From contig CAYYKL010000005.1 in assembly GCA_964441155.1 (NCBI GenBank), positions 4,434 to 68,433 of the forward strand: a DNA stretch of 64,000 nt, given 5' to 3'. The position numbers and the translations under genes are program-made. The notes under the pieces were generated by a model. That model worked only from the letters and a program-made list of their open reading frames with translations. It did no database searches and had not been told where the DNA came from. How positions within the stretch are numbered: position 1 is the stretch's first letter; every line of letters starts with the position of its first letter. Source of the DNA: an uncultured Pseudomonadales bacterium (GTDB lineage: Bacteria > Patescibacteriota > Microgenomatia > UBA1400 > RBG-16-45-19). Of this stretch, positions 1 to 64,000 are shown in pieces.

Positions 1-531
1 CCGAGTGCAACGCGAATGGATCGTTGCTGGAACCTTATGTGATTCAGTGGTGCAGAGAATAAAAATTGCATGTGCTGGAGGTTCTTCAATCGTTTTTAAA
101 AGCGCATTAAACGCTTCAGTGGTCAACATGTGCACTTCATCGATAATATAGATGCAAAATGCTCCACCCGATGGAGCCAAAATTACTTGCTCTTTAAGCG
201 TTCTGATATCATCAATACCTCGGTTTGACGCTGCATCGATTTCAATCACTGACAAGCTTGAGCCTGCTGTGATGCTCGAACAACTTTCACAGGTGTTGCA
301 CGGCTCGTTAAGACTTTTTGCTGGTACCTCAGGTGAGGGCGCGTTCTTTGAGCAATTTAAAACTTTGGCGATAATTCGAGCAGTGCTCGTTTTGCCAGTG
401 CCTCGAGGACCAGTAAATAAATAGGCATGAGAAAACGAGCCAGATTTGAGAATGGCATTGAGCTGGTTTCGGACAATTTCAATGTCGAGATCTTGTATTT
501 TAGAAGGGCGATATTTTGAATAAAATGACAT
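1..531 (-). CDS. dnaX: DNA polymerase III subunit gamma/tau, N-terminal part (gene continues past the window edge)
   Basis: Reverse translation from ATG at 531 gives MSFYSKYRPSKIQDL, GPRGTGKTSTARIIAK, CNTCESC zinc motif, IIDEVHML, NALLKTIEEPP and FILCTTE..KVPATIHSRC, which are clamp-loader box motifs. The ORF track shows a different frame (357..545) that appears spurious. Confidence 0.85.
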   Translation of the reverse strand, partial: MSFYSKYRPSKIQDLDIEIVRNQLNAILKSGSFSHAYLFTGPRGTGKTSTARIIAKVLNCSKNAPSPEVPAKSLNEPCNTCESCSSITAGSSLSVIEIDAASNRGIDDIRTLKEQVILAPSGGAFCIYIIDEVHMLTTEAFNALLKTIEEPPAHAIFILCTTESHKVPATIHSRCTR

Positions 532-623
532 GTGGTTGTTTGCATTTAGATAATTGTTCGATCCAACCTTATCATGCCTCAACCGAAGCTGTTAAGCCCT
601 AAGTAGTCACTTTAAAAAAGAAG

Positions 624-1037
624 TTACTCGTGATGATGTCCGCGCAAGTGTTCGAGTCCATGAGCAAACAGAAATGCAAATTCATCAATGAGCGGAATAC
701 CTTTGTTCTCTGCTTGCTTTGTGGCCACATCAGCGCAGAGAGCAATATCACCTAAAAAGTCATCCGTCTCCCCTACCATGACAAACGGCTCGCTTGAAAC
801 CTGGCTTTGGGGATCAAGATACGGAAAGCTTAAGACGTCAGTCGGGGCGTCAACTGAGTGATATTCTCGGTTAAGTTCGCGCATTCGCTCGGAGTTCACC
901 AACGACACTGCTACTGAATCAGGCTTGAGATTGAGGTTTGTGAGATGCGTCGTGATTCGCTCGGTTAACTCCACCACAAAATCATCGTCAAGTGACGCAT
1001 CGTCAACCACCACTACTGAAGTGTTGTCTGTAACCAA
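624..1037 (-). CDS. ybeY: rRNA maturation endoribonuclease YbeY
   Basis: 137 aa with VLSFPY and HGLEHLRGHHHE (H..H.....H zinc motif). It lies between rpsU and dnaX. The start is TTG at 1037 or a nearby GTG. Confidence 0.8.
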   Translation of the reverse strand: MVTDNTSVVVVDDASLDDDFVVELTERITTHLTNLNLKPDSVAVSLVNSERMRELNREYHSVDAPTDVLSFPYLDPQSQVSSEPFVMVGETDDFLGDIALCADVATKQAENKGIPLIDEFAFLFAHGLEHLRGHHHE

Positions 1038-1064
1038 AGTAAACTCGTGTTTAAAAGCTTTATT

Positions 1065-1265
1065 TTATGCAAATATTGTTCGCTGATTTCGTCGTTTTTG
1101 CCGTTCCCATTCTTTTCGTTTTTCTTTTTTCATTTCAGATGGTTTACGGAAAAAATCGCGTTTTCTGGCTTCTTTAAGCACTTGGTCTTGAGCTACTTGT
1201 TTTTTAAACCGGCGAATGACACTCATAACCGGTTCATCTTTTTTTGCCTTGATGACTGTGGGCAC
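1065..1265 (-). CDS. rpsU: 30S ribosomal protein S21
   Basis: PTVIKAKKDEPVMSVIRRFKKQ..KEARKRDFFRKPSE with a basic C-terminus. GGAGGTG RBS lies 6 nt upstream of GTG at 1263-1265. The ORF-track start at 1274 is probably 3 codons too long. Confidence 0.85.
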   Translation of the reverse strand: MPTVIKAKKDEPVMSVIRRFKKQVAQDQVLKEARKRDFFRKPSEMKKEKRKEWERQKRRNQRTIFA

Positions 1266-1481
1266 GAAAAACACCTCCCATCAAACTGATTTCACGTACT
1301 TTTATATCTATTCGAAGTGCAATTGTAACACATTGCCATACGTAAGGGACATAGGGTGAGCAAAAAATACACGGACTGAGCAACACAAATACCTGCAAAC
1401 CTCGTGTTAAGAAAATTGTTTCAAATAGAGCAAAGATGAAATATTTGTGTAGTTCTCGCCAGAACACTCAAATAGAATTTG

Positions 1482-2738
1482 TTAGCCAGTAGTAACTTGT
1501 GTAAAAAAGCCACGATCTCTGATGATCTGATCAATTGAAGTTTTTTTACTTGAAAGAAGTTCAACCACAACAAGCAGCAATAACCCCAACCATTGACTAC
1601 TGGCTAGAAGCGACATGCCGGGTAAGAATGAAGGCAACCAGGCGCCGTTAAAACTTAGCAGAAATAAAACCGGCAAGTACACAAACCGTTTTTGAGCTAA
1701 TCGCAATAACACATAGGGAATAAAAAGTGCATGATAGTATTGCCACGGTGTGGGGTGAATGAGCAAGACTACTGCCAACAATCTCATGCCCCATTGCAAT
1801 CGATTTTCTGCCGTCCATTTTTTCCAGGGCGTTTCTGTTGCCATCCAGAGGCCAACAAGAAGTAGCATGCCAATACTCCAAACGCCGACAAACGTGGTCA
1901 GCCACGATCCCTCGACCCGTAAACGACCCAGCATTGAGGCAAAAGATTGGTTCTGCATGCTTACGCCATTATGTGCCGTTGGTGTTTTGACGACGTGAGC
2001 CGCATACGTGAAGTAAGAGCGCCATTGCAATGGCCAGAGCAATAAACTGAGGAGCACTATGAATGCGATTATGCTTCCGGCTACTCCTGCCTTGATTAAT
2101 TCCGATCGTTTTTTATTTACGAGGGGCAAAAGCACTGCCGGGAATAATTTCAAGCAAATGGCGAACGCCAAACCAATTGATGTGACTACTGAAGAACTCA
2201 AGAGGAAGTTTATGCTTCCCCAGGTGACCATTCCCATTGGATTTCCAGCTCCGAGTGAATAACTAACTGGGAACGACCAAGCCATAAAGGTAAGCCCCAT
2301 CCACCAAAAACTTTTTTTAAGCGAGAAGTGACGAATAAACTTTTTGGTTATGAGATGCCAGGCCAATACATATAACAGGACATTAATGATGGTGAAAACA
2401 AATTGCGCCAGAATAAGCGGGAGGCTCAAGAATGGTAAAAAAGGAATGAGGGTAAATGGCGGCCCAAAGGGAGCACTCTCGCCGATCACCCAAATTGCCT
2501 GATGTGTAAGCAAATTTTTTCCCGCATGATAGTAGGCCGTGAAATCACCCATCCCTCCACTTCCGACAATGGTGCCTAAATCAAAAAGTCGATAGCCCCA
2601 AGAAATTAGAGCCAGAACTATCGTTGCCAATAACCATAATCCACTGAGGAATTTTTTTAGCCGTGGATTTCCAGACTTTTTAGCTGAAACGGGCGGAATT
2701 ATTGCAGCCTGATTTTTTGGCAATCGCTTGGTGGACAT
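1482..2738 (-). CDS. polytopic integral membrane protein, putative GT-C type glycosyl/mannosyltransferase (DUF2029-like)
   Basis: 418 aa with at least 10 predicted hydrophobic helices and a basic N-terminus. The stop overlaps the start of the upstream gene (TAATG). Family assignment is by overall architecture only. Confidence 0.4.
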   Translation of the reverse strand: MSTKRLPKNQAAIIPPVSAKKSGNPRLKKFLSGLWLLATIVLALISWGYRLFDLGTIVGSGGMGDFTAYYHAGKNLLTHQAIWVIGESAPFGPPFTLIPFLPFLSLPLILAQFVFTIINVLLYVLAWHLITKKFIRHFSLKKSFWWMGLTFMAWSFPVSYSLGAGNPMGMVTWGSINFLLSSSVVTSIGLAFAICLKLFPAVLLPLVNKKRSELIKAGVAGSIIAFIVLLSLLLWPLQWRSYFTYAAHVVKTPTAHNGVSMQNQSFASMLGRLRVEGSWLTTFVGVWSIGMLLLVGLWMATETPWKKWTAENRLQWGMRLLAVVLLIHPTPWQYYHALFIPYVLLRLAQKRFVYLPVLFLLSFNGAWLPSFLPGMSLLASSQWLGLLLLVVVELLSSKKTSIDQIIRDRGFFTQVTTG

Positions 2739-3622
2739 TAGATGCTCTTGATAAGTTCTACCACTTGTTTGAGTGTGAGTGGGGTTGGCACTTGACCTGC
2801 ATGCTTACGCGAACCATTAAGCAACATTGTCTTAGATGGATGCATATACCAAGTTCCGGTTGAATCTATGTGTTTTATCGCTTCATGAATCGGCGTTAAA
2901 TCAAAGCCTCGATCGGGTATGGCTTTGATTCTAATGTGACCTTTTTCTTGGTCTTTTCGCACAACTAATACCGAACCACGCTTTTGTGCCAACTTCACCA
3001 CCTCATCATTTTGGTTTTCAATCGCCATGGCTTTACCCCAGCGAGTTTCAAATTCAATTGTTTTATGAGCCAAATCATCGATAGCGGCGACAAATTCCTT
3101 GGTCGCTGCCAAAACGCCATCTAAACACACCATGCCAAATTCCAGAAGCTCATGATCACTAAAGTGTCTAACACTGCGCAAACCATTCAAAATTTCTTCG
3201 AGCATAAACAGATAACGATCGTTGTCTGCTTCGGGCCAATAACACGAGCCGAAATGATCGGTATCATTGATAAAATCAACGACCCGCTTGAGGGCTTCAT
3301 TATTGGAATAATCTGGATATTTAGTCAGCAAATAGTGGTATACGCGTAGCGTGGCCGAGTCGCGCAAATTGTTGTCTGGCTGATGATGGTCAAATGGCCC
3401 TAAACCAGTATCCACATGTATCACCTGGTCGCGATGTAAGCCTTTGGCAGCCAACACTTCGTCCGAAACTTCACTGCCAGCGTTTACAAAGTAATATTCA
3501 ACTTGAGAAAAATGTTGCTTGTCGAAGCGCATAAAGAGCCAACATGCGCCAATCGCATCCAAATCAGGATTTTGGTGAGTGGCCAGCATACGCACATCCA
3601 TCATGTCGTGAGTGGTTTGCAT
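2738..3622 (-). CDS. DHH-family phosphoesterase (NrnA-like nanoRNase/pAp phosphatase)
   Basis: THQNPDLDAIGACWL (DHH motif I) and GPFDHHQPDN (DHH motif III); 294 aa. Confidence 0.7.
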   Translation of the reverse strand: MQTTHDMMDVRMLATHQNPDLDAIGACWLFMRFDKQHFSQVEYYFVNAGSEVSDEVLAAKGLHRDQVIHVDTGLGPFDHHQPDNNLRDSATLRVYHYLLTKYPDYSNNEALKRVVDFINDTDHFGSCYWPEADNDRYLFMLEEILNGLRSVRHFSDHELLEFGMVCLDGVLAATKEFVAAIDDLAHKTIEFETRWGKAMAIENQNDEVVKLAQKRGSVLVVRKDQEKGHIRIKAIPDRGFDLTPIHEAIKHIDSTGTWYMHPSKTMLLNGSRKHAGQVPTPLTLKQVVELIKSI

Positions 3623-3625
3623 AGT

Positions 3626-5350
3626 TTATTTCGCACCTAACCGTTGTAACAAAGTGGTCCGATCAATAATCTCAAACGTTGCCTCACCTCGGCGTTTCCA
3701 TTCAACCTGGTCTCCCGTTTTTTCTGACACAACTAAGCGCACCGGGCATCCGATTAAGTCTGCATCAGCGAATTTTTTTCCGGGTGATTCATCGCGCTCA
3801 TCCCACAAGACTTCAATTCCTGAATCGGTTAACTGACCATACACAGTTTTAGCTTGTTGTTCAGACCCTTTAAGAGAAATGAGATGGACTGCATAGGGTG
3901 CAATTATCTCCGGCCAGAGCAAGCCACGATCATCGTGATAGATTTCGGCGATAGTTGCCATGGTGCGGGCCAATCCAATGCCATATGAACCCATATAATA
4001 CGGCTGTTTGGTGCCATCTGATGCGATGTAGCTAGCATTAGCCATTTTGTTTGCGTAGTGATGTCCAAGTTGAAAAATATTTCCCACTTCAATGCCCCGT
4101 TTTTCGATCAGTGGTTGGCCTGAATCTGTTAAAAATCCTGCCTGGGCCATGGCAATATCAGCTTCAATCTCGTGAGTGAAATCTCGACCATAATTAACGT
4201 GTTGCGAATCAGTCGCTTCTTCTTTTTGCCCGCCGATAAAGTTTTTGACATGCTTTAGCGACTCATCGGCAACATAGATCACTCGGGCATCGCGGTTTTC
4301 ACTCGATACTTTGCGGGGCGTAATAAATGAGTGTCCCCACGAATGCACATATCCATATTTGGTGCCGATGGCCTGCAAGTCTTCCGGTGTTGCATCCTCG
4401 AGCTGACCGACCAAATCCAGCGCATGCTCTAATTTGGTTTTGTTGACGTCCAGATCTCCGCGAATGGTGGCGATGATAATATCGCCTTGCCTGCTGCGGT
4501 AGACGACATTTTTGAGATAGCGCCAAGCCGGTTGCCCATAGTGTTTCAGGTTATCTTCCATGGTGCGTACCCACTCAGGTTGATCAACGATTGCAAAATC
4601 TTTGATCTCTTCATCGGGATTTTTGTGTTCGTGCCTAAATGTTGCCACATCTTCATGAGCGTAATACGAGCCATCTTCGGTCACAAAAAATCTGCCTTCC
4701 CCTTCTGGGTGTTCAACTTGAAACTCATGACAATATTCGCCACCAATGTAGCCATTGTCTGCTTCGACAACTAAAACTTCTAACCCCAGGCGTTTGAATA
4801 TGGTGAGATAGGCTTGCTTCATGTTTTCGTATTCTTTTTTAAACGCTTGCTCATCGACATCAAAGCTGTAGGCATCTTTCATGATAAATTCTCGCAAGCG
4901 CAATAACCCTCCACGAGCTCTCAGCTCATCTCGAAATTTGTTGGAAAATTGATAAATATTTATCGGCAGATCTTTATGCGACAAATTAAATTTACGCACC
5001 ACATCGGTAAACATTTCTTCAGCCGTTCCGCCAAGGGCAAATTCCCCACCGCGCCGGTCCACAATCTTCATGAGCTCAAACCCGGCAGTACTCGTGCGAT
5101 TGGTTTCTTTCCACAATTCCAGCGGATGAAGTGTGGGTGAAAGCATTTCTTGCGATCCGGCTTTATCCATTTCTTGTTTGATCACTGCTTTGATTTTGTC
5201 GTGCACCCTCCAACCCAATGGCAACATAAAATATCGCCCAGCCGCACTTTCACGAATGAAGCCACCCTTTACTAACAATTGATGGCTTTTTAGCTTTGAG
5301 CCTTTTTGCTCACCATGAGTCGTTTTGCCAAAGAGGCTTGAATAACGCAT
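3626..5350 (-). CDS. proS: proline--tRNA ligase (bacterial type with editing insertion)
   Basis: MRYSSLFGKT..SHQLLVKGGFIR..YFMLPLGWRV..LSPTLHPLELWKETNR matches the ProRS N-terminus. About 575 aa. ATG at 5350 is two codons inside the ORF-track GTG start. Confidence 0.9.
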   Translation of the reverse strand: MRYSSLFGKTTHGEQKGSKLKSHQLLVKGGFIRESAAGRYFMLPLGWRVHDKIKAVIKQEMDKAGSQEMLSPTLHPLELWKETNRTSTAGFELMKIVDRRGGEFALGGTAEEMFTDVVRKFNLSHKDLPINIYQFSNKFRDELRARGGLLRLREFIMKDAYSFDVDEQAFKKEYENMKQAYLTIFKRLGLEVLVVEADNGYIGGEYCHEFQVEHPEGEGRFFVTEDGSYYAHEDVATFRHEHKNPDEEIKDFAIVDQPEWVRTMEDNLKHYGQPAWRYLKNVVYRSRQGDIIIATIRGDLDVNKTKLEHALDLVGQLEDATPEDLQAIGTKYGYVHSWGHSFITPRKVSSENRDARVIYVADESLKHVKNFIGGQKEEATDSQHVNYGRDFTHEIEADIAMAQAGFLTDSGQPLIEKRGIEVGNIFQLGHHYANKMANASYIASDGTKQPYYMGSYGIGLARTMATIAEIYHDDRGLLWPEIIAPYAVHLISLKGSEQQAKTVYGQLTDSGIEVLWDERDESPGKKFADADLIGCPVRLVVSEKTGDQVEWKRRGEATFEIIDRTTLLQRLGAK

Positions 5351-5431
5351 AAGCACTATATTCCTGAAGAAAACAATGGCCTTAGTGTATCATGAACGAT
5401 AGCTGCAACTCACGCGTGATATAGTTTATAT

Positions 5432-6115
5432 ATGCATAACCCGGCTAATGAAGTATTGGCTGACGCTTTAAGCTCAATTCCTCAAGAAAAAAGAGATATT
5501 GCTGTATACCCTTCGCGCAAAAATTTCCGTCGCCATTCTGCTATGCTCATCGCCGCCGTGACTGCTGTTAGTTTGGCTGGCATCGCCGCACTCATTTCAC
5601 TCAAGCCTGTGGCATATATCGGATCAAAAGCAGATGTAGCCGAACCAGCCATTATCGAAATTCAAAACTTTATCGAACCCTGCGATCTTCACTACGAAGG
5701 TTGCCATGATCCCGTATCTTATGTCGATACTTTGTCACTTGAGACAGATGTTAAAGAAAGCATGTTGCACGTTGCCCAACAATACAACCTAAGCCCTCAA
5801 ATTTTGTTAACTCTTATCTATGTGGAGCGAGATATTCCGCCATCAGTGACCATAGAACTAACCGAAGCTTCACTTGTGCGAACGGCAGAACAACTGGTAA
5901 CTGCACTTAAAAACTCGGCTAAACCTCCAAGGGTTTTCAATCATCCAACGTACGGACCATACAAGCTCAATTCACTCAATGAATCGAGCTTTGCGCTCTT
6001 GAACTACTTAGCCGTGAATACGGATAATCAATCACATTTCGAATCGGCAATTCAATCGCCGAGTGAGACTGATCCTCAGGTTGTTGGTTTTGTGGAAATG
6101 TTCAACGCACTCTAA
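5432..6115 (+). CDS. hypothetical protein with one N-proximal transmembrane segment
   Basis: 227 aa ORF with hydrophobic stretch LIAAVTAVSLAGIAALISL. No recognisable catalytic motif. Confidence 0.45.
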   Translation: MHNPANEVLADALSSIPQEKRDIAVYPSRKNFRRHSAMLIAAVTAVSLAGIAALISLKPVAYIGSKADVAEPAIIEIQNFIEPCDLHYEGCHDPVSYVDTLSLETDVKESMLHVAQQYNLSPQILLTLIYVERDIPPSVTIELTEASLVRTAEQLVTALKNSAKPPRVFNHPTYGPYKLNSLNESSFALLNYLAVNTDNQSHFESAIQSPSETDPQVVGFVEMFNAL

Positions 6116-6140
6116 AACAATATTCTAGGTATTGCGTTTA

Positions 6141-6212
6141 TTGTTCGAGACGCGTCGAGAACTCAATTCATGGCTGATAGTTTTGACTTCTCACGTTCGT
6201 TCGAAGAGTATC
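6141..6212. repeat. dispersed intergenic imperfect-palindrome repeat, copy A (TGTTCGAG..CGAGAACT..ACTTCTCAC..TCGAAGAG)
   Basis: Shares the nested motif TTCGAG / GAGAACT / ACTTCTC / TCGAAG with copies at 8497-8557, 10046-10118, 19847-19912 and 46173-46215. Confidence 0.6.
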
Positions 6213-6227
6213 TGCTCGGAAATGCAT

Positions 6228-7364
6228 TTAAGGCCATAAATTCTTAAACCAACTTTGTACGCTCGCATCTTGCACCACCCGAGAAATATCACGTGCGGAT
6301 ACCGCCACAATCATGCTGATTAGCAACATAAAACCGGCAAAGTTGGCATAGTGCTCGATCTTGGGATTAATGCGCTTCCTGCGAATTCCTTCATAGAGCA
6401 AAAAGATCACCCTGCCACCGTCTAGTGCAGGGAATGGAATCAAATTGATAATTGCTAAGTTGATTGACAAAATTGCCGCAAAGTTTAGGCGGTCAAGCCA
6501 ACCGCTCGTAAGGATTCCTTCTTTTTGAGCCATGTGCACGATCCCCACCGGCCCAGCCACCTCAACGGGAAGTTTTCCCTGGGTAAAGATATTAGCCACC
6601 ATGGTCCCCAAAGACTTCAAGAGAAGTATTCCAAATTCAACCGCCGATTGCAGTCCAACGACTGCGCCTCGAAATGGCATTTGCCAAGTTGGATAGCGTT
6701 TTAACTCGAAGTCATTGATGACCACACCGATTGAGCCTTGATCTGCGGGGATTTCTTCTTTGGAGCGAACATACACTTCGGTTGCCTGCACTTGATCGTT
6801 CCTTTTGAACTGAACGGTTGCCGTTTCACCAGCGAGCTGTTGCACCGCAGCGATAAAGCCTGCCGAGTCTTTTATTTGCAACGATACTTCGGTGGTTTCA
6901 ATTTGGGTTATCACATCCCCACTAGCCAAACCAGCCTCTTGAGCTGGAGAATTAGATGCCACCTGACTAATTTTCACACCATCAATCACCGTAGGAATGC
7001 CCATGATGGTGTAAATCGTGGCAAACGCTGCAACGCCAAAGGCAAAGTTCACGCTGACTCCGGCAATAATCACAATCATGCGCTGCCACACCGGCTTGTC
7101 AAAAAATGCTTTACCTTGAGTGCCTTTTCCCTCAGTCGTCATTGATCCATCTTCGCCAAACATGCGCACAAAACCACCAAAGGGCAGCCAATTGAGGGTA
7201 TATTCCGTTCCGCCTTTGTCTTTGTGAAGGGTTAGTGCTTTGGGTGGATAGCCCATGCCGAATTCTTCAACTTTGATACCAAACTTTTTCGCGGTCAAAA
7301 AATGACCCAATTCATGAATAAGCACGAGGAACGAAAGGATGAGGATGAAGATGATGATAGTCAT
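6228..7364 (-). CDS. rseP: RIP metalloprotease RseP (site-2 protease, M50 family with PDZ domain)
   Basis: N-terminal HELGHF (HExxH) in a TM helix, a central PDZ-like region, and a C-terminal LDGG motif (FPALDGGRV). Confidence 0.85.
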   Translation of the reverse strand: MTIIIFILILSFLVLIHELGHFLTAKKFGIKVEEFGMGYPPKALTLHKDKGGTEYTLNWLPFGGFVRMFGEDGSMTTEGKGTQGKAFFDKPVWQRMIVIIAGVSVNFAFGVAAFATIYTIMGIPTVIDGVKISQVASNSPAQEAGLASGDVITQIETTEVSLQIKDSAGFIAAVQQLAGETATVQFKRNDQVQATEVYVRSKEEIPADQGSIGVVINDFELKRYPTWQMPFRGAVVGLQSAVEFGILLLKSLGTMVANIFTQGKLPVEVAGPVGIVHMAQKEGILTSGWLDRLNFAAILSINLAIINLIPFPALDGGRVIFLLYEGIRRKRINPKIEHYANFAGFMLLISMIVAVSARDISRVVQDASVQSWFKNLWP

Positions 7365-7428
7365 ATATTTGATGTATCGAAAGTAACTAAAGTATCAAGC
7401 CATTAAGAATTGATCTAATGTCTAATTA

Positions 7429-7443
7429 TTCTAATTGCTCTAA
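7429..7443. repeat. left arm of perfect 15-bp inverted repeat flanking the four-helix-bundle gene (TTCTAATTGCTCTAA)
   Basis: Exact reverse complement of 7860-7874. Confidence 0.7.
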
Positions 7444-7462
7444 ATAATAACTAAAGCCCCAA

Positions 7463-7831
7463 TTATTTTACTTTTTTATAAATAGCATTGAAAATCAGAT
7501 GCAATTCTTTAGCTTCTTGCCATAAGAGCTTGGCTTCCTGATTCAACTCGGGCACAGCAACTATCACCATACGGATAAAGTGTTTTGATTCCCGACATTC
7601 TTTTTTAACAATGGCAATTTTATGGCGAAAATCCCTTTTACTATCTGCATCATCGGCTTCACAATAATTTGCCCCAATACTTGTTGCGCTTCTAATTAAC
7701 TGAGTAATTAATGGCCGAGTTATAGCGTCCTGAGAAATTTGTTTACAAAAGCTGATTATCTTTTCTCCAAATAACGCCGTTCTATCTTCAAGATCATATA
7801 CTTTATCTCGATTTGATTGGTTATCAGACAT
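7463..7831 (-). CDS. four-helix-bundle protein (TIGR02436-type, the family typically encoded in 23S rRNA intervening sequences)
   Basis: 122 aa with SIGANYCEA and ESKHFIRM signature segments of the four-helix-bundle family. Confidence 0.65.
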   Translation of the reverse strand: MSDNQSNRDKVYDLEDRTALFGEKIISFCKQISQDAITRPLITQLIRSATSIGANYCEADDADSKRDFRHKIAIVKKECRESKHFIRMVIVAVPELNQEAKLLWQEAKELHLIFNAIYKKVK

Positions 7832-7859
7832 TTGTAATTGGTTAGATCAATTAGGTTAA

Positions 7860-7874
7860 TTAGAGCAATTAGAA
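7860..7874. repeat. right arm of perfect 15-bp inverted repeat (TTAGAGCAATTAGAA)
   Basis: Exact reverse complement of 7429-7443. A second shorter inverted pair, AATTGATCTAA / TTAGATCAATT, lies just outside at 7408-7418 and 7843-7853. Confidence 0.7.
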
Positions 7875-7879
7875 ATTCT

Positions 7880-8425
7880 TTATAATTCCATCAACTCCTT
7901 CTCTTTGGTTTCAATCATGACTTCGAGTTTTTGTTGATATTGTTCAAACAATTTTTGCATTTCTTCCATCCAACTTTTGATGTCGTCTTCCGAGACTCCT
8001 GCATCATCTTCTTTCTCATCCAATTCTTTTTTCATCCGGGTACGACTATCACGCAACATATTTTTGCCACTCTCGTGTTTTTGCTTGACGAGTTTGACCA
8101 TTTCTTCACGGCGTTCTTGGGTGAGCTGTGGCACGACGATCCGAATAATATCGCCATCAACCACCGGATTAAGATTCAGGTTACTTATGCGAATGGCTTT
8201 TTCAATGTGGCCCAAAATACTTTTATCCCAGGGGCTCACGATAAGAAGTTGTGAGTCGGGCGCAGAAACAGTTGCTAATTCATTCAACTGCATCTGTTGA
8301 CCATAGGCTTCAACCCGAATATGCTCGAGCATAGAGGGTTTAGCGCGGCCCGTGCGGATGAGTTTTAATTCTTCAGCGACAACTTCTAGGGTTTTATCGA
8401 GACGTTTTTTGAACTCATCAAACAT
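7880..8425 (-). CDS. frr: ribosome recycling factor
   Basis: 181 aa; RVEAYGQQMQLNELATVS..DSQLLIVSPWDKS..IEKAIR.SNLNLNP is typical RRF. Confidence 0.9.
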   Translation of the reverse strand: MFDEFKKRLDKTLEVVAEELKLIRTGRAKPSMLEHIRVEAYGQQMQLNELATVSAPDSQLLIVSPWDKSILGHIEKAIRISNLNLNPVVDGDIIRIVVPQLTQERREEMVKLVKQKHESGKNMLRDSRTRMKKELDEKEDDAGVSEDDIKSWMEEMQKLFEQYQQKLEVMIETKEKELMEL

Positions 8426-8496
8426 AGGGTGCTCCTGACATTAAAAATTACTTGAGCCAATTGTATCACCTAGTCAATGTTAGAAATCCCTGTGTT

Positions 8497-8557
8497 ACGC
8501 TTCGAGGTACTCCGAGAAGTTTCTCATAGTAAAGTTCTCACGTTACCTCTCGAACAT
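8497..8557. repeat. dispersed intergenic imperfect-palindrome repeat, copy E
   Basis: CTTCGAG..GAGAAGT..AGTTCTC..CTCGAAC. It occupies the tsf-frr spacer where pyrH usually sits. Confidence 0.55.
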
Positions 8558-8601
8558 TAAAAAGCAATGCATGATATCAGCAACATGAGAAGTGACGAAA
8601 C

Positions 8602-9054
8602 CTAAACCGCCAACCGCTCGAACGCTTCAACTTTGACGTTTTCACCCAGTTTTCCAGCCACTTGCTTGACCAATTGCTCGATGGTGAGTTTAGCGTCACG
8701 CACATATTCTTGCTTGAGTAATGCTGCGGTGGATTCTGGCTCCATTGAAACGACCTGCATGGCAAGTTCTTTGGCCAGGTTTTTGAAATCATCGGTGCGG
8801 GCCACAAAGTCGGTTTCGCACAAGAGTTTGACGATAGCACCGCTGTTGCCGTTGTGATGAATGTAAACCCCAATCACACCCTGAGCAGTTTCACGATCAG
8901 CTTTTTTCTCGGCGCGCTGCATGCCTTTAGCTGCAATCCAGGCCTCGGCTTTTTTCATGTCGCCGCCAGATTCTTCCAGCGCTTTTTTGGCATCCATGAC
9001 ACCGGCACCAGTTTTCTCTCGTAATTGTTTGATTAATTCCATTGTTACTGCCAT
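8602..9054 (-). CDS. tsf: elongation factor Ts (short form)
   Basis: ELIKQLREKTGAGVMDAKKALEE..LLCETDFVARTDDF. AGGAGG RBS lies before ATG at 9054; the ORF-track start at 9087 is likely over-extended. Confidence 0.85.
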   Translation of the reverse strand: MAVTMELIKQLREKTGAGVMDAKKALEESGGDMKKAEAWIAAKGMQRAEKKADRETAQGVIGVYIHHNGNSGAIVKLLCETDFVARTDDFKNLAKELAMQVVSMEPESTAALLKQEYVRDAKLTIEQLVKQVAGKLGENVKVEAFERLAV

Positions 9055-9164
9055 AAACCTCCTATATATCATACTAACTTGACACACTGGCTAAACTTTT
9101 AAGAGCCAGTGTGTCACCCTGAGCAGATCTAGCGAGATGTGACGAGCTAGACTGCGTAGGGTTT

Positions 9165-9911
9165 CTACTTATTTCCTACTGCTTGATCCTGCGTTTTGCG
9201 TAGCGCTCTTCCATCCGCATACGCTTGGGCAATGCAGGTCATGACGAGCTTTATGGAGCGGATTGCATCGTCGTTGACGGGAATGGGATACGCAATTGGA
9301 TCAGGATCAGCGTTGCTGTCGACCATGCCGACAACAGGAATCCCTTTGCCAAAGGCTTCTTTGACTGCGGTATCTTCGTGGTGGGTGTCAACAATAAACA
9401 ATGCTTCTGGACCGTTTTTTAATCCAGCGAGACCTCCGAAAAAGCGGTTTAAACGGGCCATTTCTTTATCCAAGAGCACGCGCTCTTTTTTGGTGTAGTG
9501 AGCGAATTTGCCACCACTCAAGCCGTCTTGAAGCATTTTTAATCGATTTACTCGTTGAGTAATCTCTTCCCAATTAGTGATAACACCTCCAAGCCAGCGC
9601 TCGGTGATAAACGGTGCACCCAAGTTGATCGCTTCTTCTTTCACAATTGCTTGAGCTTGTCGCTTGGTACCAACCAAGACTATTTCTTTGCCGCTTGCCA
9701 CCCAGTCACGAACAAATTTCATCGCTTTTTCTAAGTGTTTAGCAGTGATGGCCAAATCAAAAATATGCACTCCGTCTCGAGCAGTATAGATGTATTTTTG
9801 CATCTTGGGATTCCATCGACGAATCTGGTGACCAAAATGGCACCCAGCCTCGAGCAAATCGCGCAAATCAACGGAATATTCAGCCGCTTGGGGCTGTGGT
9901 GAAGCACTCAT
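9165..9911 (-). CDS. rpsB: 30S ribosomal protein S2
   Basis: LLEAGCHFGHQIRRWNPKM..YIYTARDGVHIFDL..VLVGTKRQAQ..IVDTHHE; AAGGAG RBS. A putative TTGTTT-16-TATCAT promoter lies about 60-90 nt upstream. Confidence 0.9.
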   Translation of the reverse strand: MSASPQPQAAEYSVDLRDLLEAGCHFGHQIRRWNPKMQKYIYTARDGVHIFDLAITAKHLEKAMKFVRDWVASGKEIVLVGTKRQAQAIVKEEAINLGAPFITERWLGGVITNWEEITQRVNRLKMLQDGLSGGKFAHYTKKERVLLDKEMARLNRFFGGLAGLKNGPEALFIVDTHHEDTAVKEAFGKGIPVVGMVDSNADPDPIAYPIPVNDDAIRSIKLVMTCIAQAYADGRALRKTQDQAVGNK

Positions 9912-10045
9912 ATAATCTCCTTAAACCTCCGCTATAAAGCTCTTGCTAACCGCAGGAGATATGCTTTAAGCGTGTGAATTTTGTAACTTGAGGTATGATA
10001 GCAGAAATCTCAACCGAAACAAGACGCTGGCCACACCATGAATAC

Positions 10046-10118
10046 TGTTCGAGCAAAGCGAGAACTAATCGATTTTTTACTTCTCACTCGATAAATATTC
10101 GAGTTCGAAGAGTATTTG
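10046..10118. repeat. dispersed intergenic imperfect-palindrome repeat, copy B
   Basis: TGTTCGAGcaaagCGAGAACTA..ACTTCTCAC..GTTCGAAGAGTAT aligns at about 75% identity with copy A. Confidence 0.6.
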
Positions 10119-10167
10119 AGCGCTAGAAATATGAGATTATTATTACAAACTCTTGTTTAAATTCCAC

Positions 10168-10392
10168 CTAAAACCTGATAATTAAGTCAAACACCTCCAC
10201 ATCATGAGGACCCAAACCCGCTCGCCGCATATCCAGAACAAATGCTTGTTCTTCTACACGAGCATCAGAATACTCATGTAGTGGGTCGCTTGGATCTAAA
10301 CACTCAATCGGAAGTGCAACCATTCTATTTTCAATTCCCGGATGTTTTCTCGCCAATGCTTCAGACGTTTGATGATCAGATTCTCCTGACAT
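10168..10392 (-). CDS. hypothetical small acidic protein (74 aa), last gene of the HNH/PRTase operon
   Basis: The start overlaps the stop of the upstream PRTase-like gene by 1 nt, suggesting translational coupling. No known motif. Confidence 0.4.
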   Translation of the reverse strand: MSGESDHQTSEALARKHPGIENRMVALPIECLDPSDPLHEYSDARVEEQAFVLDMRRAGLGPHDVEVFDLIIRF

Positions 10393-11156
10393 TATTCACT
10401 CCTTTCAATTATTTTATTCACATCTTCTCCTTCAAATAGCGGCAGAACAAATGCAGTTTCAACTGCCAACTTTGGCACTTCAGCTTCATCATTTACTTCC
10501 CAAATCAGCCGATTTCCTTCGATTTTGACCAGTCTTGCCCGCTTCTCAGCTCCCACCGCAAACCTGGCATGCACAGCAACCTTAATTTTTTTAAGTAATT
10601 CTTCTATAGCTACAAAAGTATTACCCGTGCTCAAAATGTCATCAATCACAACGACAATTGCACCATTTTCAATCTCTTGCCTAATTTCATCTTCTTGCCC
10701 AAGTGACATGGCTAAATATCGAGGATTGTTACGTTTTGCGGTTACAGGGACATACTCTTGCACATGACCATCATATCCGTCCTCACGAACCCTGGGATCG
10801 TCTTCTGATTTATCAAAAACTAACAACCTATGCTCTAAACCCGTGCTCCGACTAAATTCTGATACCGCTTGACGACCCAAATCCCCAAACTTATCAGATC
10901 CTGGTGCAATAAATACAACACGCTTATCCTTTGGCAGTTGTTGAAACATTTCCGAAAAAGCAGCCAATCCCGCTATAAGCGTGGCCGAATCCCGCGGATT
11001 AAATCGAAACATGCGTTTAGGTCCGGGTATTTCCGTTGATTCCATATCAAAGGAATTTCCATACAATTGCTCTCTCCCTGCAAGAATTGGTGAACCATCA
11101 ACTTCTGTTTGAACTAATTGGAGAGAATGATAAGGAGTTTCGATTGATTGTGCCAT
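10392..11156 (-). CDS. phosphoribosyltransferase (type I PRTase) domain protein with an N-terminal extension of about 110 aa
   Basis: GAIVVVIDDILSTGNTFVAIEELL is a canonical PRPP-binding loop. At 254 aa it is longer than the Apt/Hpt/Upp/PyrE-type enzymes found elsewhere in this window. Confidence 0.6.
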   Translation of the reverse strand: MAQSIETPYHSLQLVQTEVDGSPILAGREQLYGNSFDMESTEIPGPKRMFRFNPRDSATLIAGLAAFSEMFQQLPKDKRVVFIAPGSDKFGDLGRQAVSEFSRSTGLEHRLLVFDKSEDDPRVREDGYDGHVQEYVPVTAKRNNPRYLAMSLGQEDEIRQEIENGAIVVVIDDILSTGNTFVAIEELLKKIKVAVHARFAVGAEKRARLVKIEGNRLIWEVNDEAEVPKLAVETAFVLPLFEGEDVNKIIERSE

Positions 11157-11242
11157 TGATTGTGCTTATGCAAAGCTATAGAAATAGTACGATAAAACAA
11201 AGCAAAACACACTATCCAAATCACTGTTTTCCCCCGTCTCCA

Positions 11243-11983
11243 CTACCTAACCTTCACAAGTTCGCGAGATCTTCTGAATAACGCATCAAGCTCATCATGT
11301 GAAATTCCGGGAATTGGATCAGGGCCGGGTTCTGGAGTATTCTCTGCAATTCCAAACAATGATTTAAACTTTCGCTCTAGTAGGAGCGCATCTCGCTCAG
11401 GAACTGTGGGTAATGGCAGTAATCCTTCACCACTTTCAACCTTTTTTTGTTGTTTGCGGTTTAAGGGAAAAGGATGCTCTGGTTCATACCTTGCATTTCG
11501 AGCGTTAATGATTCTTTCTAAGAATTCATCGTAATTAGTATTCCAATAAGGCTCGCCACGCTGGAGCAGCATTTGACGATTCTGGAACATGTCTGTGAAT
11601 GCTTCAGCATTTTTCGGCCGTGCCAAGTTTGCTGCCACCATGTCAGGGTGAATAACCCCAACATGATGCGGTTTACACAAGGTAATGCCATTATTTTTCA
11701 CATCCCAGTCAGCAGGTTCTAATCCTAGATCCAGAGCGAGTCTTTGAGGCACGATTGCGTGATGCACCTGCAATTGATTTCGGCTACCACAGGGTCGATA
11801 TGATTCATCACCCACCACCACGGGAAACTGACATTGATTATCATCACGATCCCTGACCCAACGCCGCTGTCTATCATTGTATGCGGCGGTGGCAAGTTCA
11901 TTTGTTTTATTTTCGATGCTGGGGGCTACTGAACTGAAGCTGGAAGCTACCAAGCCAATTTCTGGAGGCAGCTCGTTCCTCAT
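11243..11983 (-). CDS. HNH endonuclease domain protein
   Basis: CGSRNQLQVHHAIVPQRL...NNGITLCKPHH gives the C..N..HH...N...C.PHH HNH/beta-beta-alpha-Me pattern. It overlaps the upstream small ORF by 4 nt. Confidence 0.65.
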   Translation of the reverse strand: MRNELPPEIGLVASSFSSVAPSIENKTNELATAAYNDRQRRWVRDRDDNQCQFPVVVGDESYRPCGSRNQLQVHHAIVPQRLALDLGLEPADWDVKNNGITLCKPHHVGVIHPDMVAANLARPKNAEAFTDMFQNRQMLLQRGEPYWNTNYDEFLERIINARNARYEPEHPFPLNRKQQKKVESGEGLLPLPTVPERDALLLERKFKSLFGIAENTPEPGPDPIPGISHDELDALFRRSRELVKVR

Positions 11984-12261
11984 CGAATACTACTCCCTAC
12001 ATGAATTCTGCCTCTATATTGCAACCAATCTCCTTCAGCATCACCCAAAGGCGAATCACCAAGTCTCAACTCATTACGAATTACATAGAAAGCTTCTGCT
12101 TCTGGATTCGCATTTGGACGATTACCGGCAATAACTCCGTCTAACGCAGCATCAAAGGCAAGCAAGGCAAAGACATACTCAGGGCGTTGGGAAGCAAAAT
12201 TGAGATATTGCTTGAATTCTTCTTCACTTGCTATCCATGTTGTGTTTAGTTGTTCTGACAT
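11980..12261 (-). CDS. hypothetical protein (93 aa), first gene of the HNH/PRTase operon
   Basis: ORF has a 4-nt overlap with the HNH gene start. No recognisable motif. Confidence 0.4.
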   Translation of the reverse strand: MSEQLNTTWIASEEEFKQYLNFASQRPEYVFALLAFDAALDGVIAGNRPNANPEAEAFYVIRNELRLGDSPLGDAEGDWLQYRGRIHVGSSIR

Positions 12262-12297
12262 GTTTGAGGATTGATTTATTGCATACCCAGTATTAGT

Positions 12298-12313
12298 ATT
12301 GATTCAAATCAAT
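12298..12313. promoter_or_regulatory. perfect 16-bp palindrome ATTGATTCAAATCAAT in the divergent intergenic region (putative operator of the XRE regulator)
   Basis: 7-bp arms ATTGATT/AATCAAT with a 2-bp spacer sit between the operon start (12261) and the regulator gene. A TACAAT -10-like hexamer lies at 12350-12355. Confidence 0.55.
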
Positions 12314-12356
12314 AGATAATTTGATTCATATATACTTTTTCATATTTACTACAATC

Positions 12357-12782
12357 ATGTCAACCATTGATCCAAATCAAACATCTGCCCAGAAGATCGG
12401 AGCCTATATCCGCTATCAACGGACAAAGCGTGACTATTCCATTGATGATCTTGCCAAAAAATGTGATTTAAATCCTTCTTTTATCTTCAGACTGGAAAAA
12501 GGTGCTTACGAAACCATTCGACTCAATGTGATTGAGAAGCTGGCAGCTGGACTTAAAATGTCAATCCAAAGCCTATTGTTTAAATCGCAAATCATCACAA
12601 CGAGCGATCACCTGCCTCGGTTGGAGTATTACCTCAAGGAAAAATACCAATTCTCTCCCGAGGTTATCGAAGAGGTTCGCACGTTTATAAACTTTATGCA
12701 TTTCAAGCATGACGAAGAAATTGCTCAACTCAAGCAACTCCACGAGGCATATTGGAACAGATCTGATTATTTAGAAGAATAA
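12357..12782 (+). CDS. XRE-family helix-turn-helix transcriptional regulator
   Basis: IRYQRTKRDYSIDDLAKKCDLNPSFIFRLEKG is a Cro/C1-type HTH. The ORF track extends to a TTG at 12321 with a hydrophobic, probably spurious, N-terminal extension. Confidence 0.7.
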   Translation: MSTIDPNQTSAQKIGAYIRYQRTKRDYSIDDLAKKCDLNPSFIFRLEKGAYETIRLNVIEKLAAGLKMSIQSLLFKSQIITTSDHLPRLEYYLKEKYQFSPEVIEEVRTFINFMHFKHDEEIAQLKQLHEAYWNRSDYLEE

Positions 12783-12809
12783 GTGTCGATCAATTTAAGA
12801 GAATTCAAT

Positions 12810-13703
12810 TTAGATCAATTGGGTGAGATTTTCAAGTAAGCATGCGACAGTAACCGGTCCTACGCCACTGGGCACAGGCGTGATAAAAGACGTTTTGGGC
12901 GCAACCGTTTCAAAATCCACATCTGCTCCAGGCGCGCCGACATCGATGACGATTGCTCCGGGCTTAACCATTTCGCCAGTGATGAGTTTTGATTTTCCCG
13001 TGGCCGAGATAATAAGGTCACTTGAGTTCAGGGTGCGAGAAAGCAAGTCAGGATCCATCGAAGTGCCCAATAAAGACACGTGTGCAGCCCCTTTGTGTTG
13101 CAACACCGCAGCCAACGGACGACCCACCAGCTCACTTCGACCGACAACACTGACATTTAGTTGAATTAGTTCAGGAATTGGCTGAGGAGCAGCGCTGGTC
13201 AATCTTTGCACGTCAACCTTTAGCGCCTCGGCTAAGATGTGCAGCACTGCTTTGACCGTGGCGGGGAGCAAAACCCAAGTTCCCTCATATACTTTGTTTA
13301 AATTTTTTCGAGTCAAGCAATCGACATCTTTGGCTGGGTCGATGGCTGAAGTCAGCTCCCTCCACCAATCGTCAAATCGCGCGGGGCTTTTGCCGGTTAT
13401 GTGCGCCCAAGAGCGTTTGCCTGGTTTTTGAATCATTACTCCGGTGACGTCTGAGCGCTTACTTGCAGAGCGAATGCTTGCTTGAATGAGCGAAACGGAA
13501 TCAGTGAGTGAGTGATCGATGCGGTCGAACTCAATACCCACCTGCACTGCGGCTTCGTGCTTGAGTCGAGTGTAGATCTGCGACGGTTCGTCTTCAGCAA
13601 AAACAACGCTCACCAAGCGCAATTTTGCATTTTTGTTGCTTTGCGTTAAAATACGCAACAGATGAGTAGCAAAAGCTGCGCCATCAAAAATGGTTGAGTT
13701 CAT
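12810..13703 (-). CDS. folD: bifunctional methylenetetrahydrofolate dehydrogenase/cyclohydrolase
   Basis: VGRSELVGRPLAAVL, DLIISATG, GAIVIDVG and TPVPSGVGPVTVACLL are FolD signatures. Confidence 0.8.
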   Translation of the reverse strand: MNSTIFDGAAFATHLLRILTQSNKNAKLRLVSVVFAEDEPSQIYTRLKHEAAVQVGIEFDRIDHSLTDSVSLIQASIRSASKRSDVTGVMIQKPGKRSWAHITGKSPARFDDWWRELTSAIDPAKDVDCLTRKNLNKVYEGTWVLLPATVKAVLHILAEALKVDVQRLTSAAPQPIPELIQLNVSVVGRSELVGRPLAAVLQHKGAAHVSLLGTSMDPDLLSRTLNSSDLIISATGKSKLITGEMVKPGAIVIDVGAPGADVDFETVAPKTSFITPVPSGVGPVTVACLLENLTQLI

Positions 13704-13731
13704 TATCGAATTATAGCAATGGAGAATTATT

Positions 13732-14019
13732 ATGCCAGGCGAAGTAACTAGGATTCATTTAGTACCAGATCAAGGCAGCCTCGTTAACTTAGCTCAAGCC
13801 GAACAATTAACTTTTCTGGCACGAACGCTTGTCCCAGACTTGGGAATCATCGTAACTCCTTATAACCGCGATCTCGTTCGCGGTGGAGCTGTACTTCTAG
13901 TGGCAGAACCATGGACTGATGCTGCATCGAAACCCCGTACTGGAAGAATTTTCCAAATGGCTGATGCATTAGAGGCTGCACTTCTTGAATCCCTTAACCA
14001 CGAGAGATTAGCTAGATAG
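13732..14019 (+). CDS. hypothetical small protein (95 aa)
   Basis: Only an ORF in an otherwise empty spacer between folD and the HD gene. No motif and no clear RBS. Confidence 0.25.
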   Translation: MPGEVTRIHLVPDQGSLVNLAQAEQLTFLARTLVPDLGIIVTPYNRDLVRGGAVLLVAEPWTDAASKPRTGRIFQMADALEAALLESLNHERLAR

Positions 14020-14108
14020 ATTTGCGAAATAACTACGCAGGAAAATTGTTATAGATTAAGTATACTAATACCTTGATTCTTGCTTCTTACCTCTGACTTC
14101 TAATTTTG

Positions 14109-15299
14109 TTATCCCCTCGCCCACCAGCCCACTAACTTACTTGTAGATTTTTGTTTCTTCTTGCCACCAAATTTTGGCTTGGATTCCGTTTCTTGCCCAT
14201 GATGTTTGAAAACATCAGCTCGGTTGATCCCCCACAAAACCATATCACCGCTACCCACTTTGCCCCGCGTGTCGATGTCTGACAATTGCACTTCAAAACG
14301 CGTGAGATAAGGAAAAAGCAGGAAAATGCTCTGAGCTGCCATATGTAAGCGATCAATGTATAAATCAGAAAACATTTCTTTAAAGGTGTCGCGATAGAGC
14401 ACTCCCCGATTCACAAACAATTTTTGAAACCTCAAAGGTACATGGATGCGCTTATTGCCTTTGGTGAATCGGGAAAACTTATCCTCCAGTTGATCGACGC
14501 TAAAACCCAAATGCCACACAAATTTGGAGGAGCTCATTATCCAGGTTGAGCGGCAAACAAGCGAGTTGAGTAAGATATGCGGATCATCTTCCAGGGCATT
14601 CTTCTCAATGCCGTTCAAAAAACTTCTGCCCCCTACCCTGTCTCGCCCCACATGCATTTTGTCGGCGGCAACCAAAGCCCATTGCAAGGGCATGCCTTGC
14701 GTAAGGTCAGTGCCCAGTGCTTTAATGACCGGTTCTTCGTGAAACAGAATAGAATAGAGTGTTGCGTGCCAAGCGGATGAGTGAATATGCGTGTTTAAAA
14801 ACAAGCGAGTCATGAGCCAGGCTGAATAGGTAGAGTGATTATTGCGATCCATGAAGTTGCCCAAGTCATGCGTCATCCCTACCAAAGTCATTAAGAGTTC
14901 GCTCGTAGTGTCATAGTGCTCTTTCTCTCCGTCATACGAGAATCCTGAGCGCTGCAAGAGCTCGACACCAGTCTGTGCCACCCAAAGCGTATGGCGATCG
15001 GTGTGATCGTTGAACCCATGGGTCAGCTCCATGTCCAGCACCGGTCCGACATAATCCAGCGCTTGCCCTAAGCCTTGATAGAGATACCCAAGTGCCGCAC
15101 CGCGAGAACTTAATTTGAGATAGTGATTGAAGTCGAACACCGGCAGCACTTGAGGAATGCGATGTTTGGTGATGAAAGGAAAATGGTTCTTGTCGTAGGC
15201 TATGCCATATTCATCGAGGAATTGCCAAAAAGGCTTGCCATCGGCTCTGACAAATCGTTTCTTGGCGACAAAAGGAGATTTCCGATCAACGGTTTTCAT
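14109..15299 (-). CDS. HD-domain phosphohydrolase, dGTP triphosphohydrolase (Dgt)-like
   Basis: HTDRHTLWVAQTG (like R.THSLEVAQ) followed by GMTHDLGNF (HD.G) matches the His..HD layout of dNTP triphosphohydrolases; 396 aa. Confidence 0.55.
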   Translation of the reverse strand: MKTVDRKSPFVAKKRFVRADGKPFWQFLDEYGIAYDKNHFPFITKHRIPQVLPVFDFNHYLKLSSRGAALGYLYQGLGQALDYVGPVLDMELTHGFNDHTDRHTLWVAQTGVELLQRSGFSYDGEKEHYDTTSELLMTLVGMTHDLGNFMDRNNHSTYSAWLMTRLFLNTHIHSSAWHATLYSILFHEEPVIKALGTDLTQGMPLQWALVAADKMHVGRDRVGGRSFLNGIEKNALEDDPHILLNSLVCRSTWIMSSSKFVWHLGFSVDQLEDKFSRFTKGNKRIHVPLRFQKLFVNRGVLYRDTFKEMFSDLYIDRLHMAAQSIFLLFPYLTRFEVQLSDIDTRGKVGSGDMVLWGINRADVFKHHGQETESKPKFGGKKKQKSTSKLVGWWARG

Positions 15300-15322
15300 A
15301 ACTGTTGGTAGTTTAGCATGAG

Positions 15323-15946
15323 CTACGTGTTGTAAAAGTTTACGCGTTTTGACAATAACTCATCAAAGACATCAATGGCGCTTTTGTGCCTGAAGTGAGG
15401 AAATCGCCTGCCTTTAACTTCTCTTTCAATATATATATCATTATCGTGTTTGGAAAAAGTTGGTTTTACCATATCAGAATCAAGTGCGCCCAATGTATCC
15501 GCTTCCATAAGTGCAATTTCATCATCATTCACTAATTCCTCCACTCGATCATGCATATACACTAAATGTTTTATTCGCAAGATTTCTTCTGGAGCATATT
15601 GATCGGAAAATTGCTCATTTAGCAATGTCTCAATTTTATTAGCACCCGCCTCCATATGCCTTTCTTTTTTGGTGTGTATATCGGTCATATCAGTCACCCC
15701 ATCTTCAAAAAGTCCGATATATCCCCAATCATGTGCATACGCAGCAGTTACCAATATTTTAAAATTCAAATTCGATTCGTTATCAATAATATATTTTATC
15801 CAGTGAACAACAGCTTGTGTGTGAGGCTTATCAAAATCTGGCCGTCCTTTGTCGAGATCCGGCAAAATTATCCCACTAATTTGTTCTTCCCAGTTTTGAT
15901 TTGATTTATGCATGCGTCCTTTCCCACTGACGTTGAATTTCTTCAA
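15323..15946 (-). CDS. small HD-domain hydrolase (YfbR-like 5'-deoxynucleotidase candidate)
   Basis: HTQAVVHWIKYI ... AAYAHDWGY ... HLVYMHD..EADTLG; 207 aa. Confidence 0.5.
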   Translation of the reverse strand: MKKFNVSGKGRMHKSNQNWEEQISGIILPDLDKGRPDFDKPHTQAVVHWIKYIIDNESNLNFKILVTAAYAHDWGYIGLFEDGVTDMTDIHTKKERHMEAGANKIETLLNEQFSDQYAPEEILRIKHLVYMHDRVEELVNDDEIALMEADTLGALDSDMVKPTFSKHDNDIYIEREVKGRRFPHFRHKSAIDVFDELLSKRVNFYNT

Positions 15947-16946
15947 AAGTTAATGCATGGCTTGGAGTACGCACTTTTTCTTGAAGAATGTTAACAGCCA
16001 ATTCACGAATTCCTGCAGCATTTTCATCACTGTAACCATCAAATGCTGCACCAACAACACACTTAAACGCAAATGGTACATGAATTTCTTTTAATACGTC
16101 AGGCGAATCATAAGCCTCAATGAGTGCGCTAGCTCTTTCAAATGCTTGCTGCTCGCCACCTGCCAACCACCTAAGAATCTGATCACCCACTGCAAATCCC
16201 ACATCGTAGCCTCTCGGACCATACGCAACAGCATTATCAAATAAATGCACTCGACCCTCAGGTGTTACCGAAGTATTATCTCGCCATGCATCTCCATGAA
16301 TTCTTCTCACCTCGAGCGCTTGAATGCCATGCGTTGCAACACCAATCATTAGTTCTTGAATAGTAGTAAGTTGATCTGATAATGATGGCTCTCGATCTCT
16401 CAAATAATCAGCAACTTCATTAAATCTTTCTCTGCCATAAATAGGATGTAATGAGCCATAAATGCTCCAATCCCTTAGTTCAGCTGGAGTTAACTCTACC
16501 CTCCGCTCATGCATCTCACGAAGGTGTGTTCCAAGATTTTCATAGGCAATCAATGCTAACGATTGATCATCTTCATTAATTACTTGTGTCAACAACCTTG
16601 GAGAAGGGTTTACTTCGAGCAACATTGCTATTCCTGTCATCCTATCAGGAACCCCTGCAAGCAATGCATCCTTGAGTAAACTGTTTGGGTCAAATGGGAT
16701 ATTCCTGATTTCGCCTTTATCTGCAGTGAACAATCCCTCCAACGCCTCAACACCTGCCAATTGATATGCCCGCAAATAATCCGGAGTAACCGCTTTTGGA
16801 ACTCTAAGAAACTTATCTCCCTCATTTGTGCCCACAACACAACCACTTGAGCCATATCCCTCAAACACTTCGCTCTTCTGTGATAGTCTTAACCCGTCAA
16901 GCCAGAAATTTAAATCATTACTTGATTCTTTTACGACTCTAAACAT
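15906..16946 (-). CDS. phosphotransferase of the APH/choline-kinase fold
   Basis: IHGDAWRDN (HGD....N catalytic loop) and LFDNAVAYGPRGYDVG (D.. metal-binding) give a protein-kinase-like fold. It overlaps both neighbouring genes. Confidence 0.5.
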   Translation of the reverse strand: MFRVVKESSNDLNFWLDGLRLSQKSEVFEGYGSSGCVVGTNEGDKFLRVPKAVTPDYLRAYQLAGVEALEGLFTADKGEIRNIPFDPNSLLKDALLAGVPDRMTGIAMLLEVNPSPRLLTQVINEDDQSLALIAYENLGTHLREMHERRVELTPAELRDWSIYGSLHPIYGRERFNEVADYLRDREPSLSDQLTTIQELMIGVATHGIQALEVRRIHGDAWRDNTSVTPEGRVHLFDNAVAYGPRGYDVGFAVGDQILRWLAGGEQQAFERASALIEAYDSPDVLKEIHVPFAFKCVVGAAFDGYSDENAAGIRELAVNILQEKVRTPSHALTFEEIQRQWERTHA

Positions 16947-17584
16947 ACTTCAATACAATCAATAATTTTTTCTTTAAGCATTTTCGAATGTTCGTCATTA
17001 TGCACAAAATCACTCACTTCCGCTTCAGAAACTTCAACGATTGACGTGGTTCCTAAGTTAAGTTGCTTTATTAGTTCGTGAATACCTATTTCCAACTGCA
17101 TCAAATAGTCTTGCGTGTAGTATGCCAATTCATAATCCCGCCCACGCTCTTTTAATCGTTTAAGCAGCGTTGGCATTGAATAATTGAGGTGAATCACGGT
17201 CAGTTCGGACAAAAGATTTTTGGTGACTGAGTTGTAGACTTTTTCATAGAGTTCCCATTCGTCTTGAGAGATGTTGCCTACCGCCAAATGACTATAGGTG
17301 TAGACCCAACTCATTAAAAGCCCACTATCAATCACCAATGGTTTGCCTGAGTTCATGGCAATCGCTTGCTCAAGTAGTTCTGCCCTGCGCATTGTGAGCC
17401 AAAGCTCATTGGTCAAAGCCCAGCGCTTGGTATTTTGCAAATAGAGCTCGCGGAAAGGATCTTCGGTTTGAAACAGGGTGTCAGCGTCAAGAAAATCTGC
17501 ACCTAGTGCTTCGACAATCAATGGCGCGGCACTAGTCTTGCCCGACGCCACATTGCCGATGATAGTGATGATGTTAGAACGCAT
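16931..17584 (-). CDS. deoxynucleoside kinase family protein
   Basis: IITIIGNVASGKTS P-loop at the N-terminus; size and layout resemble dNK/dGK/dCK. The start is taken at MRSN (the ORF track extends to 17620). Confidence 0.55.
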   Translation of the reverse strand: MRSNIITIIGNVASGKTSAAPLIVEALGADFLDADTLFQTEDPFRELYLQNTKRWALTNELWLTMRRAELLEQAIAMNSGKPLVIDSGLLMSWVYTYSHLAVGNISQDEWELYEKVYNSVTKNLLSELTVIHLNYSMPTLLKRLKERGRDYELAYYTQDYLMQLEIGIHELIKQLNLGTTSIVEVSEAEVSDFVHNDEHSKMLKEKIIDCIEVCLES

Positions 17585-19037
17585 GCCCATTTCTTTCATG
17601 TTTAGGCCTAAACAATACATCTAGATATCTCAAAGTATAGTCTAAATTAGTTGGATCAACCAGAATTCCCAATCTAAATCCCCCATCAAAATCAATAGCT
17701 TCGAAACTTTCGCTGCCTTCCAAACCTTTGCATTTCAAATTGTCCAAGATTTCTCGAAAATATTTGCATGCATCATAAACAACTTGAGCCACTACTGGTT
17801 TTTTCACTTCCTCGCCTTTTTCGTTAATCACCTTTTTTTCCTTTAGTGCAAGCTGATCTAAGGTTAAAGATGCTTCTTGAATTTGATCTCTGCGAATCAC
17901 AAGCTCTAGCTGCATCCCTCCATTATCATCATCAAAATCTGAATTATCTTTTACCCTTATCACGAATTGCTCCATCTCTGGTTTAAGGGCGAATAAAGCT
18001 TGCGACATAACAAGCACGCGATCTTTCATTAGCTTAGCGTATAAACTTAACCACGATAACAGATGAGGAACTCCCTCGAATCGGTGAAGATTATGCAATT
18101 CATCTGTTAATTTTTTTCGTGTATTATTTCTTGAGTCTGTTATTCCCAAAATGTTTTTGAAGTGTTCATCCATTTGCCCGGGCTTAAAATTAAGCTCCAG
18201 CACTAAACCATCTTCCTCAGCAAGAAAAGCGGTTTCCTCAATCATTGCCGCAACTTGATAATGCTCATCAACATCGGTTAACAATTGCTCATTCTCTAAA
18301 TGATCACACTTTTTACTTGTAATCCGCTTTATCTCTACAGCATCAGCTTTATCACCAGCCAAAATTGCCAGAGAGGGTCTTCCAAAATATTTAAGCATCT
18401 CTGAGTATGCTTCATGAGGATTTGAGTTCTTCTCCCAAATTCGTTTCATATGAGCGGCTGCGAATTTTTCGTCGTGGAGGGCGATTCCTCTCAAGATTTG
18501 ACGTCGAACACCCGGCATTGTTTTAAGCTCAGGAACCAAGTGATCAATTATTTTTTTCGTGACAAATGGATGAGCTTTTCTGCTAACCAACATGCCAGCA
18601 TCATGCAAGTATCCTTGAACTATCGCAATTCTGATTTCTTCTTCTGACGCTCCAAGGCTAGTCAACAAATCAACCGCTTTACTTGTAACTTCTCTAACGT
18701 GCTCTATGCCATGCCGATTAAATCCGTTTGGATACGATTCATCATGTGACGTTTCCACCAAATCATAATATGGCGTTAATCTTTGATCTAATTGATCAAT
18801 CAATTCTAGTCTTGAAGAGCCAAAAATATCTATAGGCGCAAATTCTGGCTGCTTAAATCTTCCCTGTTCATCAAAAAATAATGAATATATTTGTTGTTTT
18901 CCCAGTACTTCTGGTAATTTCTTATCGTTCTCCTCATTGCCCGTATAATTAATTACCAATCCTTCAGCTTGAAAAAGCCGCATTCCCTGTTTGACAGTAT
19001 TTGCAAAATCTTGTGGTCGAAGTGTTTCAGCTGGCAT
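17574..19037 (-). CDS. HD-domain phosphohydrolase with N- and C-terminal extensions (487 aa)
   Basis: NRHGIEHVREVTSKAV ... GYLHDAGM ... ALHDEKF gives an H..H...HD.G HD signature. Confidence 0.55.
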   Translation of the reverse strand: MPAETLRPQDFANTVKQGMRLFQAEGLVINYTGNEENDKKLPEVLGKQQIYSLFFDEQGRFKQPEFAPIDIFGSSRLELIDQLDQRLTPYYDLVETSHDESYPNGFNRHGIEHVREVTSKAVDLLTSLGASEEEIRIAIVQGYLHDAGMLVSRKAHPFVTKKIIDHLVPELKTMPGVRRQILRGIALHDEKFAAAHMKRIWEKNSNPHEAYSEMLKYFGRPSLAILAGDKADAVEIKRITSKKCDHLENEQLLTDVDEHYQVAAMIEETAFLAEEDGLVLELNFKPGQMDEHFKNILGITDSRNNTRKKLTDELHNLHRFEGVPHLLSWLSLYAKLMKDRVLVMSQALFALKPEMEQFVIRVKDNSDFDDDNGGMQLELVIRRDQIQEASLTLDQLALKEKKVINEKGEEVKKPVVAQVVYDACKYFREILDNLKCKGLEGSESFEAIDFDGGFRLGILVDPTNLDYTLRYLDVLFRPKHERNGHAF

Positions 19038-19216
19038 TAGTTGTTATTCCCGAACTAAAAATGTATACAAAAAAATCACCCCTCTTGATAACTTGGTGTC
19101 ACTCCCTCGCACGCGATGCAAGAGATCCGGTTCTTGGTCAAAAGCAGGTGATTACCTACTTCAATAACTATAGGCTATATTTTAGTATACATTAAATACA
19201 CATGCAACCAGTAAAA

Positions 19217-19795
19217 TTAATTTCTGTTTAACTCAACTTCTAGTTGGTCACTAGTTAATCCTATTGATTTGGTGAATGCTTCAAATTGCTCACGTACACC
19301 AATATTTTCATGAATTAAATGCTTTAGTTCGCGAATCGTTTCGGCCCATTCATAGGGAAACACCACCCATTGATTGGTGGCTTCAGCCACAAAATCTGGT
19401 TTGTAGGTGCTATGGGGTTTGGCAAAAAGGCACGCACTCTTGAGCAAAATTGGCTCAAGACCTTTCAAGTTTGCAAGCGCCACCTCAAACGTGCGGCCAG
19501 AATCACAAATTTCGTCAACGAGCAGCACTTTTTTGCCCGCCATCCCCTGAGTGAGCGGTTGATACACGACAATTTCACCTTTTTGCCCTATCCCTTGATA
19601 TGAGCGCAAGCCGATGTTGAGCACAGGTAAATCAAGAAGGTCTGAGAGGATCCGCGCTAAAAGAGCCCCACCTCGAGAGATCGACACGATTTCTTCATAG
19701 GTTTCACCCGAGGCAACCACCATTTGAGCGAGCTGAAAACTTAACCGATTGAAGTTGGGAAAATCAATAAAACGTAAATCCGGAATGGTTGCCAT
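19217..19795 (-). CDS. hpt: purine phosphoribosyltransferase (Hpt/Xpt-like)
   Basis: KKVLLVDEICDSGRTF PRPP-binding loop; 192 aa. Confidence 0.65.
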   Translation of the reverse strand: MATIPDLRFIDFPNFNRLSFQLAQMVVASGETYEEIVSISRGGALLARILSDLLDLPVLNIGLRSYQGIGQKGEIVVYQPLTQGMAGKKVLLVDEICDSGRTFEVALANLKGLEPILLKSACLFAKPHSTYKPDFVAEATNQWVVFPYEWAETIRELKHLIHENIGVREQFEAFTKSIGLTSDQLEVELNRN

Positions 19796-19846
19796 ATTTT
19801 TTTCACTTTCTTAAGTCAATCTATATAACGATAGTACATTCTATAT

Positions 19847-19912
19847 TGTTCGAGATTCATCGAGAACTAATTGCGCAGACTATACAAGACTTCTCGCAGA
19901 CACTCGAAGACA
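19847..19912. repeat. dispersed intergenic imperfect-palindrome repeat, copy D
   Basis: TGTTCGAGattcatCGAGAACTAA..ACTTCTCGCAG..CTCGAAGA with clean nested inverted pairs. Confidence 0.6.
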
Positions 19913-19952
19913 AATGCTTTTTGAGAATATGGCATTAGCGTTGGATATTGCA

Positions 19953-20729
19953 TTACAAATCAGCAATAATTCCGGTGAGCAATTGAACCATTTGCTTAGA
20001 ACTTGAGTTCGCAGCAGCTAAAACATCCTCATGAGCATGTTGCACAAAAGCCAAATTAGTCACAAACGACAATCCCAATACGTTAAGCTCAAGAGCGCGA
20101 GCCATAATCGTTTCGGGCACCGTGCTCATGCCCACCACATCGGCACCCAAGTGATGCAGTGCCATTTTATCGGCTGGGGTTTCAAAATGGGGCCCGTGCA
20201 TGTAGGCGTAAATGCCTTCGCGATAAGGCAGAGATTCGCGCGCACAGATCTTTTTGGCCACAAGCCGCAAATCTTGATTGAATGCTTGCGACATATCGAT
20301 AAACTGCGGTCCTACCAGCGGGTTTGAGGGCAAAAAGAGGGTGAGCACGTCGGAGAGAATGACGAAATCTCCAACGAGATACGACTCATTGAGCGCTCCT
20401 GATGCCGACGTCACAATGAGTTGCTTAATCCCTGCTTGCGCAAAGACTCGGATGGGCAGTGTTGCCTCTTGCGCAGCATAGCCTTCATAGAGATGGAGTC
20501 TGCCCTGCATGAAAGCCACTCGCTTTTCAGCAATTCTAGCAACGACGAGTTTTCCTTCGTGACCCGGCACCGTGGCACTTACGCCAAATAATTCTTTGTA
20601 GGAAATTTCTGTCTCAATTTCTGCCCCAACAAGCACTTGATTCCAACCTGTGCCAAGCATGAAAAGCAATGAGGGGAATTTTTTGATTTTCGATTGGACA
20701 ATCGACAGCGATTCTTGTTCTGAAAGCAT
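19953..20729 (-). CDS. purine nucleoside phosphorylase / MTA phosphorylase family (PNP-I trimeric type)
   Basis: GRLHLYEGY and VVGMSTVPE motifs; 258 aa. Confidence 0.7.
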   Translation of the reverse strand: MLSEQESLSIVQSKIKKFPSLLFMLGTGWNQVLVGAEIETEISYKELFGVSATVPGHEGKLVVARIAEKRVAFMQGRLHLYEGYAAQEATLPIRVFAQAGIKQLIVTSASGALNESYLVGDFVILSDVLTLFLPSNPLVGPQFIDMSQAFNQDLRLVAKKICARESLPYREGIYAYMHGPHFETPADKMALHHLGADVVGMSTVPETIMARALELNVLGLSFVTNLAFVQHAHEDVLAAANSSSKQMVQLLTGIIADL

Positions 20730-20746
20730 GGTTGCTCGTATTGTAC

Positions 20747-21634
20747 CTACCGCAATCGGTTTATGTCATCCCGCAGTTTTTTAGCCTCTTCTCGAGGATT
20801 ATCTGAAAAAATAATGCTTCTTGAAGCTGAGATCAAAAGTCCTTGCTTGTCCTTTGTTAAGCCTGCAAGCATCACCTGCTCCAAATCTCCGCCTTGCGCT
20901 CCAATGCCCGGAACAAGTAACCACATGTCGCCAACAATACCTCTGACCCTTTTCAATTCTTGCGGATACGTTGCCCCAACAACCAACATACAATTTCCAT
21001 TTACATTCCATTCTTGCGAAACTTTATGTGCTACAGATTCCCACAGTGGCGCTCTATTTGACACAGTGTGTAGGCTTTTCATACGCACTGTGTCATCCTG
21101 AGCGAGTAGAGAAACTGCTTGTTTCTCGACAGTCGAAGGATTACCTTCAACTATCAGATCTTGCAGCTCCCCTGCTCCTGGATTACTCGTGCGACATAAG
21201 ATTATGCTTCCTTTGTCAGATCGCTTGAGGAATGGCTGCAGTGCCTCTTGACCTAAATATGGGTGCAGTGTGACCGCATCACAGTTCAAATAATCAAAGA
21301 TTCCTGCAGCGTAGGCTTCGCTGGTGTCCGCAATGTCTCCTCGCTTTGCATCAGCGATAATCAAATGCTCTGAGTTATTCGCTTTAATAAATCGAATTAC
21401 TTTTTCCAACTGTTCATAGCCAGTTGGTCCTAATGCTTCAAAGTAGGCAAACTGGATTTTATAGACTCCAGTGAATTCATGCGTTTGCTCCACAATCCAT
21501 TTGCAGAATTCAAACAGGGGCTCGCTTGTTTCAAGGAATTTCTTTGGCAATAATTTGATGTTGGGATCAAGCCCAACACACAGAAGTGAATTATGAATTT
21601 GGATCGTTTTAATAAGTTTTTCTGCAAAGTTCAT
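20747..21634 (-). CDS. pyrF: orotidine 5'-phosphate decarboxylase, type 2
   Basis: LCVGLDP, KIQFAYFEALG and ADAKRGDIADT; 295 aa. Confidence 0.75.
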   Translation of the reverse strand: MNFAEKLIKTIQIHNSLLCVGLDPNIKLLPKKFLETSEPLFEFCKWIVEQTHEFTGVYKIQFAYFEALGPTGYEQLEKVIRFIKANNSEHLIIADAKRGDIADTSEAYAAGIFDYLNCDAVTLHPYLGQEALQPFLKRSDKGSIILCRTSNPGAGELQDLIVEGNPSTVEKQAVSLLAQDDTVRMKSLHTVSNRAPLWESVAHKVSQEWNVNGNCMLVVGATYPQELKRVRGIVGDMWLLVPGIGAQGGDLEQVMLAGLTKDKQGLLISASRSIIFSDNPREEAKKLRDDINRLR

Positions 21635-21646
21635 ACAATTGAATAG

Positions 21647-22276
21647 TTATATTTCTGTGCCAAAATACCGATCGCCATAGTCTCCCAATCCGGGCACAAT
21701 ATATTTTTTGGCATTGAGATGTGAATCTACCGCTGCCGTGAAGATTTTAATGTTTGGATACTTATTTTGAATGGTTTCGATTCCTTCTGGTGCCACGAGC
21801 ACGCAAACAATGCGAATTTCTTTGGGATTGGCCTTTGCTACGCGCTCCAATAGATGCGCAATAGATCCTCCGGTAGCCAACATTGGATCGGTAACCATTA
21901 CCACAGTGTCTTGCGAAATATGAGGCATTTTCCAATAATATTCTGAAGCAATAGCTGTCTTTTCATCTCGAACCATGCCCACAAATCCAACCTTAGCTTT
22001 GGGCAGCAATTTCAGTGCTCCAAACAACATGCACGTTCCGGAGCGTAAAACCGGCACGATCATAATTTCTTCGGCAAATTTTTCACTCTCAATTTTTGCA
22101 AGTGGTGTGTCTATAGTTGTTTGTTTGAACGTTAAACCTTTAATTGCTTCTGAAAATAACAGCTCACATAACTGATCGCTGTAATGGCGAAATGTTTCAA
22201 TCGACGTATTTTTGTCTCGCAAATGAGTCAAAGAATCGCAGACAAAAGGATTCTGGGAAATATACACGTTTTTCAT
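21647..22276 (-). CDS. upp: uracil phosphoribosyltransferase
   Basis: VVMVTDPMLATGGS and YIVPGLGDYGDRYFGT; 209 aa. Confidence 0.85.
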   Translation of the reverse strand: MKNVYISQNPFVCDSLTHLRDKNTSIETFRHYSDQLCELLFSEAIKGLTFKQTTIDTPLAKIESEKFAEEIMIVPVLRSGTCMLFGALKLLPKAKVGFVGMVRDEKTAIASEYYWKMPHISQDTVVMVTDPMLATGGSIAHLLERVAKANPKEIRIVCVLVAPEGIETIQNKYPNIKIFTAAVDSHLNAKKYIVPGLGDYGDRYFGTEI

Positions 22277-22920
22277 GATTGCCTAGTTCGTGATTCTTGC
22301 CACTTCAAAGGATCTCTCAACCACGATTCCACTGCCTTGCACGCTTTGGCATCAATAATCTGCTCATCAATCGCTCGTGGCAAGATTTGCTCAAACGAAG
22401 TCAGGGTGTGCAGCGCAACATTCGCTTCAGCAAAACTCTCAGTAGCTGCACTAAAACCATAACTCGTGATCGCAATACAATCGTGCACGGTTGCACCCTC
22501 GTCACGCAGCGCGCTAACTCCCGCCAAGCTACTTCCTCCTGTAGTTATGTGATCCTCAAGCAACAATACTTTTTTACCACGCACCTCACCGCCTTCAATC
22601 ATTTTTTTGGTGCCGTGATCCTTGGCACTTTTTCGCACAAACACCGATGGCACTTCAAGGGCATAGCCCAAAGCGGCAGAGTGTGGGATTCCAGCTGTTT
22701 CGATGCCGGCTATGACCTCAAAGTTGAGATTCTTTTCTTTTATGAGCTGTCTAAAACCCTCAATAATCACTTTCCAAGCTTGAGGGTGATGCGGAAATCG
22801 CCGGTTATCAATATAAACAGGCGAAACGATTCCCGACTTAAAGGTGATCGGATTATCGACCACAAATCCCACCGCTTTAATTGATAAAAGTGCTTGCGCA
22901 ACGTTTTGAGCATAGTTCAT
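22273..22920 (-). CDS. pyrE: orotate phosphoribosyltransferase
   Basis: FKSGIVSPVYIDNR, VRKSAKDHG and KKVLLLEDHITTGGS; 4-nt overlap with upp. Confidence 0.8.
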   Translation of the reverse strand: MNYAQNVAQALLSIKAVGFVVDNPITFKSGIVSPVYIDNRRFPHHPQAWKVIIEGFRQLIKEKNLNFEVIAGIETAGIPHSAALGYALEVPSVFVRKSAKDHGTKKMIEGGEVRGKKVLLLEDHITTGGSSLAGVSALRDEGATVHDCIAITSYGFSAATESFAEANVALHTLTSFEQILPRAIDEQIIDAKACKAVESWLRDPLKWQESRTRQS

Positions 22921-22926
22921 GGATTA

Positions 22927-23988
22927 TTATTCCTTAATTTCTTGAGCTAAATAGGGATTCCACATGGCAGCCGTGGCACTCATAACCGCATCGGCTCCTG
23001 CGCTTCGATAGTTAACATAATCGCTCGCAGATGAAACCCCGCCCACACCAATAATTGAAAAGCTCATGTTGTGCTTTGAGCGAAGTATAGCGAGCCCCGC
23101 AACCATATCCAACCCCGCCCAGCGGATCGATTCGCCACAAATACCACTAACTTCCCTTCCCTTTCCAGGTAATGCTTGCTCTCCAGCTGAAGTAGATACT
23201 CTCGCCGGAATCGTGTTGATTGCAGCTAATCCCTGAACAATTCCGCCAACACTGGTCACCAATGTTTCCAACTGCTCTTGGTTTTCAAAGTAGCCTAATT
23301 TTAGGATGAGAGGAATGTTGCCGATTTCATCTTTGATGGCAGAGGCAATTTCAAGCACACGCGCAGTGTCATAACATAATAAGTGTGCTTTACCTTCGTT
23401 GGGGCAACTAAGGTTCGCTTCCAAAATTTTGGCACCCGTTTCTTTGACTAATCGAGCCGCCAAAACATAGTCTTTGAGGTACGTTTCAAAATTACCATCT
23501 CCCGAAGATGTCCCCTGGAAACTACCTATCATGACTTGACCATGTCCTGCCGATTTCAAAGCTTGCCGCATATCTTCTTGCCAAAATGATGGATCTTTGG
23601 AGGGAACACCGAAGGAATTGGTGATAGAAAGGGGTGACTCATAGTTTTCCTTAGTCACCACTCCATCTGTCAGCGCGCTTAAGGCTAAATCATCCTGAAC
23701 ATCTACTGCCAACACGTTTGGCCAGACTGCACACTCATAGGCTCTGCTGCGGACAGTTTTATAGGTGGCAATGTCAAAGCCTTTGGCAAATGCAGCTTTC
23801 ACAAAATTGGCATTCAAGAGCGGGCCCGCGGGAATTCCGAATGGCTCATAAACAGCAAAGCCCATAAAGCTGTGCTTGGGCTCTCCTATTCGAGCGAGTG
23901 CTTTCCCATCGGCAAAATCACCAAACGGACCCTCAAGAAAATTCGCTTCGTAGGTCTTAGTTGGATCATAAAAAGGTTCATGCATCAT
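22927..23988 (-). CDS. pyrD: dihydroorotate dehydrogenase, class 1 (Cys active-site base)
   Basis: GFAVYEPFGIPAGPL, YKTVRSR, ANLSCPN and IIGVGGVSSASD. Confidence 0.75.
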   Translation of the reverse strand: MMHEPFYDPTKTYEANFLEGPFGDFADGKALARIGEPKHSFMGFAVYEPFGIPAGPLLNANFVKAAFAKGFDIATYKTVRSRAYECAVWPNVLAVDVQDDLALSALTDGVVTKENYESPLSITNSFGVPSKDPSFWQEDMRQALKSAGHGQVMIGSFQGTSSGDGNFETYLKDYVLAARLVKETGAKILEANLSCPNEGKAHLLCYDTARVLEIASAIKDEIGNIPLILKLGYFENQEQLETLVTSVGGIVQGLAAINTIPARVSTSAGEQALPGKGREVSGICGESIRWAGLDMVAGLAILRSKHNMSFSIIGVGGVSSASDYVNYRSAGADAVMSATAAMWNPYLAQEIKE

Positions 23989-24971
23989 GCGCTTAATCCT
24001 AATACTTTTCTGCCATTGGTGGTGGCGATTTTTACAATTGCATCAATGTCAGTTAAGCGGTTTCCCGTGGTAAGTAGCATAAGCTCTTGCCACATATTGC
24101 CATCGCAAAAAGGCACCATATAGTCACAAATATTATCAGTTCCCAGTGCAACCACAATACCGGCTTGAATCAGCTCATCAACTGGTGTGAGCGCATTATG
24201 AAAAGGTTGCATAACTTCTTTGCGTGGGCTATCGATCCATGCCACGGGGCAAGCAATCACCATCATGCCCGCTTGTTTCATAAGCGAGTAGACTTTTTGG
24301 CGATACGCTTTCGGGTGAGCCGCCAAGGAAATTGAGTGAATCGCAACTACTCTACCCTCCATCCCGTGTTCAATCGTTTTTTTTGCAAGTAGTTCAGTTT
24401 CCGTATCCTCGGTAGTATTAAATTGATCCACATGCACCTGAACCAGCTTTCCTTGCTTTTTCCCTGCCTTGAGCAAAATATCAATATGCTCTGCCCCTTT
24501 GCCATAATCTCGCTCATCTCGCTTGGGCAATCCACCAATAATATCAACTTGCTCGCAGGCCACATCAAACCACTTTCGGGCACTGGGCTCAATAACGCCT
24601 TTGAGCGTTTGATTAGCCAACACCAATTCGATTTTCCCTTTATATGCTTCTCGGGCCTTGATTGCTCCCCGCAACGCTCTGTCTTCGCAAATGGGATCTA
24701 CATCGACGAAAGACCCAAGAACCTTCACCTCTTGCTCCAGCATCACCTCAATCGCCATCGACATTCTCCGATAATAATCATCGACCGTGGCATTTTTTTT
24801 GACCACATCAACCAGATCCCATTTTTCTTCTAAAGAATGTTTGCGATAATTATCGAGAGTGTCTGGGTTGACGGTAAAGGCTCTGTCAGCGTGAGCATGA
24901 GCATTCACCCAGCCGCCGTTTTTAGTAATTTCTTCTAAAATGAGGGGTTTAAAGGAAAAGGGTTTTTTCAT
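23985..24971 (-). CDS. metal-dependent amidohydrolase, cytosine-deaminase (CodA)-like
   Basis: NAHAHADRAF (HxH metal site), VHVDQ and ALGTDN. Dihydroorotase cannot be excluded. Confidence 0.5.
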   Translation of the reverse strand: MKKPFSFKPLILEEITKNGGWVNAHAHADRAFTVNPDTLDNYRKHSLEEKWDLVDVVKKNATVDDYYRRMSMAIEVMLEQEVKVLGSFVDVDPICEDRALRGAIKAREAYKGKIELVLANQTLKGVIEPSARKWFDVACEQVDIIGGLPKRDERDYGKGAEHIDILLKAGKKQGKLVQVHVDQFNTTEDTETELLAKKTIEHGMEGRVVAIHSISLAAHPKAYRQKVYSLMKQAGMMVIACPVAWIDSPRKEVMQPFHNALTPVDELIQAGIVVALGTDNICDYMVPFCDGNMWQELMLLTTGNRLTDIDAIVKIATTNGRKVLGLSA

Positions 24972-24980
24972 GGTTTCTCC

Positions 24981-26600
24981 TTACAAATTCCCAAATTTTG
25001 ATCGATAGAGCTTGTCGATGTGTCGCTTGGCTGTATCCACCGTGGTAAACAGAGGCACATTTTCGTCAATCGCCTTAGCTCGAATTCGTTTGCCATCCGT
25101 ACCCTCAGTTTTGTCAGAGACTGATGTAGGCACACATACCACCAGATCAAATCGTCGCTCATCCAGTAGGTTGGACAAGTTGGGCGATTCATTCTCGTGA
25201 ATTTTGTAAACGAGAAAGTTGGTTATTCCTTGTTCAAGCAAGTAGTGATGCGTGTTTTGGGTGGCGAAAATTTGGAAACCCAATTCTTGCAGCTGCCCAG
25301 CACTCTCAAGCATTTTCTTTTTGTTTTCGGTTTTGCCGATAGACAGCAGTGCACTTTTTTCGCCACGCTGTTGGGCAAGGCGCATTTGCATCGAATAGAC
25401 TTCAATGAAAGGTGCTGCCGTCATCACATTAAAGGGCGCAGCTTTCGCGTTTGTGTTATCGAACGACACATGATGTAGACCATGTGGAGAGGTGAGTGCA
25501 ACCACGGTTGCATGCCCTTTAAATAATTGAACTTTAACCACACCGTCCACTTTTTCATTAATTTTGTCGTTGTAGGCTCTCATATCATCCATCGCGGGGT
25601 CATACCAGAGAGCGCCATAGGTTAAGTAGCCAAACTTGATGTCCATGGTTTCTTTAAGTTCGTTTTCAAGACGAGTGCACACGTATTTCTCCAAGTTTTT
25701 GTGCGCTTTGATGATGATGTGCGCTCCAGGATGCTCGTAAATCCCGCGAGTTTTTAATCCAACCAACCGATCTTCAACGTGATACTCGACTCCTACGCCA
25801 TGTTTGCCGCCGATTTTGTTGAGCTGCATAATAAGCTCGCTAAGGGGGAGTGTTTTGCCATTAAGTTTTTTCGGAATCCCCCGAGCAAACTCAAGCTCCA
25901 CCATTTCTGCCTTGTCGGGCGTTTTATCAATCGTTCTGCAAGCAGTCAAAAACTTTTCAATTGGCGGCACCAATGAGGGATCTTCAATCTCGCCACCTTC
26001 CCAGGTCATTCCCCACATATTATCATCATCGCTGTAGGGGAAATCTTTGCGCACGCGGACAGGAATTTTGTGTTTCAGCGCATAGTCGATTTGCTCATCG
26101 CGACTCATGTTCCACTCACGCACAGGAGCAATAATTTTCATAGCCGGATTCAGGGTCAACACACTGCCGTCCAGGCGCACTTGATCGTTGCCCTTGCCAG
26201 TGCACCCGTGGGCCACGGTGTCAGCATTTTCGCGCGCGGCAATCACTATTGCCCATTTGGCCATAAGATAGCGGCTAACCGTGGAAATGTAGTAATTGCC
26301 CTGATAGGCCGCATTGGCTTTGATCATGTGAGAAAGGTAGTCGGCAGCGAATTCTTGCTTGGCATCGATGACATAGGCTTTGACCGCCCCCAGCTTAAGT
26401 GCCTTTGCTTTAATCGCTTCGAGATCATCACCTTGTTGCCCCAGGTCAAGTGTCAGGGCTATTACTTCTGCCTGGTATTTGTCTTGTAACCACTTGAGCA
26501 TCATGCTGGTATCTAATCCTCCGGAATACAAAAGCACCACTTTTTTAATTTCGCCTTCGCGGGCTTCGTAGCTTGAGACTTTGGTGTAAACGGTTTGCAT
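24981..26600 (-). CDS. argG: argininosuccinate synthase fused to a C-terminal MGS-like (methylglyoxal synthase-like) domain
   Basis: VVLLYSGGLDTS PP-loop and HGCTGKGNDQVRLD match ArgG. A C-terminal domain of about 130 aa (ALLSIGKTENKK..GFQIFATQNTHHYL..LVVCVPT) resembles the CarB/PurH MGS-like fold. Confidence 0.7.
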   Translation of the reverse strand: MQTVYTKVSSYEAREGEIKKVVLLYSGGLDTSMMLKWLQDKYQAEVIALTLDLGQQGDDLEAIKAKALKLGAVKAYVIDAKQEFAADYLSHMIKANAAYQGNYYISTVSRYLMAKWAIVIAARENADTVAHGCTGKGNDQVRLDGSVLTLNPAMKIIAPVREWNMSRDEQIDYALKHKIPVRVRKDFPYSDDDNMWGMTWEGGEIEDPSLVPPIEKFLTACRTIDKTPDKAEMVELEFARGIPKKLNGKTLPLSELIMQLNKIGGKHGVGVEYHVEDRLVGLKTRGIYEHPGAHIIIKAHKNLEKYVCTRLENELKETMDIKFGYLTYGALWYDPAMDDMRAYNDKINEKVDGVVKVQLFKGHATVVALTSPHGLHHVSFDNTNAKAAPFNVMTAAPFIEVYSMQMRLAQQRGEKSALLSIGKTENKKKMLESAGQLQELGFQIFATQNTHHYLLEQGITNFLVYKIHENESPNLSNLLDERRFDLVVCVPTSVSDKTEGTDGKRIRAKAIDENVPLFTTVDTAKRHIDKLYRSKFGNL

Positions 26601-26628
26601 AATCGTGTTCCTTTCAAGGATAAATTGG

Positions 26629-26654
26629 CAAAAAAAAGAGGCTTATAAAGCCTC
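26629..26654 (-). terminator. intrinsic terminator (GAGGCTT-ata-AAGCCTC plus U8 on the minus strand)
   Basis: Perfect 7-bp stem followed on the minus strand by eight T. It lies 30 nt upstream of the argG start. Confidence 0.6.
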
Positions 26655-26728
26655 AGCTGTCATTCATAAGTGATTTCTGCAGTTTCCCGCGCAGTGAACG
26701 TAATTGGTGGGTTAGAGTTTTGGCGCAT

Positions 26729-26781
26729 AAAAAATCCGGAGGTAAGTGTTAAAGCTTAAATTGCTTTAACCGGCTCCGGGA
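26729..26781 (-). terminator. intrinsic terminator downstream of yoeB (long imperfect hairpin plus U6 on the minus strand)
   Basis: CCGGAG..GTTAAAGC-loop-GCTTTAAC..CTCCGG followed by TTTTTT on the minus strand. Confidence 0.5.
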
Positions 26782-26833
26782 TTAAACTGTAGCAAAGGCA
26801 ACGGAAGCTCGTCAATGGGGCAAAAAATACGAT

Positions 26834-27088
26834 CTAATAATGATATCGACAGGCAATTATAACTACTACATCTTGTTTAACTTGATAAACCAACCGATGT
26901 TCACTATCAATTCGTCTGGACCAACACCCGTGCAAATTGGCTTTAAGCAACTCTGGTTTCCCTGAGCCAACAAAAGGGTTTTTTGCTGTTTCTTTAATAA
27001 GTGTGTTGATACGTCTCAATTGTTTCTTGTCGGTTGTAAGCCAGTATTGATAGTCACCCCAAGCACGAGGAGTAAAAAGAATATTCAT
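26834..27088 (-). CDS. yoeB: YoeB-family toxin (mRNA interferase)
   Basis: FTPRAWGDYQYW..DKKQLRRINTLIKE..NPFVGSGKPELLKANLHGCWSRRIDSEHRLVY..IIACRYHY. Confidence 0.85.
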   Translation of the reverse strand: MNILFTPRAWGDYQYWLTTDKKQLRRINTLIKETAKNPFVGSGKPELLKANLHGCWSRRIDSEHRLVYQVKQDVVVIIACRYHY

Positions 27089-27097
27089 GCTATAGCA

Positions 27098-27352
27098 CTA
27101 CACTTCAATCAACTTCTTTCGTAATATATTGACTTCACGAACTTGTGCAAGCGACTCAAGAAGATGTTTTTTGTTTGCTTCACTGACTAATAAATAATTC
27201 GTTTCTTGCCAAGCATTGAAGTCGTCAATCGACACCATCACCACATTTTCGCGGTTTTTGCGCGTAACAATTAAGGGCTCCCGATTTTGAAAGACTGAGT
27301 CCATGTGACGTTTGAGATTTTTTCTGAGGTCAGAGTACGTAATTGCGTTCAT
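27098..27352 (-). CDS. yefM: YefM/Phd-family antitoxin
   Basis: MNAITYSDLRKNLKRHMDSV..EPLIVTRKNRENVVMVSIDDFNAWQETNYLL. It lies 10 nt upstream of yoeB. Confidence 0.8.
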   Translation of the reverse strand: MNAITYSDLRKNLKRHMDSVFQNREPLIVTRKNRENVVMVSIDDFNAWQETNYLLVSEANKKHLLESLAQVREVNILRKKLIEV

Positions 27353-27362
27353 AATTACGTAC
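27335..27362. promoter_or_regulatory. palindrome GTACGTAATT-N8-AATTACGTAC spanning the yefM start codon, plus tandem TTGTACG repeats (putative YefM-YoeB operator)
   Basis: 10-bp perfect inverted arms. The TGTAC core recalls characterised yefM operators. A TTGACC-17-TATATT promoter lies immediately upstream on the minus strand (about 27360-27395). Confidence 0.5.
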
Positions 27363-27407
27363 AATATAGCGTACAATTGCTATGTGGTCAATGTGTCGTG
27401 CGAGGAT

Positions 27408-28040
27408 TTAAAGTATCCGTGTCTCAATGGTCTGCCAAATAGCTTCTGCAACAGCATCAAGATCAACGCTCGCATCAATTACCACCCACCGGTTGTGATC
27501 GTTTGATTTAGCCAGACTCAGATAGGCATCTCGCACTTTTTGGTGAAAAGTTTTAGTTTCCATATCCAGGCGATTCGATTCGCCCGTATCGTTGCGGCGT
27601 TTCAAGCCCAAATCAACCGGCACATCCAGAAGCAAGGTTAAATCGGGATAGGTATTATTCGTGGAAATATTGTTGAGATTTTCGATAAGCTCCACCCCAA
27701 AATCGCGCACAATGCCTTGATACACAACCGATGAATCGCGGGTCCTGTCCATAAGCACCACTTTGCCGGCTTTTATGGAAGGCAGCACCAATTCTCGATA
27801 GAGTTGTGCTCGAGCTGCTTGGAATAGCAATACTTCGGCAGTGTAGGCAATGCCGATATTTTTTGCTGAGAGCACCACTTCACGGATTTGTTCCGAGATT
27901 ACCGTGCCACCAGGCTCGCGCACAATCACCACATCGGATCCTGCTTGCGTCAATTTGTCCCGCAAGCGCTTAGTTTGCAGGGTTTTTCCCGCACCCTCTC
28001 CGCCTTCGAATGAAATAAGATAGCCTTTTTGTGTCTTCAT
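27408..28040 (-). CDS. tmk: thymidylate kinase
   Basis: ISFEGGEGAGKT P-loop, REPGGT, and DRTRDSSVVYQG lid. The start is taken at MKTQKG. Confidence 0.85.
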   Translation of the reverse strand: MKTQKGYLISFEGGEGAGKTLQTKRLRDKLTQAGSDVVIVREPGGTVISEQIREVVLSAKNIGIAYTAEVLLFQAARAQLYRELVLPSIKAGKVVLMDRTRDSSVVYQGIVRDFGVELIENLNNISTNNTYPDLTLLLDVPVDLGLKRRNDTGESNRLDMETKTFHQKVRDAYLSLAKSNDHNRWVVIDASVDLDAVAEAIWQTIETRIL

Positions 28041-28096
28041 GAGCGTAATAAAGTGTAACCAAAGAATGCACAAATACCAAGGGCAAATTTTGTTAC

Positions 28097-28660
28097 TTAA
28101 GCAGCGTGCAGTTGACTATAACATTCTTCGCAACTCGCGCCATACAACTCTGCACCGCCCACCACCACTTGTCCCTTCTGTTTTTGTTTGCGATAGCTAA
28201 ACGGCGCTTGTGAAGAGCAACCATCACAACGGGCAAAATGGTGCGTGACTCTACCTCCCTGCTTGTTGGCAATTTCGATCAATTTCAGCGTCGGACCAAA
28301 GGGTTGGCGATGATAATCGAGGTCCAAACCCGCCACGACCACTTTAATGTTTTGAAGATTTAAAGCTTCGATCGTTTGAATAATTGAAGCATCGAAAAAT
28401 TGCACTTCATCGATGAGCGCAACACTCTCGCCATTCAATTTTTCCAACATCTCATTTGGATTGGATTCGTCGACAAATGTGGCTGGAATTCGGGAGCGAT
28501 TGTGACTAATAACTTCCCCATCATCACTAAAGCGCGTATCTAGCTTTGGCTTAAAACAGACTACTGAAACGTTTTGTTGTAAACATTTTTTATATGCCCG
28601 AATCAGCGCGGTCGTCTTACCGCTAAACATTGGTCCGAAGTGAATTGCAAGATTTTTCAT
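28097..28660 (-). CDS. tdk: thymidine kinase
   Basis: GPMFSGKTT, IDEVQFF, and a CDGCSS..CEEC zinc ribbon. Confidence 0.85.
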   Translation of the reverse strand: MKNLAIHFGPMFSGKTTALIRAYKKCLQQNVSVVCFKPKLDTRFSDDGEVISHNRSRIPATFVDESNPNEMLEKLNGESVALIDEVQFFDASIIQTIEALNLQNIKVVVAGLDLDYHRQPFGPTLKLIEIANKQGGRVTHHFARCDGCSSQAPFSYRKQKQKGQVVVGGAELYGASCEECYSQLHAA

Positions 28661-28741
28661 AATCTAAATGAGAGCTGTAATTATTGATTATTGATTTCAC
28701 CTTTTCAATGTAAAAGTTAAGCAGCTGTAGCTCTACCCCCG

Positions 28742-28770
28742 TGACATTATCCCTAATAATCTTGTAAAAT
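28742..28770 (+). promoter_or_regulatory. putative sigma70-type promoter TGACAT-17-TAAAAT directly upstream of the NDT-like gene (near-leaderless)
   Basis: Hexamer spacing is 17 nt and the -10 ends 8 nt before ATG at 28778. No SD sequence is visible. Confidence 0.35.
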
Positions 28771-28777
28771 ACACTTT

Positions 28778-29710
28778 ATGAAAGCATTTATAGCATTGAG
28801 TTTCAAGGATCGAGAAGAGCTAGATTCGGCTATAACACAAATTGAAAATGCATTAAAGAAATTTGGGTATAACGAGGTTGAAGTATTCGTACGGAGACAG
28901 ACAAGTTCATTGGTTTCAAGTCAAGAAATTATGCAAGCGGCGCTACAGCACATTACAGAGAGCCAGCTTGTTGTTGCAGAAATTTCTCACAAAGCAGTTG
29001 GCATTGGAATTGAAGTTGGTCATGCATATGCAAGGCATATTCCAATAATTGGAATTAGACGAGCAGGATCAGTATTATCAACTACTCTCGAGGGAGTATT
29101 AGCAGCCCCTGTCATCGAATATTCCTCAGAAGAAGAAATTCCACACTTGCTTTCGGATGCAATTCAAAGTCTATCTGAATCTAATCAAGAAATAAGGCTT
29201 AAAGAATTAAATACTCACGAACTAGCATTACTTGACTACGTTTTGGATTCATCCCGCTCGTTACTCTTCGAGTTTAATAAAACGACTCATTCCAAACCAA
29301 GTTTTAACATATCCGATCTTACAAATGAAAAAGAAGAAGAAGGTAAGTTATTAGTATTGGCTCGAGAATTTTGCTATGGCCTTAATATGGGGGGAAATGA
29401 TACGCAATTAAGATTTTGGAGACTACTCACATCCGACCTCCCGCCTCTAGAAACAATTAATGAAATTGATCAAATTGGATTATCCCGAGGTGAATCTCCT
29501 TTTCAAATCGCATTAATGTCTGTTCAATTAGCTCTTGGTGAGAGGATGAGAAATCAATACCCTAATCAACAAGAATTGCTCGAGGGAACTGCTGAGATCT
29601 ATAGCTGGCTCTGGAATTCAGAAACGCCCCGAATAAAAATTGATAATGAAGTAAGATTTTTAGAAAGTATTCGAGAGAAAAGCTTAAGCGATCGATCCCG
29701 CAGAATTTAA
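28778..29710 (+). CDS. nucleoside 2-deoxyribosyltransferase-like (NDT/Rcl/DNPH1-fold) N-terminal domain fused to an uncharacterised C-terminal domain of about 190 aa
   Basis: N-terminus MKAFIALSFKD... and VVAEISHKAVGIGIEVGHAYARHIPIIGI match the NDT-family catalytic E.G.A.A...P(V/I)I segment. Confidence 0.55.
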   Translation: MKAFIALSFKDREELDSAITQIENALKKFGYNEVEVFVRRQTSSLVSSQEIMQAALQHITESQLVVAEISHKAVGIGIEVGHAYARHIPIIGIRRAGSVLSTTLEGVLAAPVIEYSSEEEIPHLLSDAIQSLSESNQEIRLKELNTHELALLDYVLDSSRSLLFEFNKTTHSKPSFNISDLTNEKEEEGKLLVLAREFCYGLNMGGNDTQLRFWRLLTSDLPPLETINEIDQIGLSRGESPFQIALMSVQLALGERMRNQYPNQQELLEGTAEIYSWLWNSETPRIKIDNEVRFLESIREKSLSDRSRRI

Positions 29711-29741
29711 ACTATTTCCAAACAAATATTGCACATTATAT

Positions 29742-31361
29742 GTGTATAAGGTACAATACCGCGGTATTTATTATAGGTTTCTTATGGCTGCAGAAATTGT
29801 GATCGCTCAAGAAGCTAACATCTATTCAAAGTCTGATAGGTATTCGGGTCTCCTACCTGATTATTACACCAATCTTGAAAGGTTTATAGGAGATTCAGAT
29901 AGATCAAAATGGCTATCCCTAAGAAAGGGTTATGATCATTTAGCATTACCCTATCACGAAGGTCCATATGACTTGGTAGTGGTGAATACTCCATCTTCAT
30001 ATGAGCAGGGTGCTGTACCCACAAAAGAAGAACCACCTTTTGGAGCAATCAGATGCGTGGCTACTGCTAATTCAGCCGGGTTGATAGCGGGTTTACTCGA
30101 TGCTCATGCACTTAATATGGATTTAGAGCAAATTCGAGCGCAGCTTGAACTTTTGCAGCCTAGAATTGTCGGTATAAACCCCACATCAGTTAATGTTGCT
30201 GTAGGAAAAGCTTTGGCAAAATTGCTTGATGAAATGAGAGTTGACTATGTTGTGGGAGGTATTCATGCAACCATGGACCCTGCCAGAGCACGCGCTGATT
30301 TTCGATCAGCATACGCCATAATCAAGGGTGACGGTGAATTGGCATTACCCGCAGTTGTTAGACACGCAAAAGATGGTACTTCAATCACTGCTGGAACATT
30401 TTTGAGGAATCAAGATCTTACTCTAAGTTTGTATTTGCCCTATGCACCCAAAATTGATATCGGTGAGTTACCGATAATACCCCAAGAAAAATACGTGCAA
30501 TATCCCCTCGTTGAACAAATAATCGATTTTCGCGGGGAACCCAGAAAAGTCTTAGAAGCTAGTTCCTACATGACTAGAGGATGTCCTTTTGAATGTGGAT
30601 TCTGCTCTTCGCCAGTAATGGTTGGTAGAGGCCTCAAAGGAGTGCGTCCTTATGATCACCCGGGAATGAGCAAAGTTGTTGATGAAGTAGAAAGATTAAT
30701 AGGAATTGGTGCAGATGCCATTCATTTTCTGGATGATATGGTGATGGTTAAACCTGCAGATATTGAAGCATTTCATGATATTGCAGAACAAAGAGGAATT
30801 CTTGGAAAATTCGCGTGGCGTGGCATGACTCGTGCCCCAGTTGTCTCAAGAAATACATTCACCCCTGAAATAACTGGGAAATTAGCTGAAAGTGGCTGCT
30901 GGCGAATGACGCTAGGTGTAGAAAGCGGCAATGACCAAGTACTAGCAGCAATCAAAAAACAAATAACCACTAATGACGTTAGAGAAGCTGTCAGAAAGCT
31001 TGTGGGTGCGGGAATACAAGTAAAGGCTTTTTTCATTATGGGTTTTCCAGGGGAAACATATGAGCAAATGCTTGACACCAACAGGTTTGTCATGGAGCTG
31101 AAAAAGATGGGTTTAGGAAGTATCTCTATTTTCCAATTTAAACCATATCCAGGAACTATGTTGTGGGAAAAAATTGAGAAAGAAAACCCTGATGCATTAA
31201 CGCATCTTGACTACATTGGTGGAGATGCCCGTAGTGAAGTCGGTGGCAAAAGAGGTATTCAAGGTGTTTATTTGCCTGATGATTTGGTGATCGCGGATGG
31301 AGTGTCTAGCGGCAGAGTAAGAGAACTTGTTCAAACAACATTAGCAGATTTTTTTAGCTAA
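29742..31361 (+). CDS. cobalamin-binding (class B) radical SAM enzyme
   Basis: YMTRGCPFECGFCSS (CxxxCxxC) is preceded by a Rossmann-like B12-binding region of about 250 aa. An alternative start at MAAEIV (29784) is possible. Confidence 0.7.
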   Translation: MYKVQYRGIYYRFLMAAEIVIAQEANIYSKSDRYSGLLPDYYTNLERFIGDSDRSKWLSLRKGYDHLALPYHEGPYDLVVVNTPSSYEQGAVPTKEEPPFGAIRCVATANSAGLIAGLLDAHALNMDLEQIRAQLELLQPRIVGINPTSVNVAVGKALAKLLDEMRVDYVVGGIHATMDPARARADFRSAYAIIKGDGELALPAVVRHAKDGTSITAGTFLRNQDLTLSLYLPYAPKIDIGELPIIPQEKYVQYPLVEQIIDFRGEPRKVLEASSYMTRGCPFECGFCSSPVMVGRGLKGVRPYDHPGMSKVVDEVERLIGIGADAIHFLDDMVMVKPADIEAFHDIAEQRGILGKFAWRGMTRAPVVSRNTFTPEITGKLAESGCWRMTLGVESGNDQVLAAIKKQITTNDVREAVRKLVGAGIQVKAFFIMGFPGETYEQMLDTNRFVMELKKMGLGSISIFQFKPYPGTMLWEKIEKENPDALTHLDYIGGDARSEVGGKRGIQGVYLPDDLVIADGVSSGRVRELVQTTLADFFS

Positions 31362-31366
31362 ATCCT

Positions 31367-31999
31367 ATGAGTGGCATTGCGCTTGTATCTGGAATCAATT
31401 CTGTAGGCAAAGGTGAAGTATGTAGAATATTAGCTAGATTGATTCCGAATTCTCGACATTTAAGTCTATCAGGATTGATGAAAGATCTTGGTGCTCTTGA
31501 TGGTCACCATTCTCTTGGCAGCATGGGAATAGAGGAAAGAAATATTTTAAGGCGAAATGCACTGGATTTAGTAAGAACAGCAAGTGAAAATCATTCTGTG
31601 CTTTTAGATTCTCATTTTGTGTTTGAAGATGGGGAAAGATCAGATTTCTCAAGAATAAGAAGTGCTACCGCCCAAATCGTTTTAGTCGGATCTTCTCCAC
31701 AAACAATTCGCAGTAGGCTATCTTATGATCCAGAAATAAATCAAAGGCCAGCCAGGATTGCACTATTAGGTTTTACTGATCAAGAAATTACCGATTACAT
31801 TTGCGCAGACGAAAGAGAGGCAAAGATTTTTGCATCACTTCAGAATCCAACTATACCTCTTGTTCGAATAGATAACGATTTCCCTTCTATTCCCATGCTT
31901 GAAGACTATCTGACACAAATATCTCCAGAGTTGCTAGACAACTTTCACCGACCCTCCAATGAGGGTATTGAGGGCCCACCCAGACTATTGAGAAGATGA
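31367..31999 (+). CDS. P-loop kinase-like protein with atypical Walker A (GINSVGKGE)
   Basis: IALVSGINSVGKGEVCRILARL near the N-terminus. 210 aa, the size range of nucleoside and nucleotide kinases. Assignment is weak. Confidence 0.35.
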   Translation: MSGIALVSGINSVGKGEVCRILARLIPNSRHLSLSGLMKDLGALDGHHSLGSMGIEERNILRRNALDLVRTASENHSVLLDSHFVFEDGERSDFSRIRSATAQIVLVGSSPQTIRSRLSYDPEINQRPARIALLGFTDQEITDYICADEREAKIFASLQNPTIPLVRIDNDFPSIPMLEDYLTQISPELLDNFHRPSNEGIEGPPRLLRR

Positions 32000-32056
32000 T
32001 TTTTTGATAGTCGTCCCAAAAGCACACAAGGATACTTTCAATTTGTCAAATTAAGC

Positions 32057-34249
32057 CTAATTGGTGGAATTTGAGTTTTCTTCTGCCTGAGGATTTTTGC
32101 GTGGATCTGACCAACTGGCCCAAGTGCATTTGGGGTAGGCAGAACAGCCAAAAAACATTCTTCCCTTTTTGGTGCGCTTGATAACCACTTCTGCCCCACA
32201 ATCAGGACAAGGGAAGTTTTCGATTTTCTCAACATATTGCTTGGTGTATTTGCATTCAGGGAATTTGTCACAGGCAAAAAACTTGCCAAAGCGGCCGGTT
32301 TTGATGATCACATTCCCCTCGTTGCAAGTCGGGCATTTTTCGCCCGTCATCACCACAGGGACATCAATTCGCTCGGCTGTTTCGCCAACTTCCTCAAGTT
32401 TTTTGGCAAACGGGCCATAAAAATCTTCAATCAATACTTTCCAATCTTTGCCTCCCTCGGCAATGCGGTCCAAGTCTGCTTCCATCTGGGCAGTAAAGTC
32501 ATAATCCAAAATCTCACCAAAATATTTTAGTAAGAATTCGATCACCGACTCAGCAATCGACGTTGGCTCAAAGCGTTTGTCGTTACGCTCGACATACCCA
32601 CGGTCAACCAATACACTAATAATCGATGCATAGGTGCTCGGCCGGCCAATACCCCGGGCTTCAAGCTCTTTAATGAGCGACGCATCGTTAAATCGTGGAG
32701 GCGCTTGGGTAAATTTTTGCGCTGCAGCCAAATCTTTCAAGCCCAAATCTTGCTTTTCTTTCACCTCAGGCAGCATCGCATCATCGCCCGTAGAGCTTCG
32801 CACCTCGGACCCCGAACCCTGATACACCGCCAGCCACCCTGCAAATTTCAAAATACTGCCTGAAGCTCGCAAGCCATATCTTTGCTTCCCGACTGCCTCA
32901 ACTTCAATGGTTGTTTGATCGTACACGGCGGGCACCATTTGACTGGCCAACAAGCGCTGGCGAACAAGGGCATAGAGCTTGGTGTGAGAAACGGTTTCTC
33001 CCCCGTTGACATTATCCAAGGAAATATTGGTCATATTGGTCGGACGGATAGCTTCATGCGCTTCTTGAGCACTTTTTGATTTAGTTTTGAACGCATTTGG
33101 TTTGCTGGGCAAATAACTGGGGCCATACTCTTGAGTGATAAATTCTCGAGCTGCAGTGACAGCACTAATCGCCAGATTGAGTGAGTCAGTGCGGTGATAG
33201 GTGATGTATCCGGCTTCATAGAGTTGCTGGGCAATGCGCATCGTTTGTTTGCCCGACCAACCAAAACGCCTGGCAGCAGTTTGCTGCAAAGTGCTGGTCG
33301 TAAATGGCGGTGGACTAGAGCGCCGGCGCTCTTTGCGCTCAATGGCGCTCACTGCATATTTTGCAGTTTTAAGGTCATCAATAATCGGTTGGGCAATTTT
33401 TTCAGAATCAAGGCGAAATTCTGATTCTGCTTTATCCGTCACTTTTTTAGTTTGGTCAGACAACCGTGCTTTGTTGGGATCATCATCTACCGCAATTTTT
33501 TTGCCATTCACTTCGGCGAGTGATGCCACAAATTCTCCTGCTTGGGGGACATAATCGGCAAAAGTCTGAGAAACTGATTTAATCGATTTGGATGGTGAAT
33601 TATTGACATCAAGCAATGCCTGTACTTCCCAGTATTCTTTTGGTTTGTAGGCTTTGATCTGTGCTTCACGCTCCACAATCATGCGCAGCGCCACCGATTG
33701 CACTCGCCCAGCAGACAGACCGCGCTGGATTTTGCGCCACAATAGAGGCGAAAGTTTGTAGCCTACCAATCGATCGAGCACTCGTCGGGCTTGTTGCGCA
33801 TCAACCAGCGCCACATTAAGTGCACCCCTCGATTTCAATGCTGAAAGAATTGCTTCTTTGGTGATTTCGTGAAACGTCACTCGTTGAAACTTTGAATCTT
33901 CTTTTTTAGGGGCCAATCCTTTGGCTGATTTTTTGGTTTTGGATTTTTTCTCGGGCTCTTTGAGCAAATAAAGCAGATGCCAGGCAATTGCCTCACCTTC
34001 GCGGTCAGGGTCCATCGCGAGAATAGTATACTCAGCCTCCTGAGACAGTTTTTTCAGTTTGCCGACAATTTTGGCCTTGCCTCTAACCTGGATATATTCA
34101 GGTTCAAAGTGGTGATCAACATCAACGCCTAGTTTGCTCTTAGGCAAATCGCGCAAATGCCCCATGCTGGCTTCGACCTGAAAACCCTTGCCTAAATATT
34201 TTTTAAGGGTTTTGGCTTTGGTGGGTGATTCAACGATGACTAGTTGCAT
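32057..34249 (-). CDS. topA: DNA topoisomerase I
   Basis: MQLVIVESPTKAKTL Toprim N-terminus and C-terminal tandem C4 zinc ribbons (CPTC..C..C, CPDC..C..C); 730 aa. Confidence 0.9.
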   Translation of the reverse strand: MQLVIVESPTKAKTLKKYLGKGFQVEASMGHLRDLPKSKLGVDVDHHFEPEYIQVRGKAKIVGKLKKLSQEAEYTILAMDPDREGEAIAWHLLYLLKEPEKKSKTKKSAKGLAPKKEDSKFQRVTFHEITKEAILSALKSRGALNVALVDAQQARRVLDRLVGYKLSPLLWRKIQRGLSAGRVQSVALRMIVEREAQIKAYKPKEYWEVQALLDVNNSPSKSIKSVSQTFADYVPQAGEFVASLAEVNGKKIAVDDDPNKARLSDQTKKVTDKAESEFRLDSEKIAQPIIDDLKTAKYAVSAIERKERRRSSPPPFTTSTLQQTAARRFGWSGKQTMRIAQQLYEAGYITYHRTDSLNLAISAVTAAREFITQEYGPSYLPSKPNAFKTKSKSAQEAHEAIRPTNMTNISLDNVNGGETVSHTKLYALVRQRLLASQMVPAVYDQTTIEVEAVGKQRYGLRASGSILKFAGWLAVYQGSGSEVRSSTGDDAMLPEVKEKQDLGLKDLAAAQKFTQAPPRFNDASLIKELEARGIGRPSTYASIISVLVDRGYVERNDKRFEPTSIAESVIEFLLKYFGEILDYDFTAQMEADLDRIAEGGKDWKVLIEDFYGPFAKKLEEVGETAERIDVPVVMTGEKCPTCNEGNVIIKTGRFGKFFACDKFPECKYTKQYVEKIENFPCPDCGAEVVIKRTKKGRMFFGCSAYPKCTWASWSDPRKNPQAEENSNSTN

Positions 34250-34382
34250 ATTTTAGACATTAGACTTTAGTATTTTGACACTTTAGGAAATACCGAATTA
34301 TTACTAGGACAATAATTGTGTGTGTATCCAAGCACTCACAATAGCACTAAATCTACACCACCTGTCAATGACAAGATCTTTT

Positions 34383-35474
34383 TTATGTCAGGCGCCACTG
34401 ATTACCTTCTTGTTTTATTACTGATGCAAGCTCCATAAGTGTCAATTCGCTAGTAAGTTCATAAATCGGCACTCCGAGTGATCGAGCAAGCTCATCTCCA
34501 GTTTGTGGATCGCGCTGCAGCTTTTCATAGATGCGCTGTTGTAGTGGATTATCTAAATCAACTATTTTAAGCGTTACTTGCTTTGCATACATGCTCCTCA
34601 GACCTAACTCGCTCAAAATATCTTGAGCGTTCGTGACCAGTTTTGCACCAGATTTGAGCAAGTGAGTCGGAGCGTGATTCAAGGCACTGGTGATTGGCCC
34701 GGGCACAGCAAAAACTGGTTTTCCCAATTTTTGCGCTGCACTTGCGGTGATTAGCGCTCCACTTCCGACGGCTCCCTCGGTGACCAAAACTCCCTGTGAC
34801 AGCATGGCAATCCATTCGTCTCGAGCCACAAAATGACCTCTCGATGGTGGCTCACCGGGTGGAAATGCCGAAACCAGCGCTCCATTTTTTATTATTTGCC
34901 TGGCCAGTTTCTCATTACCTGAAGGATAGACTCTGTCTAAGCCATGAGCCAAAACCGCAATGGTTCTTCCACCCATATCAAGGGCTGCTTGATGAGCCTG
35001 AGCATCAATGCCATAAGCTAGCCCAGATACAATCGTGATTCCTTGAGTTGCCAGCTCCCCGGCAATCAAGCGCGTGACTTCCAAACCGTAGCTAGTCGGC
35101 TTGCGCGTGCCCACTACAGCAATTGCTTGCACATCACGAGGAAGCAAACTTCCCTTGATATACAAAACAGGCGGTGATTGCAAAATGGTGGTCAGGCATA
35201 TGGGGTAGTCTTCATCTATATCTTTAACCACAACTGCGACTTCGAATCGTTCTAATATGTCTTTAATTGCTTGAATTGAAAAACTAGCAACCGTTTTCTT
35301 AAGCGTGTCTACAACTTTTTTGGGTAAAAATTGAACCAAAGTTACATCATCTGTCTCAAATATTTTTTGAGCAGAGCCGAACTCGGTTAGTAATTGAGTG
35401 AAGCGCGCAACTCCAATTCCGGGCGTTTGCCACAAAGCGACCCGATACCATTTTTCTTGCGTGGTAACGTCCAT
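34383..35474 (-). CDS. dprA: DNA processing protein DprA/Smf
   Basis: VVGTRKPTSYG, GLAYGIDAQAHQAALDMGGRTIAVLAHGLD and LVTEGAVGSGALITAS. The start at 35474 overlaps the mrdA stop (TAATG); the ORF track extends with a spurious Arg-rich N-terminus. Confidence 0.85.
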   Translation of the reverse strand: MDVTTQEKWYRVALWQTPGIGVARFTQLLTEFGSAQKIFETDDVTLVQFLPKKVVDTLKKTVASFSIQAIKDILERFEVAVVVKDIDEDYPICLTTILQSPPVLYIKGSLLPRDVQAIAVVGTRKPTSYGLEVTRLIAGELATQGITIVSGLAYGIDAQAHQAALDMGGRTIAVLAHGLDRVYPSGNEKLARQIIKNGALVSAFPPGEPPSRGHFVARDEWIAMLSQGVLVTEGAVGSGALITASAAQKLGKPVFAVPGPITSALNHAPTHLLKSGAKLVTNAQDILSELGLRSMYAKQVTLKIVDLDNPLQQRIYEKLQRDPQTGDELARSLGVPIYELTSELTLMELASVIKQEGNQWRLT

Positions 35475-37162
35475 TAGTTGGCTACTCTCCGATACTCTTC
35501 TGGTTGCGCGAACCACCAGTCTAAAAGCCGCTTGGCCACAGGTGCCGCTACTTGCGAACCTTGCCCGGCTCGCTCGGCCAAAACCGTGACCACAATTTCT
35601 GGATCTTTTGCAGGGGCGTAAACCGTAAACCAAGCATGTGGCAGGGCTTCTTCCCCACCCTGCTGTGCCGTGCCTGTTTTGCAGGCCACTTCGTATTCAC
35701 TGGCGAAAAATGGCGCACCCGTTCCGCCAGGCTTGCAGGCTGCCACCAACCCCTCTTGCACCACTTGGAGAGTTTGCTCACTTAAATTCAATTGCGTACA
35801 ACCTGCAACTTCTTGCTGATTGTGCACTAATTTCGGTAGACACAGCGTGCCATCGTTCGCAATGGCACTCATCATCATGGCAATGTGTGTCGGCGAAACA
35901 AGCACATCTCCTTGACCAATTGACATGTGAAAGGTGTTGCCCAAATACCAGCGCTCGCCCTTGGTTTTCTCTTTCCACTTAGGCGTCGGGATAGTGCCGG
36001 CTGCACCAATAAGCCCAGAAATATTTGGTGCTTTTCCCAAACCAAACATCGTGGACCACTCTGCCATAAGGTTGGGACCAATTTGTTCTCCAACACGATA
36101 GAAATAGATATCATTCGAGCGTTGCAATGCTTTGACCACATTAACCGCTCCTTCAGTTCTGCCATGCTCTGAGTAGAGCCAATTACCAAACGAAAACTCG
36201 CCCACTCTAATTTCGCCTGAATCCTGAAACAGGGTATCGGCAGTGATTTTGCCTGATTCCAATGCTGCAACAGAAGTTACTACTTTATAGACACTCCCGG
36301 GGGGATACACCCCTGCAAGAGCGCGATTGAAAAAAGGCAGGTTTGGTTCTTGCAAGCCCAGTGCAATATTATTGGGATCAAATGCGGGTGCGGACATCAT
36401 CGTCAGGACATTGCCTGATTTTGGTTCAAGCGCCACGACTGCCCCTGAATAACTCGCCATGAGCTCATGGGCTAGTTCTTGCAGTGACACATCAATAGTC
36501 GTTGCGATATCAATACCAGGAATGCTCTGATTTTCTCCAAGCACTCGCTCCACTTGCCCACGAGCATCAACTTCTACCAACTGATTACCTGGCTCACCTC
36601 TCACTTGCTCTTCAAGTACTTTTTCCAAACCCGACTTACCCACACTATCGCCGGCAATATATTTTGAATCCAATTCAAGCAGTGATTGCGGATCCACTTG
36701 AGCGACATAGCCGAGCAGCAGGGCACATGCTCGGGAACATAAATAATCACGGGTAATGTCGTAGTAAATGCGCTGCGAATCACCGGTTAAGACCAATGCT
36801 TCTTCTTTGGTAATCGATTCAAACATTCCCTGAGCCAGAGTTGTTCCGGGAACCTGCCGTTTAAACGCCGGCAGATTGCGCACTAAGGGTTTCTGATGCC
36901 GATCATAGAAAACTCCCCGCTGGGCTGCAGTGCGCACCGAGATAATTCGATTATTGTCAGCGCGAGTCCTAAAATAAGCTCCCTCAACGACGGTCAGTTG
37001 AGCTAATCGGCTCACACACACCACTCCCATAACAATGAGAGCGATAGTAAATGGCCACAAGCGAATTCTTGATTGCTGACTTTTCAATACATTTTGTTGC
37101 CAATTCGTTACTCGAACTGCACTTTGCTGCTGTCGAACTCGAGTTAAGGTGAATCGACTCAT
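35474..37162 (-). CDS. mrdA: penicillin-binding protein 2 (class B transpeptidase)
   Basis: N-terminal TM segment, PGSVYKVV (SxxK), SND and KTGTAQ motifs. It lies downstream of mreD. Confidence 0.85.
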   Translation of the reverse strand: MSRFTLTRVRQQQSAVRVTNWQQNVLKSQQSRIRLWPFTIALIVMGVVCVSRLAQLTVVEGAYFRTRADNNRIISVRTAAQRGVFYDRHQKPLVRNLPAFKRQVPGTTLAQGMFESITKEEALVLTGDSQRIYYDITRDYLCSRACALLLGYVAQVDPQSLLELDSKYIAGDSVGKSGLEKVLEEQVRGEPGNQLVEVDARGQVERVLGENQSIPGIDIATTIDVSLQELAHELMASYSGAVVALEPKSGNVLTMMSAPAFDPNNIALGLQEPNLPFFNRALAGVYPPGSVYKVVTSVAALESGKITADTLFQDSGEIRVGEFSFGNWLYSEHGRTEGAVNVVKALQRSNDIYFYRVGEQIGPNLMAEWSTMFGLGKAPNISGLIGAAGTIPTPKWKEKTKGERWYLGNTFHMSIGQGDVLVSPTHIAMMMSAIANDGTLCLPKLVHNQQEVAGCTQLNLSEQTLQVVQEGLVAACKPGGTGAPFFASEYEVACKTGTAQQGGEEALPHAWFTVYAPAKDPEIVVTVLAERAGQGSQVAAPVAKRLLDWWFAQPEEYRRVAN

Positions 37163-37566
37163 TGCAAATACACCTCAGAAGAATTTTTAGTGCGATTGAC
37201 TAGACGCCACAACAAACTGGCAACGAGCATTTGCACGATAGCTAATACCCAAGGTAGTTTTTGATGTAAGAAAAAGCTGTAGCCAAATTGATAGATGGCA
37301 AGTAGCGCAAGCCATAACCAAAATGCGCTATTGCCCAATTTATTCCTGGCAAACAAAGTTGTCCCGCTTAAGACCACCAAGCCTAAACTCATCCAACCAA
37401 AATCTTCAACCCAAATGACATCGTGTACGATCCCCAATAGTATGGATGAAACAAATAGCTCTTTGGGTTTCAGCTTCCATGCTAGTAAACCGGTAACCAC
37501 AATAAACCACGAAAAAGGCGTCAACCGATCGGTTACAAGCAACAAAACAAACCAATAGTGTGCCAT
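37159..37566 (-). CDS. mreD: rod shape-determining protein MreD
   Basis: 135 aa polytopic membrane protein between mreC and mrdA. Assignment rests on position and hydrophobicity. Confidence 0.6.
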   Translation of the reverse strand: MAHYWFVLLLVTDRLTPFSWFIVVTGLLAWKLKPKELFVSSILLGIVHDVIWVEDFGWMSLGLVVLSGTTLFARNKLGNSAFWLWLALLAIYQFGYSFFLHQKLPWVLAIVQMLVASLLWRLVNRTKNSSEVYLQ

Positions 37567-37574
37567 ACGTATAT

Positions 37575-38351
37575 CTATTCCACTTTTACAATCATACCGG
37601 TTTTAGGCCTTGCTAATAATTCAAGTCTCGCTTTTTTTATTGCCTGGGCTTCGGTGCCAATGATTTCACTCACGACACCTATGGGCACATTGGCTGGGAC
37701 ATTGTCTTCGCCTCCACTACTCACCACCACATCGCCAATGGCAATTTGATCTCCTTGTGCAATATTAGCGAGATGCGTCGCAACTCCATCACCAACGACA
37801 ATGCCGTGGGCTAAATCTTGGCTGGTCATAGCACTTACCTTGAATGTGGTGCTTTGGGGAGTTTCAACCAAGCTGACTCCCCGTCCGCTTTTACTCACTC
37901 TGCCAATGAGTGCCCCATTTTCTCCCAAAACCCACATGCCGTTATTTACTCCTTGGTTTGATCCGGAGCGAAGCCACACAGCATTTCCGCGAACTGTTAG
38001 TGAAGATAAAATGTTTTGGGAAAGTTGACCAACTTGCGCTTGGGAGCGAAGGAATGTATTTTCCGCTTCAAGTGTTTTTAACTTCTCTTTATCGATTGCT
38101 TGCGTTGCTAGGAGCGTTTCTAATAGCACGATTCGCTGCCTTCCTTGCACCAATTGCTGCCAAATGTGATATGGCTCTTCAACTATCGTCAACACTTGCT
38201 CAATTTTGGTCAACGGAGTCACTACTATTCCCTCAAGCAATCCTCGCAAAGGCTTTAAGCCAATAGAAAAATCTAGTCCAATGAGCACCAGGCAAATTGC
38301 CACACTCAAGGCAAAATGCTTCGCTGCTTGATACCGATTGAGTGACTCCAT
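37575..38351 (-). CDS. mreC: rod shape-determining protein MreC
   Basis: N-terminal anchor and coiled-coil, with a C-terminal beta-rich region GDVVVSSGGEDNVPANVPIGVV. Confidence 0.75.
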   Translation of the reverse strand: MESLNRYQAAKHFALSVAICLVLIGLDFSIGLKPLRGLLEGIVVTPLTKIEQVLTIVEEPYHIWQQLVQGRQRIVLLETLLATQAIDKEKLKTLEAENTFLRSQAQVGQLSQNILSSLTVRGNAVWLRSGSNQGVNNGMWVLGENGALIGRVSKSGRGVSLVETPQSTTFKVSAMTSQDLAHGIVVGDGVATHLANIAQGDQIAIGDVVVSSGGEDNVPANVPIGVVSEIIGTEAQAIKKARLELLARPKTGMIVKVE

Positions 38352-38407
38352 AACAAGCCCACCATAATCGATAAATTGAGGCTTAGCAAGTTTTTATTGG
38401 GGGAACT

Positions 38408-38986
38408 TCAAGGAATAAACAGAGCTGGGGCAAATAAGGCGAGAGCAATCGCAATGCCAAGGAAAACCTGGAACACCGTATGCTGTTTGTCAATGATCCG
38501 GGCTAAACCGACAACGAGTGGGATCCAGGCAAGCGCATAACCCCATGGACCCAAGCGCCAAATGGCAATTAGTACCAGAATCGTGTTCACGCCCGCGTGG
38601 ATACTCACCTTCATGAATCGCGTGAGCAGGGCGTAGGTCAAAAGCACAAGCCAAAGGAGCGTCAATTGATACGCCAAGGGGAATAATTGCCACCAATAGG
38701 AGGCAGCAACGCCAAAAAGATGAATAATGATAATGTCACGAAACAAAGGCAAGCGCAGTTCGCGCCTCGATATATCCGGATCGTTGATTCGCTTAGTAGA
38801 AAGCATCCAAAAATAAATTAATCCCGGCAATCCCAGATAAACCATGATTAATAATCCAAACTGAACTAAGCTCACTTCAGCTTGGAGATATGCAGCACCG
38901 ATGGTGCTCAAAAAAATTATAGGGATGACAATGAGGGGGTCAAAAATGTTGGAAAGAACTTGGGCAACTTTTCGCATACCAATCAT
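38408..38986 (-). CDS. integral membrane protein (possible PAP2-like phosphatase)
   Basis: 192 aa with six hydrophobic helices. KVSIHAG and RIIDKQHT weakly resemble PAP2 motifs. Confidence 0.35.
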   Translation of the reverse strand: MIGMRKVAQVLSNIFDPLIVIPIIFLSTIGAAYLQAEVSLVQFGLLIMVYLGLPGLIYFWMLSTKRINDPDISRRELRLPLFRDIIIIHLFGVAASYWWQLFPLAYQLTLLWLVLLTYALLTRFMKVSIHAGVNTILVLIAIWRLGPWGYALAWIPLVVGLARIIDKQHTVFQVFLGIAIALALFAPALFIP

Positions 38987-39043
38987 CCTATCATTGATAG
39001 GAATCAGTTCAAATGAGTTTGAATCTGTGCAAAGTGTATCTGC

Positions 39044-40114
39044 CTAGCTCAAGCCGCGCACCACTTTCACTCGCTTCAAAAGAACCAAATCTTCCAGCAC
39101 TTTGCCACAGCCACGAACCACACCCGTCATGGGGTCTTCCATGCGCCAAACAGGCATTTTGGTTTCAGCCGCCACCAGTTCCTCTAAGCCTCTAAGCATC
39201 GATGTGCCTCCAGCCAAAACGACACCGTGTTGCAAAATATCGGCCACGAGTTCCGGTGGAGTTTCCTCGAGTGTGTCAAGTATGCCCTGCACAATTTGTT
39301 GGACAACTGGTGCTAATGCCTCACGAATTTCTGTGCTATTAAATTTCATGGACCGAGGTAGTCCAGTACTCAGGTCGCGACCACGAACAACGGTTTGCAA
39401 GATTTCGCCCGCGCTGCCCTTGGAGCTGTCTCCAAATCGTGCGGCACTTCCAATAGACATTTTGACCAACTCTGCAGTTGTCTCGCCAATCAGCAATCCA
39501 TATTTAATACGGGCGAAACGGATGATTGCTTCATCACACTCGTCCCCTGCCACACGTAAACTTCGATTGATTACCAATCCTCCTAAAGATATGACAGCAA
39601 TTTCAGCTGTGCCTCCACCGATATCCACAATCATTCTGCCCTCTGGAGCCACCACGTTAAGACCCGCTCCTATCGCCGCTGCCATTGGCTCTTCAATTAA
39701 ATACGCCTCTCGAGCACCGGCACTCAGAGCTGCTTCCTGAACTGCTCGCCGCTCGACTTCAGTTACACCCGATGGAATGCCAATCACCACACGTGGACGA
39801 GGAATTCGGCGCCAAAATCCTCCATCTTCATGAACACGTTTGATGTAATAGGCAAGCATGGCTTCTGCTGCATCAAAATCCGCAATCACACCGTCTCGCA
39901 ATGGTCGCAGTGCTTCAATATTTGCTGGAGTTTTGCCCACCATTCGCTTTGCCTCTTTGCCGATTGCGAGTACTGCCCCTGTTTGTGTGTGACGAGCGAC
40001 CACTGAGGGCTCTTTAATCACAATGCCTTTGCCCTTCACCAAAACAAGCGTATTGGCTGTACCCAAGTCAATGCCGACATCGTAGCTAAAAAGTCCTAAC
40101 AAGTGATTGATCAT
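39044..40114 (-). CDS. mreB: rod shape-determining protein MreB
   Basis: DVGIDLGTANTLV actin-fold phosphate-1 motif, IGGGTAEIAVISLGG and AGGTSMLRGL. Confidence 0.9.
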   Translation of the reverse strand: MINHLLGLFSYDVGIDLGTANTLVLVKGKGIVIKEPSVVARHTQTGAVLAIGKEAKRMVGKTPANIEALRPLRDGVIADFDAAEAMLAYYIKRVHEDGGFWRRIPRPRVVIGIPSGVTEVERRAVQEAALSAGAREAYLIEEPMAAAIGAGLNVVAPEGRMIVDIGGGTAEIAVISLGGLVINRSLRVAGDECDEAIIRFARIKYGLLIGETTAELVKMSIGSAARFGDSSKGSAGEILQTVVRGRDLSTGLPRSMKFNSTEIREALAPVVQQIVQGILDTLEETPPELVADILQHGVVLAGGTSMLRGLEELVAAETKMPVWRMEDPMTGVVRGCGKVLEDLVLLKRVKVVRGLS

Positions 40115-40268
40115 TGCAATTCCATACTATTTCCGTAGTAATGCGTAAAAAACTCAGGCCTATTATCGCATGCATTGTCACTTGCTTGCCTTGCAATTCA
40201 TGGCAAGATCAGACTGAGGCAAAACCGCGTCATACACATTTGGGTCACCATTGATTACAATATGATCT

Positions 40269-42521
40269 ATGATTGACCGCTTCAGCCGAACGTTTATTGT
40301 CTTTGCCTTTCATTTTTTGCTCCTTGTTACCCCGTTTGTTTGGAGTAGCACTAATTTCGAATTGTTTGAATATCCCAAAATGATGCTCACCTACTTAGTG
40401 ACACTTTTAATCGTGTTTGCCTGGGGATTGCGCATGATTATTGGCAAGAAACTCATTCTTAAGAAAAGTTTTTGGGATGTGCCAATTCTGCTCTTTTTCA
40501 CGTCCCAATTAATTTCGACCATCACCTCAATCGACATGCATACGAGTATTTGGGGTTATTATTCTCGCTTTCATGGCGGTCTGGCTTCAACAATTACCTA
40601 CATCACCCTTTATTATGCAGCTGTTAGTAATATCAAAAAACGGGAAGTCATCCCGCTGCTTATCACCACTAGTGTAGCCATGGTCTCGACCAGTTTATAC
40701 AGCTTTGGCGAACATTTTGGCTACTCACCCTCCTGCTTTAGAATTCGAGGTGAACTTGGAGTCTCGTGTTGGATTCAAGATGTGCAAAGCAGGGTCTACG
40801 GCACCTTTGGCCAGCCAAATTGGCAAGCCGCTTATATTGTGACCACACTCTTTCTCCCTCTCGCCTTTACCTTTGATAGATCGCTTAGCAAAAAAGCAGC
40901 AGCGCTAAAATCAAACAACAATCACAACTCCTCTGGAATAAAAGCGTTGGTGCAAAAAAATACCAAGCTTTTAGCTCTTGTTGCCTACTCGCTGGGATTT
41001 TGTGTGCTCATATTCACCAAATCTCGCTCAGGCCTGGCTGGAATGGCGCTAGGGTATGGCATTTTCTGGCTCTTACAAAGCGCGCTTGGTTTTGGCTTGC
41101 GACACAAACAGCCTGACTTATTCAAACAAACGATTCGTTCCTTTCTGCTCGTGACGATTGTATCGCTCATAATTGGAGCTTCTTTTGGTAAGGGTGTCTG
41201 GCAACCGTTAGATAAAATCTTTTTTAATCGATTCGATCAAAGTGCCGCTCCTGCGCCCGACCAACAACCACTTACACCCACAACCGTTGCCGCTCCAGCC
41301 GGAGGCACAGAATCCGGAGAAATTCGAAAAATTGTCTGGCAAGGAGCGCTGGATTTGTGGCGTGCCTACCCATGGTTTGGCTCTGGTGTAGAAACATTCG
41401 CTTATTCCTATTATCAGGTTAGGCCAGTTGCTCACAACATGGTGTCTGAGTGGGATTTCTTATACAACAAAGCGCATAATGAGTTTTTAAACTTTTTAGC
41501 TACCACCGGTTTGGTTGGCTTAATAGCCTATCTAGTGCTTTTAGCCGGGATAGTGTGGGGCGCAGCAGTACTCGCACTTAATCGAGTTCAATCAATTAAA
41601 GCCTCAAAATCTCCGACTTCAAATGATCAAAGTTTGGCAACCGAACATCTTACACAAATTCGCATTTCTAGCGCCTTGGTCAGTGGCCTCACTGCACTGA
41701 GTGTTTCAAATTTCTTTGGCTTTTCCACGGTTAATGTGGCCACACTTTTGTTTCTGTTCCCCGCTTTTGTGGCCCTCCTCATGCAAACTGAGACAATTGA
41801 AAAAACTGAACAGAAACGCGAGCAGTTTAATTTCTCTCAAGGTTTAGGCATTCTCATGCTTTCCTTAGCATTGCTCTTTGCAAGCTACACACTGGGGAAG
41901 ATGTATAGAGCTGACCAACTTTTTTCTAGCGGTTCAGCATTGCTTGATACTGATAAGTTGTCTCCTGGGTTGCAGGATTTAGCAAAAGCCAGTATCGCCG
42001 TTCCCAATGAACCAAAATACGCCGAAGAATTGTCTTTGGCAACCGCACAGGTGGCAGCTAGTTTGCACTCGATGAACCAAGCAACGGCCGCGGCCAAACT
42101 CGCTGTTCAAGCCGAAGCTATTTCTGATCAAACACTTGAGCTTAATCCCTATCACCTCAATCACTATAAAACGCGGGCTCGAGTCTTTGTCTTGCTGGCA
42201 GAGATTGAGCAAGCATTTATTGAGAAAGCAGTGGCCACCCTTGAAGCTGCCACCACCCTGGCACCCACAGATGCCAAAATTTGGTACAATCTTGGCTTGC
42301 TCTATGACCAAACTGAACAAATTGATAAAGCCAGAACTTCGTACGAGCACACAATTGCGCTTAAAAGCAATTATGAACAAGCCCTAATCTCTTTGGCACA
42401 ATTACTCGAAAAACAACAAGATGCTTCGGCTGCCGCCAAAATCTATGAAACTATTTTATCCACCATCAATGCGCAAAACCCCGAGGCAATTGATCGTTTA
42501 GGAAAATTGCAGCAAAAATAA
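40269..42521 (+). CDS. O-antigen ligase/polymerase-like (Wzy_C) polytopic membrane protein with C-terminal TPR repeats
   Basis: About 12 TM helices including the WFGSGVETF loop region typical of O-antigen ligase family proteins. The C-terminal 150 aa are TPR-like (IWYNLGLLYDQTEQIDKA..). Confidence 0.6.
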   Translation: MIDRFSRTFIVFAFHFLLLVTPFVWSSTNFELFEYPKMMLTYLVTLLIVFAWGLRMIIGKKLILKKSFWDVPILLFFTSQLISTITSIDMHTSIWGYYSRFHGGLASTITYITLYYAAVSNIKKREVIPLLITTSVAMVSTSLYSFGEHFGYSPSCFRIRGELGVSCWIQDVQSRVYGTFGQPNWQAAYIVTTLFLPLAFTFDRSLSKKAAALKSNNNHNSSGIKALVQKNTKLLALVAYSLGFCVLIFTKSRSGLAGMALGYGIFWLLQSALGFGLRHKQPDLFKQTIRSFLLVTIVSLIIGASFGKGVWQPLDKIFFNRFDQSAAPAPDQQPLTPTTVAAPAGGTESGEIRKIVWQGALDLWRAYPWFGSGVETFAYSYYQVRPVAHNMVSEWDFLYNKAHNEFLNFLATTGLVGLIAYLVLLAGIVWGAAVLALNRVQSIKASKSPTSNDQSLATEHLTQIRISSALVSGLTALSVSNFFGFSTVNVATLLFLFPAFVALLMQTETIEKTEQKREQFNFSQGLGILMLSLALLFASYTLGKMYRADQLFSSGSALLDTDKLSPGLQDLAKASIAVPNEPKYAEELSLATAQVAASLHSMNQATAAAKLAVQAEAISDQTLELNPYHLNHYKTRARVFVLLAEIEQAFIEKAVATLEAATTLAPTDAKIWYNLGLLYDQTEQIDKARTSYEHTIALKSNYEQALISLAQLLEKQQDASAAAKIYETILSTINAQNPEAIDRLGKLQQK

Positions 42522-42524
42522 TCT

Positions 42525-43148
42525 ATGCAACCACTTCCCCTTGTCCTCGTTCCCGATAATCGCTTACGACTTAAATCGAAGCCTGTTGAGCGCATTGACG
42601 CGAAACTGCTTACCTTTCTCAACGCATTGGCTCAATCACTCCTCACCAAAACTGATCCCCCCGGAGTAGGATTATCGGCAATTCAAGTGGGTGAACCGCT
42701 CAGGCTTTTCGCCACCTATATGCCACGAGATGTAAGTTTGCCATTAAAAGCCTGGAAACCGGAAAATCAAGAAATTGTGTTTATGATCAACCCCGAGATC
42801 AAAGCAGTCACCCCTGGTGGAAAAACGTTGGGCGGAACGAGCGAAAAACCGTATTACGAAGGCTGCTTGTCAATTCCAAAGCTCTATGGCCCGGTATATC
42901 GCTACTATGGCTTGAGTCTTGAATATTTAAGCTTTGATTTTAAGCTCGGATCAACTGAAATCCCTACTCTGTCCAAGCACACAACCAAATTTGTTGACTT
43001 CCCGGCCCGCGTAATCCAGCACGAATTAGATCATCTGGATGGAATTCTTTTCACCGATCACACGCTCAAAGACGATTTGCCGCTTTTCTATGACACTCCT
43101 GAGGGCTTAGAACCCATCGACAATCCAAAATTAGAGATTACCTGGTAG
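42525..43148 (+). CDS. def: peptide deformylase
   Basis: GVGLSAIQVG, EGCLSIP and QHELDHLDG. Confidence 0.85.
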   Translation: MQPLPLVLVPDNRLRLKSKPVERIDAKLLTFLNALAQSLLTKTDPPGVGLSAIQVGEPLRLFATYMPRDVSLPLKAWKPENQEIVFMINPEIKAVTPGGKTLGGTSEKPYYEGCLSIPKLYGPVYRYYGLSLEYLSFDFKLGSTEIPTLSKHTTKFVDFPARVIQHELDHLDGILFTDHTLKDDLPLFYDTPEGLEPIDNPKLEITW

Positions 43149-43151
43149 TCT

Positions 43152-44096
43152 ATGAAGCCATCAATTGTTTTCTTCGGTTCGTTTCAACACTACTCGACTT
43201 ATATCGCCCAAGCTTTGCTTGAAAGCAAATATTTAAACCTAACCGCAATCGTCACGACACCGCCACTTCCAAATGACACCAATGGTGTTCATGCACTCGC
43301 AATTACTAATTCAATTCCAGTGCTCACTCCGGACTCGCTTGAGTCACTTGATCCTTATGAGCAATTCAGCAAATTGCCTGAAATTGATCTATTTGTAACC
43401 GCGGGCTTCGGCAAGCTCTTGCCTGTGAATTGGTTAAACTTCCCCAAGTTTGGCGCGCTCAACCTTCATTTTTCGATCCTCCCCAAATATCGTGGTGCCA
43501 ACCCCGCAGAATATGCCATTTTGAGAGGCGAAACTGAATCAGGCATAACCCTTATCGAAATGGGAACCGAGTTTGACACCGGCAGCATTCTCTCTCAAGC
43601 AACGATCGACATTGAAGCTCAAGAAACTCGAGAAACGCTCTATGAAAAACTGTATCGGCTTGGCTCCGATTGCATAGAAACAATGATTTCCGAATACCTA
43701 GAACGCAGAACTTCGGACTTCGCACCGGGTATTCCTCAGCCCCAATCCTCCCCCACCCCCGAAGCCAAACGTTTGCATAGGAGAGATGGATTTGTGTCCT
43801 GGGAAACACTGGTCAAACTTATGCGTGGAGAAGCTATTGAGCCAACGGAGTTGCCAACTGCCTGTCAGAAAGCTAAGGTTGAGTACAAAAGACCAGAAAC
43901 GATAGAGCGAGCAAGTCGAGCGCTTTATGGCTTCCCTAGCCTTTGGACTCGAATACCCACAAACAAAGGTAAAAAAATGATGAAGCTTTTCTCAACCAAA
44001 GCAAATGCCAATCGGTTAGAATTGGTTGATGTTCAAGTTGAGGGACAGCAAATTGCTCGCTTTAATCAAATAAAGAACGTGATTGTTTCAGACTAA
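43152..44096 (+). CDS. fmt: methionyl-tRNA formyltransferase
   Basis: ALNLHFSILPKYRGANPAEYAILRGETESGITLIEM. Confidence 0.85.
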   Translation: MKPSIVFFGSFQHYSTYIAQALLESKYLNLTAIVTTPPLPNDTNGVHALAITNSIPVLTPDSLESLDPYEQFSKLPEIDLFVTAGFGKLLPVNWLNFPKFGALNLHFSILPKYRGANPAEYAILRGETESGITLIEMGTEFDTGSILSQATIDIEAQETRETLYEKLYRLGSDCIETMISEYLERRTSDFAPGIPQPQSSPTPEAKRLHRRDGFVSWETLVKLMRGEAIEPTELPTACQKAKVEYKRPETIERASRALYGFPSLWTRIPTNKGKKMMKLFSTKANANRLELVDVQVEGQQIARFNQIKNVIVSD

Positions 44097-44105
44097 CGAC
44101 TATCT

Positions 44106-44681
44106 ATGCATATTGCACTTTTTGGTGGCGCATTCGACCCGCCACACAACGGACACAAGCTTGTTGCCAACACTTTAATTGAAAAAAAAGTAGTCGATGA
44201 AGTGTGGTTTGTGCCCGTGTTCGAGCATCCTTGGGCCAAACAATTGGGCAAATCATTTATGTCCGATTATACTCATCGCCTGCACATGATCAAATTGCTT
44301 TGCACAACCGACGCGCTCAAAACTCAAGAGTTTCGCGGTGTAAGTTATACCTTCGACACGCTTGAATTTTTCTCAAAAAAATTCCCTCAACATCATTTTT
44401 CTTGGGTCATGGGTTCAGAGTACTTGCCCAAGTTCGATGCCTTTTTGAGCATGCACCCTGGTCTGGCCAACTACCAAATCTATATTTATCCCCGAGCTGG
44501 ACATCCGATGACAGGTTTGCGAGAAAACATGGTTGGTTTGCATGATGTGGGTGAGATTGACGTTTCCTCAACACGAGTTAGAAACCAGGTATTTGCTCAT
44601 CAATCAATTAGCGATCTCGTGCCAAGTGTTATCGAGGCATATGTGGTCAAGCACAACTTATTTGAGGCAAAGGCATATTGA
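44106..44681 (+). CDS. nadD: nicotinate-nucleotide adenylyltransferase
   Basis: IALFGGAFDPPHNGH (H/T-x-G-H nucleotidyltransferase motif); 191 aa. Confidence 0.8.
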   Translation: MHIALFGGAFDPPHNGHKLVANTLIEKKVVDEVWFVPVFEHPWAKQLGKSFMSDYTHRLHMIKLLCTTDALKTQEFRGVSYTFDTLEFFSKKFPQHHFSWVMGSEYLPKFDAFLSMHPGLANYQIYIYPRAGHPMTGLRENMVGLHDVGEIDVSSTRVRNQVFAHQSISDLVPSVIEAYVVKHNLFEAKAY

Positions 44682-45181
44682 GGGCTTACAATAGAGCTAT
44701 GCAACAAATCGAAAACGCAACTCAAGGGGTGCTCCTCTATCCTCGCTCGATTGAAACCTTAGCTAGTGCTCTTCGCACACTTAAAAAAAAGCATTCCCTT
44801 TCTCACCTGACACTATTGGTTGTGGCGCAGCGCCAAGACTCAATCGACTATAGCGCATTGCAATCAATTCTTGATCTGGAATTTCCCCAAGAAAAAAATG
44901 AAATCGTGACTATTCCACTCAAGGGTATCATGCAAAAATCATGGAGCACGCTTAAGCGGCACATTGCTTTTGAGCCAATGCCCGTCACTAATGACGAGAA
45001 TCGAAAAAATAAAATGAGAGTAATTACTCTGCACCAGAGTAGCTTGATTCAACACCTAGCGACCAAACTAGAGAGGTCGTTGCTAGAAATCTATTGCTTG
45101 CACATGGGAAAAGTAGGCTTCGTAGCCAAGGTTAGCCAATCAGCCGCGGCAAAAACCGAGCTTGAAATAATTGAGCTATAA
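44678..45181 (+). CDS. hypothetical protein (167 aa) translationally coupled to nadD, in the position where rsfS commonly lies
   Basis: 4-nt overlap with nadD. No confident similarity to RsfS in sequence. Confidence 0.4.
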   Translation: MRAYNRAMQQIENATQGVLLYPRSIETLASALRTLKKKHSLSHLTLLVVAQRQDSIDYSALQSILDLEFPQEKNEIVTIPLKGIMQKSWSTLKRHIAFEPMPVTNDENRKNKMRVITLHQSSLIQHLATKLERSLLEIYCLHMGKVGFVAKVSQSAAAKTELEIIEL

Positions 45182-45204
45182 CTAATAAACCTGAAAAGTA
45201 GAGG

Positions 45205-45423
45205 TTATTCAGCTTGTTTGGGCTGCCAGTGAGTGGTCATGCCATCACGTCTAAGCTGGCGAATGAGCTTGACAGGAAGCAAGCATTTTTTCTTGACCCC
45301 ATCGATAAGCAAGGTCACCGCGTGCAGATTTCTGCGAAAGGGACGTTTGGTTCGGTTTTTGGCGTGAGACACATTATTTCCAATGTGAGCCACTTTTTCA
45401 AATTTGATGTGATAAGAAGCCAT
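45205..45423 (-). CDS. rpmB: 50S ribosomal protein L28
   Basis: VAHIGNNVSHAKNRTKRPFRRNLH...VKKKCLLPVKLIRQL. Confidence 0.8.
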   Translation of the reverse strand: MASYHIKFEKVAHIGNNVSHAKNRTKRPFRRNLHAVTLLIDGVKKKCLLPVKLIRQLRRDGMTTHWQPKQAE

Positions 45424-45497
45424 AGTGTTACAATCCTACAAGTATCGTTATAATCAGTGCGAAGCGCTTATTCTAGCAAATCATGAGGATTTTGTGA

Positions 45498-46130
45498 ATG
45501 ATTGAACTTGTTTTGTGGCTTATCGCCATTGCCATTGCCATCACGATTCATGAGTTTGCTCATGCACTCGCAGCTGATCGTCTTGGTGATCCAACTGCAC
45601 GATTGTCAGATCGCCTTTCTCTTAATCCACTCAAACACTATGACAATGTCGGCACCACTCTGCTTATTTTAAGCGCCGTTTTTAGCTCGTTTGGTGGCGG
45701 GGGTTTCATTTTTGGCTGGGCTAAGCCTGTACCCTACGACCCGTATAATCTCGAAAACCCGAAGCGTGGCGCACTCATTATTGCTCTTGCTGGACCACTC
45801 TCCAATTTTATCTTGGCCATTGGCTTAAGCTTGCTGCTTAAATTAGGCTTAAATGAAATTCCTCTGCTCACTGATCTCATGGTGAGTTTATTGATGGTGA
45901 ATGTCAGTTTGGGTATTTTTAATTTACTTCCCATTCAACCATTGGATGGCAGTAAAATTCTCTATGGCTTATTACCCCAAGATTGGGCCGATGAATACGA
46001 GGATTTTATGCGCATGTACGGCACAGGCATCCTAATGATTTCAATCTTACCCCTATTCAATGGTCGCTCCCTGGTTTCCACCATCGTGAGCCCGGCAATT
46101 ATCTTTGTTCTCAAGTTACTTTTAGGATAA
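45498..46130 (+). CDS. M50-family (site-2 protease/SpoIVFB-like) membrane zinc metalloprotease
   Basis: ITIHEFAHALAA (HExxH inside a TM helix) and a downstream LNLLPIQPLDGS motif; 210 aa. Confidence 0.7.
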   Translation: MIELVLWLIAIAIAITIHEFAHALAADRLGDPTARLSDRLSLNPLKHYDNVGTTLLILSAVFSSFGGGGFIFGWAKPVPYDPYNLENPKRGALIIALAGPLSNFILAIGLSLLLKLGLNEIPLLTDLMVSLLMVNVSLGIFNLLPIQPLDGSKILYGLLPQDWADEYEDFMRMYGTGILMISILPLFNGRSLVSTIVSPAIIFVLKLLLG

Positions 46131-46172
46131 GGGAATCACTACTATTTCCTGCATAAATCGTTTGCAAGGTAC

Positions 46173-46215
46173 TGTTCGAGCGTGAAGCGCGAGAACTAGG
46201 TTATACAAACTTCAA
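46173..46215. repeat. dispersed intergenic repeat, partial copy C (CTGTTCGAG..GCGCGAGAACTAGG..ACTTCA)
   Basis: The 5' half of the repeat is present; the 3' half has diverged. A further fragment, CTTCGAGtgaaaCGAGAAG, lies at about 46520-46540. Confidence 0.45.
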
Positions 46216-46540
46216 ATAGCTCTAGAAAATTGAAAACGAAAAACCCCGCAAGCGCATGAGTATTAAGAGGTACTTTCCCCCTGGATACCAGGTGGGTGGA
46301 CTGTCATACATCCCGCGAGACGCATGAACGCCCGTCCTCCCGCAAGAAAGTTAAATTGTCGAGGAAAAAATCCTCTCACTCTTCGCCACTCGCAGGGCAT
46401 GACCATTGTAGCATCGGGCAGCAAGAGGTCAATGCGTAATCACTTGATAAAGCACACTTTTTCCTCAAGAAAACAATGTGCATCCAATATTTGAGTAAGG
46501 CTTAAACTTTTACTTCACTCTTCGAGTGAAACGAGAAGCT

Positions 46541-46580
46541 AAAAAAAAGAGCTCCCCCGGTAATGAATCGGACGAGCTCT
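46541..46580 (-). terminator. intrinsic terminator for the 46606-47289 gene (A8-AGAGCTC...GAGCTCT as read on plus; hairpin plus U8 on minus)
   Basis: 7-bp stem with an 18-nt loop, preceded on the plus strand by eight A. Confidence 0.5.
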
Positions 46581-46605
46581 TTATATGATTTGCTATTAAA
46601 ATGCG

Positions 46606-47289
46606 TTAAGCGATTTGGCCCATTTTGACCGGGGTTGGCACTTGAGCTGTAGCTGAAAGCTGTCGATAGATATACATCGATCCAAGCATTACTGCTCCTG
46701 CGGCAACAATGCCGGGAATAATCAATAAAACAAACCCCAGCAAAACGAGTAGTGCTGAAACAAAACCGAAACCAAATAACCACATTTTCTTGCCTTGAGT
46801 CATTTCTCCACTGACTCGGAATGCCTCTTTGACACCCATACCTCTATCTACCACGAGATACGTTACATATTGGTATTTGATAGCAAAAACAATACCAGGA
46901 ACGATAAGTAGAATCATTCCCGCTATAACCAAGAGAGCATACGCAATACTGCCTAATAAATACGGCACGATTTGCTGCACACTTGTCATTAAAAATCCCT
47001 TGAATACAGCCAGCTCTTGCTTAAGGTCAGGAGTGGCCTTACCATCAACGATTCGAAGCACAAGCTTGATCTGAGCGATACCGACAAAAAGGCCAACAAT
47101 AGTAATGAGAATATTAAATACCAATGCCAAAGCTGATGAAACATTTTCTAGGCCAGAGGCGACGTAGCCGGTAATGGCATTAAAAAGAATGAGCATGAGC
47201 ATATACAGGGCTAAAAGTTTCCAGTGAGCCTTTAACTTTTCCCAGCCAAATCGCAATACCTGTGAATAACTCATCGTTACACTACTCAT
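46606..47289 (-). CDS. hypothetical polytopic membrane protein
   Basis: 227 aa with 5-6 hydrophobic helices. AAGGAG lies 4 nt before ATG at 47289. Confidence 0.5.
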   Translation of the reverse strand: MSSVTMSYSQVLRFGWEKLKAHWKLLALYMLMLILFNAITGYVASGLENVSSALALVFNILITIVGLFVGIAQIKLVLRIVDGKATPDLKQELAVFKGFLMTSVQQIVPYLLGSIAYALLVIAGMILLIVPGIVFAIKYQYVTYLVVDRGMGVKEAFRVSGEMTQGKKMWLFGFGFVSALLVLLGFVLLIIPGIVAAGAVMLGSMYIYRQLSATAQVPTPVKMGQIA

Positions 47290-47402
47290 ACGTCTCCTTA
47301 TATAGTAAGTTAAAACACCCGTGACACCTACAGCTTATCAATAAAAACAAGATTGCATCAAGTAGCAACCGACACGTTTAAACGTTGGTAGAATTAATCA
47401 AT

Positions 47403-48302
47403 TTAAACGTTGATGGAGCGCAAAAATTCTCTAAATTCCCCACTGATATCGGGATGCTTGAGCGCAAATTCAACCACTGTTTTCAAATACTCAAGCTTGT
47501 TGCCTGTGTCATGGAATTTTCCACCTTTGATCTCGCGAACCAGAATGCGCAAATTATCTTGCAACATGAGCTTGAGTGCATCGTTGTAATAAAACTCTTC
47601 GCCCTCGGGCAAGTTTTCCATTACTTTGTCTAAATAGTTGAAAATGTCGGGAGTGAACAGAAAACCAGAGACTGTGGCATAGTCACTAGGCGCCGAATCT
47701 TTGCCTGGTTTTTCGATTAACGATTTGACATCAAGAATTCCTGGCTCAATCTCATCTCCCCCAGCAAATCCATATCGATTGTAATCATCATCGGTCTTGG
47801 CCCGCAAAGATGCCAAAACGCTGCAGCCATACTGTTCATAGGTTTCTAATAGTTGTTTAAACCGCGAGGGCTCGGCCGAAATAAAATCATCGCTCCAGGT
47901 GTAAATAAAGGGTTCATTGCCAATTAAACTTTTCACATTAAGCAGTGGCGTTCCATTGCCATAGGGTCCTTTTTGGCGCACATATACAAAATTGGCCATA
48001 TCGGCGATGCCATAGGCTTGCTCCAGCAAATGTCGCTTCTTCTCGCCACCCATTTCTAAGTTATCGATAAGTTCTCTTGACGGTGTGTCGAAATGATCTT
48101 CAATGCTGCGTTTGTGATAGCCCGTCACAATGATAATGTCCTGGATTCCGGCCTCAACCAACTCTTCGACTACGTACTGAATCACCGGCTTGTCAACGAC
48201 CGGCAACATTTCTTTAGGCATTGCCTTGGTCTGGGGCAAAAAACGAGTACCAAAGCCGGCGGCTGGAATAACTGCCTTGCGAACTTTTTTGTGATGAGCC
48301 AT
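47403..48302 (-). CDS. galU: UTP--glucose-1-phosphate uridylyltransferase
   Basis: KAVIPAAGFGTRFLPQTKAMPKEMLPVVDKPVIQYVVEE. Confidence 0.85.
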   Translation of the reverse strand: MAHHKKVRKAVIPAAGFGTRFLPQTKAMPKEMLPVVDKPVIQYVVEELVEAGIQDIIIVTGYHKRSIEDHFDTPSRELIDNLEMGGEKKRHLLEQAYGIADMANFVYVRQKGPYGNGTPLLNVKSLIGNEPFIYTWSDDFISAEPSRFKQLLETYEQYGCSVLASLRAKTDDDYNRYGFAGGDEIEPGILDVKSLIEKPGKDSAPSDYATVSGFLFTPDIFNYLDKVMENLPEGEEFYYNDALKLMLQDNLRILVREIKGGKFHDTGNKLEYLKTVVEFALKHPDISGEFREFLRSINV

Positions 48303-48477
48303 GGAAGCCTCCTAGTTCTTATTTCAGAATCACTATTTTGATTATCTTACACGATTATTCCAACTTTTTCGCGTTACTCCAAGGCGGGTATTCCTCTTAT
48401 CCCAACTATTTGTTACAATATGCCTTTGCTTCTTTAGTGTTGAGCATGAAAAGATCTAAAAGAAGCGTGAAAATATA

Positions 48478-48669
48478 ATGAATATACTGACTAAACCACC
48501 ATTTGCGCTCCTTGCCCAAGTGAAACAAGAGTTGCAACTCACTACTTGGCCAACTCGAGAAGAAACAATTAAATTAACGGCAGTTGTTGTGTTGGTTAGT
48601 GTCGTAGTTGGCGTCTATTTAGGAGGCCTCGACTGGATACTAACATTGCTGCTCGCCCAGATTATTTAA
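48478..48669 (+). CDS. secE: preprotein translocase subunit SecE
   Basis: 63 aa with a single C-terminal TM helix and a WPTREET motif. It lies immediately upstream of nusG. Confidence 0.75.
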   Translation: MNILTKPPFALLAQVKQELQLTTWPTREETIKLTAVVVLVSVVVGVYLGGLDWILTLLLAQII

Positions 48670-48688
48670 ACGTAAAGGATCGTGTTAT

Positions 48689-49297
48689 ATGGCTAAAAAC
48701 CAAGATATTCTTGATGAAGTTCAAGAAATTAAAGGTCCCGAAAATCATTACCTTATTAATGACCTCGACGTCAAAGATGCTCGCTGGTATGTCGTGCACA
48801 CTTATTCTGGTCACGAAAACCGTGTTGCTCTCCAGTTGATGGCTCGTGTAAAAACCATGAATTTGGACCATAAAATCTTGGAAATCCTCATTCCGACGCA
48901 AAACAAAATTCAAATTAAACGCGGCAAAAAACAAGCCATTAAAGAGAAAATTTTCCCTGGATACATGCTCGTTAAGATGGTTATGGCCGACGATGCATGG
49001 CTGGCTGTTCGCACCACCCAAGGCGTAACCGGATTTGTGGGTGTCGGCACCAAACCGACGGCCCTGCCTAACCAAGAAGTTGACTCCATACAAAAATACA
49101 TGAATCAAGGTGCGCCAAAATACAAAGCCAATTTCTCAATTGGTGAGGCAGTCAAGATCATCGAAGGACCGTTTGCTGACTTTTTGGGAACCGTTGATTC
49201 GATCGATGATGCCAAGGGCAAGGTTAATGTGCTAGTGTCAATCTTTGGCCGTGAAACCCCAGTTGAGCTTGATTTCTTGCAAATCGCCAAAGTGTAA
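48689..49297 (+). CDS. nusG: transcription termination/antitermination factor NusG
   Basis: WYVVHTYSGHENRV (NGN domain) and C-terminal KOW GEAVKIIEGPFADFLGTV. Confidence 0.9.
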   Translation: MAKNQDILDEVQEIKGPENHYLINDLDVKDARWYVVHTYSGHENRVALQLMARVKTMNLDHKILEILIPTQNKIQIKRGKKQAIKEKIFPGYMLVKMVMADDAWLAVRTTQGVTGFVGVGTKPTALPNQEVDSIQKYMNQGAPKYKANFSIGEAVKIIEGPFADFLGTVDSIDDAKGKVNVLVSIFGRETPVELDFLQIAKV

Positions 49298-49303
49298 CTA
49301 GCA

Positions 49304-50614
49304 TCACCTGACTAATGCTGAAACAAGTGCATTGAATAGTTGAATTGAATAGTTGGCAAATTCACTGACAAGTTTCTGATAGTCTTGCATATTCACCAAA
49401 CCATCGTTATTGACATCAATTTCCAATGTGCAGCCAGCAAGCGCATGGTCTGATCCGCAAGCACCAGGACCGCCATACATTCCCATATCTGATCGCGATC
49501 CGTCAGGATCATGCAGTGCTGGGTCACCAGCATCTTTGGCATTTGAAGTAGGCATAAGATGAAAATCATTTGCACTCACAAATTGCGGGTCAATTGACAC
49601 ATTGTGAGCGTCTTGCAGTTCCTCAGGTGAATAAAAATGGTTAAAATTCCCTTCTCCACTTCCCCAAGATATGTTGTAGTTGAACGTCTCAAAATTAGTT
49701 TTTTGGTTAGCGATAATCCCGATTATTTGGTTATTAATGGAGATATTATTGAATACATGGCACTTGGTTAAGTCTGAACAATTTATGCCATCCCAACCAT
49801 TGGCTACGACCGTGTTATTTGAAATGGTTGCCTTCGCAGATTCATAGCCAGATATTCCTTCATGTTCATTCTGACTAATCAAATTGTTGGTTATGATTGC
49901 TTGAGAATTACCCCACAACCCAATTCCTTCTGCCGAGTCTGCCATAATTTCGTTGCTTGTAATGGTTGCCTGAGAATTCCCATACAGCGATATTCCGCCA
50001 AAGTTGCCAGAAAATTGACTATTCGAAATGGTAGCGTTGGCATTTCCATCGATGAAAATGCCTTCGTAATAGTTGAAGGCGAAAATACTTTGCGTTATTG
50101 TGGCTCGAGAATTAGATGAAATTTCTAGACCCGAACCTCCATTATTGAGTATAACCACTTGAGAAAGTTGTGCTTTGGAAGATCCGTCTATCATAATCCC
50201 CGATCGAGCAGCTTCAGTAATGCTGATATGTTCTAGCGAGATAATCGAGTCAACTACAGTAAGCGCGTCAGCATCTTTGCCCTTGAGGATAGTGTTTTGA
50301 GCTGCATCACCTCGTATTTCAATGTGCTGTTTGATAGGATGGCCATCAGTGCCAATTTTTAACTCCAGGCCTAGATAGGTGCCTGGCCGTATCTCAATCG
50401 TATTGGGCATTGATTCGCTACCGTTGGGTATGACATCAATCGCCTGCTGAATTCCATCTCTGCCTATATAGTTGCATCCATTTGTGCCCGCAATCCCTGA
50501 AGGACACACTGTGAGGTTGGTTGATTGCGCCACCACTTGGGTTGTTCCACCACCTGAAACCAAAAAAAACATTCCCAAAAAGAGTGTCCAGATCAAACAT
50601 CTTTTATGCATCAT
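49304..50614 (-). CDS. secreted right-handed parallel beta-helix repeat protein with C-terminal dockerin-like Ca-binding module
   Basis: Signal peptide, repeated NxxxSGxxxxGIxL-type pectate-lyase/NosD-like turns, and C-terminal DVNNDGLVNMQDYQKLVSEF. Confidence 0.6.
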   Translation of the reverse strand: MMHKRCLIWTLFLGMFFLVSGGGTTQVVAQSTNLTVCPSGIAGTNGCNYIGRDGIQQAIDVIPNGSESMPNTIEIRPGTYLGLELKIGTDGHPIKQHIEIRGDAAQNTILKGKDADALTVVDSIISLEHISITEAARSGIMIDGSSKAQLSQVVILNNGGSGLEISSNSRATITQSIFAFNYYEGIFIDGNANATISNSQFSGNFGGISLYGNSQATITSNEIMADSAEGIGLWGNSQAIITNNLISQNEHEGISGYESAKATISNNTVVANGWDGINCSDLTKCHVFNNISINNQIIGIIANQKTNFETFNYNISWGSGEGNFNHFYSPEELQDAHNVSIDPQFVSANDFHLMPTSNAKDAGDPALHDPDGSRSDMGMYGGPGACGSDHALAGCTLEIDVNNDGLVNMQDYQKLVSEFANYSIQLFNALVSALVR

Positions 50615-50734
50615 GACTCATGCTCTCAAAAATCGTTAAGGTTGTAAACGAATTAAGTGAACTGCTTGGCTTCAGTCTTATGTGACTTGAAAAATACATG
50701 AAAAAACGCAATTGAATTCCGTGTCGTCGACATC

Positions 50735-51829
50735 GTGCTATCCGTGTATAGTGAATATATTGGAAGTAAAATTCCAATAATGATCAAAGTAATTATGAAA
50801 ATCATTCAGACATTTCGCCGATTGCACTTCTTTCAAAAAATATCCCTTCTGGGTTTAGTAATCATGGGCATGAGCCTGCCCGCCTCAATTATTCTAAGTG
50901 CCTACGAAACACACTTTAATTCTAAAGCTGCTCAAGAAATTAGCAGAATCCAGGTTATGCCTCGGGATCGAGCCAATGACCCCCGACTGAGCATAACTTC
51001 TACGCCCAATCGATTTATCCGCTACCCCATCGAAGCCAGTATTTCAGGAGTCATCAAACCACCCATGCTGCCACCTCAAACTGGGTGCATTACTGGCGGT
51101 TGCTCGGGAGAATTGTGTCTGTCCGCAACTGAAGGTTATGATCGCTTTTCAACCTGCGAATGGAAAGAATCGTATGCATGTCTGAAAAGTTCTGCCATAT
51201 GCGAACAACAGGCAAGCGGTCAATGCGGCTGGACCTTTACACCAGAATATTACGCCTGTTTGAAATTTGGTTACAAAGATAGTGACGAAACTAGACCCAA
51301 AGCTTTGTGCGGAAACGGCCAGTGCGAACCACTTGAAGCCGACCAAGAGATATGCACGCGCTCCCTCCCTCCTCAATGCCATACCATAAAGGGAGCGTGT
51401 AATGAGGATTGCACTAATCCCACCCCACCCGCAAAACCGACTGGCGGTGAGCTAATGTGCGCCAAGGAATGTGCACTTGGTTACTACTTGAATTCCGAAT
51501 GTAATTGCGTGAGAGAGCGTTACCAAATGGATACCGGCTCGCTTGAACAAACGCGCGAAACTCGACAGGCTAGCGTTTGTGAAAAATCGGGAGGCGAATA
51601 TAAAACCCTTAGTGGTTGCGCCGATAGTTGTGATGTTCTCACCGATCCTTTAATTGCCTGCCCTGCTGATAGTCAGCAAGTCGCATGTGATTGTGGTCCT
51701 GCTCATTGCTGGAATGGAGCGCGCTGCATCAATAATCCTGCAACCAAAGCAAATGATTCGCTGGCAAAATTTGGATTCACGAATTGGGTCTCAAGTTTTA
51801 GAAGCTTCTTCGATGCCTATTTTAAATAG
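50735..51829 (+). CDS. cysteine-rich secreted or membrane-anchored protein
   Basis: N-terminal hydrophobic anchor followed by about 30 Cys in C..C/CxxxC spacing. The start is ambiguous (several in-frame ATG). Confidence 0.45.
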   Translation: MLSVYSEYIGSKIPIMIKVIMKIIQTFRRLHFFQKISLLGLVIMGMSLPASIILSAYETHFNSKAAQEISRIQVMPRDRANDPRLSITSTPNRFIRYPIEASISGVIKPPMLPPQTGCITGGCSGELCLSATEGYDRFSTCEWKESYACLKSSAICEQQASGQCGWTFTPEYYACLKFGYKDSDETRPKALCGNGQCEPLEADQEICTRSLPPQCHTIKGACNEDCTNPTPPAKPTGGELMCAKECALGYYLNSECNCVRERYQMDTGSLEQTRETRQASVCEKSGGEYKTLSGCADSCDVLTDPLIACPADSQQVACDCGPAHCWNGARCINNPATKANDSLAKFGFTNWVSSFRSFFDAYFK

Positions 51830-51845
51830 AATATAAATTCCTTAA

Positions 51846-52508
51846 GTGCAAACAAAAGGAGTAAACTATTCCATAGATAGTTACTTCAAACCGAGACAAA
51901 AGCTTGCTATGGAAAAAATAGTTGCCGCAATACTTCTTTCTCTGCTTATTGTTTCAGGAATTGTCTTGGCAGCACAAGTCCAGGGTTCTCTAGATAGCTT
52001 GCCATCGTTTAGTCAATTTGTTCCTAAATTAACCCGGCTCCCCCTAGATTTGTTCCCACAAGAAATAATCGTCTCCCCGAGCCCGGAACCATTGCTAGAT
52101 TCTATGCAAACGACACCAAACAAGCCTTCAGCGACAACTAAACCTTTGCGCGCATCACCCTCAATTGCCAAAAGAGTATTCCCAACAACGAGACCCTTCC
52201 CCACTTCACCTCCTATTGCTTGCGCTCGCTTCACGGTCACCCACCTTGACGGCAGCACCTCAAGACTTTGCTATTCCAGAGAAAATACCAATAGATTGCA
52301 ACAATTGGAATACGAGCGCTCCAGTGCTCAAGCGTTTTATGAATTCGATATGAGGTCAGCAACACGCTATCAAGAAGAATATGATCGATCGGGATCTTCG
52401 ATCTACCTCGATGCGAAGGCGCGTAGCGAGCAAAGTGCAAAAGAGAATCTCATCAAACGAGATGCAGCCGTTGCCGCGATGCAAGAAATTGAAAAGCTTG
52501 GGTGGTAA
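51846..52508 (+). CDS. hypothetical membrane-anchored protein with Pro/Ser/Thr-rich linker
   Basis: TM helix IVAAILLSLLIVSGIVLAA followed by low-complexity PSPEPLL..PTTRPFPTSPP. The real start is possibly at 51909. Confidence 0.4.
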   Translation: MQTKGVNYSIDSYFKPRQKLAMEKIVAAILLSLLIVSGIVLAAQVQGSLDSLPSFSQFVPKLTRLPLDLFPQEIIVSPSPEPLLDSMQTTPNKPSATTKPLRASPSIAKRVFPTTRPFPTSPPIACARFTVTHLDGSTSRLCYSRENTNRLQQLEYERSSAQAFYEFDMRSATRYQEEYDRSGSSIYLDAKARSEQSAKENLIKRDAAVAAMQEIEKLGW

Positions 52509-52554
52509 CCTCAAGCTTTTGACGCAAGTTATAAGGAGTATAATTATTGTATCG

Positions 52555-53001
52555 ATGGAACTTTTAATTAGTCTACCTCAGCTTTTTATCATCGTTGGTC
52601 TCTTGTTGATTCTGGCCGAACTATTTATCGGCATTCAAACGGGTTTTGATTTGGTGCTCATTGGATCGATTGTGATTATTTCTGGTTTTGCAGGCATCGC
52701 CACGGAATCAATCCCCTTGATGCTGACACTCGCGAGTGGCTTGAGCATTGCCTATATTTTCGTTGGCCGGAACAAAATCAGGCAAAAAATTACCGTCATC
52801 ACCAAAAAGACCAATATCGACAAACTTATTGGTATGCAAGGCTTGGTGGTTCGCTCAATCACGCCAGACACTCCGGGCTTGGTTCGCTTGAATGACGAAG
52901 ATTGGCGCGCTGTTAGCCACGAAGTAATTTTTGAAAAAGAGTCATTCGAGGTGGTCGCTATCGAGGGCGTCAGTTTGGTAGTTAAGAAAGTTAAAAAATA
53001 A
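52555..53001 (+). CDS. NfeD-like membrane protein (short form with C-terminal OB-fold), partner of the SPFH protein
   Basis: Two N-terminal TM helices then GLVVRSITPDTPGLVRLNDEDWRAVS. AAGGAG RBS sits before ATG at 52555; the ORF track's upstream extension is not supported. Confidence 0.6.
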   Translation: MELLISLPQLFIIVGLLLILAELFIGIQTGFDLVLIGSIVIISGFAGIATESIPLMLTLASGLSIAYIFVGRNKIRQKITVITKKTNIDKLIGMQGLVVRSITPDTPGLVRLNDEDWRAVSHEVIFEKESFEVVAIEGVSLVVKKVKK

Positions 53002-53020
53002 TTTAAGGAGCAATTCGCCT

Positions 53021-53866
53021 ATGGAACCGTTTTCACTGGTCGTTTTTAGTTTGATTTTTATTATTTCTTTATTTGCTTTGGCTTCATCAATTCGCATTAT
53101 CAAACAATACGAAAAAGGCTTGGTGATTCGCTTGGGAAAATATCACGCCACAGCTGATGCGGGGGTTGCTTTTCTATTACCGTTTTTGGATTCATTGATT
53201 CGTGTTGATATGCGCGAGCAAGTCATCAATGTCATGCCTCAACAAGTAATCACTAAGGACAACGTTGGCGTGACCGTTGATGCGGTGATTTATTACAAAG
53301 TGGTTGACCCCGTCAAAGCTGAATTCGAAATTCAAAACTTCAATTTTGCTGCAACGACCTTAGCGCAGACTAATTTGCGCAATTTGATTGGCGATAAGCA
53401 ACTAGATGAAACACTCACTGCCCGCGATAGTATCAACGCTTCTTTGCGCGAAGTCTTGGACGAAGCCACTAATGCTTGGGGTGTCAAAGTGATGAAAGTT
53501 GAACTCCAAAAGATTGATCCCCCAGCCGATATCACCGATGCCATGAGCAAACAAATGAAGGCTGAGCGCGAAAAGCGGGCGATTATTTTGGAAGCTCAGG
53601 GTGTGCGTGAAGCGGGAATTTTGCGAGCCCAAGGTGATGCGCAGGCAACTCTCCTTCGAGCTGAAGCATTGGCTAAATCAACGGAAATGACGTCACTAGC
53701 TGCCCAAAAATTCTTCACCGATCGCGCCGAAGCGCTGAAGAAGTTGGAGGTCTCCGAAAAAGTCTTGGGTGATGGCGCAACTAAGTTTGTCATTCCCACA
53801 TCTTCAGACTTGGTTAATGTCTTAAATCTTGAAGGCTCGAGCTCGGTAATTCCACTTAAAAGGTAA
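53021..53866 (+). CDS. SPFH/band-7 (stomatin/prohibitin-like) protein
   Basis: N-terminal TM, IRIIKQYEKGLVIRLGKY, a characteristic coiled-coil tail EREKRAIILEAQG..AEALAK, and AAGGAG RBS. Confidence 0.8.
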   Translation: MEPFSLVVFSLIFIISLFALASSIRIIKQYEKGLVIRLGKYHATADAGVAFLLPFLDSLIRVDMREQVINVMPQQVITKDNVGVTVDAVIYYKVVDPVKAEFEIQNFNFAATTLAQTNLRNLIGDKQLDETLTARDSINASLREVLDEATNAWGVKVMKVELQKIDPPADITDAMSKQMKAEREKRAIILEAQGVREAGILRAQGDAQATLLRAEALAKSTEMTSLAAQKFFTDRAEALKKLEVSEKVLGDGATKFVIPTSSDLVNVLNLEGSSSVIPLKR

Positions 53867-53926
53867 GCTGGATGCAGGACCAAACCTCACGTTGAATACC
53901 ACTCAAGTTTGTGAAACTATAAATGC

Positions 53927-55231
53927 ATGAGGTTATCAACTCCAAAGAAGCTGAGTTTGTTGATTGCGATTCTTTTGATTGTTGTTGTGTCGCTAAAACT
54001 CATGCCTATTGCTTCAGCCCAGTTCTACATTGAAACACGAGCTGACATCAATCAAGATGGACAAGTCAATATTTTTGACTTCAATGAATTCGTCACAGAT
54101 TTTGGCAAAGGGTCTGGAATTCCCACAACCGATCCGACTCAAAACCAATATCACCTCGTTTCTCATGAAGACCATATTGTCATGAGATTTGAAGAAGGAT
54201 ATGGTTCGCGCTCGGGCATCTGGCTTGATTTGTTTCAAAATGGTACCGAGCTAGACCTTAATAGCCAAAATTTTATGGTTACTCACGCACCAGAAGATTC
54301 TGCACTACTCACGGTTGTATCAGATCAAAATACCCCCAATTCAGGCTATTCTATCGATGCTAAATCACCGGGCTCAACTTCGGTGATTACCATGGTAAAA
54401 AGCGCTCAAAACTTAAATTTGTTAGCTATTAAGCGATTGCCTGTAACCATCTACGACTCTTCGAAATTCTCCTGCGCGGATGATGGACCGATTAACGTCA
54501 ATTTTGTTACCGGTGAAGACGCTCAAATTCCAATTGGTCAAATTGGCATCAATGTAAACACCGTGAATAATAAATTTGTTGGCTATCAATATGATTTTGA
54601 TGGTGATGGATTTTATGACACACACATCACCGAAAACAATATTATGCCATTTAAGTTTTTATCTCCTGGTAGCTACCTTCCCCGATACCGAATTGTGGGC
54701 TCAAATAATCTCTTTCAAGATTGCGAATATCCCACTCGATTAACCGTCACCGGAGAAGTAATTGAACCTGACGATTTAACGAGTGAAATGTACCCTGTTG
54801 ATTGGAGTGTTGATAACATTCATTTTACAGCCCAATCATTTATTATTACCGCCAATGGAAGAGTTTATAAACCTCCTCAGGACACACAACTCATACAATA
54901 CACAGACACTTCCAATGGAATCCCTTCAGGCTTGGTATTAGCCCTTAGATGGAATGATAACGATGAAGAAATTCGATTAAATATTATATTCAAGATCGAT
55001 CAAGATTCTTGGGAATACGATTCAATGCAATTTGAAGATGCTCGTTATTTTAGCTGGATTGAATTTCAAATGCCAAGCACCGTTCCTCGCCTGACCAGTG
55101 ATTTTCAATCAAATCATTTATTTCCAAATTCAATTTCCATGCATTCTGATCCAGAAGTGTGGAAAATGAAAAAAGGGCACATTGCGATCAAACAGGCCCG
55201 AGTTTCAATCACCAAACCAGATGGTTTGTAA
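53927..55231 (+). CDS. secreted protein with N-terminal dockerin-like module
   Basis: Signal peptide then DINQDGQVNIFDFNEFVTDF. The remainder is beta-rich with no known catalytic motif. Confidence 0.5.
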   Translation: MRLSTPKKLSLLIAILLIVVVSLKLMPIASAQFYIETRADINQDGQVNIFDFNEFVTDFGKGSGIPTTDPTQNQYHLVSHEDHIVMRFEEGYGSRSGIWLDLFQNGTELDLNSQNFMVTHAPEDSALLTVVSDQNTPNSGYSIDAKSPGSTSVITMVKSAQNLNLLAIKRLPVTIYDSSKFSCADDGPINVNFVTGEDAQIPIGQIGINVNTVNNKFVGYQYDFDGDGFYDTHITENNIMPFKFLSPGSYLPRYRIVGSNNLFQDCEYPTRLTVTGEVIEPDDLTSEMYPVDWSVDNIHFTAQSFIITANGRVYKPPQDTQLIQYTDTSNGIPSGLVLALRWNDNDEEIRLNIIFKIDQDSWEYDSMQFEDARYFSWIEFQMPSTVPRLTSDFQSNHLFPNSISMHSDPEVWKMKKGHIAIKQARVSITKPDGL

Positions 55232-55337
55232 TTATCTCCAACGTCGTATTTTTTCAATAAAGCCTCTCCTTGACGTGCCCCTTATTTCTTGAGTAAAGTA
55301 AAACTAAAGTCTCGATTAACGTATTGAATGAAAGTAA

Positions 55338-57098
55338 TTGAAAATGTCAAAGGCACTTGTTCGTTTAATAGTTTTGTCTTCTGTCCTGGTTTTGATTGTA
55401 GGATTGGCTTCGAAAATAATAATAAAAGATCAAGTGATAGCGCTATCCCCTCCTGAACTTATTCCTACACCAACACCCATTCCTACTCCATATTCAGACC
55501 CAGGGCCATGTTTTGAAAGCCAAGAAGTGCTTCATGTGTATCCCCCAACCAATGCTTCAGGCTGCACGAGCTTGGGAGTTGCGCTACTACGAGCGGCAAT
55601 TTCACTAGACGGACCTAAGGAAGTATATGTGCACGCGGGAGCGTATGATCTTAATACGCAAGATTTTGCCCACACAAGATCACCGTCTTTCGCCCTAGAC
55701 CTCCAAAACGTTGATGATCTCACACTCAAAGGCGAGACAGGATCAAATGGCGAAAACTTAGTCACCATCAATGTCAGCGGAAACAGAGGATTATTTTTAC
55801 TGGAAAACAGCTCGTTAACACTTGAGTCGCTTAATTTCTCTGGCAGCACTATAAACGGACTTTTGCATGCAGAGTCAGGGTCTAACCTTGCTGTGACTAA
55901 TGTTCACAGCACCTATACAGGTTCGAATGTATTTGAAGCACATGGTGCAAATTCCGTCACAATCTACAAAAGTGTTATTTCTGGAGGTGTAGGAGCTCTT
56001 CAATTCCAGGATGTTGGCAATACGAGCATTATTTACAACACAATAATAAACAACTCTCGAGGAATCATCATTTCCAATGGTCCAGCTCAAATCAAATATA
56101 ATTTGCTTGTAAACAATTCGGATGGGGAATCAATTCACCTTACTAACTCAAGATCAAGCTTTATAAGCAACAACACAATTGTGCAAAGTCGAAACTTTCA
56201 CAACGAATACCCCTTGAAAATATCACAACCGTTTCTCGATGAACCGACGACCGTCCAATACAATATTCTCTCTAGTGTTGATGGTGGATTAGAAGTCGAA
56301 TCTGCTTATGAAAGTGCGGTGAATATTCAAAGGAATAATATTTACACAAGCGAATCTGCTTATAAAGGAATTTCCAATCGGACGGGCATGCTTGGTAATA
56401 TATCAAGCGATCCATTTTTAAGCCCAGAATATTGCCTACTTCCTAACTCCCCTTCGTTGTTGCCAGATGGGCTATTCATGGGTCACACAGGTCTTTGTGA
56501 ATCACTTGAGCCAACTCATGACCCAAATGATTTATTCTACAGAATTGATATTAACCCTGGACAATTGACCACTTCTATAGGCACAGAGCGAATTCTATTT
56601 TCAGCGCAGGCTGTACCTTTTAATCACGTCGACGAATCAATTGCCACGTATGAATGGGGCATGAGCTCTGACAATTCAATTGGAACCTTGTTTAGTGATC
56701 CATCAAACCAGAAACAGGCGTGGTTCACGCCGGTTCGAGCCGGCAGAGGCGATATCTGGGTGACCGTGCGCATTGGCGACTATCACAAAACTGCCTCAGT
56801 GCCGGTTGTGGTCAATAAATTGTGTCAAGAAAAAGATAGTTGCACCACCGACGCCTGTATTGCTATCGTTCCTCCTGGAGGCTGGTGTGCCTCAGAGGAT
56901 TTGCCGGGAGATGTCGATTTTAATAATACTGTAGATTATCAAGACATCGTCCAGTTCAAGCGTTATTTTGACCAGAAATTCTATCCGGCTGATTTTAATT
57001 TCGATGGTAAAGTGAATATCTACGATTTTCTGTATATCATCAAGAATTTCGGATTGAGCATGGAAGTGTTGGACGAACCGTTGCCTGATACACCATAA
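55338..57098 (+). CDS. secreted parallel beta-helix repeat protein with C-terminal tandem dockerin-like repeats
   Basis: Signal anchor, repeated N..I..N.. beta-helix turns, and C-terminal DVDFNNTVDYQDIVQFKRYF and DFNFDGKVNIYDFLYIIKNF. Confidence 0.6.
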   Translation: MKMSKALVRLIVLSSVLVLIVGLASKIIIKDQVIALSPPELIPTPTPIPTPYSDPGPCFESQEVLHVYPPTNASGCTSLGVALLRAAISLDGPKEVYVHAGAYDLNTQDFAHTRSPSFALDLQNVDDLTLKGETGSNGENLVTINVSGNRGLFLLENSSLTLESLNFSGSTINGLLHAESGSNLAVTNVHSTYTGSNVFEAHGANSVTIYKSVISGGVGALQFQDVGNTSIIYNTIINNSRGIIISNGPAQIKYNLLVNNSDGESIHLTNSRSSFISNNTIVQSRNFHNEYPLKISQPFLDEPTTVQYNILSSVDGGLEVESAYESAVNIQRNNIYTSESAYKGISNRTGMLGNISSDPFLSPEYCLLPNSPSLLPDGLFMGHTGLCESLEPTHDPNDLFYRIDINPGQLTTSIGTERILFSAQAVPFNHVDESIATYEWGMSSDNSIGTLFSDPSNQKQAWFTPVRAGRGDIWVTVRIGDYHKTASVPVVVNKLCQEKDSCTTDACIAIVPPGGWCASEDLPGDVDFNNTVDYQDIVQFKRYFDQKFYPADFNFDGKVNIYDFLYIIKNFGLSMEVLDEPLPDTP

Positions 57099-57168
57099 AT
57101 TCAAGCGTGCGAAATGGTTACTTCTCTTCTTGACAGTCAACTAGGTCACATACTACGCTAAGGACACT

Positions 57169-57510
57169 ATGCAAAACGATTCACATCCCGTTTCAATTTC
57201 CAAAGAATTCCAAAAGTTTTGGGCACGGCTCGACAACTTTCAGCAGCTTAATATTCTTTCGCTCTCTTTGATTCTTTTGGCAACCATTCTCGGTGTTTCA
57301 GTCATGACTCAGCGCCAAATTGAAGTGCTTTATGTAAAAGCAAGTCAAGCTACTCCCGTATTGGGTATTAGCGATGAGATGCAAGACTTGCCTGTTGAGA
57401 GTCTTGCCTGCAATCTCAATTGTCCCGCACCATCAAAACTTGACGAACAAAATTGCAGCTGCACCTTTCCCCGCATCCCACGCAATCCCTTGATCAACAT
57501 CACCGAATAA
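57169..57510 (+). CDS. hypothetical small membrane-anchored protein (113 aa)
   Basis: Single TM (ILSLSLILLATILGVSVM) and a Cys-containing C-terminus. Confidence 0.35.
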   Translation: MQNDSHPVSISKEFQKFWARLDNFQQLNILSLSLILLATILGVSVMTQRQIEVLYVKASQATPVLGISDEMQDLPVESLACNLNCPAPSKLDEQNCSCTFPRIPRNPLINITE

Positions 57511-57610
57511 ACTTTTAGTTACACATCTTCCACCACACAAAAAAGTGTGCTATAACAATCTCTAATCGTGCTGCCCGCAATTACGTTTAGTTTATGTTGC
57601 AAGGAGCACA

Positions 57611-58105
57611 ATGAAAAAAATTTCCCCTCTAGTTATTACGCTCGCCTTAACAGGAGTTCTCTCTACTCGCGCTCAAGCGCTTAATCTGGACGATTTCGAT
57701 AATTTTGATTGGCTCAAAGAAGATATCAAAGTCGAGTTGCCTTCGTCACTTCTTGAAGAAGGACAGCCATGTCTCACCAACTGCGCGCCCAAACCCACCA
57801 AAATCCCTACTCAAGTCGCAGATCCCGCACCAACGCCGACAGCAAAACCCACACCCACTCCAACACCCGTGAAGCTTGATGTAAGAACTAGAGAGCGCCA
57901 CTCCACTCGCGAATGGTTTAACCGAGAAACCTCCTACGAGTACAACGAAGATGTTGAGGGCGAGGGCGAAAACGGAACCACGTTGCCCGTTCCTACTCCA
58001 ACCCAGAATCAAGACAGTCACGCCAACACATCATCGGACTCACTCTTCGATTCACTGCTCGAAAAAATTGGCGGTATAGGCTCGCTCCTATCTAGCTGGC
58101 TCTAA
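57611..58105 (+). CDS. secreted protein with Pro/Thr-rich linker
   Basis: Signal peptide MKKISPLVITLALTGVLSTRAQA, then PTPTAKPTPTPTPVK. Confidence 0.45.
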   Translation: MKKISPLVITLALTGVLSTRAQALNLDDFDNFDWLKEDIKVELPSSLLEEGQPCLTNCAPKPTKIPTQVADPAPTPTAKPTPTPTPVKLDVRTRERHSTREWFNRETSYEYNEDVEGEGENGTTLPVPTPTQNQDSHANTSSDSLFDSLLEKIGGIGSLLSSWL

Positions 58106-58153
58106 CCAAACAGCAAGAAGTCACCAAGCGAAAATCATCCACATCTTGGGTAG

Positions 58154-58182
58154 TTCACACTTGGGCTTTCCTCTGCTACAAT
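58154..58182 (+). promoter_or_regulatory. putative sigma70-type promoter TTCACA-17-TACAAT for rplK
   Basis: Canonical spacing, about 38 nt upstream of the rplK start codon. Confidence 0.4.
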
Positions 58183-58219
58183 AGCCTCTTGTTATCGGCA
58201 ACCTCTTTAAGAAAGAAAT

Positions 58220-58648
58220 ATGGCTAAAGTTAAAAAAATCAAAACCATTCTAAAACTCAATTTATCCGCTGGAGCGGCTAATCCCGCACCTCCGGTAGGT
58301 ACCGCTCTCGGTCCCCATGGTGTTAACATCATGGAATTTTGCAATGCGTACAACGAAAAAACCAAAGACAAGCGCGGCCAAATTTTGCCAGCCGAGGTCA
58401 CTATTTATGAAGACCGAACCTTTACGTTCGTCGTCAAATTACCCCCTGTCTCAGAACTTATTAAAATTGCGCTCAAGATTAAAAAGGGTGGCGCTACCCC
58501 TGGAAAAGCCGAAGCAGCCACTATGACTAAAGCGCAACTCGAAGCTGTGGCCACCGAAAAAATGCCCGATCTTAATACCACCAATCTCGAAGCGGCTATG
58601 CGCTCTGTCGAGGGCACTGCCAAAAGCATGGGCATCAAGATCGTTTAA
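58220..58648 (+). CDS. rplK: 50S ribosomal protein L11
   Basis: APPVGTALGPHGVNIMEFCNAYN. Confidence 0.9.
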   Translation: MAKVKKIKTILKLNLSAGAANPAPPVGTALGPHGVNIMEFCNAYNEKTKDKRGQILPAEVTIYEDRTFTFVVKLPPVSELIKIALKIKKGGATPGKAEAATMTKAQLEAVATEKMPDLNTTNLEAAMRSVEGTAKSMGIKIV

Positions 58649-58886
58649 CATCATTGAAAAGAATTCGTTTGTACCGGAGCTTAGTTACTTTAAAAACTAT
58701 TCATTCGGGAGAGTTAACAATCTTCTTATCAATTACTCGGCAGTAAGTAGTTGGTTTTGAATATATACTCTCCCACCATCAAAAAAATCGCAAATTGCTC
58801 TAATAGCACTAATGACTAATTTACCTAAATAATTTAGACATTAGACCAATTAGGATAATTACAAATTTCTCCTGAAAGGAGACCGT

Positions 58887-59594
58887 ATGGGTTCATCTAA
58901 AATAAAAACAGTCGATATGTCAATCGAACCAGGCAGTGAAGGTCATGGTGAGCAAGCTGAAAAAGCAACCAAAAAGGAAAAAGTGGCTCAAGGCCGATCT
59001 AATACTTACAAAACCGTTAAAGGCTTAGTTGATCGCACCAAAACGCTTAAACTCCCTAAAGCCATCGAGTTATTGAAAAAAACCTCCTATACCAAGTTCG
59101 TGGGTACGGTCAGTGTTGATGCGCTAGTTCGTGACGAAAAACTCAATGTCGAAACAACGTTCCCCCACGCAACCGGCAAAACAACCCGCGTGGCTGTCGT
59201 CACTGAAGAGCTATTGGAATCGATCCTTAAGGGAACTATCGATTTTGATGTGTTAATTGCCACCCCTGCCATGATGCCTAAAGTTGCTCGTGCTGCAAAG
59301 GTGCTCGGGCCCAAAGGCCTCATGCCTAACCCCAAGAACAGAACGGTCACCGACGACGTGGAGAAGCGCAAAAAAGAACTCGAAGCGGGATCGGTCACAA
59401 TCAAGTCCGAGCGCAAAGCACCTCTCATCCATGTAACCATCGGTAAGATAAACCAGAGCGAAAAAGAATTGATTGCTAATATTGAACACCTAATCAAAGT
59501 GGTTGGACCCCGACAAATCAAAAAAATGACTATCTCGGCAACCATGAGCCCTGGGGTTAAAGTTGATTTGAGTGAGTATCAAGTAATAGTCTAA
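58887..59594 (+). CDS. rplA: 50S ribosomal protein L1
   Basis: GPKGLMPNPKNRTVT and overall L1 layout; AGGAGA RBS. Confidence 0.9.
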   Translation: MGSSKIKTVDMSIEPGSEGHGEQAEKATKKEKVAQGRSNTYKTVKGLVDRTKTLKLPKAIELLKKTSYTKFVGTVSVDALVRDEKLNVETTFPHATGKTTRVAVVTEELLESILKGTIDFDVLIATPAMMPKVARAAKVLGPKGLMPNPKNRTVTDDVEKRKKELEAGSVTIKSERKAPLIHVTIGKINQSEKELIANIEHLIKVVGPRQIKKMTISATMSPGVKVDLSEYQVIV

Positions 59595-59643
59595 TTTTTT
59601 AAGCCATTGTTGCATCGATACCCTTAAAGATAGAATAGACTCT

Positions 59644-60378
59644 ATGTCTGATACTATTTTTGGATCACTTGAATTTGTGTATCCCTATAAAGAAATCGAG
59701 TTTCCAGGGCAACATTCCGACGAAATCATTTTGTTTGCCACCCGTGAGGGCAAAATCATGCTCACCCTGCGTCAAATTGCCGTGGTGCTTGGCGCTGTCA
59801 TTTTAACCCTCATGAGCTATTTCATCGCGCATGAAGTCATTGCCCCATTTTCAAAATCCTTTGCTGCCAGCTTCGCCGCTGTTGCTATGGGCGTGAGTGT
59901 TGCCTTTGGCCTCATTGCCGTTTGGTGGGTGAGTATTTTATGGCGCAAATCAATTTTTATCATTACCACTCGCCGCCTCACCAAATTTATCCACACTACT
60001 CCCTGGAATCGCTACCAACTCTCTCTGTCCCTCGATAAAATCGTTGATACAGGAGCATATCAGAAGGGTTTTTTGCAATCATTGTTCAAGCTTGGCTACT
60101 TTGTCGCCCGTTCAAGTGCGGGCAACATCAAGAATTTTAAGATCTTAAATATTTCTTTTGCCGAGGATTTACATAACTACGTCAATAAATTGTTATTCAC
60201 CTTCAACAAAGATAAAGACGCACTGGTCAAATTCAGGCCGTTTATCCCCCATTTGAAAGGCGAAACCCGCGATGCATTCGTAGCCCAATTTACGCCCGAA
60301 TATGCCAAATATAAGCTGATTCCGGAAAAGGCTGCTTCAGTGACTGCGGTCGATTCGCACATCGATAGCAGTGAATAA
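59644..60378 (+). CDS. hypothetical membrane protein (two TM helices, possible bacterial PH-like domain) inserted between rplA and rplJ
   Basis: 244 aa with hydrophobic segments VVLGAVILTLMSYFIA and MGVSVAFGLIAVWWVSILW. Confidence 0.45.
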   Translation: MSDTIFGSLEFVYPYKEIEFPGQHSDEIILFATREGKIMLTLRQIAVVLGAVILTLMSYFIAHEVIAPFSKSFAASFAAVAMGVSVAFGLIAVWWVSILWRKSIFIITTRRLTKFIHTTPWNRYQLSLSLDKIVDTGAYQKGFLQSLFKLGYFVARSSAGNIKNFKILNISFAEDLHNYVNKLLFTFNKDKDALVKFRPFIPHLKGETRDAFVAQFTPEYAKYKLIPEKAASVTAVDSHIDSSE

Positions 60379-60450
60379 AGGTTGTTGCAAAACAGCTAAC
60401 CAAATCTTTCCTTTTTATAAAGACTTGCGTTTAGGCGCTCACTTCAAGGC

Positions 60451-60650
60451 AAAAAAATGGAGGTGAGGCACCACTAGTGGATGCGTCTCACCTCCCTAAA
60501 AAACTTCGATGTGACGTTGTGCACACGCCACTCCTCTAGTCCTTGATCCAGTCGGTCGGTCTGCTACAGCGCTGGGCCGTTTGTATAAGCTTTCACGCGT
60601 CCCGGGCACCACACCCGCTAGAGAACTAGAACCGCGACTTGTGATCGCAG
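60451..60650 (-). ncRNA. candidate small RNA of about 200 nt (function unknown) with its own promoter and intrinsic terminator
   Basis: Minus-strand TTGACA (60681-60686) with a 17-nt spacer to CATTAT (60658-60663), then no ORF, then a 9-bp GGAGGTGAG/CTCACCTCC hairpin (60459-60494) followed by U7 on the minus strand. Confidence 0.35.
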
Positions 60651-60743
60651 CACATTAATAATGAACGATAAAAAATTATCTGTCAATTGAGTTTTGTACC
60701 GAAATTCCCTTTGAAAATGGTTAGCATAAAAACGAGCTCCCAT

Positions 60744-60771
60744 TGCAAATAATCAGGCTTCTTGGTATAGT
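60744..60771 (+). promoter_or_regulatory. putative sigma70-type promoter TTGCAA-16-TATAGT for rplJ-rplL
   Basis: Near-consensus hexamers about 190 nt upstream of the rplJ ATG. Confidence 0.5.
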
Positions 60772-60872
60772 ACCCTTTGTTCCACAGACAGCAAGCACGC
60801 TAAGTAAGTCTTGCCGAGGATACTACATATTCCGCTTAAGCTTTAAAAGCTCGAGTAGTAAAGTTAGTAATC

Positions 60873-60895
60873 CTCGCCAAGTGCGAGGTTTTTTA
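60873..60895 (+). promoter_or_regulatory. hairpin CCTCGC-caagt-GCGAGG plus T6 in the rplJ leader (attenuator-like, L10-leader type regulation)
   Basis: Terminator-like structure inside the 5' UTR. An upstream alternative pairing CCGAGGAT ... ATCCTCG (about 60812-60878) overlaps the stem. Confidence 0.4.
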
Positions 60896-60964
60896 ATAAG
60901 TAGGCTATTGCCGCTTACATCAACATATATATTATCAACAGGTCTCTACTAGAAGGAAATCACT

Positions 60965-61510
60965 ATGCCAAACCTTAAAAATCAAACTCAAATTGCCGAC
61001 ATCAGCGAGAAACTCGCTAAAGCCAAAAATGCTGTCTTTACCAGTTATGCGGGCCTGAGTGTCGCCGATCAAGTGACTTTGCGCGCCAAAATTAAACTCG
61101 CCGGTGGCGAGCTGAATGTGGTCAAAAACACACTCGTGCGCCGAGCTCTGTCTGATCGATTGGAAACCGCCGAACAAGCAACGCTGGAACAAGCGCTTCA
61201 GGGCCCCACTGCCGTTGTCTATGGCTATGAAGACGTAGTAACTCCCACCAAAGCCTTGGTCGAATTCGCCAAAGAACACGAAGTCATGTCGATGAAATTG
61301 GGTGTTATGTTTAATGAATCAGGCAAAGCCGACTCAGTGCTCACCGCTGATCAAGTAGTTGCCCTCTCCAAATTGCCTGGCAAACAAGAGCTATTGGCGC
61401 AACTCGTTGGCCAATTGAATGCCCCCATCACTGGCTTTGTGAATGTATTGCAAGGCAATATTCGCAAGCTCGTGTATGTCTTGAAAGCAATTGAAGATAA
61501 AAAGAATTAA
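60965..61510 (+). CDS. rplJ: 50S ribosomal protein L10
   Basis: 181 aa. IADISEKLAKAKNAVFTSYAGLSVADQVTLRAKIKLAGGELNVVKNTLVRRAL is the family-typical N-terminal layout. Confidence 0.9.
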   Translation: MPNLKNQTQIADISEKLAKAKNAVFTSYAGLSVADQVTLRAKIKLAGGELNVVKNTLVRRALSDRLETAEQATLEQALQGPTAVVYGYEDVVTPTKALVEFAKEHEVMSMKLGVMFNESGKADSVLTADQVVALSKLPGKQELLAQLVGQLNAPITGFVNVLQGNIRKLVYVLKAIEDKKN

Positions 61511-61564
61511 ATAGTTTTTTTAGATGCTATGTGCAATTAGTAATTAAATAGTTAAGGGGATTTT

Positions 61565-61981
61565 ATGGCTGAAGATACAGCAACAAAAGGCACCGCAGCC
61601 TCCAAAGCGGTTCAATCAATTATTGATGCAGTTGAAAAACTGTCCGTGCTCGAATTGGCAGAATTGGTCAAAGCACTCGAAGAGAAATTCGGTGTTTCGG
61701 CTGCTGCTCCCATGATGATGGGTGCCGCTATGCCTGGTGCAGCTGCTGCTGAACCTGTTGAAGAAAAGACCGAATTCGATGTCGTCTTAACTTCTGCTGG
61801 CAGTAACAAAATTGCCGTCATCAAAGCAGTGCGCGAACTCAATCAATCATTAGGCTTAATTGAAGCCAAAAAAGTGGTTGAGTCTACTCCTCAAACGTTG
61901 ATGGAAGCTGCTAAAAAAGAAGATGCCGAAGCCGCCAAAAAGAAACTCGAAGAAGCTGGAGCGCAAGTCGAGCTCAAGTAA
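61565..61981 (+). CDS. rplL: 50S ribosomal protein L7/L12
   Basis: N-terminal dimerisation helix, Ala/Pro-rich hinge, and C-terminal [26 protein letters not shown]...EAGAQVELK. Confidence 0.9.
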
Positions 61982-62080
61982 TTGAGCGAGATCCTCAACG
62001 CACTCATCTAATAATCCGTTGAGGATAAGAGCTTAAATAATTGAGCGAGAGCTCAAAAAATTGAATTTGAATCTAATAAA

Positions 62081-62115
62081 CCCCGTTTGGAAAGCAATTT
62101 CCAGGCGGGGTTTTT
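62081..62115 (+). terminator. intrinsic terminator after rplL (CCCCG-TTTGGAAA-gcaa-TTTCCAGG-CGGGG plus T5)
   Basis: Composite GC-closed hairpin followed by TTTTT. An additional 10-bp perfect hairpin lies at 61991-62026. Confidence 0.65.
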
Positions 62116-62117
62116 GA

Positions 62118-63188
62118 TTACCGTATCTGCAACACACCTGCCCGATCCATGCGCACAATTGGAGTCATGAAATCGCGTTCATGCGCGCGCCACAAAGCTT
62201 GCGAAAAGAGAGCGAGCTGATTCACTTCGACCGAATCACTGCCACAATCAACACAAAACCCTCGAGCAACAAAACCCTCAGGTGCTCTGCAATCTGCTGG
62301 TGAATACCGCTCACGAAGTGTGTCGAGGTGAGAAAATAGCGACTGCGTGAGGTATGACCGCAAGAATGCAGCATGCAGCCCTCTTGGCACAAAAGGCCGA
62401 AGGTTGTCATCTGACAAGTGCTTGCGCACTATTACTTTCATGATATCCTCATTGCCATACACCCCATTACCACTTGGACGCTCCAAACGCATCGCCACAC
62501 TCACATCAGCAATGGTAAACAGGAGGTGCGCGGCCCAATCTAGTGGGCCAAATGAGCGCACAGGCGCTTGAGTGAGCTCATGAGCAAAGGGAGTGAAATC
62601 GCTGTGGTGCAGTGCCGTTTGCAGTGACCAATAGTGGATCGATTGCCGCGAAACTTCAGGTGTTACTTGAACCAATGCTTGCAATGCCAGCGCTCCAAAT
62701 GCAGGATGAGCCCAGTGCAGGCCATTCTCTTCAGGTGGCCGATCGCGATAATTTGCAGGATACACCAATGCTCGCGACGCTTCAAAATCTCGACCCACCA
62801 GTGTTTTGCCATTGTCGTGCACAAAAGCAAAAGCCAATCGATCATTGAGAGCTGGCCACATTTGGTTCTGCTGCTTGGTGGGAAACAAGCGCACCCAATC
62901 TCGCCCCACCTTGAGGCTTAAATCCCCCACCAGTGCCATGTGCAAAAAGTTGGCCGGATCCGCCTTAGCCTGCCCCACCAAAAACGAATCTAGTTCTGGG
63001 AATGTTCCCAAAAACGGTGCAAACGAATCAGGCAACACCACAAACCCATCCTCGGCTTCGGGAACGACTACGTATTTTTTATCTGGATATAGCAGCGCAT
63101 GTGCTGCATTTGTGATTTCTGTCACAGGGCATTGTACACTGCTTTGTAAAAATTTTCCCAGGCTTTTTCGGCCAATGCAATGCATCAT
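62118..63188 (-). CDS. hypothetical protein (about 355 aa), locally elevated GC
   Basis: Long ORF with no recognised motif. GC is visibly higher (roughly 50%) than flanking genes. The start is taken at MMHCIGRK. Confidence 0.45.
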   Translation of the reverse strand: MMHCIGRKSLGKFLQSSVQCPVTEITNAAHALLYPDKKYVVVPEAEDGFVVLPDSFAPFLGTFPELDSFLVGQAKADPANFLHMALVGDLSLKVGRDWVRLFPTKQQNQMWPALNDRLAFAFVHDNGKTLVGRDFEASRALVYPANYRDRPPEENGLHWAHPAFGALALQALVQVTPEVSRQSIHYWSLQTALHHSDFTPFAHELTQAPVRSFGPLDWAAHLLFTIADVSVAMRLERPSGNGVYGNEDIMKVIVRKHLSDDNLRPFVPRGLHAAFLRSYLTQSLFSHLDTLRERYSPADCRAPEGFVARGFCVDCGSDSVEVNQLALFSQALWRAHERDFMTPIVRMDRAGVLQIR

Positions 63189-63312
63189 GAACCATCCGAT
63201 TCTTACGCTTCTTTTACCATAATGGCGTTGCACGAAAACTGGGTGGCGGGTAGATTGAGACCCGTGAGGAACCCAACATCATTTGAGATCCACACAAAAA
63301 GGAGGTGATTAC

Positions 63313-63945
63313 ATGAAACAATTTATTTCCAAATTAGCAGTTGCTTCAAGCATGTTCGCACTCACCGCGATGCCCGCATTCGCTGCCGCCTATTCCCTTG
63401 AACCCTGGACCTATGACCCAGATTCAACGGGCACGGTTGTGGCCGAATTGTCAGCAAGTGGTGAATTAACGCTTGAAAAAAACGCGCCCACTCCAACCAA
63501 TTCTGCAGCAGGAGCTGAGATTGCAGGAGTAGAAGGTCTTTCCACCACTGGAATGACGCTTTCCTACGACGTTGAGGGATATTGTGACGCGGGTGCACCT
63601 AGGTTTAATGTCTACCTCGAAGGAGGCACGACCGTATTCTTAGGGTGTGCTCATGGCAACGATGGATCAGGACACGTGACATTTGAAGCCGGCCAAACAT
63701 ACGGCGGTGTTCTGTTCCCTGAAAACGAAACCATCCTTGGCATCGATATTGTGATGGACGAAGAGGGTCAATCAACCTTGAGTAATATCCAGGTTGATGG
63801 CCAAGACGTAGTCGTCATTGCTCTTCCATCAGATAAAGAAGCCTGTAAACAAGGTGGTTGGATGAATTACACCGATTCCTCGGGTAATCCGTTCAAAAAC
63901 CAAGGTCAATGTGTCAGCTACATGGCCAAAATGCAGCACGATTAA
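63313..63945 (+). CDS. hypothetical secreted protein
   Basis: AAAGGAGG RBS, then MKQFISKLAVASSMFALTAMPAFAAA signal peptide. Gly/Thr-rich beta-type sequence follows. Confidence 0.5.
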   Translation: MKQFISKLAVASSMFALTAMPAFAAAYSLEPWTYDPDSTGTVVAELSASGELTLEKNAPTPTNSAAGAEIAGVEGLSTTGMTLSYDVEGYCDAGAPRFNVYLEGGTTVFLGCAHGNDGSGHVTFEAGQTYGGVLFPENETILGIDIVMDEEGQSTLSNIQVDGQDVVVIALPSDKEACKQGGWMNYTDSSGNPFKNQGQCVSYMAKMQHD

Positions 63946-64000
63946 ACAATCAAGTGGTGCATGAAGCATTAACCCCGTGCTTGAGGTCCAAGCAGGGGGT

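Follow-up and report, generated by a model that had tools for sequence, protein, structure and literature searches.

A Patescibacteria-restricted radical SAM family linked to nucleotide hydrolases: a possible nucleotide-tailoring system

What might three closely spaced genes of a patescibacterial genome do, when they encode an Rcl/DNPH1-like protein (gene A), a class B radical SAM (rSAM) enzyme (gene B) and a P-loop kinase-like protein (gene C)? The original prediction had them turn a (deoxy)nucleoside or nucleotide into a modified one, and pointed to the neighbouring thymidine and thymidylate kinases. An ORF check of the window (the whole 64 kb stretch of DNA analysed here) found all three on the plus strand, co-directional and head to head with tdk and tmk as described (Table 1); the start proposed for the feature, 28742, falls upstream of the gene A reading frame. 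Gene B follows gene A after 73 nt, or after 31 nt with a GTG start. Promoter-like sites occur between tdk and gene A on the plus strand (28741-28770, GTGACA-18-TAAAAT) and the minus strand (28714-28680), no more often than in shuffled sequence, so this is at best a plausible promoter region.

Table 1. Features of the cassette and its immediate surroundings, in window coordinates
Feature	Position	Strand	Remarks
tmk, thymidylate kinase	27408-28073	-	PF02223, 148.3 bits; context
tdk, thymidine kinase	28097-28660	-	PF00265, 134.8 bits; divergent from gene A
Divergent intergenic region, tdk / gene A	28661..28777	.	117 nt; promoter-like hexamers on both strands
Gene A	28778-29710	+	310 aa; Rcl/DNPH1/NDT-fold N-terminal domain plus C-terminal extension
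Gene A, N-terminal Rcl/DNPH1/NDT-fold domain	~residues 1-117 (28778-29128)	+	
Gene A, C-terminal extension, all-alpha	~residues 118-310 (roughly 190 aa)	+	
Gene A, conserved active-site segment VVAEISHKAVGIGIEVGHA	28970-29026	+	includes putative nucleophile Glu79
Gene B, class B radical SAM	29784-31361	+	525 aa (P0001); founding member of the family
Gene B, B12-binding Rossmann domain, Pfam-matched part	30078..30356	+	residues 113-205 of the 539-aa ORF
Gene B, CxxxCxxC [4Fe-4S]/SAM motif CPFECGFC	30582-30605	+	radical SAM core
Gene C, P-loop kinase-like (AAA_17)	31367-31999	+	210 aa; begins 5 nt after gene B
Gene C, atypical Walker A GINSVGKGE	31391-31417	+	Gly at the Ser/Thr position after Lys

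The larger nucleotide neighbourhood that had been described is there as well: genes for FolD, dNK, three PRTases, a PNP/UDP phosphorylase, OMP decarboxylase, UPRT and DHODH lie at ~10.4-24 kb of the window, and the organism leans heavily on salvage genes. The adjacency to tdk and tmk, however, is lineage-specific. In a neighbourhood comparison of 27 lineages, tdk adjoins the rSAM gene in no lineage other than that of the window, and GC content is 0.40 in the cassette versus 0.44-0.47 in tdk-tmk; the cassette looks compositionally foreign. An identical cassette (three proteins, 100% identity) is found on contigs of at least three independent sequencing runs.

Gene B is a class B enzyme, with CxxxCxxC in a radical SAM core and an N-terminal PF02310 domain; the ORF listing starts it at GTG 29742 (a 539-aa ORF), while gene callers take ATG 29784. 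The earlier B12-binding and radical SAM calls survive both profile and fold searches, and both Pfam scores exceed their cut-offs (PF02310, 35.0 versus 32.1 bits; PF04055, 80.7 versus 29.5 bits). Invariant motifs of the B12-binding domain are D106, GxNPxS, GGxH and GxG. Across 31 family members the three CxxxCxxC cysteines are invariant, and no further Cys is conserved beyond these cluster ligands. The AF2 model (pLDDT 83.3, pTM 0.84) has MgmA, AprD4, OxsB, TsrM and TokK as its top Foldseek matches and superposes on TokK, OxsB, TsrM and MgmA; neither the profile search nor the model revealed a domain for binding RNA or DNA anywhere in its 525 aa.

The enzyme was also expected to lie outside characterised families with unrelated substrates, and it does. 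The subfamilies compared include PhpK, HpnJ, BchE, MgmA, BzaD, HpnR, AprD4 and the TsrM type, and gene B reaches no NCBIfam curated cut-off, the best score being 96.4 versus 251 bits (TIGR04013; PhpK, 89 versus 600; BchE, 78 versus 481; MgmA, 72 versus 360; AprD4, 45.9 versus 500). MgmA (QCMT) and AprD4 share its two-domain architecture of a Rossmann domain and a partial TIM barrel (Foldseek E 2.4e-17 and 1.5e-16, respectively), but are only 16-19% identical to it, and their contexts, MCR maturation and aminoglycoside biosynthesis, are entirely unlike that of the cassette. AprD4, which together with MgmA is the nearest structure solved, has a B12-type domain but lacks cobalamin, and we therefore go no further than to say that gene B probably uses cobalamin. 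The cofactor is plausibly available to carriers: one lineage (L014) encodes NrdR and the class II, B12-dependent RNR NrdJ ~4.4 kb downstream, and another (L005) has a PduO-type adenosyltransferase nearby.

The rSAM family is sharply bounded and rare even within Patescibacteria. It comprises ~96 clusters, after which the bit score falls from 224 to 93; all its named members are Patescibacteria, and none was found in IMG/VR. No description of the cassette was found in the searchable literature. The carriers are a small group of ultra-small (CPR) bacteria. Their rSAM enzyme is uncharacterised, and the genes that accompany it point to an undescribed pathway that may make or handle an unusual DNA or RNA building block.

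The main evidence on function comes from what accompanies the rSAM gene in the 27 lineages, which are distinct at 90% identity. A nucleotide hydrolase is directly adjacent in 22 and within three genes in 23, whereas an identical scan of 91 class B rSAM loci outside the family found an adjacent hydrolase at one. The hydrolases are of several types (Rcl-like in 17 lineages, Maf in five, MazG in two, Ham1 in two, Nudix in one), with NTPase_I-T in a single lineage, L143; several junctions have gaps of just 1-5 nt or overlap. Searching in reverse, from the Rcl-like relatives P0121 and P0123, recovers an adjoining rSAM gene. Five lineages (L006, L021, L062, L068 and L143) have an NTP pyrophosphatase together with an Rcl-like protein, a pairing that would fit sequential processing from NTP to NMP to base and sugar phosphate. 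Four or five lack a hydrolase nearby (L009, L015, L065 and L076, plus P0096, a divergent locus).

Roughly a third to 40% of the lineages have an NMP-kinase-like gene nearby, likewise of varying type: Tmk (the window, and L065 at 37.5 bits), Cmk-like (L005, L141, L021), ADK-like (L007), AAA_28 (L009), NDK (L011), a gene C homologue (L012) and, named from a sequence motif only, Gmk-like (L061). The nearest outgroup clade (26-27% identity, NJ support 65/100) has the gene order rSAM, UDG-superfamily protein, then Tmk or MazG, with Tmk scoring 87-88 bits in L026 and L058. The conserved unit is therefore the rSAM gene with one of several interchangeable nucleotide hydrolases. Conserved co-occurrence, on which the original prediction depended, applies to this two-gene core; the three-gene set occurs only in the window's own lineage.

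For the Rcl-like partner, fold and profile searches favour the NDT/Rcl assignment, with its flavodoxin-like fold, although the PF05014 score of gene A is just short of its cut-off (residues 16-98, 28.2 versus 28.8 bits). The C-terminal domain, previously called unique, is an all-alpha extension absent from Rcl, DNPH1 and NDT, and the two-domain form is common to ~10 clusters at 50% identity. The segment VVAEISHKAVGIGIEVGHA, which includes the E.G.A motif noted earlier, aligns with Rcl VVAEVTQPSLGVGYELGRA. E79 is invariant in three subfamily alignments and takes the position of the nucleophilic Glu (E93 of Rcl, in GYELG; E98 of NDT); G75 and A83 are also invariant, while conservation of G81 is complete in some alignments and almost complete in others. 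The other two members of the Rcl catalytic triad, Asp and Tyr, have no counterpart: the D69 position (D80 in DNPH1) is a nearly invariant Ala, Ala55, and Tyr13 (Y7 in NDT) aligns with Phe4 in a comparison with rat Rcl whose D69 position was cross-checked against PDB alignments. The top-scoring PDB chains against gene A are themselves mutants with A or N at the D69 site, the best being a D69A chain. The GSIRGG phosphate loop is absent; S101 and T103, invariant in the subfamily, align with the 5'-phosphate-binding region at Rcl S117, and where Rcl has S87 most members also have Ser but gene A of the window has Ala. As gene A keeps just one residue of the Rcl catalytic triad, the cleavage or exchange of a base on deoxyribose predicted for gene A is not secure, and the Rcl-like partner may be a non-glycosidase.

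Gene C passes the cut-off of AAA_17 (PF13207, 38.9 versus 27 bits), a generic family, and has no PDB relative or NCBIfam match. The GINSVGKGE motif behind its kinase assignment is present but degenerate, GKG failing GxxxxGK[ST]. Just one homologue turned up at the rSAM-family loci examined; it immediately follows the rSAM gene in L012, shares 32% identity with gene C and has a canonical GKTT.

A nucleotide-directed function, with OxsB as nearest analogue, was proposed at the outset and is made reasonable by the linkage counts. OxsB is the B12-dependent radical SAM enzyme of oxetanocin A biosynthesis (PMC12931638). Like the cassette, the OxsB/OxsA pair sets a class B rSAM enzyme beside a nucleotide hydrolase, and by analogy the two systems may share a nucleotide substrate and cooperation of rSAM enzyme and hydrolase. 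In work of 2017 attributed to Bridwell-Rabb, OxsB reportedly acts on deoxyadenosine phosphates with the phosphohydrolase OxsA. Gene B has OxsB as one of its best structural matches (Foldseek E 9e-15; 5ul2 by profile, 38.5 bits, E 4.4e-09; TM-score normalised to target 0.42), but OxsB ranks below MgmA and AprD4, is ~16% identical and is not an orthologue; it has an extra N-terminal domain and a helix bundle that gene B lacks (744 versus 525 aa). OxsA is an HD-domain phosphohydrolase whereas the rSAM family is paired with Rcl-like, Maf, MazG or Ham1 proteins, and no HD-domain neighbour was found at any rSAM-family locus examined. OxsB belongs to an antibiotic cluster on a Bacillus plasmid, the cassette to CPR chromosomes. 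On identity, domains and partner, membership of gene B in the OxsB family was rejected.

We tentatively favour, at a little short of even confidence, the reading that the cassette is the local form of a modular, Patescibacteria-restricted nucleotide-tailoring system whose invariant part is the class B rSAM enzyme, possibly acting in OxsB/OxsA-like fashion by C-methylation of a pyrimidine deoxynucleotide. What the analysis shows directly is which genes are present, their assigned domains and folds, where the family ends, and a linkage to nucleotide enzymes that is both specific and recurrent. In the proposed scheme a 5'-deoxyadenosyl radical derived from SAM at the [4Fe-4S] cluster, probably with cobalamin, would alter a (deoxy)nucleoside phosphate, most likely by such a C-methylation. 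The hydrolase (of Rcl/DNPH1 fold in the window; Maf, MazG, Ham1 or NTPase_I-T elsewhere) would process the non-canonical product, either freeing the end product or barring it from the polymerase substrate pool, and may also present substrate to the rSAM enzyme, in the manner of OxsA with OxsB. Where found, P-loop kinase-like proteins would feed or re-phosphorylate the nucleotide. We infer the free-nucleotide substrate, the kind of reaction, the sequence of events and the use of cobalamin. The Ala and Phe residues of the Rcl-like partner, the degenerate Walker A and the lineages with no hydrolase count against such tailoring. Maf and MazG prefer pyrimidines, and Ham1 and NTPase_I-T prefer ITP/XTP, so a single defined product is hard to name. 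The UDG and HhH-GPD glycosylase-type neighbours are just as compatible with repair or with a polymer, DNA, as substrate.

The partners could instead serve sanitation or repair, the rSAM enzyme reversing or processing bases, in DNA or among free nucleotides, that are damaged or foreign (e.g. by alkylation or deamination), as one clean-up task shared with house-cleaning enzymes grouped around it in salvage-dependent cells such as that of the window. Every partner family is of house-cleaning type (Maf, MazG, Ham1, NTPase_I-T, Nudix and DNPH1-like, the last named 5-hydroxymethyl-dUMP N-hydrolase in PDB entries), DNA glycosylase-superfamily neighbours occur (UDG in the sister clade, HhH-GPD in L063), and several loci of the family adjoin DNA-metabolism genes such as topA/dprA and gyrAB. 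We nevertheless consider it unlikely: a general clean-up need would be widespread rather than confined to so rare a family, the cassette looks foreign, and we know of no class B rSAM enzyme that performs repair or demodification.

Quite unlikely, too, is a modification of tRNA, rRNA or genomic DNA after synthesis, with hydrolases barring re-incorporation of the turnover nucleotides. Maf and DNPH1 are known to take as substrates the nucleotides that modified RNA or DNA gives rise to, as PDB names also suggest, and the glycosylase-type neighbours bind DNA; to our knowledge, however, no class B rSAM enzyme acts on nucleic acid, gene B lacks a nucleic acid-binding domain, and the neighbouring NMP/NDP kinases suit free nucleotides better. 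For DNA modification by a radical SAM enzyme, gp53 of phage M6 provides a precedent, but gp53 is SPL-like and not of B12 type (PMC8989533).

Replacement of a core enzyme, by a radical SAM ribonucleotide 2'-dehydratase/reductase or a B12-dependent thymidylate synthase, appears very improbable. Its product could be distributed and phosphorylated by the NDT-like protein, tdk, tmk and dNK; the partners and neighbours lean to thymidine and deoxynucleotides (Rcl/NDT fold, tdk, Tmk in three contexts, UDG), AprD4, so close in structure, is a radical diol dehydratase, and no ThyA, ThyX or RNR was found among ~50 window ORFs tested, which span just 64 kb of the genome. Against it, a family of such rarity and patchy distribution can hardly be essential, the NrdR and NrdJ of L014 argue against a replacement ribonucleotide reductase, gene B has neither a conserved Cys beyond the cluster ligands nor a reductase partner, the cassette GC is atypical and the NCBIfam AprD4 score is low. 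Mere clustering of nucleotide genes, to which the unusually dense island in the window and the unconserved tdk-tmk adjacency might lend themselves, is strongly disfavoured by hydrolase adjacency that recurs in otherwise unrelated contexts.

Two further systems resemble the proposed tailoring module. Viperins and pVips with a CMPK2-type kinase likewise link an rSAM enzyme to a nucleotide kinase and have a patchy, accessory distribution, but they are not B12-domain enzymes, have no sequence relationship to gene B beyond the rSAM core and, unlike the cassette, lack hydrolase partners. PADLOC gave no significant match for any component, only the rSAM protein against PDC-M51A (E 0.0013, 15.6 bits). 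Phage pre- and post-replicative DNA hypermodification pathways (dNTP pyrophosphatase, dNMP-modifying enzyme, dNMP kinase) have with it a common logic of NTP pyrophosphatase, modifying enzyme and kinase, and some rSAM-family loci likewise have a thymidylate-kinase-type enzyme and glycosylase-fold proteins; the cassette, however, lacks a ThyA-like hydroxymethylase, its rSAM enzyme is class B rather than SPL-like as gp53 is, and PHROG gave no informative match, none being to phage hypermodification enzymes (5-HMUDK, aGPT-Pplase). With no viral contigs either, identity with a phage thymidine hypermodification cluster was rejected.

The DNA hypermodification precursor or antiviral analogue originally envisaged is speculation, given the PADLOC and PHROG results and the lack of viral copies. 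One specific form of nucleotide tailoring, decidedly a long shot, would have the rSAM enzyme C-alkylate a pyrimidine deoxynucleotide (e.g. dTMP to 5-ethyl-dUMP) or add a C-methyl to the sugar. The product might be re-phosphorylated and incorporated, as a cellular, pre-replicative DNA hypermodification in some CPR bacteria, or might be a chain-terminating antiviral or anti-host nucleotide, with the house-cleaning hydrolase as self-immunity. Either fate would make this the second nucleotide-directed B12-radical SAM reaction known, after that of OxsB, and would add a new nucleotide chemistry to the bacterial radiation that is understood least.

The open reading frames of the cassette stand as the original prediction described them, three co-directional and tightly spaced genes, of which gene A encodes an Rcl/DNPH1-like protein, gene B a class B radical SAM (rSAM) enzyme and gene C a P-loop kinase-like protein. 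The gaps (73 nt between A and B, or 31 nt with the GTG start; 5 nt between B and C) are compatible with a single transcription unit, and a 117 nt spacer separates gene A from the divergent tdk. The identical cassette occurs on contigs of at least three sequencing runs. Promoters and terminators in a scan were no more numerous than shuffled expectation, and scanning the window for Rfam families and tRNAs gave no match.

Features of the window, with coordinates in the whole stretch
Feature	Coordinates	Strand	Remarks
ORF in island	14109-15299	-	396 aa; no Pfam match
ORF in island	15323-15946	-	207 aa; no Pfam match
APH/fructosamine-kinase-like gene	15906-16946
ORF in island	17574-19037	-	487 aa; no Pfam match
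argG-like gene	24981-26600	-	argininosuccinate-synthase-type protein with C-terminal MGS-like domain
Toxin-antitoxin pair	26834-27376	-	YoeB/YefM type
tmk	27408-28073	-	unambiguous
tdk	28097-28660	-	unambiguous
Gene A	28778-29710	+	310 aa; PF05014 28.2 bits, just under cut-off of 28.8
Gene B	29784-31361	+	ATG start; 525 aa, P0001 in public gene calls; ORF listing starts at GTG 29742
CPFECGFC motif, gene B	30582-30605	+
Gene C	31367-31999	+	210 aa; AAA_17 (generic P-loop family) 38.9 bits
ORF between mreB and mreC	38408-38986	-	192 aa; no Pfam match

By its ribosomal protein S2 the organism belongs to the Microgenomates group of Patescibacteria, with the best named relatives 63–66% identical. 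The left flank of the cassette is a dense nucleotide-metabolism island (FolD, dNK, three phosphoribosyltransferases, PNP/UDP phosphorylase, OMP decarboxylase, UPRT, DHODH and an amidohydrolase). The GC content of the cassette (28778-31999) is 0.401, second-lowest among 304 sliding 3.2-kb windows (mean 0.44, sd 0.018), and that of the flanking tdk, tmk and topA is 0.44–0.47, a hint that the cassette entered the tdk-topA interval by transfer or insertion.

Several other features of the window deserve mention. The three island ORFs that lack a Pfam match neighbor a deoxynucleoside kinase and the APH/fructosamine-kinase-like gene. The MGS-like domain, of the type that serves carbamoyl-phosphate synthase as its allosteric domain, forms an unusual fusion in the argG-like gene, within a pyrimidine gene run, and the toxin-antitoxin pair lies between this gene and tmk. 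The closely related strain L002 has an extra HEPN/nucleotidyltransferase pair (3605-4293) between tdk and tmk, and the genes upstream differ from those of the window (DDAH, OTCase/ATCase). The mreB-mreC interval, occupied here by a 192-aa ORF, holds maf or radC in some bacteria.

Both domains of gene B score above cut-off (PF02310, 35.0 bits; PF04055, 80.7 bits). A word-indexed search found 96 family clusters (E < 1e-60, 33–78% identity), below which scores fall sharply from 224 to 93 bits; named sources are all Patescibacteria (Levybacteria, Dojkabacteria, Curtissbacteria, Saccharibacteria and Microgenomates). NCBIfam models all score far below their cut-offs (best TIGR04013, 96 versus 251). 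An AlphaFold model from 31 members is confident (pLDDT 83.3, pTM 0.84), and the structures closest to it, MgmA, AprD4, OxsB, TsrM and TokK, are only 15–19% identical, a placement with which the sequence profile agrees. The sole conserved cysteines are the three of the cluster. The score gap, the lack of a matching NCBIfam model, the remoteness of the structural matches and the cysteine pattern mark a new, well-bounded class B subfamily. It appears to be undescribed, the searchable literature having yielded no description of the family or of the cassette, and is a good experimental target. Some public MAG records of carriers are titled ‘Gammaproteobacteria’, ‘Pseudomonadales’ or ‘Micrarchaeota’ (L010, L012, L017, L019, L022; L011, L013, L015), probably automatic mislabels. 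At two loci the family rSAM is split in two ORFs or fragmentary (L022, 6304-7375; L076, about 5001-5630); these may be pseudogenes or assembly frameshifts.

Family loci were collected from exact-protein look-ups, GTDB genomes and JGI metagenomes, ORFs were called, neighbors were labeled by phmmer against Pfam-verified exemplars, and loci were collapsed at 90% rSAM identity into 27 lineages. A nucleotide hydrolase directly adjoins the rSAM gene in 22 of the 27 and lies at most three genes away in 23, versus an adjoining hydrolase at 1 of 91 loci that hold other class B rSAMs and were treated by the same procedure. The neighbor is Rcl-like in 17 lineages, Maf in five, MazG-like in two, Ham1 in two, and Nudix and NTPase_I-T in one each; an NTP pyrophosphatase and an Rcl-like gene occur together in five. 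Several junctions with the rSAM gene are 1–5 nt or overlapping, and when the search was reversed, starting from the Rcl-like relatives P0121 and P0123, a family rSAM again adjoined. The linkage is absent from P0096 at the family edge (33% identity), and the next outgroup protein inspected lies in a sugar-biosynthesis cluster. About a third to 40% of lineages also carry a P-loop kinase-like gene, of mixed type: a gene C homologue (L012), Tmk (the window and L065), Cmk-like, ADK-like, AAA_28, NDK, Gmk-like (L061, so called on its motif alone) and an AAA_17-like protein of 404 aa. The conserved unit is thus the rSAM with a nucleotide hydrolase. Conservation of the neighborhood, proposed as a check, is borne out for this core in 22 of the 27 lineages, and the original interpretation is supported in part; the three-gene set and its adjacency to tdk-tmk are not conserved.

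Individual loci vary. At L143 (1826-5963) the NTPase_I-T gene (PF01931) is divergent from the rSAM, beyond which lie two Rcl-like paralogues in tandem, both of two domains (246 and 320 aa). At a single locus, recovered on two contigs (L068 1-4716, L063 2088-6190), a family rSAM stands within a large cluster. Besides an Rcl-like protein, a QueE-like rSAM and QueD (PTPS), this cluster encodes two Ham1 paralogues, a pair of SAM methyltransferases, a P-loop protein of 282 aa, a 269-aa protein whose only matches are unknown PHROGs, a glycosylase of the HhH-GPD type and an ASCH protein; it resembles a gene cluster for 7-deazapurines or modified nucleotides. Outgroup locus L146 (5001-9317) has three tandem B12-binding rSAM genes in a sugar-nucleotide/glycosyltransferase cluster.

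The subfamily profile of the N-terminal domain of protein A is nearest Rcl/DNPH1 (5e-08), then NDT (2e-03), and the nucleophile Glu (E79) is invariant, as is an S-T-T segment aligned to the phosphate-binding Ser117. PF05014 falls just short of its cut-off, the catalytic Asp of Rcl is a near-invariant Ala, and Tyr13 is replaced by Phe. The top PDB chains are themselves Asp-to-Ala and Asp-to-Asn mutants. Given these substitutions, protein A may be an altered-chemistry glycosidase or chiefly a nucleotide-binding partner. An exhaustive representative search gave 232 relatives (a full-length word-based search returned only protein A). The C-terminal 190 residues, predicted all-helical and initially called unique, are unusual, yet about ten other two-domain relatives show weak conservation there. 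Gene C had been proposed to re-phosphorylate the product; with a Walker A of GKG rather than GK[ST], it is doubtful whether the protein works as a kinase in this genome (the L012 homologue has GKTT).

A few ‘outgroup’ loci with nucleotide neighbors form the clade nearest the family (26–27% identity), the bipartition uniting the two receiving moderate bootstrap support (65/100) in a rough neighbor-joining analysis with saturated distances. Members are Anabaena UHCC 0204, a Flavobacterium MAG and gut ‘Alphaproteobacteria’ MAGs (L024, L025, L026, L058; about 6000-8500 in each). Here the gene order is rSAM, UDG-superfamily protein (50–64 bits; divergent motif A, WVG[LVI]S not GEAPG), then a genuine thymidylate kinase (87–88 bits) or MazG, a module of which we found no published description. 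This gene content argues that the nucleotide/DNA theme is older than the CPR family, and the theme leans to uracil and thymine deoxynucleotides.

The reading that asks for the fewest assumptions is a modular system for nucleotide tailoring, with a mechanism that we infer. The rSAM would alter a (deoxy)nucleoside phosphate, the non-canonical product would be handled by a hydrolase of whichever family is at hand, and kinases would be optional feeders. Class B enzymes number more than 220,000 (PMC12931638). Only a few dozen have a known reaction, the majority of those characterized being methylases, and methylation is favored here solely on that prior. Tmk, tdk, Maf, MazG, UDG and DNPH1-like partners favor a pyrimidine deoxynucleotide as substrate, while Ham1 and NTPase_I-T partners and the QueD/QueE locus disfavor a preference for one base. 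To our knowledge OxsB alone among class B rSAMs acts on a nucleotide, reportedly in partnership with the phosphohydrolase OxsA. This pair is the closest known analogue in logic (OxsB is reviewed in PMC12931638); gene B failed the test for OxsB family membership.

The strongest rival to nucleotide tailoring is sanitation or repair, all partners being classical house-cleaning enzymes; next comes a polymer substrate, RNA or DNA. Replacement of thymidylate synthase is unlikely for a rare family in a cassette of atypical GC. Replacement of ribonucleotide reductase was rejected as the main reading: the family is rare, has no extra conserved Cys, and at L014 coexists with NrdR and class II NrdJ. In that Curtissbacteria MAG, NrdR and then the B12-dependent reductase (about 11306-13385; L066 10306-11386) lie about 4.4 kb downstream from the paired rSAM and Rcl-like genes, which shows that this CPR genome uses cobalamin. 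A known defence system (no meaningful PADLOC match) and phage origin or hypermodification (weak NDT matches only in PHROGs, no family member in IMG/VR) were likewise rejected; gp53 of phage M6 is an rSAM of another type.

The family is sharply bounded, with unusually clear genomic evidence of a nucleotide-linked role, and nature supplies partner combinations for testing (Rcl-like, Maf, MazG, Ham1, NTPase_I-T and several kinases). That contigs of cyanobacteria and of gut MAGs carry the related rSAM-UDG-Tmk module suggests a theme wider than CPR. CPR bacteria subsist largely on salvaged nucleotides, and for the management of their nucleotide pools the family may expose either a non-canonical nucleotide or a sanitation route that is new.

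Follow-up and report, generated by a model that had tools for sequence, protein, structure and literature searches.

The arrangement closest to the one described here is that of Escherichia coli, in which secE-nusG, rplKA and rplJL-rpoBC follow one another as separate transcription units; of more than 1800 genomes, 553 are reported to have an rplK-nusG cassette (PMC9514032). Two described pairs resemble genes of our locus: QmcA-YbbJ of E. coli and the archaeal stomatin-NfeD pair PH1511/PH1510, in which PH1510 is a long NfeD with a ClpP-like protease domain. In the candidate phyla radiation, Southlakia epibionticum encodes an essential, non-cellulosomal dockerin-domain envelope protein, SEML1_0315, for which the authors speculate on host-glycan adhesion or degradation (PMC10633639).

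The window (the whole 64,000-nucleotide stretch of DNA that was analysed) comes from a lineage of the candidate phyla radiation (Patescibacteria), and the named neighbours of its NusG are Chisholmbacteria and Saccharimonadia only. As in E. coli, the six genes secE, nusG, rplK, rplA, rplJ and rplL, all of which pass Pfam thresholds, are co-oriented and in canonical relative order, with an L10-leader-like element before rplJ. Unlike in E. coli, all three inter-operon junctions are broken: 8.9 kb lie between nusG and rplK, one gene lies between rplA and rplJ, and rpoB is missing after rplL. The first gap measures 8,922 bp from the nusG end (49297) to the rplK start (58220) and contains nine open reading frames (ORFs):

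48478..48669, + strand: secE (Pfam SecE, E 1.9e-16)
48689..49297, + strand: nusG, left edge of the gap (Pfam NusG, E 9.3e-29, plus KOW)
49304..50614, - strand: bh436, secreted right-handed beta-helix protein (Beta_helix E 1.4e-33, NosD E 7.4e-18)
50780..51829, + strand: cys349, N-terminally membrane-anchored Cys-rich protein (26 Cys in 349 aa)
51909..52508, + strand: pt199, membrane-anchored Pro/Thr-rich protein (N-terminal hydrophobic segment, P/T window)
52555..53001, + strand: short-form NfeD, YbbJ-like (Pfam NfeD, E 1.5e-12)
53021..53866, + strand: SPFH/stomatin-type protein, QmcA-like (Band_7, E 1.1e-40)
53927..55231, + strand: p434, secreted all-beta protein with a PKD-like middle domain (AF2, HMMER)
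55344..57098, + strand: bh584, beta-helix protein with dockerin (Beta_helix E 4.3e-7; Dockerin_1 26.4 bits)
57169..57510, + strand: p113, small single-TM protein with a 4-Cys C-terminus (75-77% identical in L098-L100)
57611..58105, + strand: p164, secreted Pro/Thr-rich protein (signal peptide; P/T window)
58220..58648, + strand: rplK, right edge of the gap (Pfam L11 N- and C-terminal domains)
58887..59594, + strand: rplA (Pfam Ribosomal_L1, E 2.5e-28)
59644..60378, + strand: tm244, two-TM protein in the rplA-rplJ interval (family unassigned by Pfam/NCBIfam)
60764..60903, + strand: L10-leader-like RNA upstream of rplJ (RF00557, 33.1 bits)
60965-61510 and 61565-61981, + strand: rplJ and rplL (Pfam L10 and L12)

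Public assemblies call the same nine ORFs in the gap (436, 349, 199, 148, 281, 434, 584, 113 and 164 aa), and the identical nusG-rplK layout was assembled from at least six different SRA runs, with contigs L001 and L003 each running from upstream of nusG into rplA; the split is therefore not an assembly artefact. Together with the Pfam gene map, these assemblies confirm the nine-gene separation given in a preliminary description of this DNA. Its account of the gene content also holds. Each of the nine gap proteins carries at its N-terminus a hydrophobic segment or a signal peptide, in agreement with envelope or secreted products, the Pfam domains fit, the Cys-rich, Pro/Thr-rich and NfeD-SPFH genes are as claimed, and the 244-aa membrane protein does separate rplA from rplJ.

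We propose, with a probability of about 0.7, that the block is a long-standing, fast-evolving and lineage-specific neighbourhood of envelope genes between the secE-nusG and rplKA units of one sub-clade of the candidate phyla radiation. Judged by synteny, its stable core would comprise the SPFH-NfeD pair as a putative QmcA/YbbJ-type membrane scaffold, a disulfide-rich anchored protein, the beta-helix-dockerin protein and small Pro/Thr-rich proteins; around it would lie variable slots whose complement of secreted proteins shifts from species to species by gain, loss and reshuffling, and which are occupied in this genome by the 436-aa beta-helix and the 434-aa tandem-Ig-like proteins, each with one dockerin-like Ca loop. 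The products are predicted to leave via Sec and to remain at the cell surface, tethered by N-terminal anchors or perhaps by Ca-dependent dockerin-like modules on a putative non-cohesin partner, where the beta-helix domains may act on acidic polysaccharide of the cell itself or of a host, by binding or by cutting it.

The age of the arrangement was assessed in relatives ranked by NusG identity alone, which among the homologues is 96-100% and then falls to 79% or less. Four sister species (L007 and L098-L100, with flanking genes at about 77-80% nucleotide identity) have seven of the nine gap genes in common and in place (cys349, pt199, NfeD, SPFH, bh584, p113 and p164), although the proteins change at very different rates: NusG and L11 are 95-98% identical, against 53-70% for bh584 and 35% for cys349. 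By the same comparison, bh436 and p434 are the sole genome-specific genes among the nine; recent gains number no more than two single genes. Among relatives whose NusG is 72-78% identical, the nusG|rplK junction is again filled by envelope genes, over 3.7 kb in L011, 7.2 kb in L012, 5.4 kb in L013, more than 10 kb in L016 and 1.5 kb in L102. The same families recur there (NfeD-SPFH in L012 and L016, bh584 in L011 and L013, Cys-rich in L011), and dockerin-like loops are found again in L012, L016 and L101. The canonical order is found in L015 (26 bp), L017 (103 bp) and L103, three relatives at a similar distance. The synteny comparison bears out the interruption and contradicts its reading as a recent insertion, through both the four sisters and the distant relatives. 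The split is an old, slowly changing trait of the lineage, at a normal operon boundary. The preliminary description held that a universal, ancient interruption by genes with ribosome-related functions would speak against an island; we find the interruption old and clade-wide but not phylum-wide, with no ribosomal function in the inserted genes.

The NfeD and SPFH genes can be compared with known systems. Like the genes of the E. coli QmcA-YbbJ operon they are adjacent and co-oriented, here with nfeD first and a 19-bp spacer; the best PDB match of the SPFH protein is E. coli QmcA (8z5g_A, E 1.3e-57), and the NfeD protein, with TM segments followed by a C-terminal OB domain, matches both an NfeD OB-domain structure (2k5h, E 1.3e-11) and YbbJ (8z5g_B, E 0.004). 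Unlike PH1511/PH1510, the pair has no ClpP-like protease domain, and unlike either system it has a position, between nusG and rplK, that is peculiar to this lineage. Identity to sister species and to L012 and L016 is 73% and 59-65% for NfeD, and 91-93% and 75-77% for SPFH. The Cys-rich protein has an eight-cysteine domain and possibly an alternative start (GTG, 50735); its matches to TIGR04289 and TIGR04292 are below threshold and a precomputed PF27854 match is weak; the cysteine scaffold is kept in L007, L099, L100 and L011 despite 25-40% identity. Homologues of pt199 in L099 and L100 are 52-54% identical, with the gene there preceding the Cys-rich one, and a 43% match lies upstream of NfeD in L016. 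The p164 protein reaches 17 P+T residues per 30-aa window and is 77-79% identical in L098-L100.

The bh436 gene is convergent with nusG, with 6 bp between them. Its AF2 model (pLDDT 89, pTM 0.83) has as nearest solved structures in Foldseek the PL9 pectate lyase Pel9A (1ru4), the AlgE4/AlgG epimerases, PL6 lyases and Vibrio RbmB (E 2e-7 to 1e-4; TM at most 0.54 for the query and 0.59 for the target), from which it differs in being only 12-16% identical and in that no catalytic residues were identified in it. Conservation in the family falls on structural Gly/Asn of the beta-helix core and otherwise on a C-terminal cap motif, and no catalytic constellation stands out among the conserved residues. 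By its model, bh436 is a polysaccharide-lyase/epimerase-like beta-helix; it may bind glycan without cleaving it. It is absent from the sister loci L007 and L098-L100; the closest homologue (43% identical) adjoins secE-nusG in L101. The p434 protein (AF2 pLDDT 59.9; tandem Ig-like matches) is absent from all four sister species, and in L098 and L099 its slot is filled by a 249-aa Ig-plus-dockerin protein. A word-index search matched only p434 itself; the full HMMER search gave two full-length homologues (35% and 28%), both retaining the Ca loop, and one repeat shared with giant proteins. One homologue, P0158, sits elsewhere, adjoining ComEC. The bh584 protein is membrane-anchored and ends in a two-repeat dockerin (loops at 56910-56948 and 56991-57029); its other parts are a P/T linker, a beta-helix and an Ig-like domain. 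Its family is also represented in L011 and L013, with 27-29% identity (E 1e-18 to 1e-31).

Three dockerin-like proteins had been claimed, and all three Ca loops exist. The pattern D.[ND].[DN]G.[VIL]...D has only three matches in six frames of the 64-kb window, against 0.01 expected from codon shuffles, all of them within the nusG-rplK block: 49382-49417 (-), the C-terminal DVNNDGLVNMQD of bh436; 54044-54079 (+), DINQDGQVNIFD behind the signal peptide of p434; and 56991-57026 (+) in bh584. A two-repeat dockerin, however, is found in bh584 only, which exceeds the Pfam Dockerin_1 gathering score (26.4 against 22.9 bits); p434 falls below it (14.2 bits), bh436 gives no Dockerin_1 match, and both have a single Ca-loop-plus-helix, half a dockerin. 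The searches brought up no partner for any of these modules. Dockerin-like modules without cohesins are widespread beyond cellulosome-producing bacteria. It is unlikely, in our estimation, that the three proteins dock on a cohesin scaffoldin from another locus of the genome, as in a cellulosome. The Dockerin_1 score of bh584, that of the 249-aa L099 paralogue (27.7 bits) and the recurrence of beta-helix plus dockerin among bh436 homologues would suit such display; no cohesin, however, was found by Pfam scans in any of the proteins scanned from the 64-kb window, as the preliminary description had remarked, two of the proteins have one Ca loop each, EF-hand pairs match the bh584 module as well as solved dockerins do (E 0.002-0.1), and the general occurrence of cohesin-less modules also speaks against it. 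Compared by description, the locus resembles that of SEML1_0315 in belonging to the candidate phyla radiation, in that predicted envelope proteins whose domains would bind or degrade glycans bear a dockerin module, and in the lack of a visible cohesin in the genome region; it differs in that two of its three modules are single loops.

The gene order secE-nusG-rplKAJL, which had been taken as one of the best conserved in bacteria, is much looser in this group. Among the 81 related loci that are informative, nusG and rplK stand apart in about 26%; rplA|rplJ is frequently split, and rpoB follows rplL in none of 16 informative loci of the candidate phyla radiation. The breaks coincide with the transcription-unit boundaries of E. 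coli, and, on the reading that we favour, the order is split because the cluster in this group is held together within operons only, not across their boundaries. That varied genes also fill rplK|rplA, rplA|rplJ and rplL|rpoB, and that the cargo at more distant loci is mixed (response regulators, a histidine kinase, Wzy_C, a methyltransferase, PIN/MazE), could indicate that the nusG|rplK boundary is merely a permissive site where genes without shared function accumulate neutrally in small, rearranging genomes of the candidate phyla radiation. We consider this quite improbable: in related loci N-terminal hydrophobic segments are enriched in gap ORFs (27 of 47, against 21 of 64 upstream-flank ORFs; Fisher p 0.012), the NfeD-SPFH, bh584-type and Cys-rich families turn up again in relatives whose NusG is 72-100% identical, and Ca loops cluster strikingly within the block. 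The preliminary reading of the whole 9-kb block as an island recently transferred horizontally between nusG and rplK is very improbable and largely refuted: bh436 and p434 are indeed missing from the four sisters, p434 has a homologue in an unrelated context and cargo varies between relatives, but the composition is native, each of the nine genes differing by less than 2 SD from the window's genes in GC, GC3 and codon use and the block ranking 10 of 51 in tetranucleotide distance, neither integrase or transposase genes nor tRNAs or flanking repeats were found at the block, and seven of its nine genes are syntenic in sisters, with envelope genes at the same junction in more distant relatives.

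The envelope neighbourhood that we favour may be co-transcribed with rplKA, or may profit from a highly expressed region. Co-transcription is possible since eight of the nine genes share the rplKA orientation with short spacers (about 20-115 bp); promoter and terminator scans were overall not above shuffles, so it stands as conjecture. A promoter-like site precedes rplK at 58154-58182 (TTCACA-17-TACAAT, with TG in front). The tm244 protein, with no Pfam or NCBIfam match, is 85% identical in L098 and L099, and other genes take its place in L100. The L10-leader-like RNA scores below the RF00557 gathering score of 44 (E 0.0066) over the full model length, and contains a terminator-like hairpin at 60872-60888 followed by a T-run.

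The ORF map, Pfam and multiple assemblies all bear out that nusG and rplK are split by nine genes, as the preliminary description had it. In the ORF map the interval spans 8,922 bp and holds nine ORFs (the block, whose proteins carry their length in amino acids in their names), and rplA and rplJ are separated by a 244-aa protein with two transmembrane (TM) segments.

Genes of the interrupted cluster (from the ORF map and Pfam) and of the block
48478-48669, + strand: secE
48689-49297, + strand: nusG
49304-50614, - strand: bh436, signal peptide and right-handed beta-helix (Beta_helix E 1.4e-33, NosD E 7.4e-18)
50780-51829, + strand: cys349, TM-anchored, 26 Cys, eight-cysteine domain
51909-52508, + strand: pt199, membrane-anchored Pro/Thr-rich protein
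52555-53001, + strand: short-form NfeD (E 1.5e-12)
53021-53866, + strand: SPFH protein (Band_7 E 1.1e-40)
53927-55231, + strand: p434, signal peptide, one Ca loop, then beta-sandwich domains
55344-57098, + strand: bh584, TM anchor, Pro/Thr linker, beta-helix (E 4.3e-7), Ig-like domain, C-terminal dockerin
57169-57510, + strand: p113, small TM protein with a 4-Cys C-terminus
57611-58105, + strand: p164, secreted Pro/Thr-rich protein
58220-58648, + strand: rplK
58887-59594, + strand: rplA
60965-61510, + strand: rplJ
61565-61981, + strand: rplL

An exact-sequence look-up of NusG found the identical layout in contigs assembled from six or more SRA runs; two of these contigs reach from upstream of nusG into rplA with all proteins 100% identical. 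Since independent assemblies share this layout, the junctions are not an assembly artefact, and a chimera is ruled out by the agreement of at least six independent assemblies and of sister species. The observation is correct and non-random. A ribosome-related role for the inserted genes is rejected too, as no family assignment favours it. Across the whole window, Rfam at gathering thresholds gave zero families and ARAGORN zero tRNAs.

The proposal that the block is a recently inserted island agrees with neither its composition, nor its mobility features, nor its distribution among relatives. GC shows no shift along the region; in GC, GC3 and codon use each of the nine genes falls within 2 SD of the other 52 genes of the window, and the block ranks 10 of 51 in tetranucleotide distance. 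Searches with Pfam and NCBIfam identified no integrase or transposase genes in the block, and a repeat search around it returned only short, chance-level pairs. Four related loci (L007, L098, L099 and L100) represent sister species, with NusG identity of 96-98.5% and nucleotide identity of only ~77-80% in the flanking genes. In all four, the same gap encodes NfeD, SPFH, a Cys-rich protein and an orthologue of bh584. To these L098-L100 add p113, p164 and a pt199 homologue; the latter is absent from L007, whose contig ends inside its bh584 homologue. A recent genomic island is therefore improbable for the block as a whole, given its native composition, the lack of mobility genes, tRNA and repeats, and the synteny of seven of the nine genes in sister species.

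The only block genes absent from all four sister species are bh436 and p434. The p434 slot is occupied in L098 and L099 by a 249-aa Ig-plus-dockerin protein (Dockerin_1 27.7 bits) and is empty in L100 and L007, and the order of pt199 and cys349 in the window is swapped relative to the sister species. Protein identity to the sister species is 96-98% for NusG, 95% for L11 and 91-93% for SPFH, then 75-79% for p113 and p164, 73% for NfeD, 53-70% for bh584, ~53% for pt199 and ~35% for cys349.

Homologues of NusG form a group at 96-100% identity and then drop to at most 79%. Their only named members are Candidatus Chisholmbacteria (70%) and Saccharimonadia (73%), which places the window in a candidate-phyla-radiation (Patescibacteria) genome. 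A NusG search of genome contigs gave one close relative, labelled "Pseudomonadales", and three distant matches with canonical order. The L007 contig (CAZVUJ010000037.1), deposited as "uncultured Pseudomonadales bacterium", has NusG 96% identical to that of the window, along with the flanking genes and some of the block; this deposit is probably mis-binned or mislabelled.

Further out, the junction between nusG and rplK is filled again in relatives at 72-78% NusG identity, while L015, L017 and L103 have the canonical order.

Content of the nusG-rplK gap in more distant related loci
L011, gap 3.7 kb: two response regulators and a Heavy_Cys protein; a bh584-family beta-helix protein between rplK and rplA
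L012, gap 7.2 kb: histidine kinase, response regulators, NfeD-SPFH, Big_2 protein with a two-loop dockerin
L013, gap 5.4 kb: CBM96 protein, Wzy_C, response regulator, bh584-family beta-helix protein with a dockerin-like C-terminus
L016, gap >10 kb: NfeD-SPFH, then a 1098-aa protein with a Ca loop at its end; subtilase
L101, gap not reached: best bh436 homologue (43%) and Wzy_C immediately before secE; the 5.8 kb that follow nusG contain no rplK
L102, gap 1.5 kb: Laminin_G/fn3 protein also between rplK and rplA

With adjacency defined as less than 300 bp, the 81 informative related loci had nusG and rplK adjacent in 2/7 cases at NusG identity of 70% or more, in 21/32 at 60-70%, and in 37/42 below 60%. 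ORFs in the gaps of related loci encode an N-terminal hydrophobic segment more often than those of the upstream flank (27/47 vs 21/64; Fisher p 0.012). The rplA-rplJ junction is often split in these loci too, by up to 7 kb, and rpoB adjoins rplL in none of the 16 candidate-phyla-radiation loci that are informative (13 lack it within 1.5 kb, and in three it is 1.2-6.5 kb away); it follows rplL in all three loci from outside the radiation. Downstream of rplL in the window (61982-64000) there is no rpoB; this stretch contains a 371-aa orphan ORF (62118-63233, - strand, GC 0.505, no Pfam match) followed by a secreted 220-aa protein (63283-63945).

Stand-alone receiver-domain (response-regulator) genes were found in the nusG-rplK gap of L011 (2850-3663), L012 (17336-17725), L013 (15560-15943) and L102 (7111-7479). 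In the last three, rplK has the receiver gene as its immediate upstream neighbour, the L011 pair precedes the Cys-rich gene, and the L012 gap also has the histidine kinase; the genus of the window has no receiver-domain genes in the gap.

The rplK-nusG pair is a frequent but not universal cassette, found in 553 of >1800 genomes (PMC9514032). The breaks observed here match the boundaries of the Escherichia coli transcription units, namely secE-nusG, rplKA and rplJL-rpoBC. In this lineage the supposedly universal secE-nusG-rplKAJL-rpoBC order should be treated with caution, being conserved only inside operons, and a break where two operons meet is therefore by itself no evidence for a mobile island. 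Judged from these comparisons of sequence and gene order, the lineage typically has the interruption, and has had it since ancient times. The idea of an island in a most conserved gene order holds only in part: the split is real, the genes belong to known families, and their presence there is old.

The SPFH-NfeD pair of the block is of QmcA-YbbJ type. The SPFH protein has a Band_7 domain and an N-terminal TM segment (residues 6-24), and it adjoins a co-oriented nfeD (stop at 53001, SPFH start at 53021, same strand) whose product has a C-terminal OB-fold partner-binding domain; the NfeD Pfam match covers residues 147-203 of the long ORF, with PDB matches to 2k5h, YbbJ and 3wwv. In the PDB, SPFH and NfeD each best match one chain of the QmcA-YbbJ complex from E. 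coli (8z5g), SPFH with E 1.3e-57 (QmcA) and NfeD with E 0.004.

Both beta-helix proteins match the right-handed parallel beta-helix family (PbH1, PF13229) in Pfam above threshold, and the AlphaFold (AF2) model of bh436, built from 31 homologues, is a beta-helix (pLDDT 89, pTM 0.83). Its closest solved structures are the PL9 pectate lyase Pel9A, the mannuronan C5-epimerases AlgE4, AlgE6 and AlgG, PL6 lyases and Vibrio RbmB; the likeness is at the level of the fold. Lyases and epimerases of the PL9, PL6 and AlgE/AlgG kinds have acidic, Ca-binding catalytic residues and, as a base in the groove, Lys/Arg or His/Tyr. From this fold, the beta-helix proteins of the block may bind or cleave glycans. 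Conserved positions in the helix core of the bh436 family are structural Gly and Asn, the remainder forming a C-terminal cap motif, and the family alignment contains no conserved catalytic candidates in the core; catalysis by bh436 thus stays putative. Outside the Ca loop, bh436 and bh584 have no significant similarity, which rules out recent paralogy.

For cys349 we obtained 29.8 bits with TIGR04289 (cut-off 50) and 32.4 bits with TIGR04292 (cut-off 200); the precomputed match to PF27854 (Heavy_Cys_CGP) is marked "weak" for cys349 and unmarked for the L011 homologue. Its eight-cysteine scaffold is nevertheless kept in four homologues at only 25-40% identity. The whole Cys-rich gene (50780-51829) and the central part of bh584 (55938-56389) have no nucleotide-level match in the sister species, although the genes next to them align at 76-80%; both segments are hypervariable, consistent with diversifying selection on exposed surfaces. 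In L098 (10643-12462), the pt199-like and Cys-rich genes are in pieces of 97, 80 and 290 aa, and in the near-identical L099 (10656-12390) they are intact; the broken genes reflect either pseudogenisation or assembly error.

A word-index homology search with p434 retrieved only p434 itself, but an exhaustive HMMER search gave two full-length homologues (35% and 28%), both keeping the N-terminal loop. Its middle domain (residues ~195-280, 'YQYDFDGDGFYD', PKD-like), unrecognised by Pfam at E 0.1 or better, occurs 8-13 times in giant metagenome proteins of 1,000-4,000 aa (P0159-P0175).

The motif D.[ND].[DN]G.[VIL]...D has exactly three matches in the six frames of the 64-kb window, all inside the block, against 0.01 expected from codon shuffles; the clustering of Ca loops is real. 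Of the three proteins that had been described as dockerin-bearing, all have the loop, but only bh584 has two repeats and passes Pfam: it scores 26.4 bits with type I dockerin (Dockerin_1, PF00404; gathering threshold 22.9 bits) at residues 523-570, and is the sole block protein above that score. The dockerin architecture further calls for a tandem pair of segments, in each of which a 12-residue EF-hand-like Ca loop precedes a helix. The loops of bh584 are DVDFNNTVDYQD and DFNFDGKVNIYD; bh436 (no Pfam Dockerin match) and p434 (14.2 bits) have one each, so two of the three proteins lack the two-segment architecture. Among solved structures, EF-hand pairs are as close to the bh584 module as type I dockerins are (E 0.002-0.1). 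That no cohesin partner is visible held true for the ~55 proteins scanned across the 64-kb window, none of which has a cohesin. The p434 model is weak (pLDDT 59.9) and its fold matches are generic tandem beta-sandwiches (Ig, cadherin or FnIII domains), so it is uninformative for or against a cohesin-like domain. Tethering through the Ca modules is a conjecture.

The best-supported reading is that the block forms a neighbourhood of envelope genes which lies where two operons meet and is an old feature of the clade. An N-terminal hydrophobic segment is present in each of the nine products, and their sequences predict Sec-dependent export and a surface location. The conserved core comprises the QmcA/YbbJ-like SPFH-NfeD pair, the eight-Cys anchored protein, the bh584-type beta-helix-dockerin protein and the small Pro/Thr-rich proteins; variable slots around it exchange secreted proteins with Ca modules. 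Ordinary turnover of surface proteins suffices as a mechanism. The components all belong to familiar families, and their arrangement is an ordinary case of lineage-specific genes settling between transcription units.

We regard as improbable a more specific scheme, in which the secE-nusG/rplKA neighbourhood would be a dedicated, conserved expression site for non-cellulosomal, Ca-dependent surface display. Exchangeable secreted effectors (beta-helix glycan binders or cleavers, Ig-like proteins) would carry whole or half dockerins, the single-loop halves would pair in trans, and the tether would be a non-cohesin anchor in the block, such as the eight-Cys protein or the SPFH-NfeD scaffold. If so, effector swapping between species would adjust the specificity of an episymbiont for its host or substrate.

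To our knowledge, little has been established about the way in which members of the candidate phyla radiation attach to a host or substrate. The envelope-gene neighbourhood offers a short list of fast-evolving, surface-exposed attachment candidates beside a conserved SPFH-NfeD pair: two beta-helix proteins, the Ig-like protein and the disulfide-rich anchored protein. Envelope proteins with a dockerin domain are already recognised in the phylum: one of them is essential in Southlakia epibionticum, a cultivated Saccharibacterium, and the authors of that work likewise speculate on adhesion to, or degradation of, host glycans (PMC10633639).

A scan for promoters and terminators gave counts equal to shuffles and thus leaves the transcription units undefined; co-transcription of the block with rplKA is conjectural. 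Upstream of rplJ, an L10-leader-like RNA (RF00557; 60764-60903, + strand) matches the full model length; in a search of 3.1 kb it reached 33.1 bits (E 0.0066), short of the gathering score of 44. A terminator-like GC hairpin with a T-run lies inside it (60872-60888), within the 587-bp spacer before rplJ; the element may represent the L10 autoregulatory leader in a form that diverged in the candidate phyla radiation. Elsewhere in the window, we found an argininosuccinate synthase fused to a C-terminal MGS-like domain (24981-26600, - strand) and a gene of the 23S_rRNA_IVP family (7463-7831, - strand) between frr and an M50/PDZ protease.
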